Positions 1-42,159 are shown, counted from the stretch's first letter. The stretch: 42,159 nt of DNA from Candidatus Sysuiplasma jiujiangense (GCA_019721075.1 JAHEAD010000018.1:1-42159); one strand, 5' to 3'. A program made the numbers and translations. The notes: generated by a model not told the origin, from the letters alone.

Positions 1-582
1 GAGGATGACATCACTGTCATCCAGCCTCTTTCCCTTCCAGAAGCCTCGATAGAGATCGAGAATGGGAGCGGCCTTCTCCGCGAACTGCGGATCTCTGGGA
101 AATATCCAGGAACGCCGGTACCATGGCCTTATTGCATCAGCGCTCAGCCATTCCTGTATTGTCGTCATGCCCGGTGTCCTCTGCAGCTGTGTTTCCGCCG
201 CCTTCCTTATGTCGTTCAGCGACAGCCTGCTGAGCGGCAGACCGAGCTGTGAAGGCCGTTCGCACGCTATCGCCTTTATGGTTGCCCTGACCTGGTCGTC
301 GTAGATGCGCGGCCTGCCGCTCCTCTCCTCGTCTCCGAGACCGTCAACTCTCTTCTCTGCGAACCTTCTCCTCCATGTGCGTACTGTGTTCGACGCACAG
401 CGGAGTTTCCGCGCTATGCCGTAATTGCTCATACCGTCTGCTGCGAGCAGCACTATGCTTGCACGCAGCACATCACGCTGTGCTGATGTTGATTTCCTTA
501 CAGTTGATTCAAGTTCCTTTCTTTCCTTCTTTGAGAGTTCAATGATTGACTTTGGCGCTATATTTGGCAATACCCATCCCAT
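1..582 (-). CDS. IS630-family transposase, N-terminal 194 codons (partial; absent from ORF track)
   Basis: Manual translation: MGWVLPNIAPKSIIELSKKERKELESTVRKSTSAQRDVLRASIVLLAADGMSNYGIARKLRCASNTVRTWRRRFAEKRVDGLGDEERSGRPR...WIFPRDPQFAEKAAPILDLY. The HTH, the RSGRP motif and the DP.F..K...ILDLY motif are typical of IS630. The frame is open to the window edge. Confidence 0.9.
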   Translation of the reverse strand, partial: MGWVLPNIAPKSIIELSKKERKELESTVRKSTSAQRDVLRASIVLLAADGMSNYGIARKLRCASNTVRTWRRRFAEKRVDGLGDEERSGRPRIYDDQVRATIKAIACERPSQLGLPLSRLSLNDIRKAAETQLQRTPGMTTIQEWLSADAIRPWYRRSWIFPRDPQFAEKAAPILDLYRGFWKGKRLDDSDVIL

Positions 583-648
583 CCCGACGCGCTGCCGTCG
601 GGAATGTTACGGCATTACTACTTCAAAGACTTTACGATTGGAGCACTA
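1..648 (-). mobile_element. IS630-family insertion sequence, left part (continues beyond window start)
   Basis: Transposase ORF 582->1. The probable left end is at the TA within CTAG (646-649), and the minus strand reads TAGTGCTCCAATCG into the element. IS630 elements insert at TA, often within CTAG. The other end is outside the window, so the IR cannot be confirmed. Confidence 0.75.
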
Positions 649-1033
649 GTACCTTGTTTCAGTGACTGAGTTCGGTGCTTTGAATTTCGGCAAACAGTAC
701 CCTGCCAATAATAATGTGGCATAGCCAAGGCACGTTACCAGCCGCTGTAGTCCCTTTCATCCCGGAGTTCGTTCGTTTTGCCTCCTTGAATTTTCTGTAT
801 GGACAGAACAGATTCCTTTCTCTCTTTAGAAGTGGTCATAAGGCCCAGACCGGTGTCTATATAGGACTCTCTTGATTAATTTCTAATGCTCTTCGGCCCT
901 TTGAATAACCGGAATCGTTGAGCCATTCTCACGGGGAAAAATATGGTGCCGCCTCATCGGACGATTCTTCTATCCGTTCTGCATACGGATTGTATTCCAT
1001 GAAACAGTTACCCGCATTGGCACTCATTTCCTG

Positions 1034-1040
1034 AAAAAAA
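1034..1040 (-). terminator. Putative archaeal oligo-U terminator
   Basis: T7 run on the minus strand about 12 nt after the stop codon of the hydantoinase B gene. Confidence 0.4.
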
Positions 1041-1051
1041 GGGGCAGAGCA

Positions 1052-2719
1052 TTAAACAATTTCCGTGTTTTCAGAAAAACGCACAGGAGGGGAAACCGCC
1101 TGAGTCAGGCCCTGCCGCTCGTCATTAATGCGGTCCGTGAGAGTCCTTTCGTTTGCATTTCCGTATCCGCCGCCTCCGGCAGTGCGGATGAGAAAAATGT
1201 CTCCCTGTTCCATTTCAATGGAACACTTTGAGGGTACGCGCTTCCAGGTTCCAGGCGAAGAATTTTTCATTAAGTGGAATTCAGAACCTTTGCCGTCCTC
1301 TCCCCCTTCAAGGCCATACGGGAATGTATTCTCCCTTTCGGCGACAACTGTGAGCGTCATTTTTTCCAGGGCCCTGTAAGCACGATCGATGCCGCAGCCG
1401 CCACGCCATCTGCCGGCCCCCCCGCTTCCGGTCCGAAGTTCATATCTGACTATCTCAATGGGATAATCAAGCTCGACTATTTCCGCGGGCGTGTTCATCG
1501 TGTTGGTCATATTGCACTGTATGCCACTGACGCCGTCGCCCCCGTCATATGCCCCCGAGCCGACGCCGTTCGTCTCGTAGAACGACCAGGTCGAGCCGTG
1601 CGAAACTCCTCCAATCATCACGTTGTTCATTGAACCGCCGCATGCGGCGGGCACCTTTCCCGGAGCAAACCCTGCAAATGCGCGGAAAAGGACATCGACG
1701 TTTCTCATGCTTGTTTCAGTGTTACCTGCGGAAACAGGGAACGGAAATTCCGGATTCAGCAGGCTGCGTTCGGGAACCCTGACATCGACCGGTGAAAAGC
1801 AGCCATCGTTCGTCACTATGTCCGTTCCTGCAATTGCCCTGAGTACAAAATACACACCTGAAAGCGTGACGCCGAAAACAGCATTCAGCGGTGTCCTCAC
1901 CTGCTCCGCTGTTCCTTCGTAGTCGGCAGTCAGCCGCCTGCCCTTCTTCTTAAGTCTGACGCGCAGCACTACCTTCCTGCCGTCCGGCAGTTCCATGTAA
2001 TCCTCCGCGCCGGAAATGCCGTCCTTCATTTCCGATAGCCTGTGTTCAGTTATTTCCCTCGAGCGCTGTATTGCTGTTTCGTTTGCTTCTTCAAAACTCC
2101 GGATACCGTATTTTTCGAGCAGTGCCCGCAGCCTGGTTTCACCGAGCAGATTTGCTGCAATCTGTGCCCTGATGTCTCCACGTCTCTGATAAGGATCCCT
2201 TGAATTGGAAGACAGAAGCCTTATGAAAGACACATCTGTCCTTCCCTTCTTCATAAGCTTCACCGGATCAATTATAAAACCTTCCTGGAAGAGTTCCTCT
2301 GCATCGAACGGAATGCTTCCGGGAACCTTTCCACCCACGTCCGAATGATGAGCCTTGTTCGCCGCGAATGCTGCTAGCTTTCCTTTGTGGAAGACAGGCC
2401 TTATCACCGTTATGTCGTTAAGATGCGTTCCGGAGAGGTAGGGGTTGTTTACAGCAATCATGTCTCCCACGGAAATCTGCATGCCTTCCCTCCTCATGTG
2501 CTGCAGCGTCCTGCCGAGTCCCCACGGCAGGGATCCGAGATGAACCGGTATATGCTCCGCCTGCGCGATGAGCCGTCCCTCCCTGTCCAGCAGGGCGCAG
2601 GAGTGATCCATCCTGTCCTTTATGTTCGGAGAATAGGCTGAATTCCGCAGGACTATGCCCATCTCCTCGCTGGCATACATGAGCGATGATGAGATGATTT
2701 CTGAAGTGAATGACTCCAC
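1052..2719 (-). CDS. Hydantoinase B / 5-oxoprolinase subunit
   Basis: 555 aa with SPNIKDRMDHSCAL, HIPVHLGS, GTHLNDI, HHSDVGG, NTMNTPAE, GGAGRWRGG and TAGGGGYG motifs. GTG start with a GGTGA RBS. Confidence 0.92.
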   Translation of the reverse strand: MESFTSEIISSSLMYASEEMGIVLRNSAYSPNIKDRMDHSCALLDREGRLIAQAEHIPVHLGSLPWGLGRTLQHMRREGMQISVGDMIAVNNPYLSGTHLNDITVIRPVFHKGKLAAFAANKAHHSDVGGKVPGSIPFDAEELFQEGFIIDPVKLMKKGRTDVSFIRLLSSNSRDPYQRRGDIRAQIAANLLGETRLRALLEKYGIRSFEEANETAIQRSREITEHRLSEMKDGISGAEDYMELPDGRKVVLRVRLKKKGRRLTADYEGTAEQVRTPLNAVFGVTLSGVYFVLRAIAGTDIVTNDGCFSPVDVRVPERSLLNPEFPFPVSAGNTETSMRNVDVLFRAFAGFAPGKVPAACGGSMNNVMIGGVSHGSTWSFYETNGVGSGAYDGGDGVSGIQCNMTNTMNTPAEIVELDYPIEIVRYELRTGSGGAGRWRGGCGIDRAYRALEKMTLTVVAERENTFPYGLEGGEDGKGSEFHLMKNSSPGTWKRVPSKCSIEMEQGDIFLIRTAGGGGYGNANERTLTDRINDERQGLTQAVSPPVRFSENTEIV

Positions 2720-2723
2720 CGTC

Positions 2724-4808
2724 TCACCTCCTCCTCAGAACGATATTTTTCCACCGGTCCATCTCTGCCCTCCACCCCTTCGGAATGACTGTCGTTGTGT
2801 CGTACTGCCTTACGAGTGCAGGTCCGTCGAATCTGTTTCCGGGAACGATTTTCTCCCGTGAAACAACAGGTGTTTCTTCCGCCTCATCGCCAAACCATAC
2901 CTCAGTCCAGCCTGTCACCGCCTCCTTCGACAATCTCCTGCTGCCGGTTGCGCATCCTTCCATGACTGCCTTCTTCCTTACTCCGACGGCCGTAACACGT
3001 GCGGACACAAAGAGCACAGGGTCTTCTGCCGAAACGTAACCATAGAGTCTTCTGTGCCTTCTGCCGAACAGTCGCGCGATCTTTTCCGGCAGGTCTTCCC
3101 CCTTCCACCATCCCCCACGGGAGGGAAGCGTTATTGCAGTTTCTGCGCCCTGTCCCTCATAACGGAGCATCGCCTGTCTTATGAAGTGGAATCGGCCTGT
3201 GTCAGTGAAATCGCCGGAAATTTCCGCATGGGCCTTCTCCTCCAGCTTTTCGAAATATGCGGATATTTCGCGCGAATCCAGTTCATCAAGCTTTTTCATT
3301 GCGCCCGCAAAGTATTCTCTCCTGATGTCCGAAACAACAAGTCCGAGTGCGGAGAAGAGTCCGGGATGCTCCGGGACAATTATCGATTTGATGCCGATAT
3401 CCTCTGCAAGTTCCGCTGCATGAAGAGGACCTGCACCGCCGAAGCACAGCATTGAGAATCCTCTTGGATCGAGTCCGCGTTCAATGCTCACTATCCTCAG
3501 GATCTTTGACATGTTCAGATTTGCCACTGCCAGGATGCCCAGGGCTGTTTCGCAAATGCCTGTCCCGAGTCTTGAACACAACCTTTCGGACAGCGCGTCT
3601 TCCGCCGCCTTTCTGTCCAGCGGCATTGCCCCACCAAGAAGAGCATCTCCCGGCAGTCTGTTAAGCAGCAGATTGGCGTCTGTAACGGTTGGCTCCCTTC
3701 CCGCCCTGCCGTAGCATGCCGGACCGGGTATGGAACCGGCACTCTGCGGTCCCACGCGAAGGGAGCCGCCATCATCCAGCCAGGCTAAGGAGCCTCCTCC
3801 TGCGCCGGTCTCCGCAAGATCTATGAATGGAAATCTGACGGTATAACCGCTGCCCCTGATCGAGCGTCCGCTGTGAGTGGTGCCGGCCGCCTCGAACTCG
3901 TAGGAATGCTCGATCTCGCCATTGTGAATCACGCCGGCCTTTGCAGTCGTGCCTCCCATATCGAATGTGATAATGTCTCTGATCCCTGTCAGTCTTGAAA
4001 GATGCAGCGCAGAAACCACGCCGCTTGCTGGACCCGACTCTATCATCGAGACAGGTCTGTCTACCACATCCGCTGCGGTGTTGAGGCCGCCGTCGGACTG
4101 CATTATGTACAGGGGGACAGATCCGAACTCCTTCTTCAGGCGCTCTGTTATTCCGCTGATGTAACCGGAGACAGCCGGGCTGAGAACCGCATTCACCACA
4201 GCGGTGCTCGTCCTCTCGAACTCCCCCGGCTGCGGATCTATGTCGCTGGAGGAGACGGTTCTGAAGCCCATGCTGCGCAGGAAACCTGCGGCAAATTGCT
4301 CATTGCTCCCGTTTGCATAGGAGTTGATGAATGAAACGACTACGACCCCGGGAGAAATTTTCCGCAGGGAAGCTGACGCCGTCTCAAGCTCCGCTTCAGC
4401 TGGTTTCATCAGAACTCTTCCGCCTGCGTCAGTGCGTTCCCTGACCGTTATTCTCCGCTCTCTTGTCACAATCTGTTCCGGTCGCTTCAGTTTAAGATTG
4501 TATAATTCAGCTCTCCTCATCCGTCCTATCTCTATAACATCCCTGAAACCTTCTGTCGTCACGAGCGCAACCCGCGGCCAGTTTTTGTGTGTCAGCAATG
4601 TATTGGTTGCAATCGTGCCCGAATGCAGCACGAGGCCCGGTTTGCCGGGGGAAGATGCGGCTCTCACCCCTTCAATCAGAGCGTCTTCGGGCTTCTCCGT
4701 CGTAGCTATCTTGACTGTGAAAAGTCTTCGCCCGTGGTCGTCAGACGCGACGATGTCTGTGAATGTTCCCCCTATGTCGATGCCTACGACGACTGCTTCC
4801 GGTTTCAC
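2724..4808 (-). CDS. Hydantoinase A / 5-oxoprolinase ATP-binding subunit
   Basis: 694 aa with GIDIGGTFTD, GTIATN, EFERTSTAVVNA, ESGPASG, FDMGGTT, GAGGGS, GPACYG, PTVTDA and FGGAGPLHA motifs. Lies 4 nt from the B subunit gene. Confidence 0.93.
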   Translation of the reverse strand: MKPEAVVVGIDIGGTFTDIVASDDHGRRLFTVKIATTEKPEDALIEGVRAASSPGKPGLVLHSGTIATNTLLTHKNWPRVALVTTEGFRDVIEIGRMRRAELYNLKLKRPEQIVTRERRITVRERTDAGGRVLMKPAEAELETASASLRKISPGVVVVSFINSYANGSNEQFAAGFLRSMGFRTVSSSDIDPQPGEFERTSTAVVNAVLSPAVSGYISGITERLKKEFGSVPLYIMQSDGGLNTAADVVDRPVSMIESGPASGVVSALHLSRLTGIRDIITFDMGGTTAKAGVIHNGEIEHSYEFEAAGTTHSGRSIRGSGYTVRFPFIDLAETGAGGGSLAWLDDGGSLRVGPQSAGSIPGPACYGRAGREPTVTDANLLLNRLPGDALLGGAMPLDRKAAEDALSERLCSRLGTGICETALGILAVANLNMSKILRIVSIERGLDPRGFSMLCFGGAGPLHAAELAEDIGIKSIIVPEHPGLFSALGLVVSDIRREYFAGAMKKLDELDSREISAYFEKLEEKAHAEISGDFTDTGRFHFIRQAMLRYEGQGAETAITLPSRGGWWKGEDLPEKIARLFGRRHRRLYGYVSAEDPVLFVSARVTAVGVRKKAVMEGCATGSRRLSKEAVTGWTEVWFGDEAEETPVVSREKIVPGNRFDGPALVRQYDTTTVIPKGWRAEMDRWKNIVLRRR

Positions 4809-4841
4809 CTGTCAATCAGCAGTCAATCAAGAGGCACTCTT

Positions 4842-4849
4842 TATTTAAA
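4842..4849 (-). promoter_or_regulatory. Archaeal TATA box for the hydantoinase operon
   Basis: Minus strand reads GAAAA-TTTAAATA (purine-rich BRE plus TATA) about 33 nt upstream of the GTG at 4808. Confidence 0.55.
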
Positions 4850-5013
4850 TTTTCATTCCGTGCAATGCCCCGTGCACCAGTCAGTCAGCAGCAGGTGCGT
4901 TGGGCAGCAAACTGCATTTTCCCGCATGCTTCCTGCTCAGCACGTTTTCGCAACTATTATTATACGGAGGCTGTCAATACCTTGAAGTCAAAAACGGTTC
5001 AGATGATGCGAAA

Positions 5014-6516
5014 ATGCAGGAATCCCCGGACAGTGGAAAGGCCGACGAAGTCAACAGGCTCATGGAAGTCAGGAGAAACAAGCTGAAGAGGCAGATAGAG
5101 CTGGGACTGAATCCGTTCGCATATTCCTTCAGCAGGACACACACTTCAGCAGCAGTCAGGGAGAATTATGCCTCCGCAACACATGAACCCTCTGCCGATA
5201 CAGTAAGAGTGGCGGGCAGGGTTATGTCCGTCAGGGATCACGGGAAGTCATGTTTCATGAGCCTGAAGGACAGAAGCGGTACCATACAGTTGTATGGACG
5301 GGAGGATAAACTCGGCAGTGACCTCTACCCGCTTTTCAAGGAGATCGATGCCGGCGACATAGTTGGCATAGAGGGCCGGGTTTTCAGGACCAGACGGGGT
5401 GAAATCACAATTGATGTCACCTCCTTCACACCGCTGGCAAAGTCTCTCAGACCGCTTCCCGAGAAATTCCATGGCCTTCGGGACGTCGAGGCAAGGTACA
5501 GGATGCGTTATGTCGATCTTGCTGTAAACGATGAAGTGCTGAGCACGTTTATAATGAGGAGCAGAATTATCTCAGCAATACGGCGCTGGCTGGATGACCG
5601 GGATTTCATTGAGGTCGAGACACCGGTACTGACGCCTGTACCGGGCGGCGCCCTCGCCCGGCCGTTCGTGACTCATTACAATTTTCTCGAACAGGATTTC
5701 TATCTGAGGATCGCCACCGAACTTTACCTGAAGAGGCTGATCGTGGGTGGAATGGAGAAGGTTTACGAGATAGGCAAGGATTTCAGGAACGAGGACATCG
5801 ATACCACCCACAATCCGGAGTTCACCATGCTTGAGCTGTACCAGGCATACGCAGACTACAATGATATCATGTCACTGACAGAGAGCCTGGTAAGCGACGC
5901 ACTGCTGTCGGTGAAGGGCGATTACACTGTAAGCTACAGAGGGAACAGTCTGGACTTCAAGCCGCCATGGCGGAGAATAACAATGGTCGACGCAATAAGG
6001 GAAATCGGTGAAATAGATATCGATGCCGACGATGCTGAGTCGCTTCAGAAAACAGCGGCGAAACTGAAGCTTGAGGACATCCAAGACGGGATGAGCGCCG
6101 GTGAACTCATTGCAGAGATTTTCGACCAGAAGGTCCAGGAAATGATCGTGCAGCCGACAATCGTCTACGACCATCCCGTCGAAGTCAGCCCGCTTGCCAA
6201 GAAGAAGCGGGGTAACCCCAGGTTCGCCGAACGATTCGAGCCGTTCGTGTGCGGCATGGAATTTGGGAATGCATTTTCGGAGCTGAATGATCCCATTGAG
6301 CAGAAAGAAAATTTCGAGAGGCAGAGAGTCAGGCGGGAAGGCGGGGACGTGGAGGCGCATCCTTATGATGAGGATTATATCGTCGCGATGGAATACGGCC
6401 TGCCGCCGACTGGTGGTCTGGGTCTTGGCATAGACAGGCTCTGCATGGTGTTCTCCGGCACAGATTCGATAAAGGAAGTGATTCTCTTCCCTCAACTGAA
6501 GAGGAAAGAGGAGTGA
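5014..6516 (+). CDS. lysS: Lysyl-tRNA synthetase, class II
   Basis: OB-fold (VAGRVMSVRDHGK), LRPLPEKFHGL, RYRMRYVDL, YLRIATELYLKRL, motif 2 FRNEDID..HNPEFTMLE, motif 3 PPTGGLGLGIDRL. Start moved from the TTG at 4900 to the ATG at 5014. Confidence 0.97.
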   Translation: MQESPDSGKADEVNRLMEVRRNKLKRQIELGLNPFAYSFSRTHTSAAVRENYASATHEPSADTVRVAGRVMSVRDHGKSCFMSLKDRSGTIQLYGREDKLGSDLYPLFKEIDAGDIVGIEGRVFRTRRGEITIDVTSFTPLAKSLRPLPEKFHGLRDVEARYRMRYVDLAVNDEVLSTFIMRSRIISAIRRWLDDRDFIEVETPVLTPVPGGALARPFVTHYNFLEQDFYLRIATELYLKRLIVGGMEKVYEIGKDFRNEDIDTTHNPEFTMLELYQAYADYNDIMSLTESLVSDALLSVKGDYTVSYRGNSLDFKPPWRRITMVDAIREIGEIDIDADDAESLQKTAAKLKLEDIQDGMSAGELIAEIFDQKVQEMIVQPTIVYDHPVEVSPLAKKKRGNPRFAERFEPFVCGMEFGNAFSELNDPIEQKENFERQRVRREGGDVEAHPYDEDYIVAMEYGLPPTGGLGLGIDRLCMVFSGTDSIKEVILFPQLKRKEE

Positions 6517-6601
6517 CACTGCCGCCTGCGGGCATTCGGCAGTATGTGCTGTATCATCGAACCGCTGAGCTGACGAAACTGAAAATACCCGAGCTGCGGG
6601 G

Positions 6602-7516
6602 CTATTCCCGGAACCGCTGCACTGTTTCCTCTGGATGCTCCGGCGCGGAGACTTTTTTGGGCCCGTCCCTGGAACCTATGAATATCCCAAGCGATATCAG
6701 TGCGAAACCGAAATACGTGTAGATGCTGTTGGTCTCTCCGAGAAGTGCATAACTCAGTACGACCGAAACCGCAGGCACGAGGAAAAACATTCCTGAAATC
6801 CGGGTTACGTCGTATTTGCGCATCAGCTGGAAGTAGATGAGATAGGCAAAAGCGGAGCCGAACAGCCCCATATACACCGCTATCAGAATGAAAGTCAGAT
6901 TTATCCCCGATACGCTGAACTTTTCGGAAACTGCTGCCCACAGCAGGACAAACGGGACGGAGTATGCGAACTGAAGTGCGTTTACGCCGCCGACGCTTCT
7001 TCCCACAAGGTACTTCTTGTAGATGACCGCAGAGACTGACCATACGAATGCCGCAAGCACAAGATAGATAAGTCCTGGATTCAGGCTGAGGCTCAGCTGT
7101 TCTGCAAAAATTATGAACATACCGGCGAAACCTGTCACAACACCTGCGATTCTCGTCCCAGTCACTCTCTCCTTCAGGAAAAAATAGGAGAGGACAACAT
7201 TCATGATCGGGAAGGTGTAGATTATTATTGAAGAAATGGACGCGGGTTCCGTATTTTCTCCCAGAAACCAGAATCCCATGAAAAGCGCCGAATTGAGCAG
7301 CCCGGTAACCATGACGAGCAAGTTGTCCCCCAGTCCTCTGGGAATGTTCCTGAAACCGCCTATAATGACAAGAGAGAAGAGTGCGCCAAAGGCGACACGG
7401 AACAGCAGCACAAAAAGCGGCGCTTCATACTGCAGCGCAATTTTCAGCAGCGGATAGTTCAGGGCCCACATGGTAGCCATTGCCATGAAATAGACCGCAT
7501 CCCTGACCGAAGACAC
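6602..7516 (-). CDS. EamA/DMT-family transporter
   Basis: 304 aa, about 10 hydrophobic segments, two EamA repeats (W.LNYP..K, FLKERVT, LLGE). Confidence 0.88.
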   Translation of the reverse strand: MSSVRDAVYFMAMATMWALNYPLLKIALQYEAPLFVLLFRVAFGALFSLVIIGGFRNIPRGLGDNLLVMVTGLLNSALFMGFWFLGENTEPASISSIIIYTFPIMNVVLSYFFLKERVTGTRIAGVVTGFAGMFIIFAEQLSLSLNPGLIYLVLAAFVWSVSAVIYKKYLVGRSVGGVNALQFAYSVPFVLLWAAVSEKFSVSGINLTFILIAVYMGLFGSAFAYLIYFQLMRKYDVTRISGMFFLVPAVSVVLSYALLGETNSIYTYFGFALISLGIFIGSRDGPKKVSAPEHPEETVQRFRE

Positions 7517-7813
7517 AGGAAAGCTGATGCCTCAATTCCGTTTAATAATATTCGGTGGGAAGGCAGGTTTGGTCCACAACAGCGGACCGCTGCGGACTTT
7601 GGAAGCACCGTTCTGGTGACTGCTGAATGTCCTCTATGCCCGAGCGGGCAGTATGCCGCCTGTTCGCACGGCAATGCGCGGATCCGGTGTTTTCCTGAAC
7701 CGATTCCGGCCTTAAGCCCTCTGCCTGGCGTCGCCTGCCGCCGAAATCACCCACGCTGATTTTCACCCGTCAATTCAAAAGTTTGAATAACATCTTAATT
7801 GCTCCCCCGGCCG

Positions 7814-8893
7814 ATGATAAAATCTGTTGAGCACAGGATACTCGAAATTCCGATGAAGAAAGCTTTCAGGATTTCGCTCGGAAGTACGCAGTCGTACGAG
7901 GGTTTCCTCATTACTGTCAGAACCGACGACGGACTGACAGGTTACGGCGAAGCGGTGCCGACACCGTTCATTACAGGCGAAACACTGGGCTCAATCCGGG
8001 AGGCGCTGGGAATTCTGGGCCCTGTTCTCACCGGGCTTGATGAAACGGGAACGGAGCTGATAGCCGAAATCATGGAAAAAACGATTGCCGGATCCTATGC
8101 GGCCAAGTGCGGCATAGACATGGCACTTTGGGATCTCATGGGCAAAAGGGCCGGTCTGCCGCTGTCATCCCTGCTTGGAGGTTACAGGAAAAGCATACCG
8201 ACTTCTTTTACGGTGGACATCGGAACGATGGATGAAGTGGAGAAATACACGAAGGAATTTGTCGAGACGGGCATCAGGACAGTGAAGGTAAAGCTCGGCC
8301 GTGGACTGCGGGAGGATTATGAACGGGTAAAGAGGGCAAGACAGACTGCTGGAGACAGCGTGATGATATATGTTGATTTCAACCAGTCCTATTCGGCTAA
8401 GAAGGCCGTAGAGCTCAGCTCCATCATCCATAAATTCGAAATAGAATTCCTGGAACAGCCGACTCCTGCGAGCGATATTTCAGGGCTAAGATTTGTGAGG
8501 GAGAAAAGCGGCATTCCTGTCATGGCGGATGAGGCCGTTCATGGGCCGGAAGATGCAATGAGGATTGTAAAGGCAGAAGCAGCGGATATGATAAACATGA
8601 AGCTGATGAAGGCCGGCGGCATCAGCAGGGGCAGAAAAATTATAGAGATTGCGGAGGCGGCGGGAATGCCTGTAATGATTGGATGCATGGTGGAAACAAA
8701 GATAGCCGTGACGGCCGGAACGCATCTTGCGCTGGGCATGAAAAATGTGAAATATGCAGATCTTGACGGCTACTCAAGCCTGGTGCAAGACATAACCGCC
8801 GGCGGGCTTGTTCTGGAGAACGGGGAGAACAGCGTGTCCGGAAAACCGGGCCTGGGCCTTTCCATAGCACAGGAGGTTGGCACTCACGGATGA
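7814..8893 (+). CDS. Dipeptide epimerase (L-Ala-D/L-Glu epimerase, YkfB/YcjG-like; enolase superfamily)
   Basis: KVKLG (KxK), VDFNQ, EQP, ADE, NMKLMKAGG, GCMVET and the DLDG (DxD) motif diagnostic of dipeptide epimerases. ATG 7814 chosen as start. Confidence 0.88.
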   Translation: MIKSVEHRILEIPMKKAFRISLGSTQSYEGFLITVRTDDGLTGYGEAVPTPFITGETLGSIREALGILGPVLTGLDETGTELIAEIMEKTIAGSYAAKCGIDMALWDLMGKRAGLPLSSLLGGYRKSIPTSFTVDIGTMDEVEKYTKEFVETGIRTVKVKLGRGLREDYERVKRARQTAGDSVMIYVDFNQSYSAKKAVELSSIIHKFEIEFLEQPTPASDISGLRFVREKSGIPVMADEAVHGPEDAMRIVKAEAADMINMKLMKAGGISRGRKIIEIAEAAGMPVMIGCMVETKIAVTAGTHLALGMKNVKYADLDGYSSLVQDITAGGLVLENGENSVSGKPGLGLSIAQEVGTHG

Positions 8894-9636
8894 ATTGCGC
8901 GGCACAAAGGTGTCCGGAAAATGAAAAAGACGGAGAAGTGAGGAATCTGAAACTGAGGACAATTATCGGCGTATCGGATCTGAGGGCGGAACCGAAATTC
9001 AGATCTGAAAGGGTAAGCCAGACCATTTTCGGCGAGGCGGTCGATGTGCTGAAAGGCGGAAGCGGCGACTACATGCATGTCAGGGCTGCCGACGGATACG
9101 AGGCATACACGTCCAGAAACGGTTTCGGGAAGGTGTCGGCAGAACCGGAATACAAGATTGTGCAGGCCTGGAAGACAGGCGATATCAGGCTGCCGGTAGG
9201 CTCCCTTCTGACAGAGGATGACGTGGAAAAAATGCTTATCCCCCGGAAATTTTACAGGCCGCTTGATTATTCTGTTGATGTGCTGGGGCTGGCACGCGGA
9301 TATCTCGGCGTTCCCTACCTGTGGGGCGGAGTGTCGGAATTCGGTATAGACTGCTCCGGACTGGTTCAGCGCGTGTTCGGATTCAACGGTGTGAAACTTC
9401 CCAGGAATGCGGGTGAGCAGGAACATGCCGGTAAAATCGTATCATCTCTTGATGAGGCGGAGCCTGAGGATACTGTCTTCTTTCCGGGACATGTCGGAAT
9501 ATACATGGGAAAGGGGCGCCTGATTCATGCCAATCTGCACAATCAGAGGGTGAGCATAACCGATCTGTCTGACCGTAGCGCATATTCATCCTATCTGAGG
9601 AAACATGTGACATCAATAAGGAGGATAAGGAACTGA
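8890..9636 (+). CDS. SH3b-NlpC/P60 (C40) peptidase, YkfC-like gamma-D-glutamyl dipeptidyl-peptidase
   Basis: GVPYLWGG, GIDCSGLVQ, LPRNA, GHVGIY and IHAN give a Cys-His-His triad. N-terminal LRAEP...SERVSQTIFGE...DGY is SH3b-like. ATGA overlap with the epimerase (alternative GTG at 8938). No signal peptide. Confidence 0.88.
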   Translation: MNCAAQRCPENEKDGEVRNLKLRTIIGVSDLRAEPKFRSERVSQTIFGEAVDVLKGGSGDYMHVRAADGYEAYTSRNGFGKVSAEPEYKIVQAWKTGDIRLPVGSLLTEDDVEKMLIPRKFYRPLDYSVDVLGLARGYLGVPYLWGGVSEFGIDCSGLVQRVFGFNGVKLPRNAGEQEHAGKIVSSLDEAEPEDTVFFPGHVGIYMGKGRLIHANLHNQRVSITDLSDRSAYSSYLRKHVTSIRRIRN

Positions 9637-9777
9637 AGTTCAGACACGGGTTTATGGAATGGTCTTTCGAATTGGGCTGCAGTCTTTCTTGTTAGTCACG
9701 GGCAATCAGAACTGGCACCTCGATGGGCAGAATCGGCCTTCAATATTATTTCATACATGTAGGGTATAACCTCTTTC

Positions 9778-11340
9778 GTGTTCGAAATTGTCAACGGCTT
9801 AATTGCCGACGGAAGCGGCAGGCCCCTTTTTGAAAATCCCGGTATAATCGTCAGGAAGGACAGAATGTTCTTTGACACCAGGGCCGGGAAGAATCCCCGG
9901 GCAAAGGTGATCGACGCCGGCAGTCTGGTCATTGCCCCCGGGTTCATCGACGCCCATTCACACTCCGATGTAGCTGTCCTGCGCAATCCACGTGCAGAAA
10001 ACAGGATACTCCAGGGTATAACTACCGAGGTAACGGGTAATTGCGGCTTTTCCCCTTTTCCTGTGACGGATCTCAACAGGGATGCGATGAAACGGGAATA
10101 TGTGCGATCCGGCGTCAGGCTGAGATGGAACAACCTGAGCGGATATGCGGAAGCGGTCAACAGGGTCAGGCCGGCAATCAACATTGCACCCCTGCAGGGA
10201 CACGGGAATCTCAGGGCCGCTGCCATGGGTTATGCCGGAAGGGCGCCGGACGGCAAAGAGCTAAGGCTGATGAAGAAACTCCTTTCCGAAAGTATGGCAG
10301 CCGGCTCTTTCGGCCTTTCATCCGGGCTGGAATACACGCCATCATCATTTGCGAACTGGAAGGAACTTGCCTCGCTCTGTTCAGTCGTTTCAAAATTCGG
10401 CGGGGTCTATGCGACCCACATGAGAAACGAGGATGATTTCCTTGAGAAATCTGTCGCCGAATCGCTGAAGGTATCCAGAGAAGGGGGCGTCAGGCTGGAA
10501 ATATCCCACCTGAAGTCAACGAGGAGGGCCAACTGGGGCAAGGTGGTGACGGTCCTCGCTGAGCTTGAAAGAAAATCGGCCAGGAACAGGGCAATAGCAT
10601 GGGATGCATACCCGTATGCGGCCTGCCACACAGATCTGACAATCACCCTTCCCTCGTACATAATGGACGGCGGTTTCTCCTCGATGCTCACGGCAGTTGC
10701 GGATGCGAAGACAAGAGCGAAGGTTATGGCCGACATGGAAAAGGACAGGGATATGGAAGACTGGAATGCGATTGTCGTGGAAGACATCACTTCAGGCGAA
10801 ATTTCGCATTTCAATAACAGAAATATCGGTGACATTGCCAGGCAGATGAACACGGTAGCCCCGGAGGCTGTATTGAAACTGCTTGAGATCAACGGTCATG
10901 ATATCGCAATTATCGTGCACAACATGGCACAGGAGGACGTCGACAGGGTGTTCAGCCATCCGCTGACCGGAATAGGCAGCGACAGTTCCGTTTATACAGG
11001 CGGCCATCCCCACCCGCGGGCATTCGGCACTTTTCCAAGGGCGTTTGCACGTTACGTCAGGGAACTCAAAAGCTGTCCGATGGAGCTCATGGTAATAAAA
11101 GCATCGGGACTCAATGCTGAAAGATTTTCAATACAGATGAGAGGATTCCTGCGTGACGGATATTTTGCCGACATAGTCATATTCAGCCCGGTGGTCATTG
11201 CAGACAGGAGCACTTATGAGCAGCCTTCCATAGAGCCGGAGGGCATAAGACACCTGTTTGTAAACGGCGTTCCTGAAATAGAAGATGGGAAGGTTACAGG
11301 CAGGCGGGGCGGGAGAGTGCTTAAGCTGAATGCCGCATGA
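9778..11340 (+). CDS. N-acyl-D-amino-acid deacylase (D-aminoacylase family amidohydrolase)
   Basis: APGFIDAHSHSD, QGITTEVTGNCGFS, GLSSGLEY, YATHMRNE, ISHLK, GSD and HPRAFGTFPR motifs. Confidence 0.88.
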   Translation: MFEIVNGLIADGSGRPLFENPGIIVRKDRMFFDTRAGKNPRAKVIDAGSLVIAPGFIDAHSHSDVAVLRNPRAENRILQGITTEVTGNCGFSPFPVTDLNRDAMKREYVRSGVRLRWNNLSGYAEAVNRVRPAINIAPLQGHGNLRAAAMGYAGRAPDGKELRLMKKLLSESMAAGSFGLSSGLEYTPSSFANWKELASLCSVVSKFGGVYATHMRNEDDFLEKSVAESLKVSREGGVRLEISHLKSTRRANWGKVVTVLAELERKSARNRAIAWDAYPYAACHTDLTITLPSYIMDGGFSSMLTAVADAKTRAKVMADMEKDRDMEDWNAIVVEDITSGEISHFNNRNIGDIARQMNTVAPEAVLKLLEINGHDIAIIVHNMAQEDVDRVFSHPLTGIGSDSSVYTGGHPHPRAFGTFPRAFARYVRELKSCPMELMVIKASGLNAERFSIQMRGFLRDGYFADIVIFSPVVIADRSTYEQPSIEPEGIRHLFVNGVPEIEDGKVTGRRGGRVLKLNAA

Positions 11341-11500
11341 TGCGTCTGCCCCCTTGTGCCGGAAGCGCCGATGCGGACTGTGCGAACATACGCCATAGCG
11401 CCGGTCAGTGGGCTGTTCCGCCGCAATGGCCTGCAGAAGGCGCCAGCAGGCACTCGTCTCCCTGATACCAGGTCAGATCCGCAATAGTCCTGCAGCTATT

Positions 11501-11508
11501 TTTATATC
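11501..11508 (+). promoter_or_regulatory. Putative TATA box for pirin
   Basis: TTTATATC about 45 nt upstream of the ATG, with a GGTGA RBS between them. Confidence 0.45.
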
Positions 11509-11551
11509 TGAACACTACTGATTAAACATGCCTCAAAGGTGAATTGGAAAT

Positions 11552-12478
11552 ATGGAAACAAGACGTGTCGCCGAAGTTCTGAAGAGCAGACCGACGATGG
11601 AAGGAGCAGGGGTCAGGCTGATGAGGGGTTTCGGGAATCAGCAGCTTGCATATGTTTTCGACCCTTTTCTTCTCTTTGACGATTTCGGTTCGCATTATCC
11701 CCATGAATACATGGCAGGTTTTCCTTGGCATCCGCACAGGGGAATAGAGACGGTAACATACCTTCTGAAAGGAGAGGTGCACCACGAAGACAGCACAGGG
11801 ACAAAGGGTGTAATACGCAGCGGCGATCTCCAGTGGATGAGCGCAGGCAGCGGAATCTACCATGCCGAAATGCCGAGACCGCCACCGAAGGAAAATGGCA
11901 GCCAGAAGGAGGACAGCGAGATGAGGGGCTTCCAGCTTTGGGTCAATATCCCTGCGGACAGGAAAATGAGCGAGCCGAACTACAAGAATCTGCTCAGGCA
12001 GAATGTGGCGGATGTCGAGCTCAATGACGGTACGAGGGTAAAGCTTGTCGCAGGCGAGCTCAAAAAGGTTCCCGGTGTCGGAGACATTTCCGGTCCTGTC
12101 AGGGACCTGCCTGTTGACGCACATTATCTCGATGTTACCATGAAGAATGAAAGCGAATTGAGCTACAACGTGAAGGACGGTTACACGACATTCGCTTATG
12201 TGGTTGAAGGCGAGGCAATATTCGATACAAGGAACAACATACGCGCCGGGCCGAGATCCGTTGTTCTTTTCGAGCGCTATGGCGACAATGTGAACATCAG
12301 GACGGATGAGACAGGGGCACGCTTCCTCCTCATCTCGGGGAGGCCTCTGAAAGAACCCATCGCATGGCATGGCCCTATTGTTATGAATACAAGGGAACAG
12401 CTGATGGAGGCCTTCCAGGAACTTCAGACCGGCGAATTCATAAAGCACAAGGCTACATCATACGATTACATCGAATAG
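11552..12478 (+). CDS. Pirin-family protein
   Basis: DPFLLFDDF, FPWHPHRGIETVTY, WMSAGSGIYHAEMP, GFQLWVN and GPIVMNT motifs. Confidence 0.93.
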   Translation: METRRVAEVLKSRPTMEGAGVRLMRGFGNQQLAYVFDPFLLFDDFGSHYPHEYMAGFPWHPHRGIETVTYLLKGEVHHEDSTGTKGVIRSGDLQWMSAGSGIYHAEMPRPPPKENGSQKEDSEMRGFQLWVNIPADRKMSEPNYKNLLRQNVADVELNDGTRVKLVAGELKKVPGVGDISGPVRDLPVDAHYLDVTMKNESELSYNVKDGYTTFAYVVEGEAIFDTRNNIRAGPRSVVLFERYGDNVNIRTDETGARFLLISGRPLKEPIAWHGPIVMNTREQLMEAFQELQTGEFIKHKATSYDYIE

Positions 12479-12493
12479 CTCCCGGCCAGTGTA

Positions 12494-13540
12494 TCAGGGT
12501 GACGGCTGCTGCTGGGTGGCGCAGTGTATCGTTCCGAAGCCATGAACCATGGCACTGCAGTCAATGCCCACGATACGCCTCCCCCTGAAAACATCTTTCA
12601 GGGCATCCAGTATGATGTCATCATTTCTGCATCCGAATACAGGCACCAGCACCGCTGAGTTCCCTATGTAGAAATTGGCGTAACTTGCCGGCAATCCTGC
12701 GGTGTCCGGTGTCCTGACCGGCATGGGCACCTCCACGATATCCACTTCATCCCTGCCCAGGGAAAAAGCTCTCTTCAAAATCTTCAGATTGGCATCCAGT
12801 ACTCCCCGGTTGGAATCATCCCTGTTGCTTTCCACCATGCATATGACGGTGTCCATGGAAACGAAACGGGCTACGTCGTCAATGTGACCGTCCGTGTCAT
12901 CGCCCTCTATACCGCCGCTCAGCCAGATTACCTCTTTCGCGCCGAGATACTCCCCAAGCTTCATCTCGATATCCCTCCTTCCAAGTGCCGGGTTCCTGTT
13001 TTTGTTGAGGAGGCACTGCTCTGTGGTGAGGAGCCTTCCGCTGCCGTCTACATCGATTGAACCCCCTTCAAGCACCATACCTGTCTCGACAATTTCCAGT
13101 TCGGCCGATTTGGCTATTTCCATTCCTGCAATGTTGTCCGGAAGCAGATCATCGTATTTGTTCCCCCATGCATTGAATGTCCATTTTGTCGCAACAATCT
13201 TTCGTGCATTCCTTTTTCTGACGAAAATCGGCCCGTAGTCGCGGACCCAGACGTCCGCTGCCTGTATGGTGTGGAATTTTACGTTCCTGGTGCTGTTGAG
13301 CATGGAAGTTATGTGCTCCTCAAGAGATGCGTCTGCGGCGAGTATGTCGATCCTTTCGCCCCGGGACAGTTCCTCCACTATACCGACGAATGTCTGCTCC
13401 ACCTCTTCCATTATGTCGTCCGGAAAGGTCAGTCTGTTCCCGGGCCAGGAAATCCATGTGGACTCATGTTTTTCCCACTCCGCCGGCATCCTGTACTCCG
13501 GTATCCCGTCCTTCGTAATATCATGCGGTAAGCGGATCAC
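12494..13540 (-). CDS. aguA: Agmatine deiminase
   Basis: RMPAEWE, WVRDYGP, FNAWGNKY, LEGGSIDVDG, DDTDGHIDD, ASYANF and GTIHCATQQQP (catalytic Cys) motifs. Confidence 0.92.
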   Translation of the reverse strand: MIRLPHDITKDGIPEYRMPAEWEKHESTWISWPGNRLTFPDDIMEEVEQTFVGIVEELSRGERIDILAADASLEEHITSMLNSTRNVKFHTIQAADVWVRDYGPIFVRKRNARKIVATKWTFNAWGNKYDDLLPDNIAGMEIAKSAELEIVETGMVLEGGSIDVDGSGRLLTTEQCLLNKNRNPALGRRDIEMKLGEYLGAKEVIWLSGGIEGDDTDGHIDDVARFVSMDTVICMVESNRDDSNRGVLDANLKILKRAFSLGRDEVDIVEVPMPVRTPDTAGLPASYANFYIGNSAVLVPVFGCRNDDIILDALKDVFRGRRIVGIDCSAMVHGFGTIHCATQQQPSP

Positions 13541-14373
13541 CTGACCAGTCTGCCATATGTTGAGGGCATCCTGTTCCTCAGGAACCCCCAGCCTTTTTCA
13601 ATGTTTCTTCCGAGACCAGGATCGCATTCGGCAATCAGTGCCTCTTCCCCGCGTCCTCCCCTGGCAATGAAATTTCCAAACTGATCACAGACGAATGAGC
13701 CGCCCCAGAAATTCATGTCACCTTCCCTGCCTGTTCTGTTTGCGCATGCTACAATCAGACTGTTGGCTATGGCATGCCCCCTCTGTACGGCGGTCCACGC
13801 GTCCTTCCAGCTGCCTTCCGTCTGTTCTATGCCTCTCACCGTTCCTATCGCTGTCGGATAAAAAAGTATGTCCGCACCCATGAGCCTGTTGATTCGTGCA
13901 GCCTCGGAATACCACTGGTCAAAGCAGATGAGCACGCCGATCCTGCATTTCTCAGTTTTTACAACGGTGTATCTGTTTCCCGGCGAGAAGTAGTTTTTTT
14001 CATAAAAATAGGGATCCTGGGGAACATGGACTTTCCTGTATTTCCCTATCAGTCTTCCCTTCGCGTCAAAGATGAGGGAGGTGTTGTACCTCCTTCCCCC
14101 GGCCGACTCAAAGAGCGAGCCGCCTACAAGCACGACCCTGTTCTCCCTGGCTGCTGCCGAAAGCATGTCGCTCGAAGGGCCGGGAATCCTTTCTGGTTTC
14201 ACCGTACTGTTTCTGGAAGCAGGAAAGTATCTGGTGCCAAAAAGTTCGGGAAGGCAGACTATTTCCGCTCCGGATTTCGCCGCCCTGCCGACCATTTCCG
14301 ATGCCCTGTGCAGGTTCTTTTCGGCATCCCCGTGCGTCTTCATCTGAACAAGACCGACCTTGAGTTTCTCCAT
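13537..14373 (-). CDS. aguB: N-carbamoylputrescine amidase (nitrilase family)
   Basis: E-K-C triad (LPELF, YRKVHVP, ICFDQW), FYEKNYFSPG, YPTAIG and QRGHAIAN. Overlaps aguA by 4 nt. Confidence 0.88.
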   Translation of the reverse strand: MEKLKVGLVQMKTHGDAEKNLHRASEMVGRAAKSGAEIVCLPELFGTRYFPASRNSTVKPERIPGPSSDMLSAAARENRVVLVGGSLFESAGGRRYNTSLIFDAKGRLIGKYRKVHVPQDPYFYEKNYFSPGNRYTVVKTEKCRIGVLICFDQWYSEAARINRLMGADILFYPTAIGTVRGIEQTEGSWKDAWTAVQRGHAIANSLIVACANRTGREGDMNFWGGSFVCDQFGNFIARGGRGEEALIAECDPGLGRNIEKGWGFLRNRMPSTYGRLVR

Positions 14374-14525
14374 TTACTGTTTCCCGCCTTACGACACGGC
14401 AGTGTGTTGAAAATAGTCTGTCTTATTATTCTTTGTCCATGGTGGTGAATTTGATGCAGTCTGTCCGGTGCAGACTGTGAAGAGAAGCTGTCATGCGGAC
14501 ATGCTTTCGCGATACGGCAGGACAC

Positions 14526-16376
14526 TCAGATCCACACGTATAGCAGAACGGCAATGAGTGCAGCCAGTATGTAAAGCATGTATCTTCCAATGGAGCTGTT
14601 CATGATACTTCTGCCGGAATGGTATGATATACTTCTGTATGCTCTTCCGGCCGCTTCGAGGGCATTCCACTCCCTGTTGAGAGGCGTCGTCGCGCCTGTT
14701 TCTCTTCCAAAGAGGTATCTGAACATCAGTCTCACCGGATTTGAATACTGAAACGGGCCGTAAGATCCAGGCTCAGCCATCAGGCCGCCTGCCCATACCG
14801 GTACTGTTCTTCCCTTCCTTCCTGCACCGATCAGCACGTATGCTGTTGTCGAGAAGATGAAGATCAGGCCTGCTATAAAGAACGGTGAAATAAGTCCGAA
14901 TACACCGGACGGACCAGGCGAGGTTATCAGCAGTCCATCCGGCACTGCGAGGAGACCGCCTATCAGTGACGAAATGCCGTGTCCCGTCACCATTTCTATT
15001 GCGCTATCTGCGAAATAAAGAAAGTAAGAGGACAGGATTCCCAGAAAGAGAACAACGATCCCGGCAACGGCGACTCCCGACGAAAGCAGTTTTCCGCTGC
15101 TATTACTGCCTCCTGCCGTTCCATAGCCGAAAAGTTTGCTCATCGAAACAAGCGACATGCCCCCTCCCAGTGCAACTGCGGCACCTACAAAAACTGAGAT
15201 GACAGAAACGCCTGTTCCGCCGAAGGTTACGAGAATGAACAGTGTTTCGAGCAGCATCCATTCTCCCAGTCCTCCGCCGAACGGAAGCAGACCTGCAAGG
15301 GATAATGCGCAGATGAAACCGCCTGCCGCTGCGCCCGTTCCTGGTCCCTCTGATACATTTCCGAGCAGGCCGCTCCGGGACTTCTTTTCTATGATGCCGG
15401 AAAACATGAAGAGGCCTGCCTTTCCCAGTGTATGTGCAAAGACGAACACGATCGATGTTCCAGCAGCAAAAGCGGCCAGAAGATAGTCATGATAATAGAG
15501 TGCGACCACTACGGATCCGAGTGCTATCAGCATGGAACCTCCATTTTCAACTGTGCTGTAGGCCGGTATGATCTTGACATGCTCCGCGGTTGCCGCAAAC
15601 ACGGATGCGAATACGGCGGTGAATGCTCCTGCAACCATCATGAGTATGCCGGCACCGATGGATGGTGGAGTCAGGGATATCAGACGTAATATGCAGTAGA
15701 CTGCCAGCATAGTCATTGTTGCGCTGAAGAGAACAGAACCGTTGGTGGGCGCACTGCTGTGGGCAACAGGCAGCCAGTCTGATATCAGGAAGGGCGTGAC
15801 ACCCATCTTCACCGCGAAACCGAATATTCCGAGCAGAAATGCGACTGTGGAAGTGAAGTATGTCATTTCAAACGTTCCTGTTTCAAAATACAACACTGCA
15901 GTCATCAGAAGTATGAGCAGGGTGCTCAGTTCGCTGAATATGATGAAGAGCAGCGGCGCCCTTCCATTCACATTTTTTACTGAGATTATCTGCAGATATC
16001 CTGCGATGCTCATCATTTCCCAACCGAAGAGCAGGGTGAAGAAGGAGTGCGACAGCAGTACCACCACCATCGAGAGTATTGAAACTGAATAGCCGATGGC
16101 GTTTGTTCTGGAGTTCCTGTCGTAGCCTGCAGAATAGATGGAAGAAGCTGTCCAGGCAATTGCACCGATCATCAGGAATAGTGACGAAAGTGCGTCGAGC
16201 CTGAACGATATCAGCCCGTCAATGTAGAATGTGTCGGGTGGTGCATTTATGGACAGTATGGATATGATAAATGTGATCACTGAAACAGAACCCGTCAGGG
16301 CATAGGAAAGTCTTACCCGTGCCGTCGCAACCAGTGGCGGCAGGAAGAAAAGGGCCATGACGATAAACGGATTCAC
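14526..16376 (-). CDS. Hydrogenase-4 component B-like (HyfB/NuoL-MrpA antiporter-like) subunit of an Ehr complex
   Basis: 616 aa, highly hydrophobic; WEMMS, VKMG..P...WLPVAHSSAP, AYSTVEN and HTLGKAGLF motifs. Confidence 0.85.
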   Translation of the reverse strand: MNPFIVMALFFLPPLVATARVRLSYALTGSVSVITFIISILSINAPPDTFYIDGLISFRLDALSSLFLMIGAIAWTASSIYSAGYDRNSRTNAIGYSVSILSMVVVLLSHSFFTLLFGWEMMSIAGYLQIISVKNVNGRAPLLFIIFSELSTLLILLMTAVLYFETGTFEMTYFTSTVAFLLGIFGFAVKMGVTPFLISDWLPVAHSSAPTNGSVLFSATMTMLAVYCILRLISLTPPSIGAGILMMVAGAFTAVFASVFAATAEHVKIIPAYSTVENGGSMLIALGSVVVALYYHDYLLAAFAAGTSIVFVFAHTLGKAGLFMFSGIIEKKSRSGLLGNVSEGPGTGAAAGGFICALSLAGLLPFGGGLGEWMLLETLFILVTFGGTGVSVISVFVGAAVALGGGMSLVSMSKLFGYGTAGGSNSSGKLLSSGVAVAGIVVLFLGILSSYFLYFADSAIEMVTGHGISSLIGGLLAVPDGLLITSPGPSGVFGLISPFFIAGLIFIFSTTAYVLIGAGRKGRTVPVWAGGLMAEPGSYGPFQYSNPVRLMFRYLFGRETGATTPLNREWNALEAAGRAYRSISYHSGRSIMNSSIGRYMLYILAALIAVLLYVWI

Positions 16377-17002
16377 CTTCCTCCCCTCGCCTTGATAAGC
16401 GCGTCAAGAATTGTAAAAGGACTCGGCGGGCATCCCGGGACAAGCACATCGACTCTGACCGCGCCGGTAACTGGTCTGCCTATGATTCCGCCCGAAATTG
16501 CACAGGTACCTGCCGCTATCACCAGTTTGGGTTCAGGCATGGCATCGTATGCCGCAATGAGCACGTCATGCATTCTTTCGGCCAGCACTCCGACAACAAT
16601 CAGCGCATCCGCGTGTCTGGGTGTGCTGGTGAAGAAAATTCCGAGTCTGTTGAAGTCATAAACCGGGTTTGAAAGCGCATGCACTTCCGTATTGCATGCG
16701 CCGCAGGAACCGGTATCTATGAGATAGATGTGAAACGACTGTCTGAATGTCCTGTTGCTCTCACTCAGCAGGGCAATTCTGACATCTCCTGCCGGTTCAA
16801 ACTGTGGAGCGCATCTTCCGCAGGAAATGCACCTCTCCATGTTGACACTGTCCGCTTCAACGGCATCTGCCGGGCATTCAACGCGCCCCTCCATTTTTCT
16901 GACCGGCTTTGTGCTCCATGCCGATACGCTCTCCGCATCTCCGTCAGGAAAACGCGTGGTCACAATACCCTTCCTGAGGCCGCTTAAAATCCAGGATTTC
17001 AC
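16373..17002 (-). CDS. HycG/HyfI/NuoB-like small subunit with an N-terminal ferredoxin-like segment
   Basis: GSCGAC, TPRHAD, GTCAISGG and PGCPP retain four Cys. The N-terminus has CP...CISCGRC. Confidence 0.88.
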   Translation of the reverse strand: MKSWILSGLRKGIVTTRFPDGDAESVSAWSTKPVRKMEGRVECPADAVEADSVNMERCISCGRCAPQFEPAGDVRIALLSESNRTFRQSFHIYLIDTGSCGACNTEVHALSNPVYDFNRLGIFFTSTPRHADALIVVGVLAERMHDVLIAAYDAMPEPKLVIAAGTCAISGGIIGRPVTGAVRVDVLVPGCPPSPFTILDALIKARGGR

Positions 17003-18210
17003 AACACATCACCCATCTCCGATATCCAGAAGCCGAAGCTTTCCCAGGCGAACGGAAAATCAGTCAAAACGCTGTTCTTAATTCCCTCGGCAAATGCAGG
17101 GATGTTTGCAGTCGAGGGAGACATTATGTGCAGTTCTCCGACTCCGCCTGTTCCTGTGCGCATCCAGAGGATTGTTTCCCCTCCCGGAGACTCAATTTTG
17201 CCCAGACCTTCCCCCTCTCTCAGCTCAACAGCAGACGTCTCTGCGGCATTCACATGTTCCAGGTGAGCGCAGATCTGCCCGATCACTGACGCCGATTCCT
17301 CAATTTCCTGGGCGCGAACAAGTGCTCTTGACAGCGCATCGCCCTCATATTCCCTTCTGTAGTTGAAAGAATAGTCTCCATAAGGGAGCAATTTCCCCTT
17401 CCATCTGGCGTCCACCGGAAAACCAGCAGCCCTTACAGCCGGCCCGACCATCCACTCCCTGCGGACTGTGCAGGTTCTCTGTATCCTGTCCAGAAAAAGA
17501 GTCGATTCGGACAGATGGTTCCATGTTTTCGAGAATTCACTGACTATTGCGTCCGTTGCTGCCGGCAGTCCTTCGAAGTCGATGTCTCTTCCGATGCCGC
17601 CAATCCTGTTGACGCCAAAGAAGTATCTATGGCCGAAATGCTCCGATACCAGTCTCAGCACCTTTTCCCTCAGGGTGAATATGTGTGAGGTTGCAACATT
17701 CTGTGAAGCCGCTTCGCACAGTCTCCCTATGACAAAAAGGTGGGATGCTATTCTCTCAAGTTCACACATCACCATTCTGGTCTTCTTTACATCCGGGTTT
17801 ACATCAGTTTCGCATATATTTTCGATCGTGCCGCAGAAGAGTGATGAATATGCTGCCGAATGAAATCCGTTCAGCCTCTCCAATTTTAACAGTGCCATGT
17901 CCTGCTGCATGCCGGAAATCCGAAGGCGCCTGTCCTTGAACAGGAAGTATGGAACGACTTCATCGATTGTTTCGCCCTTTGTGCTCATCAGGAATCTCAC
18001 CGCCTCAATCATCCCCCCGGAACTCGGACCATAGACGAACATACGCGTCCTGCCTGATGCTTCCGGCAGATTTGCAAAATATCTGTAATTCTCATATCTG
18101 CCGGGAACTGATTCATCTACAATTTCGGCATCATTGCTGTCTCTGAATACGGCTCTCCAGCCGCCACCTGATTTGAATGCACAGGATAGTATTCTGCCAT
18201 CGCCCGCCAT
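16999..18210 (-). CDS. HycE/HyfG/NuoD-like large subunit lacking NiFe-binding cysteines (Ehr large subunit)
   Basis: YGP..GG.IE, ELERIASHL, GHRYFFG.N.IGG, GDALSR..VR..EI and ESPGGE motifs. Both CxxC motifs are absent. Confidence 0.85.
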   Translation of the reverse strand: MAGDGRILSCAFKSGGGWRAVFRDSNDAEIVDESVPGRYENYRYFANLPEASGRTRMFVYGPSSGGMIEAVRFLMSTKGETIDEVVPYFLFKDRRLRISGMQQDMALLKLERLNGFHSAAYSSLFCGTIENICETDVNPDVKKTRMVMCELERIASHLFVIGRLCEAASQNVATSHIFTLREKVLRLVSEHFGHRYFFGVNRIGGIGRDIDFEGLPAATDAIVSEFSKTWNHLSESTLFLDRIQRTCTVRREWMVGPAVRAAGFPVDARWKGKLLPYGDYSFNYRREYEGDALSRALVRAQEIEESASVIGQICAHLEHVNAAETSAVELREGEGLGKIESPGGETILWMRTGTGGVGELHIMSPSTANIPAFAEGIKNSVLTDFPFAWESFGFWISEMGDVL

Positions 18211-19557
18211 CTACAAACCTCCTGCCAGGAAGAATATGATGGAAACTGCCGCTGAGAGGGTGATTGATGATACAGCCACTGCCCTCTGCAGCCTTCCAGC
18301 TTCGTGCATCGTGTCGCCCGGAGAAGGGGAAAATAGCATCGAACCGACCTTCATGTTAACAGAACTGAAGGTGATGAGAATCAGCGGCGCTGTCAGTGCA
18401 ATCATTACGAACAATCCGGCATGCGCCAGTCCCATGAAAATGAGAAATATGCCAACAAAAGTACCGAACGGCGGAGCGCCTGTTACCGCGAGAGAAGAAA
18501 ACAGCATGTAAAAGGAGCTCTGAGGCATCGTCACAAGCAGTCCCTTTACATCGCCGATATTCCTCTTTCCTGTTGCAGAAAGGATGTTTCCGGAAGAGTA
18601 GAAAGCGCCCGCCTTGGCGAATGCATGTGAAACCAGAAGTACAATGGCACCGGTAAGTCCTATTCCGCCGATAACAAGACCTATGACTATCAATGCCATA
18701 TTCTCCATCGTCGAATACGCGAACATTCTCTTGTAGTAGCGTTGCGATGGCATCAGCAGTGCAGCCACTGCGATCGTGATGAACGCAAAAAACAGGTAAA
18801 GTCCTTCCACCCTGCTGCTGTATGTGATCTCATAGATGCGGTACAGGGCATAAACAGCGACCGGCAGAAGAACTCCGGAAAACATGGAACTTATTTCTGA
18901 CGGTGCCTCGCTGTGCGCATCAGGCAGCCAGGTGTGCATAGGCACGAGCCCGATCTTTGTGCCGAAACCTATCAGTGCAGTTGCTGCCGCAATTTCAGTT
19001 ATCAGAGATACGGAGTGGACAGAGGAGATCAGATTGTATATGTCAAGTGTTCCGAATGCCCTGTATATCATAACGATTGAAATCAGACTTATGGCAAGAC
19101 CTGACGAAACTATTATGACGTATCTCCAGGCAGCTTCAACATTGAGTCTGTTTTCCTCTATGACGAGCAGAAGGGCACTGCTTACGGTGGTCAGCTCGAT
19201 CCCGATCCAGAGAAAACCGTAGTTGTTGACTGTCAGTGAAAAGAGCATGGAGGCGACAAACAGATGCATCATTGAAAGATGCAGGCGCATATTCCTGGAT
19301 TCGCCGAGATGGTGATGGTAGCCAAGGGCAAACAGGGTGGACATCAGATATACAATCGAGACTGTGAGGATCAGAATGCGACTCATTGTGTCAAGCAGAA
19401 AGAATCCGTGCGAGTCAGTCGAAAGCATGTTCAATGCCGCTGCAAGCAGCAAGGTCAGCAGTGCCGACACCACCGAAAGAGCTTTGAACCTGGCAAAAAA
19501 ATAGGATGCGGAGAAGAGGGCAGGCACAGATATCAGAAGTAATATCAGGAGATTCAT
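18211..19557 (-). CDS. Hydrogenase-4 component F-like (HyfF) antiporter-like subunit
   Basis: LWIGIELTT, EAAWRY, GFGTKIGLVPMHTWLPDAHSEAP, KRMFAYSTMENM, HAFAKA and GAPPFG motifs. Confidence 0.88.
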   Translation of the reverse strand: MNLLILLLISVPALFSASYFFARFKALSVVSALLTLLLAAALNMLSTDSHGFFLLDTMSRILILTVSIVYLMSTLFALGYHHHLGESRNMRLHLSMMHLFVASMLFSLTVNNYGFLWIGIELTTVSSALLLVIEENRLNVEAAWRYVIIVSSGLAISLISIVMIYRAFGTLDIYNLISSVHSVSLITEIAAATALIGFGTKIGLVPMHTWLPDAHSEAPSEISSMFSGVLLPVAVYALYRIYEITYSSRVEGLYLFFAFITIAVAALLMPSQRYYKRMFAYSTMENMALIVIGLVIGGIGLTGAIVLLVSHAFAKAGAFYSSGNILSATGKRNIGDVKGLLVTMPQSSFYMLFSSLAVTGAPPFGTFVGIFLIFMGLAHAGLFVMIALTAPLILITFSSVNMKVGSMLFSPSPGDTMHEAGRLQRAVAVSSITLSAAVSIIFFLAGGL

Positions 19558-20171
19558 CCCATCAGCTCCTCAATGTCCCTGTGAACTATCTCCTGCCGCA
19601 CAAGGACCGCGCTTATAATCACCAGAGCAAGGACGTCAAGCAGTACGCTTATCTCGATCAGGAGCGGGAGTGGAGCAATAGTCAGGCTCATGAATATTAT
19701 TCCGTTCTCCTCTTCGACATAACCTATAACGTGGGCAAAACTGTTCCTTCTGGACATTATCAGAAGAAAACCCTGAAGCATGACTGCGAAGCCTATTGAG
19801 CCAAGCGGATCGGAGACTGCCGGATAAATTACAATGCGGTATATCACAAAGGACAGTATGAGCACGAGGACGGATGCCACAGCAACAGTCGCAGCCTCAT
19901 GTGAGTACTCCCTGGCATACATACCCCTAAGCGGTATCTTTCTTTCAAGTATCCTGGTGAGAAGGTATCCCCGCAACACGAATATCAGTACGGCAAGCAC
20001 TATCAGAGCTGGAGATTGACCGATGATGCCAAAATATCCGACCGCAAGAGCCAGCAGCACTGACTGGGTTGTTACAGTGCGTACGGCCGGCCTTATGTAT
20101 GATCTCAACTGTATGCTCAGCGCCGAGACAATTATCAGAACGCCCAGTATTGCAAGTATTTCGTAATTCAA
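19554..20171 (-). CDS. Hydrogenase-4 component E-like (HyfE) membrane subunit
   Basis: 205 aa hydrophobic; QS.LL, IGY..EENG and PLLIEI..LLDV motifs. Translationally coupled to its neighbours. Confidence 0.8.
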   Translation of the reverse strand: MNYEILAILGVLIIVSALSIQLRSYIRPAVRTVTTQSVLLALAVGYFGIIGQSPALIVLAVLIFVLRGYLLTRILERKIPLRGMYAREYSHEAATVAVASVLVLILSFVIYRIVIYPAVSDPLGSIGFAVMLQGFLLIMSRRNSFAHVIGYVEEENGIIFMSLTIAPLPLLIEISVLLDVLALVIISAVLVRQEIVHRDIEELMG

Positions 20172-21115
20172 ACAATACCACCAAGCGAGTATGTTATAAT
20201 GGAAAGAATCGCCAGTGCAAAGGAAACAGACAGGAAATCCTGAATCTTGAAAAGGCGTAGTTTTGCAAATGTTTCCTCAAAGCCTGCAAGTATCATAATG
20301 AGAAGTATCCACTTTGCCAGCATGATTGGAAAATCAGCAGCCGTTCCGGCGATTCCGCTCTGCATGAACCATGGAAAAAGGAAGACATTCAGGAACACGG
20401 AACCGAGAAGGTACTGCTTTATCATCGACGAATACTTCAGAAGGAAAAGATTTTTTCCGCTGTATTCATACAGCCTCCCCTCATCTATCATACCGAGCTC
20501 GTTGAGACTCTGGCTTTCCACCGGAAGCTTGCCTGTTTCAAAGAGAAGAAGCATGAAGAATGCGGCCGTCGATAGTAGATGGGGGAGCGACATATAAGAG
20601 GCGGACGAGGCGACGAGCACGTTGTTTGTGACGTACGGATTGTTTGTTCCGCTTATGATTGCAACTGCAAAGAAGACCATGATAAGTGTAGGTTCGGCGA
20701 ACGCAGAAAAGACAACAGATCTGCTAGCACCCAGTCTGGTGAACTGATTTCCCGCATTGATGGCTGCTATTACCTGCAGGAATGATGCAAGGGTGAAAAG
20801 TAGGGCGCCTCCAAGGAAATCGGCGGAAGGCGTGAAAAAGACTGGGAATGGCGCTATAACCGGTATAATGAATGAAATGAGTATGTATATTCCGAAGACG
20901 ATAAAGGGAACTGCTGAAAAGATTATCGAGGAACTGTGGTTTTTTAAATTCTCCTTGCGCAGGAGTTTCGCGAGGTCAAAATAAGGCTGCAGTATACGCA
21001 CGCCCTTTCGCGACTCGATCCTTGATTTTACCTTCGAAAGCAGGCCGGCTACCAGTGGCGCAAGTACAAGAACTCCAGCAAGCTGCATTGCCGTCTCCGC
21101 CAGGATTGCAAACAT
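20168..21115 (-). CDS. HyfC/HycD/NuoH-like membrane subunit
   Basis: RKG..ILQPYFDLAKLLRKE, GASR, AEP, ETGKLPVE, EYSG..L and AKLRLFK motifs. First gene of the six-gene operon. Confidence 0.88.
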   Translation of the reverse strand: MFAILAETAMQLAGVLVLAPLVAGLLSKVKSRIESRKGVRILQPYFDLAKLLRKENLKNHSSSIIFSAVPFIVFGIYILISFIIPVIAPFPVFFTPSADFLGGALLFTLASFLQVIAAINAGNQFTRLGASRSVVFSAFAEPTLIMVFFAVAIISGTNNPYVTNNVLVASSASYMSLPHLLSTAAFFMLLLFETGKLPVESQSLNELGMIDEGRLYEYSGKNLFLLKYSSMIKQYLLGSVFLNVFLFPWFMQSGIAGTAADFPIMLAKWILLIMILAGFEETFAKLRLFKIQDFLSVSFALAILSIITYSLGGIV

Positions 21116-21246
21116 GGTATCGCCTTCAATCCAGACGTCATCGACCGGCAGCCAGCCGGTGGTTTAAGCGAACGTCACCGCTATTCTGTGTGTGGTAGAT
21201 CAACCCTATATTTATCCTTGATGTTATGTGCGCCAATGTTGATTGA

Positions 21247-21296
21247 TTACAGGAAAAGGTCGCGAAAGCCCATGAATTTATTCGTGGAAGGATGTC
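21247..21296 (+). repeat. Orphan IS200/IS605-type end hairpin, copy 1
   Basis: TTAC-aggaaaaggtcgcg-AAAG-cCCATGAAT-tt-ATTCGTGG-aaggatgtc. Near-identical to the reverse complement of 38152-38192. Confidence 0.65.
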
Positions 21297-21400
21297 GGGC
21301 CCGGCGCAGATCAGTCTTCTGCCTCCCCTGTTTAAGACAGGCGGAATTCAAAGCGGGCAATGCTGCGTCACAAGATTAAAAGGATGTATGCCGATTGACG

Positions 21401-22015
21401 ATGCTCCTCCGCAGGTTGTTGAAATTATGGTCCTTTGTGCTTCTGGCCGTAGGCATCATCTGGCTTCTGATTGCCGCTTATGTCCTGCTGCGAAATTTCA
21501 ACGCAGGATTCATCATCGCCACAGCACTTGTGGCAGCGGCTTCGTTCGTCTATCCGAGAGCCATGAAGAGTCAAAGACTGAGGCCATGGACAAAATTGAA
21601 GTTTGCCCGGCTGACTACAGTAACACTGATTTACCTGCTCATCGTCCTCTCGTCATTTCTCTTCATATCCCTGCGTGGAAGGACACATACGATCCTTTTC
21701 GTCGCGGGGCTGTTCGTCCTTTACATGGGTTACACATCTGTCAGGGGCTGGTACTCAGCTAAATCCGCTTCCGCTCTTTCACCTGATGCCGCAACAGTTG
21801 TTGCGCTTGTCATCAACGTAGCGGCATCTGTCATCTCGCTGCATGATTTGCTGTCAAGTTTCGGATCCGGCGTACTCATAGATATTGCCATAGTGATGGT
21901 TGTCATAAGCACCACCTCAACAAAGCACAGCATCATCAGCTACATTCTCCACTCCTTACAGAACTGGTTCAAATCAATTCGCGGAAAACCGCCTGAAACA
22001 GCGCCCAGACAGTGA
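21401..22015 (+). CDS. Hypothetical multi-pass membrane protein
   Basis: About 204 aa with about 6 hydrophobic segments separated by basic loops. No family recognised. Confidence 0.6.
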   Translation: MLLRRLLKLWSFVLLAVGIIWLLIAAYVLLRNFNAGFIIATALVAAASFVYPRAMKSQRLRPWTKLKFARLTTVTLIYLLIVLSSFLFISLRGRTHTILFVAGLFVLYMGYTSVRGWYSAKSASALSPDAATVVALVINVAASVISLHDLLSSFGSGVLIDIAIVMVVISTTSTKHSIISYILHSLQNWFKSIRGKPPETAPRQ

Positions 22016-22078
22016 ATTTCCCCGTTGCAGTCTGCCGGAAGCGAATGACCGATGAGCACATTGCTTGTATTGTCTTCG

Positions 22079-22615
22079 TCATGCCGGATGATCATCCGCT
22101 CTGATAGAAACATCGGCAATCCGGTATCCCAATTTTTCGGAAAGCAGCCCGGGTCTTATTCTCATGACGGCATGTGTCTCGCCTGCTGCCGCCCAGGAAG
22201 CGATAAAGCGGAAAATTGACCTGTCAGCAAGCACAATGATATCATCATTGTGAGGAAACGGGGGCACACCGCCAACAACATAACCCGTTCTATTCCTCAC
22301 CTCAGCGGCGGTCAGTTTCCTGACACTGATGCATTTCATCTCTCTCTGGAGTCTGTCCCTGTCCACCAGCATGTCGCCTGAAAGAACAACAATGACAGTC
22401 CTGTCCGTGGAAATATCCGCAGTACCCAAGGTGCATCCGAACGCAATTGATTTGGAAATTTCTGCCACGGGACATCCTATTGCCGAGGCTGCCGAAGCTG
22501 AAGTTCTTGTGCTTTCTGGAGCGAGCTCAAGAATTTCCGCCTCTATGCCCGATTTTTCTATAAATTCTCTTACATCACGGAGTCCTTTCAACTTCCCGTT
22601 GCCCCTGTTGCACAC
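22079..22615 (-). CDS. YbaK/EbsC-family aminoacyl-tRNA deacylase
   Basis: TRTS..AA.AIGC....ISKSI, VRNRTGYVVGGVPPF and WAAAG motifs. The true start may be the TTG at 22591. Confidence 0.85.
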   Translation of the reverse strand: MCNRGNGKLKGLRDVREFIEKSGIEAEILELAPESTRTSASAASAIGCPVAEISKSIAFGCTLGTADISTDRTVIVVLSGDMLVDRDRLQREMKCISVRKLTAAEVRNRTGYVVGGVPPFPHNDDIIVLADRSIFRFIASWAAAGETHAVMRIRPGLLSEKLGYRIADVSIRADDHPA

Positions 22616-22700
22616 ATGCTCCGGCTATGGCAAGCTTCACCGCCGGTCCGGAAACAGTAAATAATCACATGCTTTTTAAATCAGATGCAAATCAGTGATT

Positions 22701-23153
22701 ATGGATAGCAAGAGGCAGGTTGTGCTGATTCTTTCCCTGCTTGTCCTCATCGAATATGTTCTCGGAGGCTTTGTTACATTTGATGATCCGACAAACGCCG
22801 GTTTCAGTCTTGCATCATTCTCTCTATCGTATCCGGCGGTTCTTCCGCTAATTCACAGGCTGTTTGCCGTTTTGCTCATTCTGTCATGGATTGTAGGCTC
22901 CTTTTACCTCAAAGGCACGGCTGCATTCAGGATGTCCCATATGACAATCGGACTGATGTTCATTCAGGCGTTTATAGGGGCGCTGATACCGGCAACACTG
23001 TCGGACGGTGTGCTCAACGCCTATGTGATAATAGCCCATTTCAGCGTTAGCGGGCTTGTCATCATAGGAACCGGTTTCACGCTGTACCTCGGCTGGTTTC
23101 TGAAAGGCCATCCCGCCCCCAGTACAGCGCATAGGCTGCAAGAAACGAGGTGA
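22701..23153 (+). CDS. Half-size (4-TM) heme A synthase (CtaA/COX15)-like protein, lacking the catalytic Glu
   Basis: LGGFV, LPLIHRLFA, IQAFIGAL and IIAHF match the HR / Q...G / H pattern of a CtaA half-domain. TTTTTAAAT box upstream. Confidence 0.6.
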   Translation: MDSKRQVVLILSLLVLIEYVLGGFVTFDDPTNAGFSLASFSLSYPAVLPLIHRLFAVLLILSWIVGSFYLKGTAAFRMSHMTIGLMFIQAFIGALIPATLSDGVLNAYVIIAHFSVSGLVIIGTGFTLYLGWFLKGHPAPSTAHRLQETR

Positions 23154-23523
23154 CGAGAAGAAGGAGACCCGCATTGCCCTCATGGAGGACAACGAAAGGC
23201 GGATAGTCGTAGTTCCATATCGTGATCGCTCCAAATGATGCCTGCAGTATTAGAAGGACAAAAGCAACTATGGACAACTCCTTAAGCCCTCTGGGCGCCT
23301 TTCTTTCCGTAAAGACAACTATTATGTTGATGAGAAAAACAAGTACGATAACCAGCGCGACAAGCCTGTGCACTTCCTCTATCACGCCAGGCCAGCTAAG
23401 GACAATTTTTGTGTAAGGGAAATCGTTGTATGACGGATCCAGGAAGACAACCGATGCGGCAACAACATACTCAATCCATACGGTTATGAGTGAAACGAGG
23501 GCTGTCAATTTGTAAGGTTTCAT
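23077..23523 (-). CDS. Half-size (4-TM) heme A synthase (CtaA/COX15)-like protein with ExxHR motif
   Basis: IEEVHRLVA, LQASFGAITI and VVLHEGNA motifs. Confidence 0.68.
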   Translation of the reverse strand: MKPYKLTALVSLITVWIEYVVAASVVFLDPSYNDFPYTKIVLSWPGVIEEVHRLVALVIVLVFLINIIVVFTERKAPRGLKELSIVAFVLLILQASFGAITIWNYDYPPFVVLHEGNAGLLLLVTSFLAAYALYWGRDGLSETSRGTA

Positions 23524-23631
23524 TTTTCCTTTCTCCCCCTGTTCTTCTGATTACTTTAGTTTTACTGTTTCAGGCGGTAGACCGCTCATGCCGCAGTGTT
23601 TTCCTGTTTCAGGCAGGATGCAATTTTATCA

Positions 23632-25188
23632 TCAGGTCCGATCTTTTCTGCCGCCGGGCACTGTCCCTTCACCGCCTTTTTTCCCCTCGGAGTCCGATCC
23701 CCTGCCTTTATCAGAGTCGCCGCTCCATCTTTTGATGCCGATGGAAACAAATGTTTCATACAGATTCCTTGCCCTGGACTTAACTATCTCCTTAATGTCG
23801 AGTGTGCTGTCAATGTCGGACACAACCTCGGCCAGTTTGTCCCTTTCGTACTCGAGTCCTGCTGCAAATTCAGCCTCTGTAATCGTATGATTCTCATGTA
23901 GGAGTTTCAGCTCCTCCATTCTGGACATTGTTCTAGAAAGACGTTTTTCCGCTGCCTCCTTCTCCTGCACAGTTTCAGTTTCAAAGTTGCGCTTGATGTA
24001 GCTGGAGAGAAACGGCCCCTGGAATATTATCGATATGAAGACAACGCCGAGAACCATAGTCACCAGGGTGCTTCTCAGCGGCAGGTTTACCGGAATGGAT
24101 GCAATGAGAACAACGGAAAGAGCTCCGCGCATTCCGCCGAGCAGTGCCACATTTTTCCAGCTCCTTGGAACCTTTCTCTTTCTGCCGAAGAATGCCAGGA
24201 TAGGGTATACTGCAACCGCACGGGCAACGAAAACGGAAACGGAGGCGATAATTATCAGTACAAATGCGTGCGAAAGGTTCAGCAGATCCGTGTTCAGCCC
24301 GATGAAAAGAAACGCGACCGAATTGGCTATGAACGCCATTATCCTCCAGAATGAACGAAGCGCCTCCTTCGAAAGAGGATGAACCACCGAACGCATAGTG
24401 ATGTTTCCGTAGTACAGCCCTGTGACTGCAACTGCAACCAGACCTGAGAATCCGAGAGAGCCTGCAAGCGCGTATGCTCCGTAGACAATTGATATGGACA
24501 GCACCGCTTCCGAAAGTGTGTCGTTTATCAGCGAGGATACAATCTCCGCTCCAAATCCGACCGCCAGGCCTATCAGCACGCCGCCGCCGAAGATCAGACT
24601 GAAGCTGGTGATGCCGTGCAGCAGCGCCAGGTGTGAAACAGATCCTGTCGTAAGGACTATGGAGAAGACAATTATTCCGGTTGCGTCGTTGAATGCCGCC
24701 TCAGCGTCCATCAGCGCACTCAGCCTCCTCGGTACTTTCAGTCTCCTGAATATCTCCAGGACGGATGCCGTATCAGTAGGTGAGATCAGCGAAGAGAAGA
24801 GAAATGAGTCATATGGCGGAAGTCCTACAATCTTCCAGAGTATGAGGCCGCCGACAAGCGTGGCTATAAGCACACCAGCAGTTGCCAGCACCAGTCCAAC
24901 CCTTATTGACGACCGGAATTCAACGGATCTTATGCCCATCATCGCCTCGAAGAGGAGAGGCGGTATTACCAGGCCGACAAACACGCTCCCGAGAAGATTG
25001 TTGTAGAACACGCTTATTCCGATGACCGATGAGACGGAGGATGCGGCGAGTATAATGCCGATTATGACAAGAACGATTGTATATGGTAACCTTATCCACC
25101 GCGAAACAATCGAGCCTATGAGCATAACGCCGAGAAGCCCTGTTATGATTATTTCCAGATTCGGTATCGCTGTCAATTCGAATCCCAA
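23632..25188 (-). CDS. CPA1-family (NhaP-like) Na+(K+)/H+ antiporter
   Basis: LPYTI.LV..G, PPLLFEA, ISPTD, EAAFNDA, SGLVAV and GGMRGALS motifs, plus a charged C-terminal tail. Confidence 0.92.
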   Translation of the reverse strand: MGFELTAIPNLEIIITGLLGVMLIGSIVSRWIRLPYTIVLVIIGIILAASSVSSVIGISVFYNNLLGSVFVGLVIPPLLFEAMMGIRSVEFRSSIRVGLVLATAGVLIATLVGGLILWKIVGLPPYDSFLFSSLISPTDTASVLEIFRRLKVPRRLSALMDAEAAFNDATGIIVFSIVLTTGSVSHLALLHGITSFSLIFGGGVLIGLAVGFGAEIVSSLINDTLSEAVLSISIVYGAYALAGSLGFSGLVAVAVTGLYYGNITMRSVVHPLSKEALRSFWRIMAFIANSVAFLFIGLNTDLLNLSHAFVLIIIASVSVFVARAVAVYPILAFFGRKRKVPRSWKNVALLGGMRGALSVVLIASIPVNLPLRSTLVTMVLGVVFISIIFQGPFLSSYIKRNFETETVQEKEAAEKRLSRTMSRMEELKLLHENHTITEAEFAAGLEYERDKLAEVVSDIDSTLDIKEIVKSRARNLYETFVSIGIKRWSGDSDKGRGSDSEGKKGGEGTVPGGRKDRT

Positions 25189-25259
25189 TGCGCACGCTCT
25201 CTATAACCGTTTTTCCAGCGCCGGAGCATGGTCAACAGAAGTGGCGGCCGCAAATTCCG

Positions 25260-26210
25260 TCAGCTGATCTGGGACAGAACTTCGTCGACGGCCACCTGCA
25301 CAGCTTCATCGCTTCCGTACCTGTTCTTCCAGCCCGTTCCGTCCAGTTTTTCAACGCCAAGCTCAGCATGTCTGACGTCGCCCATCCAGCCTCTTCCCTC
25401 GAAGCCGCCTGTAAATGCAAGCGGTACGTCATGAAGCTTCATTTTGTCGATCACAATCTTTGCGATTTTCAGGACGGAAGTCGTGCCCCTGTTTCCGAGA
25501 TTGTATATGTCGGTTTTGCTGCTCCTTTCATGGACGTATACCATTGAACCGACGCAATCGGAAACATGAAGATAAGACTTCTTCTGCGTCCCGTCTCCAA
25601 GTATCTCCAGTCTGCTGCCGTCATTCTGCAGTTTCCTGATGAAGTCGAAAATCACGCCGTGGGTCGAGTTCCTTCCAACTATGTTCGCGAACCTGAAAAT
25701 TGTGCCGCGTATGCCGTAATAGTGCGAGTAGGCCGTGATGAAACCTTCTGCCGCCATCTTGGATGCGCCGTACGATGAAATAGGCATGTACGGCCCGTAA
25801 TCTTCAGCCGTCGGTATCCTGCTCGCTTCCCCGTATACCGTGGAACTTGACGCAAATGCTATTTCCTTCACATCGTTCTTCCTCATGAATTCCAGTATGT
25901 TGAGCGTCCCTTCGGCATTGACCCTGAAGTCGAAAACAGGATTCTGCGAGCCGCCCCTTACATCGGAGTCGGCTGCAAGGTGGAAGACAATATCGTAACC
26001 GTCCAGATCCTCAAGATCCTCCGTTCTTGTTATGTCCTTCCTGTGTATCCGGAAGCCCTTTCTGCTTCTGAATCCGGTTATGTACCGGTCATCTACCGAC
26101 GAAAAATTGTCGAGAACATGAACCTCATTCCCGGATAAAAGATAGTCAACAAGATTCGAGCCTATGAAACCGGCTCCGCCCGTCACCAGAACTGACTTCC
26201 CTTTGATCAT
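25260..26210 (-). CDS. NAD-dependent epimerase/dehydratase (UDP-glucose 4-epimerase-like)
   Basis: TGGAGFIGS, FHLAA, ASSSTVYG, YGASK and GDGTQ.KSYLHV motifs. Confidence 0.92.
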   Translation of the reverse strand: MIKGKSVLVTGGAGFIGSNLVDYLLSGNEVHVLDNFSSVDDRYITGFRSRKGFRIHRKDITRTEDLEDLDGYDIVFHLAADSDVRGGSQNPVFDFRVNAEGTLNILEFMRKNDVKEIAFASSSTVYGEASRIPTAEDYGPYMPISSYGASKMAAEGFITAYSHYYGIRGTIFRFANIVGRNSTHGVIFDFIRKLQNDGSRLEILGDGTQKKSYLHVSDCVGSMVYVHERSSKTDIYNLGNRGTTSVLKIAKIVIDKMKLHDVPLAFTGGFEGRGWMGDVRHAELGVEKLDGTGWKNRYGSDEAVQVAVDEVLSQIS

Positions 26211-26341
26211 CAGGTGCTTTGTGAAATTCTAACCGTATATTATGATTCGCACGTTCGTGCACACAGCACGGGATGCAGCACCGGACAGTACTGCTGCCGG
26301 CCACAAATATGATAAGCAGGCGCCGGTTTTGAATTTCCCGG

Positions 26342-27268
26342 ATGAACTTGAAAAATAACTATTTCAGGGGAGCCGCCTTCGCGCTGGCGGGTGCGACTCT
26401 GTGGGGCCTCTCAGGCACTGCGTCGTCCGCGCTTTTCACGGTTTACGGGATGCCGTATCTTTCTTTGCTTACTGTCAGGATGCTTCTTTCCGGCGGTCTC
26501 ATGTATCTGGTGCTGAGACCAAAGTTTCCGGGTGATAAGAGATTGCTTTTTATGCTGTTCGCCTTCAACCTGATGGCTGTCCAACTCACATATCTTGCCG
26601 CAATAAAATACACGAATGCGCCTACTGCGACGATGCTCCAGTACCTGTTCCTTCCAATCGTGTTCGTTTTCGAACTTGCCGTCCACAGAATACGATCTTC
26701 CGCAATTCTCTATGCTGCAATGGCAGTGTCAATTTTAGGCATCTTCGAACTCACAACGAGTTTCCCCCTGAAGGGCATCTCACTTGTAATCAACCCGGTA
26801 GGATTTGCGTTCGGTGTCGTATCAGCCGTCACCGCTGCCCTGTATGTCCTTCTTTCAGCACCGCTGATAGAAAGGATGGGAGCAGTGAACTCCGTCCTCT
26901 GGGGGCTGCTGATAGGCGGTGTCATGTCAGTACCGCTCGGACTGTTTCCGTCTTTTGCATACTTTTCTGCACTTCATTTCAGCGAACTCATTCCAGTCTC
27001 GCTCCTCGTGCTCTTCGTCGCAATATTCGGAACAATGCTGGCGTTTACGCTCTTCATAAAAAGCATGGAGACAATAACCGCCACTCAGGCATCAATTGCA
27101 GGCACCATGGAACCCGTTGCAGCTGCCGTCTCCTCTCTTCTCTTTCTCGGTGTGCTGATGACCGCACAGCAGTATTTTGGCGGAGCGCTCATTATAGTTT
27201 CGATAATTGTGGTGCAGAAGACAAATGCTGTTGCGAGGGCAGATGCACCGCCTGAGCTCAAAATCTGA
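26342..27268 (+). CDS. EamA/DMT-family transporter
   Basis: GATLWGLSG, ATMLQYL and ASI.GTMEPV motifs; about 10 TM segments. Confidence 0.88.
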   Translation: MNLKNNYFRGAAFALAGATLWGLSGTASSALFTVYGMPYLSLLTVRMLLSGGLMYLVLRPKFPGDKRLLFMLFAFNLMAVQLTYLAAIKYTNAPTATMLQYLFLPIVFVFELAVHRIRSSAILYAAMAVSILGIFELTTSFPLKGISLVINPVGFAFGVVSAVTAALYVLLSAPLIERMGAVNSVLWGLLIGGVMSVPLGLFPSFAYFSALHFSELIPVSLLVLFVAIFGTMLAFTLFIKSMETITATQASIAGTMEPVAAAVSSLLFLGVLMTAQQYFGGALIIVSIIVVQKTNAVARADAPPELKI

Positions 27269-27490
27269 TACACTGAAGGAGACTGAAACGCTCCATGAGC
27301 CACAGGCGCGCAAAAGCGGTGGATTTTCGCGCCGCCCGGCTGTTATTGAGCGCAGGAATTGCATGCTCCGGCCCCTTTTGGTTCCCCGCGCTTATAGATG
27401 GCGGAAAGATGCCAGGAATGAAATGAATTTATCTTCGAGTCTTCGCCGGTATCATTAAACTTTAATTGTTATATAGTCATTAATGGTCGT

Positions 27491-28072
27491 ATGAAGTTAT
27501 CTGTATGGGCACGGAAAGAGGGCATTGGTTATCGTGCCGCATGGCGCATGTGGAAAGCGGGTCAGCTGAAAGCGCATCAGCTGCCTACCGGCACAATCAT
27601 AGTTGAAGAGGAGAGACCCTCCATACTGCCGGACAGTGTTGCCATATATGTCCGTGTCTCCAGTTCGGAAAAGAGGGGCAATCTTTACAGCCAGGCAGAG
27701 CGTCTCACATAGTATGCCATCGCACGCGGGTACAGGATATACAGAGTAGTGAAGGAGGTGGGCAGCGGCGTGAATGACAGCAGGAAGCAGCTGCTCAAAC
27801 TGCTCACAGACGACGGCTACTCGAAGATAGTAGTGGATCACAGGGACAGGCTCACGCGCTTCGGTTTCAACTACATCGACACGCTGCTCAGGCAGCACGG
27901 CAAGTGGGACAGGCGAAGCCGCAGCGGCAAGGTGTTCAGGTGCATCCATTGTGGACACAGGGATGACGCCGACATGAATGGCGCACAGAACATCAGGCTG
28001 CTGGGGCTGGCGGGAGTCTATAGTCTCCGTTCGCTGCCAAACGAATTCACAGGCAGGAATATCTGTCTATGA
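27491..28072 (+). pseudogene. IS607-family remnant: tnpA (serine recombinase) with internal TAG, fused in frame to the last part of tnpB
   Basis: ORFs 27491-27712 and 27749-28072 are one frame split by TAG at 27710. It reads MKLSVWA..., YVRVSS, KEVGSGVN, HRDRLTRFGF (TnpA), then FRCIHCGHRDDADMNGAQNI (TnpB Zn finger/RuvC-III). Confidence 0.9.
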
Positions 28073-28213
28073 AATCAGTAACTATCTGCCGCTCTTCCGG
28101 AAGACCAGAAAATGACGCTGCATATGATGCCGTTTGTCCGAAGCAGATTTCCGTTGCAGCGCATGTTAAGCGGGATCGCTGAATTTGGGCTGAAAGCCCC
28201 ATAAGAACTGCGT

Positions 28214-29596
28214 TCAGACACTTTCCTCTATTCCGAAATCGCTGAAATGCAGAGATATCCTGGGTGCTACAGTCTTGAAGGACTCGACGGTTTTTTCTAT
28301 ATCCTCCTCGTTATGGACGACGGATACGGTCCACTGTTCGTCCGGACCCGGAGCTGCCGGGATTACACCAAGATTGGTCATGGCGAGGTAGTAGTAATTC
28401 CATTTGCCGGTATTGCCTAGTAGGAATTCCCTCCAGTTTTCAGGCTGCCTGCTGTTGAATGAAATGGCACCGCTTACCCCTGCAACAGGGACGTGCGAAA
28501 CTATTTCGTTCATTGACAGTATGTCGCCATATGCGGAGGCAAGTTCGGAGGATAATTTCTGTGCATGTGAGATTGCGTTACGGGTGAGGATTTGTTCAAG
28601 CGATATGACGACCGCCTCCATGCTGAGCGGATTGGAATTGAAGGTACCTGCATGAGAAACCATTCCGGGTCCCACATTTTCCATTATCTCCTTCCGCCCC
28701 GCAATTGCCGAAACAGGCAGGCCGCTGCCTATCGCCTTTCCCAGTATCTTCATGTCCGGCTTCACTCCGAGGGCTTCTTCAGCACCGCCATAGAACTTAC
28801 CGCAGGTCTTTACCTCGTCAAAAATAAGTATTATGCCGTAACGGTCGCAGAGCTTCCTGAGACCGGATATGAATTCCTTTCGGGGTATGACCACACCCAT
28901 ATTCATTGGATAGGGCTCCAGTATGATTGCTGCGATATTACCATTGGCTGATTCCACTATTCTTTCAGTTGATGCGATATCATTGAACGGCGCGACAATG
29001 ACGCCTTCTTTCATCCCGGACGGGATGCCGGGACCTGCGGGTATCGTATTGGGTCTCTCAGAGGGACCGGCCACTTCCACCGATGGTTTGACGCTGAAGA
29101 GCAGATCGCTGTTGCTGCCATGGTAGCATCCTTCGAACTTCATTATGGCATCCCGTCCGGTGAAGGCTCTTGCCATTCTGAGGCCATGCATTGTCGCCTC
29201 AGTGCCGGTGTTTGAAAAACGAACCATGTCAGCGGAAAATCTGCCGGCGACTGCCTCAGCCGCCCTTATCCCGATTTCGTCTTCGAAGCCAAGCATTGGA
29301 GACTCCTCGAGCCTTCTTTTCAGGGACTGAACGACAAGCGGATGCGAATGCCCGGCCAGCAGTGCGCCATATCCCAGGCTGAAATCTATGTATTCATTAC
29401 CGTCTGCATCGTAGATTTTCTGCCCCCTTCCTCTCCGAGCAAATATAGGATACGGTCTGGTGAACCTGTAGTTGGAATGCACACCAAACGGAGTCACGAG
29501 GGATGCGGTTTTCCACAGTTCGCCTGATTTACGAGTCCTTTTCAGGAATTTCTCATTCTCTGCGCTGAGCACTGCTTCCGAACTGATTCTATCCAA
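28214..29596 (-). CDS. Class III PLP aminotransferase, glutamate-1-semialdehyde aminomutase-like paralog
   Basis: DADGNEYIDF, VRFSNTGTEATM, KFEGCYHG, LIFDEVKT, LGKAIGSGLP and HAGTFNSNP motifs. Confidence 0.85.
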   Translation of the reverse strand: MDRISSEAVLSAENEKFLKRTRKSGELWKTASLVTPFGVHSNYRFTRPYPIFARRGRGQKIYDADGNEYIDFSLGYGALLAGHSHPLVVQSLKRRLEESPMLGFEDEIGIRAAEAVAGRFSADMVRFSNTGTEATMHGLRMARAFTGRDAIMKFEGCYHGSNSDLLFSVKPSVEVAGPSERPNTIPAGPGIPSGMKEGVIVAPFNDIASTERIVESANGNIAAIILEPYPMNMGVVIPRKEFISGLRKLCDRYGIILIFDEVKTCGKFYGGAEEALGVKPDMKILGKAIGSGLPVSAIAGRKEIMENVGPGMVSHAGTFNSNPLSMEAVVISLEQILTRNAISHAQKLSSELASAYGDILSMNEIVSHVPVAGVSGAISFNSRQPENWREFLLGNTGKWNYYYLAMTNLGVIPAAPGPDEQWTVSVVHNEEDIEKTVESFKTVAPRISLHFSDFGIEESV

Positions 29597-29832
29597 TGTA
29601 TCACTTTCTTACTCCTTACCTGCATTTGTGGAAATTATCCAGCAATACAGTTAAATTTAGACACGTTATCAATGTTTACTGAGTATAAAATGAATTCTGG
29701 TCCCGTAACAGCATAAATTGAGAAAAATTCGATATTTGGCTGATTCAATCGTAAAGGACCGGATAAAGTATTTCAATTCACAGAAGACTCATGGGTGTTC
29801 GAAACAGGTGAAACAAAGGAAGGGGAATTTGA

Positions 29833-31338
29833 TTGAGTGAAAATATGCAATTGTACAGAGACTACATTAACGGCGAATGGACGGATGCTGATAACGGTGC
29901 GACACAGAAGATCATAAATCCGGCAACCGAAGAGATAATAGCGGAAGTTCCGAGGGGTGGTGCATCCGATGCAAAGAAGGCGATAGACGCCGCGAGAGAT
30001 GCATTCGACAACGGGAAATGGCCAAGAATGACACCCGGCGAGCGTTCGCTCGTAATGCTGAATCTCGCATCGCTCGTCGAGGTAAACATCGATGAGCTTG
30101 CCAGGCTGGAAACAATGAATCAGGGAAAGACGATAAAGCAGTCGAGAGACGGCGACTTTCCCTTCAGCGTTGACAACATAAGGTTTTATGCCGGGGCGGC
30201 CAGGGCACTGCCAGGTCTGCCGGCAATGGAATACATGTCGACCGGAACCAGCTATGTGAGAAGGGAACCTGTCGGCGTTGTGGCCCAGATTACACCCTGG
30301 AACTATCCATGGATGATGGCCATCTGGAAAGCTGGACCTGCGCTTGCTACGGGAAATACAGTGGTACTCAAGCCTGCGAGCCTCACTCCGCTGACGACGA
30401 TAAAATTTGCAGAGTTGTGCGAGAAGGCTGGTTTTCCCAGGGGTGTCGTCAATGTGGTCACCGGACCCGGGGAAGTTATCGGAAGCGAGTTCACAGGCAG
30501 TCCAAAGGTTGACATGATTTCAATAACCGGCGACACGGCGACGGGAAAAAAGATAATGGAAAAATCCGCTGCGACGCTGAAGAAACTGCACCTGGAGCTC
30601 GGCGGCAAGGCGCCGTTCATTGTGTTCGAGGATGCGGATCTTGAGGCGGCGGTGCGGGGAGCCGCTGCGGCCGGATACGTCAACGGCGGACAGGATTGCA
30701 CGCAGGCTGCACGATTCTATGTCCATGAGAAACTTTATGATAGATTTGTCAGACACCTGGTTGAAGAAAGTTCCAAGGTCAGGATCGGCGATCCGCTGAA
30801 CAGAAACACGGATCTCGGCCCGCTTGTATCAGCAACTCAGAGAGACAGGATTGAAAACTACGTGCTGCATGGCCGGGAGGAGGGGGCGAAACTGGAATTT
30901 GGCGGCAAAAGACCGGATGCAATGAGGAAGGGGTTCTATTTCGAGCCTACTGTGTTCAGCAACGTAACCCAGGACATGAAAATCGCAAGAGAGGAGATAT
31001 TCGGCCCGGTCCTTCCGGTGCTCAGCTTCTCGTCGTTTGACGAGGTTATAGGCAATTCGAACGACACCGTCTACGGCCTCCACAGCTCTGTGTGGACATC
31101 CAGTGTCGGAACTGCGATGAAGGTTGCGTCCAGGCTGAGATTCGGGGCAGTCCAGGTAAACGACCACCTGCCCATAACATCAGAAATGCCTCACGGCGGC
31201 TACAAGCAGTCAGGCTTCGGCAAGGACATGTCGCTCTATTCGCTTGAGGAATACACCCAGATCAAGCATGTGTATTTCGACATGACTGGAGACAGGAGAA
31301 AGGGCTGGCATTACATAACATACGGCGATCCTTCCTGA
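29833..31338 (+). CDS. Aldehyde dehydrogenase, gamma-aminobutyraldehyde dehydrogenase (PatD)-like
   Basis: PWNYP, LELGGKAP, GYVNGGQDCT, EEIFGPV and SEMPHGGYKQSGFGKDMSLYSLEEYT motifs. Alternative ATG at 29845. Confidence 0.85.
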   Translation: MSENMQLYRDYINGEWTDADNGATQKIINPATEEIIAEVPRGGASDAKKAIDAARDAFDNGKWPRMTPGERSLVMLNLASLVEVNIDELARLETMNQGKTIKQSRDGDFPFSVDNIRFYAGAARALPGLPAMEYMSTGTSYVRREPVGVVAQITPWNYPWMMAIWKAGPALATGNTVVLKPASLTPLTTIKFAELCEKAGFPRGVVNVVTGPGEVIGSEFTGSPKVDMISITGDTATGKKIMEKSAATLKKLHLELGGKAPFIVFEDADLEAAVRGAAAAGYVNGGQDCTQAARFYVHEKLYDRFVRHLVEESSKVRIGDPLNRNTDLGPLVSATQRDRIENYVLHGREEGAKLEFGGKRPDAMRKGFYFEPTVFSNVTQDMKIAREEIFGPVLPVLSFSSFDEVIGNSNDTVYGLHSSVWTSSVGTAMKVASRLRFGAVQVNDHLPITSEMPHGGYKQSGFGKDMSLYSLEEYTQIKHVYFDMTGDRRKGWHYITYGDPS

Positions 31339-31409
31339 AGACAGCAGCATCAGCTGAGGCCGAGGACAACTGACTATACTCAGAAGCTGACTGATAAGGC
31401 GCATCCTGC

Positions 31410-33365
31410 TCATTTTAGATTTTCAATTTCAACAGGTTCAATGTCCTCGGCTGTTCTGAAGTTCAGAATCCTGGAATAGAAATAGTACTCTGCCTCAAAC
31501 GCGCGTTTGATGTTCCGGGCATCACGGAAACCGTGCTGTTCTCCTTCGAAGAGCAGGTACGAGGTGGGAATGCCTTTCCGTTTGAGCGCACTGAATATCA
31601 GTTCTGCCTGATCCGGGGGAACAATCCTGTCTTCCTTTCCCTGGAATAATATCACGGGAGCATCAATGCTCTCAACATGATGTATTGCAGAACGTTCACG
31701 GTAGATGTCCCTCCTCGCTGGATACGGACCCACGAGCGTGTCAAGATATCGTGATTCGAATTTATGGGTCTCCCTGACCATAAGTTCAAGATCGCTCAGA
31801 CCGTAGTAACTTGCGCCTGCCCTGAACACCTTTCTGAAGGTAAGGGCACAGAGCGTTGTGTAACCGCCAGCGCTTCCTCCGAGGATGAGGAGTCTGTTCC
31901 TGTCAACCCTGCCTGTTGAGCTCAAAAACAGCGCCCCGCTGACGCAGTCGTCGACGTCCGCAATGCCCCACTGCCCATTCAGTTTCATCCTGTATGCACG
32001 GCCGTATCCCGAGCTTCCGCGATAGTTGACATCCAGAACAGCGAATCCTCTGGAAGTCCAGTACTGTATGGCCGGACTGAAACGGGTTGAAGCGGCGCTT
32101 GTCGGACCTCCGTGGCTCATAACTATCAGAGGAGGAAGTTCGCCCGCAGGCTGGACATGCATGCTGTTTCTGGGCGCATAAAATAGGGCATAGGCGCTCC
32201 CGCCGCCTGCAGCCGGAAATGCCAGGTGTTCCGGGAATGAAATTGAGTCCCCGGGAATGCCGGTTACGGAAGGACAGTACAACTTGTCAAACACACCGTT
32301 GGTCGGATCAAACCTTACAAGAGAAGACGGAATTGCGGGAGATGAGGCAACGAAATATGCGTTTCCGCCTGCAGACTGAACGTAGGAGAAGTCGGTATAC
32401 CTTGATGGAATCTGTTTGATACTGCCGTCAGCCGCATCAATAATTCCAAGATGCCATGTGCCATTCTGCGAATATGCACAGATTATTTTGTCTCCGGGGA
32501 GAAAGGCATAATGCGAAATGCCGAAAACCCACGCAGGCCTGGAAAAGTCGGCTTCAACGGGGCTGATGCATTCAACCACCCCCCTTCTGTATGCATGAAT
32601 ATTCCACCATCCTGACTCCCGGTCAGAGACAAAGAAGAGTGTTCCATCGGCAGACCATCCGGGCTCGGAAATGCATTCATCGTCTCCGCCCGCTACTTTA
32701 ATCCTGTTCAGAATGCTGCCGCCGGATGATATGTCACCCAGCCAGAGTTCAGTACTGTAGAAAGGCATTGATGGATGATTCCACGTCAGCCATGCAACCT
32801 TTTTTCCGTCGGGTGAAACTCTGGGGGACGAATAGAAGTCATTGCCTTCTACAAGCACCCTGGATTCGCCACCTGCTTCAGCATCCAGAGACGCGATTGT
32901 GTTCTCTGCTTCTGTCCCATCGGAAAAGTGTTTTTCCCTGACAAGAATTATTCTGCGGTTCATACTGTCGTATGCCGGATCTGCATAGAAGACATCCGAT
33001 TCTGAGCTGAAAGGTTCGGGTTGACCTTTGCCGTCCAGGTCCTGCACGTAAATCTTCTGATCTCTGAAATTCGAGAAATAAACTTTGCCGTCAACGACGA
33101 TATAACACAACCCGCCGTACTCGTGTACCCTCGTGCGTGCATTGAATCCCGGCGGGATTATGTCGTAAACCTGTTTTCCTGCAGTTCTGCACATGATGAC
33201 GTTCCTGCCCGATTCGGAAGGTCTCTGCTCGGTCCAGAGGATTCGTCCATTCTCGAGGGCAAGCACACTGCTGAGTTCGCTGGCTGACGACGCGGTTGCT
33301 TCCGCGCTGACAGGCGACTTCCACGTACCATAGGGTGCAGTAATCATTCCCGCACTGTCCGACAT
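31410..33365 (-). CDS. S9-family peptidase (dipeptidyl aminopeptidase/acylaminoacyl peptidase)
   Basis: APYGTWKSP, RTRVHEYGG, HGGPT, NYRGSSGYG, GGSAGG (Ser), QGKEDRIVP (Asp) and EQHGF (His). ATG 33365 lies about 26 nt from an ATAAATATAA box. Confidence 0.92.
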   Translation of the reverse strand: MSDSAGMITAPYGTWKSPVSAEATASSASELSSVLALENGRILWTEQRPSESGRNVIMCRTAGKQVYDIIPPGFNARTRVHEYGGLCYIVVDGKVYFSNFRDQKIYVQDLDGKGQPEPFSSESDVFYADPAYDSMNRRIILVREKHFSDGTEAENTIASLDAEAGGESRVLVEGNDFYSSPRVSPDGKKVAWLTWNHPSMPFYSTELWLGDISSGGSILNRIKVAGGDDECISEPGWSADGTLFFVSDRESGWWNIHAYRRGVVECISPVEADFSRPAWVFGISHYAFLPGDKIICAYSQNGTWHLGIIDAADGSIKQIPSRYTDFSYVQSAGGNAYFVASSPAIPSSLVRFDPTNGVFDKLYCPSVTGIPGDSISFPEHLAFPAAGGGSAYALFYAPRNSMHVQPAGELPPLIVMSHGGPTSAASTRFSPAIQYWTSRGFAVLDVNYRGSSGYGRAYRMKLNGQWGIADVDDCVSGALFLSSTGRVDRNRLLILGGSAGGYTTLCALTFRKVFRAGASYYGLSDLELMVRETHKFESRYLDTLVGPYPARRDIYRERSAIHHVESIDAPVILFQGKEDRIVPPDQAELIFSALKRKGIPTSYLLFEGEQHGFRDARNIKRAFEAEYYFYSRILNFRTAEDIEPVEIENLK

Positions 33366-33463
33366 CGGGAAGAGCATGGTTTCGGTCACTTTATATTTAT
33401 CACGGCATCAGGCGGATATGCTGGAAATCGAATACCTGCCACCCGTTTCAGTGGTGATTGACT

Positions 33464-34615
33464 TCAGAATGTCCTGTGCACCATCCTGACGTCCAGATCC
33501 CGGAGTATTTCAAAGTACCTGTCAGGATTCAGATGTTCGGGCGGATATATGCCCGGCGATATGTGATCGTCTTCAAGCAACTGCAGCGCTCCTGCTGCTG
33601 CACCGGTACCGGTCAGGTAGGAAGTTGCGGTTACGCCGTATTTCCTGTAGCAATACTTGTGATCCAGGACGGCGTAGAGCACATGCTTTACCTTCTTCCC
33701 CTTCTTCCTGCCTGCAACCTCGACAAGTACTATTGCCTTGCCTGTAATATCGGAGCCAAGCTGTGCGGGCTGTGGTATCAGTTTCAGCGTGACATCAATG
33801 GGTCTGACTTCGATGTCCCCCACTCTGATTTTTGTCTCTGAAGTGAAGCCAAGATTCTCCATAACTTCAAGATACTTCAGCGTATCATCTGTCAGTGCCA
33901 GCTTGAAGTCGACATACTTTATTCCCTTGCCAATAGTTTTCGAGAGACTGTAAACTTCCTCATGATCAACACTGTACACGGGGAGTCTGCCGATGCCCCC
34001 CGGGAAGTCGTACCATTCTTTGTCGCTGAATTTGTCTATGCGGTTGAGTTTTCCGTTCCTGAATATCGCAGGCTTCTCCATGGTTTCACCGATGAATGTT
34101 GCAGGCGAGAAGAGGCAAACGAACGGGTATTTCCTGCTGTTTGCAGTTTCACCATCTCTTATTCTGACGGATTCGACCCGGTCGAGCCTGTTTGCCGCAT
34201 ACATCGCTGCTATGTTGCTTATGCCCGGATCTTCTCCAAGGCCCAGTATTGCCGTGTTGCCTCTCTTTTTCCAGGCATCGTTAAAACGATACTGTTCATT
34301 CATATCCTCGGTTGAAGCGAGATCGATGTATTTTGCCCCGGCTTCCAGAGCAGCATTCATTATCCCCACATTGAAACGGGGAAGGGATGAATTTATGACG
34401 AGACCTTTTCCCTTCAACGCATCTTCAACTTCGGAAACATTTGCCGCGTCCAGTTTTACCGGTTCGACCTTCTTCTTGCCAATTCTCGTTGCAACCCTTT
34501 CGGCCTGCGCAATGTCTATATCTGCAAGTTGAAGGCTGTCAACCTTTTTGCTGGACGAGAGATGTCTCGCGATTACCGTGCCTACTCCACCTGTTCCTAT
34601 CAACAGAACTTCCAA
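33464..34615 (-). CDS. Saccharopine-dehydrogenase-fold oxidoreductase (carboxyspermidine dehydrogenase / lysine 6-dehydrogenase-like) #1
   Basis: IGTGGVG, ADID, YIDLA, GLGEDPGISN, DHEEV and SYLTG motifs. The TTG at 34615 follows a GGTGA RBS (ORF track start 34672). Confidence 0.82.
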   Translation of the reverse strand: MEVLLIGTGGVGTVIARHLSSSKKVDSLQLADIDIAQAERVATRIGKKKVEPVKLDAANVSEVEDALKGKGLVINSSLPRFNVGIMNAALEAGAKYIDLASTEDMNEQYRFNDAWKKRGNTAILGLGEDPGISNIAAMYAANRLDRVESVRIRDGETANSRKYPFVCLFSPATFIGETMEKPAIFRNGKLNRIDKFSDKEWYDFPGGIGRLPVYSVDHEEVYSLSKTIGKGIKYVDFKLALTDDTLKYLEVMENLGFTSETKIRVGDIEVRPIDVTLKLIPQPAQLGSDITGKAIVLVEVAGRKKGKKVKHVLYAVLDHKYCYRKYGVTATSYLTGTGAAAGALQLLEDDHISPGIYPPEHLNPDRYFEILRDLDVRMVHRTF

Positions 34616-35075
34616 AATTTCACCACTATTGACCTCAGAATCCCATTCGGCTGCCGAGATCGAGGTTTCCACTTAAGATATGGTATTTATTGGTTGTTCC
34701 TAATCTGCATACTTGAAGCGGATGTGCTCAAAAGATTAATAACAGAAGATGCCTAGACCGGTGAAATTCGGATAATTTTTATGTTTTTCGTAATGAATTT
34801 TAGACACTGTTTTATCATAAAATATGGAAATCATCTAATTTTCCGGATATATTGTGGCGGAAATTTCAATGTTTGATGCAGAAGCTAAATTATGAAAAAT
34901 AATCAGAAACTTTTATATCGCATCAGAACAATCCCGCCAGAACAGCAAATAGGTTGAGGGGATTAGTTTTGAACGTGTGTTTAAGGTCAGGGGCTGCATC
35001 GGTTCGTCTACGAACAGAATGTTTTTTTATTCATTTGCGATATGAATGCAGCGGGCATTGTGGTCTGGTGAGAAT

Positions 35076-36836
35076 ATGAATTTTAAGGTTATAGTGGCAA
35101 TCATTGTTGTGATCGTACTTGTTATTGCAGGATCGGCTGCCTATGTGCTTCTTTCACATAAACCGGCAGTTGTTCCCTCGACAATAGTGGTGGACGCTTC
35201 AACTCAGCCGGGTACAGTTGACCCTGCTGCGGCCGGTTCGACATCAAGCTGGGGTGCCGTACAGCAGATTTACCAGACACTGGTTGCCTATAACGGTTCC
35301 TCCGATACAAGTTTTGTAGGCCAGCTGGCATATAATTGGAGCCACGGTCCGACCTATATGAACTGGACGTTCTATCTGAGACATAATGTCACATTCAGCA
35401 ATGGCGATCCCTTCAATGCCTATGTTATGTGGTACTCGCTCTACAGGGGTATGGTCATGAACCTTACGATGTCCTATGTCCTGTGGGAGAGCTTCAACGA
35501 CACTACGATAGGACCAGCTTTCCTCAACAGTGCGAATTTCAGTTCACCCAGTGCATCTCAGCTGGCTGTAATGGAAAACACGAGTCTGCCCATTTATGTC
35601 ATAAATCAGTATGAGATACACTTCGCACAGGGCTCGGGTTACTTCGGTGATGTCCCGTATGCACATTTCCTCGCAACTCTTACTGTTCCGGTCTGTGCAG
35701 CAGTCGATCCCATTTATATTGATGCTCACGGTGGTGTGGTGGCAGATCAGAAGAATGGCTACCTTTCAGACAATGCTATGGGGACAGGTCCCTACGAGCT
35801 CAAGACTTGGGTAAAGGGGTCGTATATGGAGTTCGTAAAGTCACCTGATTACTGGGGACTGCAACTACCCTCCTCCCAGTTGAATAACGCCATCGATCCT
35901 GCGAGAAGCAATGTGACAGTCGATTATGTCGGCGTGGCAACAACTGCAATAGCCAATATCAAGAGCGGGAAGGCACAGATTATTGATGCCGAATACAGCC
36001 CTACAGTCATTAACTCGCTGAAGTCAACACCAGGCATAACCGTTACAGAGATGCCGCCCATTTATGGCTCCACGCAGGCGTCCTGGTTCATGTACATGAA
36101 TACGTCGTATGAGTACTTCAGCAACCTGTCTGTCAGAGCGGCCATAGTTCATGCCCTGAATTATTCAGAAATCATCAGTCTTGCGTTTGGAGGATATGCA
36201 TACCCATGGGTCGGACCCGTGGTACCCGGCTATCCTGATTACAATCCCAACAACCTTTCGCCTTACCAGTATAATCTGACCCTTGCCAAGAGCGAAATGA
36301 AGGCTGCCGGCCATCCCAATGGCTTACCCGGCACCTTCAATTTTCTCTATGTATCATCCACGGACATAACTTCAGCAGCGGATATCATCAAATCCGACCT
36401 CAGTGCTATAGGGATCAACATAACACTTGAGGGAGTTTCCCTGTCTTCGTTCGACAGCATTACTTTTCCGCCCACCGCCAACGTTTCCGCGTATCCCCTG
36501 GGTTTGGATTTCTACTCTGCGGATTATGTTTCACCGGATGACGCTACCCAGCAGATAGTTCTGCCGGGCGGAACAGCCTGGCCGCCTTCAAACTGGACCA
36601 ACACCACAATAGACAACGAAGCATACAGTGCGATGTCCAACGTAAGTGCTTCAGCGGTAAGTCAGATGTATGCAAACATCACAGCCGCAATGTATAACCA
36701 GTACATTGATGCGTGGCTTGCTGTTCCAGCCGTCTTCGCAATATATTCGTCAAATCTTCACGGTATGGTTTTCAACGCCATGGGCAGTGTCGCTCCCAAC
36801 TTTGTCATGTACTTCAATACGCTGTATTTGACCTGA
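35076..36836 (+). CDS. Family 5 (Dpp/Opp-type) ABC transporter solute-binding protein, membrane-anchored
   Basis: N-terminal TM anchor; TVDPA, IYQTLV, GQLA..W, FYLRHNVTFSNGDPFNA, GTGPY and VRAAI..ALN motifs. ATG 35076 follows a GGTGAG RBS. Confidence 0.9.
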   Translation: MNFKVIVAIIVVIVLVIAGSAAYVLLSHKPAVVPSTIVVDASTQPGTVDPAAAGSTSSWGAVQQIYQTLVAYNGSSDTSFVGQLAYNWSHGPTYMNWTFYLRHNVTFSNGDPFNAYVMWYSLYRGMVMNLTMSYVLWESFNDTTIGPAFLNSANFSSPSASQLAVMENTSLPIYVINQYEIHFAQGSGYFGDVPYAHFLATLTVPVCAAVDPIYIDAHGGVVADQKNGYLSDNAMGTGPYELKTWVKGSYMEFVKSPDYWGLQLPSSQLNNAIDPARSNVTVDYVGVATTAIANIKSGKAQIIDAEYSPTVINSLKSTPGITVTEMPPIYGSTQASWFMYMNTSYEYFSNLSVRAAIVHALNYSEIISLAFGGYAYPWVGPVVPGYPDYNPNNLSPYQYNLTLAKSEMKAAGHPNGLPGTFNFLYVSSTDITSAADIIKSDLSAIGINITLEGVSLSSFDSITFPPTANVSAYPLGLDFYSADYVSPDDATQQIVLPGGTAWPPSNWTNTTIDNEAYSAMSNVSASAVSQMYANITAAMYNQYIDAWLAVPAVFAIYSSNLHGMVFNAMGSVAPNFVMYFNTLYLT

Positions 36837-36990
36837 CCGGGCACTGCATTCCAAACCTTTTCCCATAACCGGTTGGCAATCTGTTAGTGTGCTTCGCATG
36901 ACGCTCATCATGTCATGATCACAGAATTAAGTGAAGTGTTTTCCAATGAAGGTCCAATGAAGGGTGAGGATGAGGAGAAACCCGGGAGAT

Positions 36991-37998
36991 ATGCTGATTT
37001 TTATCCTGAAAAGGATAGGCCTGATGTTTTTTCTTCTGATAGGGACAACGTTTATTGTCTTCGTATTATCCCACATGATGCTCCCTGACCCGGCCGTTGT
37101 CTGGGCTGGAAGGCATGCGAGCCATTCCGAAATAACTGCTATCGTTGCTGAATACCACCTCAACGCTCCTTTCTACACACAGTATTACTACTACATGAAG
37201 GGAATTCTGACGGGTAACTGGGGAACAAATACAATCAATGGCGCCCCCATACTGCCTGAACTGTTGCATTATTTTCCGGCCACGCTGGAACTGGTCCTCG
37301 CCTCCCTTCTTATCATGATGGCCGTTGGCATTCCGCTGGGTGTGATTGCCGCGTCCAGACAGGGTAAAACCGCAGATCACATTGTGAGGGCACTATATCT
37401 CAGCGGCTGGGCGACACCGACATTTCTGGGAGGTGTAATACTCGTCCTGATATTCGGTCTTTACATCCGCATTCTACCCGACACGGGTATGATCAATCCT
37501 TCCCTGACCCCGCCGCCGACAATAACGGGAATGCCCGTTGTCGACAGTCTTCTTGCGCTGAATTTCACCGATTTCGTAAGTTCGGTCAGGCATCTCATTC
37601 TGCCGGCAGTATCGCTTGCATTTCTGAACTTCGGCATAACCACCAGAATGACGCGTTCTTCCATGCTGGAGGTCTTATCTCTCGATTATATCAAGGCTGC
37701 CCGCTCTAAAGGGCTTGCAGAATCGGTGGTGCTCTTTAAACATGTACTGCGCAATGCACTGACTTCCACCGTAACAGTTCTGGCGTTGATGACAGGTTCA
37801 CTTCTTTCGGGCACGGTCGTCATTGAAGAGATTTTTGGCTGGCCGGGAATCGGGACGTTCGCATACAATTCAATTGTAGTGTCGGATTTTCCCGCAATTA
37901 TCGGCGTTACAATTTTCTTTGCCGCCGGAGTAATAATCGCAAATCTGATCGCTGACGTTCTCTACGCTGTCCTCGATCCCAAGGTTGAATGGGGATAA
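36991..37998 (+). CDS. ABC transporter permease, DppB/OppB-like
   Basis: FPATLEL, HLILPA, TRMTRSSMLEVL..DYIKAARSKGL (EAA loop), KHVLRNA, EEIFGWPGIG and NLIADVLYAVLDP motifs. Confidence 0.93.
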   Translation: MLIFILKRIGLMFFLLIGTTFIVFVLSHMMLPDPAVVWAGRHASHSEITAIVAEYHLNAPFYTQYYYYMKGILTGNWGTNTINGAPILPELLHYFPATLELVLASLLIMMAVGIPLGVIAASRQGKTADHIVRALYLSGWATPTFLGGVILVLIFGLYIRILPDTGMINPSLTPPPTITGMPVVDSLLALNFTDFVSSVRHLILPAVSLAFLNFGITTRMTRSSMLEVLSLDYIKAARSKGLAESVVLFKHVLRNALTSTVTVLALMTGSLLSGTVVIEEIFGWPGIGTFAYNSIVVSDFPAIIGVTIFFAAGVIIANLIADVLYAVLDPKVEWG

Positions 37999-38141
37999 AT
38001 GGATTTCTTCCAATATTTACTGCAAGTTCCTGAAATGCCATTCATCACTTGAATCTCTTGCTCTCCGGAAAGCGATTGATACTGAGATCTTATGGCACTC
38101 CCTGAAAATTCTGCTGAAAACGTCCAATCTGTCCAATGTCA

Positions 38142-38192
38142 GTCGCTTCATCCCATGAATTCATTCATGGGCTTTCACGACCTTTCCGGTAA
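38142..38192 (-). repeat. Orphan IS200/IS605-type end hairpin, copy 2
   Basis: Minus strand reads TTAC-cggaaaggtcgtg-AAAG-CCCATGAAT-ga-ATTCATGGG-atgaagcgac. Perfect 9-bp inverted repeat at 38152-38171. Confidence 0.65.
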
Positions 38193-38337
38193 TACAATTC
38201 GACAGACCTGTGTGCAAATGGTTTCAGAATCCGACAAAGGTTAATGAGTGGACTTGCGCAGGATGCAGCAAACGGAAGGAAAAAGGTGCCTGCGAGCACA
38301 GCTTAACCAAAGACCGCTGCAGTCGATTAAACCCATA

Positions 38338-39741
38338 TCACCGACTGAATCGACGTAAAGCATCTTCCATTGTGCTTAGTGCCCGATCCAGTGTATCCTT
38401 CTCTATGGTAAGCGGAGGTTCAATCCGCAGGACATGGTCACCATAATTGTAAAGCGGAATAGTTCCGTTCCTGACACATTCGAAGAAAACCTTTCGTGTC
38501 AGACCAGGATCCGGGATCCCGGTCCCTTTGTCCTTTACAATCTCAATGCCAAGACACAATCCGAGTCCTCTCACCTCGCCTATGCTGTCTAATGCTTCGA
38601 GCTCCTTAAGTCTCTTCAGTGCCTCCTTTCCGAGACGTTCGGATTTTTCCACCAGCCGATCGCGTGTCAGCAGCTCAATCGTCTTGATGCCAGCAGCACA
38701 TGCCGCCGGCATGCCTCCAAAAGTAGTTCCGGCTGCGACCGTTTCTCTGCCAAGTGTCTTTTCGGTCCCGAGGACTGCGGAAATCGGCAGAAGACCGCCA
38801 CTGAGTGCCTTGCCTATCACGAGCAAGTCTGGAGAAACATTGAAATGCTCAATGGCCCACATTTTACCTGTCCGGCCCAGGCCTGTCTCGACTTCGTCGG
38901 CAATAAATAACCATCCATGTTCATCACACAGTTTTCGCAGACCCCGGACAAAGTTTGCCGGTGGGATCCAGACACCCGCTTCACATGCAACCGGCTCAAA
39001 TATTACGCCTGCGATCCTGTCTGGAGCGGCAACATATCTCAGAACCTGATTTTCTATGTGCCCCAGAATGTGTTCACCAAACTCGTCTTCGCTCATGCCG
39101 GGATGTCTTCTGTATGGAAACGGGTAGGGCACATGGACCACGCCCCCCTGATATGCTTCCCAGTATCTCCGTTCCGAAGCGCTCAGGGAACCGATAACGC
39201 CGGCCCCTATCGACAGTCCATGATACTGTCCCATGAAACTCAGTATCTGTGGTCTCTTGCTGGTCTCGACGGCGAATTTAACCGCTGCCTCTGCGGCTCC
39301 GGTGCCCGACAGTTCCAGGAATACACGTTTCAAATTACCTGAAGGGCTGATGGAAAGCAGTTTTTTTCCAAGCTCTATCATTGGAACGTGAGGATTCATG
39401 AAATAAATGAGGAAGCCGTACCGTTTCAGTGCGTCGATGGCCGTATCAAGTATTTCCGGGTTCACATTGCCCAAGTTGTTTGTCGCCCACTGGCTCGTGA
39501 GATCTATGAATATGCGGCCGTTGACGTCCCTGACAGTCGATCCGGACGCACCGGAAACAACGATGCTGGCAAGACGTGTGTCATCCCCCCAGAAATATTT
39601 TGGAAAAATATTCTGATACTGCTTCCAGTAGCTGTCAACTCCAACCCGCCTGTTGCTTCGATTCTGCTTCTTTCCGCCCGATATTGTGAATTCTTCGTGA
39701 GCTCTCTCTTCGGTCTCTCCGAACCCCTTTTCCTTTTTCAT
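38338..39741 (-). CDS. Class III PLP aminotransferase (4-aminobutyrate/putrescine aminotransferase-like)
   Basis: DVNGRIFIDL, SGTGAAEAAVK, F.GQYHG, FEPV..EAG, IADEVETGLGRTG, IGKALSGG, TTFGG and LRIEPPL motifs. Alternative ATG at 39759. Confidence 0.87.
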   Translation of the reverse strand: MKKEKGFGETEERAHEEFTISGGKKQNRSNRRVGVDSYWKQYQNIFPKYFWGDDTRLASIVVSGASGSTVRDVNGRIFIDLTSQWATNNLGNVNPEILDTAIDALKRYGFLIYFMNPHVPMIELGKKLLSISPSGNLKRVFLELSGTGAAEAAVKFAVETSKRPQILSFMGQYHGLSIGAGVIGSLSASERRYWEAYQGGVVHVPYPFPYRRHPGMSEDEFGEHILGHIENQVLRYVAAPDRIAGVIFEPVACEAGVWIPPANFVRGLRKLCDEHGWLFIADEVETGLGRTGKMWAIEHFNVSPDLLVIGKALSGGLLPISAVLGTEKTLGRETVAAGTTFGGMPAACAAGIKTIELLTRDRLVEKSERLGKEALKRLKELEALDSIGEVRGLGLCLGIEIVKDKGTGIPDPGLTRKVFFECVRNGTIPLYNYGDHVLRIEPPLTIEKDTLDRALSTMEDALRRFSR

Positions 39742-39776
39742 GTCACTGCATCTCCGCATGATCTGTACGGTCGCTT

Positions 39777-40934
39777 TTATTCTCCTCTGTTTATTTTCAG
39801 TTTAATTCCAAAATCTTCTATTCTCTTAAGGAAGTATTCGGGCTCTATACACGCCTCGGGAGGAATCATCCCGTGCATGGTTATTTTTCCGTTTGCAATC
39901 ATTTCGGCGCCTATTGCAGCGGAAGTTCCGGTGAGGACATGGCCGCCTACGGCTTTCCATTCCTTTCTGGAAAATGCAAGCGCATACGCGTTCCTTCTCA
40001 CAGGCTTTCCATTGCTGATGCCATCGACACTTACCAGCACGCAGCTCACATCCGTAATTTCGCCTGGCGAGTTGCTCGACTGATACCTGCTCAGATAGCT
40101 GGCGAGGAAATCGTATGGGGATATGTTTGTTTCGTCGTTTATCCTGACATTCTTTTTTTCGAGGAGGCCAAGACTCTTCAGTACTGAAAACATTTCATAG
40201 GGTTGTGCAAGCATGAAATCAACATGATCAACAGGCTTGCCAAGGAACTTCGGAAGGGTAATAGGTTCCTCATGAGGAGTGAGATATGTCCTGAGTGTGT
40301 TGATGGGTTCCGGAAAGACCGTGTCTTCCCATCTGCTGAGTGGAGGTTCAAGTTTGAATTCCCCCCTGTCCCATGTCACGGCATCCCATGTCCACTCCTC
40401 CAGGACTCCTCTAACTGTAAATCTGAAGGGATGTTCAACAGTTCCAATGTCTCTGTCTGCATCCCTGATGCGGATAGAATTCACGCTCTCCATATCCTCT
40501 GTGAGCTTCCTTGCGAAAACATTGCTTATGCCCGGATCAACACCAAGCTCCAGTATTATGGTAATGCCTGCATCGATAGCCTCCTGGGTCCTTCCAATCT
40601 GAAGAAGTTCCGAACCCGACATGCTTGAAGAAAGGTCAACCATGTCTGTAGAGGTTCTGACTGCCGCATCTGTCACGATATGATTGAAATCGTCCCAGCT
40701 GCAATTCACAGCAACATCGGCCTTCGTGAGAACCCTGTCTATGTCGTCACTGACCCTGAAATCCAGTTTTCTCCCCGAAATCTTATCGGAACCTATTGAA
40801 CGAATCATCGAATCTATCCGGCGTTCGTCGATGTCAGCTATCAGCACCGTATCGAACGCATTCATGTCAGCCAGTACTCTTGAAACCACGTTACCTATTC
40901 CCCCCGCACCTCCCAAAACTGCAGCAGTAGCCAT
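39777..40934 (-). CDS. Saccharopine-dehydrogenase-fold oxidoreductase #2
   Basis: LGGAGGIG, ADID, MVDLS, LGVDPGISN, PHEEPITLP, LTG and G..PPE motifs. Directly upstream of the aminotransferase. Confidence 0.82.
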   Translation of the reverse strand: MATAAVLGGAGGIGNVVSRVLADMNAFDTVLIADIDERRIDSMIRSIGSDKISGRKLDFRVSDDIDRVLTKADVAVNCSWDDFNHIVTDAAVRTSTDMVDLSSSMSGSELLQIGRTQEAIDAGITIILELGVDPGISNVFARKLTEDMESVNSIRIRDADRDIGTVEHPFRFTVRGVLEEWTWDAVTWDRGEFKLEPPLSRWEDTVFPEPINTLRTYLTPHEEPITLPKFLGKPVDHVDFMLAQPYEMFSVLKSLGLLEKKNVRINDETNISPYDFLASYLSRYQSSNSPGEITDVSCVLVSVDGISNGKPVRRNAYALAFSRKEWKAVGGHVLTGTSAAIGAEMIANGKITMHGMIPPEACIEPEYFLKRIEDFGIKLKINRGE

Positions 40935-41480
40935 AAGAAATCATTCCTGATCGTCCAATGTTCTATCGGCACTATAAGCCATTTTTTATTTATTCTTTGT
41001 CCAGATGACGCGCTGTTTCATATTTTGTATTAAATCGTGCATTTTCTCCAATCTCTGTTGGCAAATATGGCATTTGTTGCATAACAGTCCGCAGACATAG
41101 ACAGCATCCTGAAAATCTGCAAATACAGTAAGCCTTGGGAAGTGTCATGCTCCTTGCAGCAATCCAGTTTCCTGGAGTGCTCTTCAATTCAAAAAATTTT
41201 CATTCAGGCAGCAGAAGATACTCCCTCTGTTTAGATGTTTCAGAACGGTGAGAGGCAAGGCGGCAACGTAAAGCACGAGTGCTCCATTTGATTTCGGAGG
41301 TTTCATAATGAGGTATGCTGATGCTTGAACGGTCAAATCATCTGCAAACTATGCAGTTACATCAGGATTTCTCTTGCGAAAGTTAAAGTTTTGCTTGCAG
41401 TATCCAGCTCCAGACGCCAAAGCAAAATGGGATTTCAACAGTCGATATATTTTAATGCGAGACAGTAATACGCAAAACCA

Positions 41481-42159
41481 GTGAAGCTGTCAGACCGGGC
41501 ACGCAAGAACGGCATAGACTACAGGACGGCCTACAGGCTTTATCGTTCTGGCAGATTTCCAGGACCTACCGGGCAGTTGGCAACGGGAACAAAACTTGTC
41601 CATGAACCTGAGCCGGGACATGCACCTGCGGAAAGGGTTGTGCTGTATGCCCGTGTGTCATCCGCCGACCGGAAGAGCGGCACCGGCAGGCAGATGAAAA
41701 GACTGGAGGACTATGCAGCGGCGCGTGGATCGCACGCCGGTGCGGAAATATCTGAAATCGGTTCGGGGCTCAACAGGCTGAAGAAAGGAAATCTCTCATG
41801 GATGTATGAGATATCCAAGTGTGCACCGCAGGAGGCACTGCGCGATCTCGACAGTGCATTCACCCGGTTCTTTGACGGTAATGCCGATTTCCCGAAATTC
41901 AAGTCGAAAAAGCACGGCTGTGGCTCGTTCAGGCTCACCGGTGCGATGAAGGCACAGGGTTACAGCATACAGCTGCCGTGCATCGGCACGATGAGTCTGA
42001 AGGAGAACGGCTGCCTTCCGGCGGATGGGCACATACCCAGTACGACAGTATCGGAAAGGGGCGGCAGATGGTTTGTATCGCTCGCAGTCATTGAGGAACA
42101 CACAGTACCGGAGAACAGCGGCAGTATTTGCGGTGTGGACCTCGGAGTCAAAAACCTTG
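41481..42159 (+). mobile_element. IS607-family derivative: single open frame fusing N-terminal TnpA to TnpB (partial; absent from ORF track)
   Basis: Manual translation from GTG 41481: MKLSDRARKNGIDYRTAYRLYRSG...VLYARVSSAD...EIGSGLN|RLKKGNLSWMYEISKCAPQEALRDLDSAFTRFF...FPKFKSKK...RWFVSL...GVDLGVKNL. No stop codon up to the window end. Confidence 0.9.

Follow-up and report, generated by a model that had tools for sequence, protein, structure and literature searches.

Introduction

Why does an archaeon that makes no murein carry genes for enzymes known from murein recycling? The question is raised by a locus in a stretch of 42,159 nucleotides (here called the window) from a 97% complete genome of the class Thermoplasmata, found in a mine-drainage habitat. 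The host is a wall-less, acid-loving archaeon making no murein. In Bacillus subtilis and B. cereus, ykfB and ykfC encode an L-Ala-D/L-Glu epimerase and a gamma-D-Glu-L-diamino acid endopeptidase. Adjacent genes for these two enzyme families occur in the window, in ykfB-ykfC and in the Bacteroides pair BT1313-BT1314. Peptidoglycan holds much organic carbon and nitrogen and is among the main sources of D-amino acids in the environment, and its consumers have been assumed to be bacteria and eukaryotes. No account of murein catabolism in the archaeal cytoplasm turned up in our literature search. In this analysis, the pair at positions 7814-9636 is judged likely to be a horizontally acquired, cytoplasmic module for the catabolism of murein stem peptides.

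Organization of the locus

The original prediction described three co-oriented genes encoding a DxD-type dipeptide epimerase, a coupled SH3b-NlpC/P60 peptidase with no signal peptide and a D-aminoacylase. This description holds, as the open reading frames, Pfam domains, active-site residues and hydropathy agree (Table 1). The epimerase gene begins with an ATG at 7814 (TTG at 7799 is an alternative start), and the ATG of the peptidase gene overlaps the epimerase stop codon by 4 nt (ATGA). The D-aminoacylase gene lies on the same strand as the pair, 142 nt from the peptidase gene. An N-terminal hydrophobic segment was found in none of the three proteins, whose maximal 19-residue hydropathy was 0.9-1.4 compared with 2.96 for the solute-binding protein of the window. 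The three genes are real and intact, and their products are cytoplasmic. Short contigs of the epimerase and of the D-aminoacylase were present in a metatranscriptome, a weak hint that these two genes are expressed.

Table 1. Features of the locus (positions counted from the first nucleotide of the window; borders of the inserted segment judged by eye).
Feature	Position	Strand	Basis
EamA-family transporter, ancestral divergent neighbour of the D-aminoacylase	6602..7516	-	Pfam EamA; adjoins the D-aminoacylase in G071
Segment inserted between eamA and D-aminoacylase (own upstream region + epimerase + peptidase)	7560..9700, approximate		
Dipeptide epimerase (enolase superfamily, YkfB/YcjG-like), 359 aa	7814..8893	+	Pfam, PDB relatives, active-site residues
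Cytoplasmic SH3b + NlpC/P60 cysteine amidase (YkfC-like, Tyr70/Asn173 variant), 248 aa	8890..9636	+	Pfam, model, Foldseek
ATTTCATA box, candidate archaeal TATA element of the D-aminoacylase's own promoter	9748..9755	+	
D-aminoacylase, 520 aa, GTG start	9778..11340	+	PDB matches, catalytic residues aligned

The D-aminoacylase is a separate gene

Does the D-aminoacylase belong with the pair? It had been proposed as a third member extending the pathway, and all three genes could form one unit in which it hydrolyses, for example, L-Ala-D-Glu or wall-derived N-acyl-D-amino acids. The enzyme belongs to the Amidohydro_3 family, and its best solved relatives are the D-aminoacylase of Alcaligenes (1m7j, 264 bits) and an N-acyl-D-Glu deacylase (3gip, 242 bits). 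Its DAHSH, GNCG, ATHMR, ISHLK, GSD, YPY and HPR motifs align with 1m7j. D-aminoacylases have been described as having an HxH motif, Cys/His/His metal ligands, a catalytic Asp, a YPY hinge carrying the ligand-binding Tyr and an Arg for the alpha-carboxylate, and a Thr typical of them also aligns in the window's enzyme (PMC12149444, PMC12017989). The window's enzyme differs in an insertion domain about 40 residues longer, in His284 for a conserved Ser and in a Ser replacing the Leu that follows the catalytic Asp. The Ser and Leu at these two positions have been called strictly conserved (PMC12017989), and with both replaced an unusual acyl pocket is possible. The HMMER alignment omits the insertion domain that holds the specificity position (Leu298 in AfDam, Arg in Bb3285-like enzymes). 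Enzymes of this family act on D-configured amides, and Bb3285 of Bordetella reportedly also hydrolyses L-Met-D-Glu, as Cummings et al. are said to have found in 2009. These properties, the adjacency and shared orientation of the three genes, the short gap and the recurrence of the arrangement in several metagenomes all favour a single unit.

Gene linkage speaks against it. A D-aminoacylase gene was found near the peptidase gene in 0 of 80 public loci and 0 of 15 archaeal loci; only in the present genome is the gene linked to murein genes. In all three same-genus genomes, the orthologue (64-70% identity) and the pair lie on different contigs. One of these genomes, G071, has the order lysRS-eamA-D-aminoacylase-pirin-aguA-aguB, as in the window minus the pair, with eamA and the D-aminoacylase gene about 90 nt apart and no pair between them. 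Because this same-genus locus lacks the pair, the pair is considered to have been inserted in the present genome. When the inserted segment was compared with the cluster DNA of G071 and of a further genome (G032), it matched at the two open reading frames only. The ATTTCATA box, which precedes the start codon of the D-aminoacylase gene by 23-30 nt, is invariant in 4/4 genus members including the window, and the spacer around it diverges among them. The box may thus be the gene's own promoter element. In the class family f4, the D-aminoacylase family is present in 22/22 genomes and the peptidase in 0/22. Finally, the known pathway does not need a D-aminoacylase step. A three-gene unit is therefore unlikely, and the original assignment of the third gene to the pathway is not upheld: the D-aminoacylase is outside the murein module, a chance neighbour of the pair.

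The peptidase and the epimerase

Among NlpC/P60 proteins, the YkfC subfamily has been characterized as gamma-D-Glu-diamino acid amidases specific for stem peptides (Xu et al. 2010, 2015). The peptidase of the window consists of SH3_16/SH3_3 and NLPC_P60 domains (Pfam), and its catalytic triad Cys155/His201/His213 is invariant in 40/40 aligned homologues. Tyr226, Trp228, Asp237 and Ser239 of BcYkfC have been described as the S1 residues binding gamma-D-Glu (PMC2954226). When mapped through the motif GVPYLWGG...DCSG, they correspond to Y143, W145 and D154, present in all 40 homologues, and S156, present in 39. A structure model (pLDDT 93.4) was used in Foldseek, where the first eight ranks were taken by five YkfC-type entries (BtYkfC 4r0k/3pvq, BoYkfC 3npf, AvPCP 2hbw, BcYkfC 3h41, NpPCP 2evr; TMq 0.67-0.78). 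The fold is the SH3b + NlpC/P60 fold of YkfC, with a single, N-terminal SH3b domain; the cyanobacterial AvPCP and NpPCP also have one SH3b domain. A signal peptide is also lacking in B. subtilis YkfC (PMC2954226).

Two further residues bear on specificity. A Tyr in strand beta-D of the SH3b domain (Tyr118 in BcYkfC, Tyr80 in BoYkfC) has been described as binding the free L-Ala amine and blocking MurNAc (PMC4600125), and the YkfC subfamily has been defined by this Tyr and an Asp following a conserved Arg (PMC2954226, PMC4600125). Y70 of the window's peptidase is paired with Tyr80 of 3pvq (residue 60 of the chain), in a low-scoring stretch of the alignment. The position is Tyr in 27/40 homologues and Val or Leu in five archaeal relatives. 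The defining Asp (BcYkfC Asp256, BoYkfC Asp221) is Asn173 (PRNA) here, and Asn is also found in 13/13 archaeal relatives. In 76 bacterial loci the position was Asp in 49, Asn in 2 and another residue in 2, with 23 unmatched by the motif pattern. Because Asn173 replaces the defining Asp, the peptidase is classified as a YkfC-like variant and not as a strict member. Tyr and Asn also occur together in the DvLysin A211Y mutant, described as favouring free peptides (PMC4600125). Across the archaeal clade, where Asn replaces Asp in 14/14 and the Tyr was lost in one subclade, specificity may have widened to sugar-linked peptides.

The epimerase (MR_MLE_N and MR_MLE_C in Pfam) has dipeptide epimerases as its best solved relatives. 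These are 3jva (253 bits), the E. faecalis enzyme, which prefers Xaa-Tyr dipeptides, and B. subtilis YkfB (1jpm/1tkk, 239 bits). The KxK lysines K158/K160 and the VDFNQ, LEQP, MADE and NMKLMK motifs (three metal ligands and the second catalytic Lys) are kept in 9/9 archaeal copies. So is the DxD motif D316-L-D318, which aligns with D321-F-D323 of YkfB; this motif (Asp321/Asp323 in YkfB) binds the dipeptide through its alpha-ammonium group. The window's epimerase differs from YkfB in having Gly23 at the position of Arg24, where Arg or Lys was found in 0/9 archaeal epimerases (8 Gly, 1 Glu). Arg24 in the 20s loop of YkfB has been described as a ligand of the Glu side-chain carboxylate (bioRxiv 10.1101/2022.05.01.490185). 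Because this ligand is absent, Ala-Glu specificity is assigned from gene context only, and the NCBIfam models of Ala-Glu epimerases score the protein below their cut-offs (238 vs 500). An epimerase of another specificity, which the original prediction named as a refuting case, would be compatible with the sequence. Ala-Glu epimerases without Arg24 were reportedly described by Lukk et al. in 2012. A basic residue, K/R296, is shared by 9/9 archaeal epimerases and YkfB and is absent from 3jva and from 10/10 bacterial linked copies; it could bind the Glu carboxylate. Given Asn173 in the peptidase and the missing Arg24 in the epimerase, the substrates of the pair are therefore read from context.

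Gene clusters and distribution in relatives

What is the context? A survey of 139 open reading frames in 14 loci of relatives placed the pair in full murein catabolism clusters, with MurQ (347 bits vs a cut-off of 168), AnmK (Pfam, 230-251 bits), NagZ (GH3), NamZ, MupG, NagA (306 vs 226), NagB (250 vs 237), LdcA and LysA (348-410 vs 298). These clusters also hold an S13 carboxypeptidase (Peptidase_S13), a PBP4B/AmpH-like protein and SBP_bac_5. Epimerase orthologues (65-76% identity) adjoin the peptidase in same-family genomes, and in 8 of 15 archaeal loci an epimerase gene is found no more than a few kb away from the peptidase gene. In seven loci (L101, L102, L104, L003-L006), a LysA-type decarboxylase is encoded about 1 kb or less from the peptidase.

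The peptidase is present in 12/201 genomes of the class, in families f1 and f18 only, and in 10/401 genomes of the phylum. For the peptidases of two relatives, identical proteins are recorded under the cultured genera Picrophilus and Cuniculiplasma. All three genes of the locus have mostly bacterial homologues, and in a tree with 73 bacterial rows the 14 archaeal peptidases group in a single clade (SH-aLRT 96) among the bacterial ones, which fits horizontal acquisition. Phylogeny and synteny across the Thermoplasmata, proposed earlier as checks, agree with the original reading of the pair as a cytoplasmic module degrading murein stem peptides. That reading is stronger than could have been known from the window, because the pair of the relatives lies in complete MurNAc/GlcNAc/stem-peptide clusters.

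The present genome encodes a smaller set: AmpD-like, LdcA-like, YkfC-like and YkfB-like proteins and LysA. When the relatives' cluster proteins were used as queries, 4 of 21 matched. The AmpD-type Amidase_2 protein (contig C2, 129 bits) is cytoplasmic; in controls, Amidase_2 was positive in six bacteria and in none of four archaeal genomes. The LdcA-like S66 peptidase (contig C45) corresponds to the YkfA-type LdcA of the ykf system but is unlinked to the pair. Queries for AnmK, MurQ, NamZ, NagZ, NagA, NagB, MupG, the sugar kinase, S13 and PF00144 had no match in this genome, and no orthologue of the relatives' cluster binding protein was found there. By its gene content, this genome appears to have lost the sugar branch and kept the peptide branch.

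Other substrates, other roles and the origin of the contig

The pair could instead act on other peptides containing D-amino acids, such as hydrophobic dipeptides, poly-gamma-glutamate fragments or non-ribosomal peptides. Such a role would suit an epimerase without Arg24 that scores a little higher against the E. faecalis enzyme than against YkfB, a peptidase with Asn for the subfamily Asp, and a genome with no MurNAc/GlcNAc catabolism genes. However, the S1 residues for gamma-D-Glu are invariant or nearly so, the relatives' orthologues are encoded among MurQ, AnmK, NamZ, LdcA and LysA, and K/R296, with its putative role in Glu binding, is shared with YkfB. We regard this alternative as improbable, slightly more so than the three-gene unit.

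Could the NlpC/P60 protein be a weapon against living bacteria? Archaeal SH3_3+NLPC_P60 proteins have been catalogued among peptidoglycan hydrolase homologues, of which 32% (67/210) have a known signal peptide and 68% none (PMC12352652). The secreted Woldo and Danwoldo hydrolases reported in 2025 are likewise archaeal, of bacterial origin and active on bacterial murein, but they kill cells (PLoS Biol 2025, PMC12352652). In contrast, the window's peptidase lacks both a signal peptide and a membrane segment, its start overlaps the gene of a cytoplasmic epimerase, and its kin are encoded in catabolic contexts. Moreover, its Tyr70 stands at the site where recycling enzymes block MurNAc-linked substrates (PMC4600125). 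A weapon is thus very improbable.

The archaeal origin of the contig, on which the original prediction depended, was confirmed. The genome contains a full archaeal 16S rRNA (1497 bits) and genes for tricorn protease, RtcB, an aIF5B-type factor, ribosomal protein S3Ae and proteasome alpha. The contig (C10) is syntenic over nine genes with a 227-kb contig of a same-genus genome, and its tetranucleotide correlation (r = 0.973) lies within the range over 20 contigs of the genome (0.932-0.995). The same gene order is bridged by contigs from three further metagenome studies, which rules out an assembly chimera; one near-identical contig (X12) may be the window's own source. Bacterial contamination of the bin, which the mostly bacterial homologues might suggest, has a negligible probability given the mid-range composition, the nine-gene synteny, orthologues in G091, a 99% complete genome of this class assembled as one contig, and the identical proteins of Picrophilus and Cuniculiplasma. 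The expected absence of murein synthesis was also borne out. PF00905 (PBP transpeptidase) and PF01098 (SEDS) had no matches in the genome, with positive controls in 10/10 bacteria, and its single Mur-ligase-fold protein is FolC (363 bits vs a cut-off of 163).

Proposed route and significance

For the preferred reading of the pair as a murein stem-peptide module, we infer the following substrates and order of steps. Stem peptides from bacterial walls, free or MurNAc-linked, would be imported, and the sugar would be taken off by the AmpD-like amidase. The LdcA-like LD-carboxypeptidase would convert tetrapeptides to tripeptides. The SH3b-NlpC/P60 amidase would then cut the gamma-D-Glu-diamino acid bond, giving L-Ala-D-Glu and meso-DAP or Lys. 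The epimerase would convert L-Ala-D-Glu to L-Ala-L-Glu, to be split by ordinary dipeptidases, and DAP would yield lysine via LysA. The ancestral state of the family was presumably the full cluster, from which the pair would later have moved into the eamA/D-aminoacylase intergenic region of this genome.

The logic and step order are those of E. coli recycling (AmpD, LdcA, MpaA, YcjG, AnmK, MurQ, NagZ, NagA), with all steps cytoplasmic. Homologues of AnmK, MurQ, NagZ, NagA, NagB and LdcA are found in the relatives, and AmpD-like, LdcA-like and YcjG-like proteins in the present genome. Unlike in E. coli, the gamma-D-Glu-DAP step would be performed by a cysteine amidase and not by MpaA, a zinc enzyme, Mpl and Mur ligases that could reuse the peptide are absent, and the sugar branch appears lost in this genome. 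Since the host, in contrast to those of the ykf systems, is an archaeon without murein, the role of the pair would be purely catabolic. In annotation, the pair should be described as a murein-peptide module of which the D-aminoacylase is not part.

The question of whether peptidoglycan is scavenged by archaea for food was left open in the 2025 study of secreted hydrolases (PMC12352652). The relatives' clusters would be the missing cytoplasmic half of an archaeal peptidoglycan-scavenging route. Is this a wider way of life? The balance tips slightly towards acidophilic, wall-less Thermoplasmata, including Picrophilus and Cuniculiplasma, having a complete, bacterial-derived cytoplasmic pathway for eating murein, from import through MurNAc/GlcNAc and stem peptides to the conversion of DAP to lysine. 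They would then be dedicated consumers of bacterial wall necromass in acid mine drainage, with the window's lineage specialised on the peptides alone. Bench work could address the question, because proteins identical to two of the relatives' peptidases are known from cultured Picrophilus and Cuniculiplasma. With the pair here and the whole wall-digestion pathway in relatives, dead bacteria are probably food for these archaea.

Gene products and predicted specificity

The three co-oriented genes that had been predicted here, for a dipeptide epimerase, a coupled SH3b-NlpC/P60 peptidase and a D-aminoacylase, are borne out by their open reading frames, Pfam domains and solved relatives (table below). 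The ATG of the peptidase gene overlaps the TGA of the epimerase gene as ATGA, and the D-aminoacylase gene starts 142 nt downstream of the peptidase gene. The nearest solved structures of the epimerase are dipeptide epimerases (Enterococcus faecalis 3jva, 253 bits; Bacillus subtilis YkfB 1jpm/1tkk, 239 bits; 3rit, 225 bits). Those of the peptidase are NlpC/P60 enzymes, including the dipeptidyl-peptidase VI/YkfC entries 3pvq, 3npf and 3h41, and the third protein matches D-aminoacylase 1m7j (264 bits) and N-acyl-D-glutamate deacylase 3gip (242 bits). An N-terminal hydrophobic segment was found in none of the three, in agreement with the prediction of a peptidase without a signal peptide; the window's solute-binding protein has a strong one. 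Rfam and tRNA scans over the window gave no matches.

Coordinates of the features discussed in the window
Feature	Position	Strand	Length	Domains or remarks
Transposase-like N-terminus	1-582	-		HTH_32/HTH_23; contig end
Hydantoinase/oxoprolinase A/B pair	1052-4808	-		
Dipeptide epimerase	7799-8893 (ATG 7814)	+	359 aa	MR_MLE_N/MR_MLE_C
NlpC/P60 peptidase	8890-9636	+	248 aa	SH3_16/SH3_3 and NLPC_P60
ATTTCATA box	9748-9755			
D-aminoacylase	9778-11340	+	520 aa	GTG start; Amidohydro_3
Agmatine deiminase and N-carbamoylputrescine amidase	12494-14373	-		Putrescine route from agmatine
Hydrogenase/Mrp-type complex	14526-21115	-		Six co-oriented genes
S9 peptidase	31410-33389			
Peptide-binding protein and permease	35046-37998			
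Resolvase-domain ORF	41481-42158	+		Contig end

The structural model of the peptidase (pLDDT 93.4) retrieved five stem-peptide-specific recycling enzymes at Foldseek ranks 1 to 8 (BtYkfC, BoYkfC, AvPCP, BcYkfC and NpPCP). The peptidase conserves the catalytic triad as well as the residues with which BcYkfC binds gamma-D-Glu (residue roles as given in PMC2954226). The YkfC subfamily is marked by a Tyr in the SH3b domain and an Asp after a conserved Arg (PMC2954226; PMC4600125). Y70 aligns to the first of these, BoYkfC Tyr80, in a low-scoring stretch; five relatives of a Picrophilus/Cuniculiplasma subclade have Val or Leu there. The second is Asn173, likewise Asn in 13/13 archaeal relatives, and Asp in 49 of the 53 bacterial loci matched by motif pattern. 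DvLysin, which has Ala and Asn at the two sites, was reported to cut sugar-linked peptides too, and its A211Y variant (Tyr and Asn) kept its activity on free tetrapeptide and lost most activity on larger substrates (PMC4600125). The peptidase of the window has the state of this variant. Given the match in fold and S1 site together with Y70 and Asn173, it would work like YkfC on free stem peptides without being a strict member of the subfamily.

The catalytic residues and DxD motif of the epimerase are present in 9/9 archaeal copies. In B. subtilis YkfB, Arg24 was reported to bind the substrate carboxylate (bioRxiv 10.1101/2022.05.01.490185). The window's epimerase has Gly23 at this site, and all nine archaeal copies lack a basic residue there. 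The residue at 296 (VETK) is basic in all nine and in YkfB, but not in the E. faecalis enzyme or in any of 10 bacterial ykfC-linked copies; it may compensate for the missing arginine. The 20s loop of those ten bacterial epimerases holds R, K, H, G, T, L or S, a variety from which no specificity rule can be derived. As there is no Arg24 equivalent, we infer Ala-Glu specificity from gene context. A DgcA-type N-acetyl-D-Glu racemase was weighed because two same-genus loci have a GNAT gene inside the pair. The NCBIfam DgcA model scored 166 bits and the Ala-Glu epimerase model 238, both below their cut-offs, and tblastn found no orthologue of that GNAT protein in the genome under study; the racemase reading was set aside in favour of the Ala-Glu epimerase.

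In the D-aminoacylase, the metal ligands, catalytic Asp, YPY hinge, Arg and a D-aminoacylase-typical Thr align with the described features (PMC12149444; PMC12017989). His284 replaces a Ser, and a Ser replaces a Leu two residues past the catalytic Asp (residue about 430). AfDam, BbDam and OngB have Ser and Leu at these positions, both of which were called strictly conserved in 2025 (PMC12017989). In the window's enzyme, the specificity-setting insertion domain has about 40 extra residues and does not align with that of 1m7j. The acyl or carboxylate pocket may thus be unusual. Bordetella Bb3285 is reported to be active on L-Met-D-Glu.

An archaeal host without murein synthesis

The genome (2.29 Mb, 55 contigs, rated 97.2% complete) includes the window as an entire contig, C10. 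Its archaeal origin, which the original prediction took as apparent, was confirmed by a full-length archaeal 16S rRNA on contig C2 (1497 bits) and by tricorn protease, RtcB, an aIF5B-type factor, ribosomal protein S3Ae and proteasome alpha on contigs other than C10. The tetranucleotide composition of C10 is ordinary for the genome (correlation with the rest 0.973; range 0.932-0.995 over 20 contigs of >=30 kb). Murein synthesis was absent as well: the PBP transpeptidase and SEDS families, which both match in 10/10 bacterial and 0/4 archaeal control genomes, had no match in the genome, and the only ORF with a Mur-ligase middle domain is FolC (TIGR01499, 363 bits; cut-off 163). Positions 7500-11400 were nearly complete (0.89-1.00 of sampled words) in 19 DNA runs of 7 studies on mine drainage, mine tailings and sediment; 5 of the runs are possibly the window's source.

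Relatives carry the pair within murein catabolism clusters

The peptidase was found in 12 of the 201 class genomes sampled, this one included. It occurs in 6 of 9 other genomes of the same family, in 5 of 20 of a second family (f18) and in none of 28 other families; in the phylum sample, 10 of 401 genomes have it. About 16 kb was fetched around each copy, and 139 ORFs of 14 loci were compared with Pfam and a subset with NCBIfam. In the family to which the window's genome belongs, the pair is neighboured by genes for the MurNAc-6-phosphate etherase MurQ (347 bits, cut-off 168), anhydro-MurNAc kinase AnmK, exo-muramidase NamZ, 6-phospho-muramidase MupG, GH3 NagZ, NagA (306 bits, cut-off 226), NagB (250 bits, cut-off 237), a BadF/G-type sugar kinase, a PBP4-type S13 carboxypeptidase and a PBP4B/AmpH-like protein. 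In f18 and in four named public archaeal contigs (L003-L006), NamZ, NagZ, MurQ-like, NagA-like and S13 proteins are encoded beside the peptidase, as are LdcA, SBP_bac_5 binding proteins and an M55 D-aminopeptidase. This is the enzyme set of bacterial cell-wall recycling. Near-complete murein catabolism clusters of about 12-14 kb were seen in seven genomes (L095 in G032, L096 in G071, L097 in G007, L101 in G025, L102 in G091, L103 in G112 and L104 in G140), the first two of the same genus as the genome under study.

In 7 loci (L101, L102, L104 and L003-L006), the peptidase gene has a LysA-type diaminopimelate decarboxylase gene no more than about 1 kb away. Beside a peptidase that would release diaminopimelate, this is a telling pairing and suggests salvage of the released diaminopimelate. 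In L003 and L004, a DAP_DH_C-domain protein and ABC transporter genes then follow LysA. These two contigs, titled archaeon YP1.bin45 and Nitrososphaerota archaeon, have nearly the same gene order, both with the peptidase; the differing phylum label of L004 could reflect inter-phylum archaeal transfer or a label or binning issue.

Other observations concern genes around the pair. A protein of about 300 aa with a C-terminal GNAT domain is encoded between peptidase and epimerase in two of the clusters (L095:9016-9933 and L096:8713-9624, both minus strand), and in G080 two GNAT genes (L098:29-685 and 948-1580, plus strand) precede the pair. The GNAT proteins of the pair loci have no NCBIfam name; acetylation of a D-amino acid or amino sugar is a possible role. 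Epimerase homologues of 42-45% identity occur in G013, G066 and G075 (family f13) and in G111 and G118 (family f28), class families in which the query used did not find the peptidase.

In a quick maximum-likelihood tree of 87 peptidases, a branch with SH-aLRT 96 separated 14/14 archaeal copies from the other 73 rows, which were bacterial and from many phyla. The tree has no root and does not resolve the bacterial backbone, so no donor is named. Two relatives' peptidases are identical to C40 peptidases recorded for Cuniculiplasma divulgatum and for Picrophilus oshimae/torridus, and thus cultured archaea carry such peptidases.

The genome keeps a predicted peptide branch

Of 21 proteins from the relatives' clusters used as tblastn queries against the genome, only four had a match at E <= 1e-6 (LdcA, LysA, DUF218 and a class-A-type beta-lactamase-fold protein), and the sole addition at E <= 0.01 was a chance-level GNAT fragment. 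AnmK, MurQ, NamZ, NagZ, NagA, NagB, MupG, the sugar kinase, S13 and the PF00144 protein had no match. Over 146.6-161.9 kb, contig C12 is colinear with the right-hand flank of the G032 cluster; directly upstream, C12 has S3Ae, lipoyl synthase and a 2-oxoacid dehydrogenase operon in place of the cluster. As C12 is uninterrupted over 219 kb, the absence of the cluster there is not an assembly gap.

An LdcA-like S66 peptidase is encoded on contig C45. A 186-aa Amidase_2 protein of AmpD/AmiD type (129 bits) without a signal peptide is encoded on C2 beside proteasome alpha and was also found in both same-genus genomes searched (G032 and G071); the control search matched in 6 bacteria and in 0/4 archaeal genomes. 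An IS66-family transposase gene (L127:4973-6370, minus strand) lies about 1.8 kb from this AmpD-like gene and adjoins proteasome alpha. Since LdcA, LysA and the amidase were found and the sugar-branch queries were unmatched, the genome keeps a complete predicted peptide branch (amidase, LD-carboxypeptidase, gamma-D-Glu amidase and epimerase, with LysA elsewhere), and its sugar branch is, by homology, lost.

The D-aminoacylase is probably an independent neighbour

The original prediction allowed that the D-aminoacylase extends the pathway, which now appears improbable. Of the best 80 public loci with a peptidase relative, 12 also contain the epimerase and none the D-aminoacylase; for archaeal loci, these counts are 8/15 and 0/15. 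A D-aminoacylase of 64-70% identity occurs in 3/3 same-genus genomes, on another contig than the pair. The family is also present where the peptidase is not, as in class family f4 (22/22 vs 0/22). The G071 locus reads lysRS-eamA-D-aminoacylase-pirin-aguA-aguB-mbhH-nuoB-nuoD, which is the order of the window minus the pair, with about 90 nt from eamA to the D-aminoacylase. At the DNA level, the G032 and G071 clusters match C10 over the two ORFs only. From the pair-free locus, the unlinked D-aminoacylases and the ORF-only match it follows that, in this lineage, an insertion of about 2.1 kb brought the pair into the spacer between the divergent eamA and D-aminoacylase genes. Compared with relatives by blastn-short, the two spacers had no matches beyond chance-level ones of 12-17 nt, so the borders of the insertion are approximate. 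The arrangement is real but secondary, and the D-aminoacylase is no ancestral partner of the pair.

An assembly chimera is excluded, as the order eamA-epimerase-peptidase-D-aminoacylase-pirin is bridged by contigs of three studies that were not marked as a possible source in the run search (X8, one piece over 7523-10913; X10, pieces over 6500-7507, 7478-7894 and 7865-12482; X12, one near-identical piece over 6500-12500 that may be the source of the window's DNA).

The ATTTCATA box lies within the last 30 nt or so before the D-aminoacylase start and is invariant in 4/4 genus members, the remaining spacer having diverged. Its distance from the start codon would fit an archaeal TATA element with a leaderless or short-leader transcript. 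Short contigs of the metatranscriptome X20 are identical or nearly so to parts of three genes: 8027-8280 for the epimerase, 9992-10247 and 11215-11473 for the D-aminoacylase, and a part of pirin. As RNA libraries can also hold DNA, these contigs hint only weakly at transcription. None lies on the peptidase or bridges two genes; as such contigs cannot show absence, transcript ends or co-transcription, X20 is silent on operon structure.

Elsewhere in the window, mobile-element-type genes at both contig ends probably explain the assembly breaks. The agmatine, hydantoinase, S9 peptidase and peptide-uptake genes fit a peptide- and amino-acid-consuming lifestyle. The hydrogenase/Mrp-type complex is small and membrane-bound, comprises two Proton_antipo_M subunits, NuoB-like, NuoD-like and NuoH-like subunits and one unassigned protein, and lies beside the agmatine genes in G071 too.

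Known machinery in an unexpected host

The pair was originally predicted to act on murein peptides. Its occurrence in relatives amid MurQ, AnmK, NamZ, NagA, NagB and LysA, together with its folds and catalytic residues, makes it a probable murein-peptide module. The machinery matches that of bacterial cell-wall recycling, as in ykfABC of Bacillus, BT1313/BT1314 of Bacteroides and AmpD-LdcA-MpaA-YcjG of E. coli. It has been acquired by archaea, in which its use is necessarily catabolic only; the machinery is known and the host unexpected. Supplement 1 of a 2025 survey of archaeal peptidoglycan hydrolase homologues holds 33 occurrences of SH3 with NLPC_P60, and the 30 examined are mostly from named haloarchaeal genera (PMC12352652). 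The survey describes two secreted archaeal enzymes that kill bacteria and leaves open scavenging of environmental peptidoglycan as a major use (PMC12352652). Our full-text literature search, with most subscription journals outside its scope, found no description of cytoplasmic murein catabolism in archaea. A study of lateral prokaryotic gene transfer to anaerobic ciliates of detrital food webs reportedly mentions MurQ and AnmK (PMC13198582). The complete murein catabolism clusters of Thermoplasmata are the wider lead and more deserving than the remnant in this window, and records of proteins identical to two of their peptidases link them to the cultured genera Picrophilus and Cuniculiplasma.
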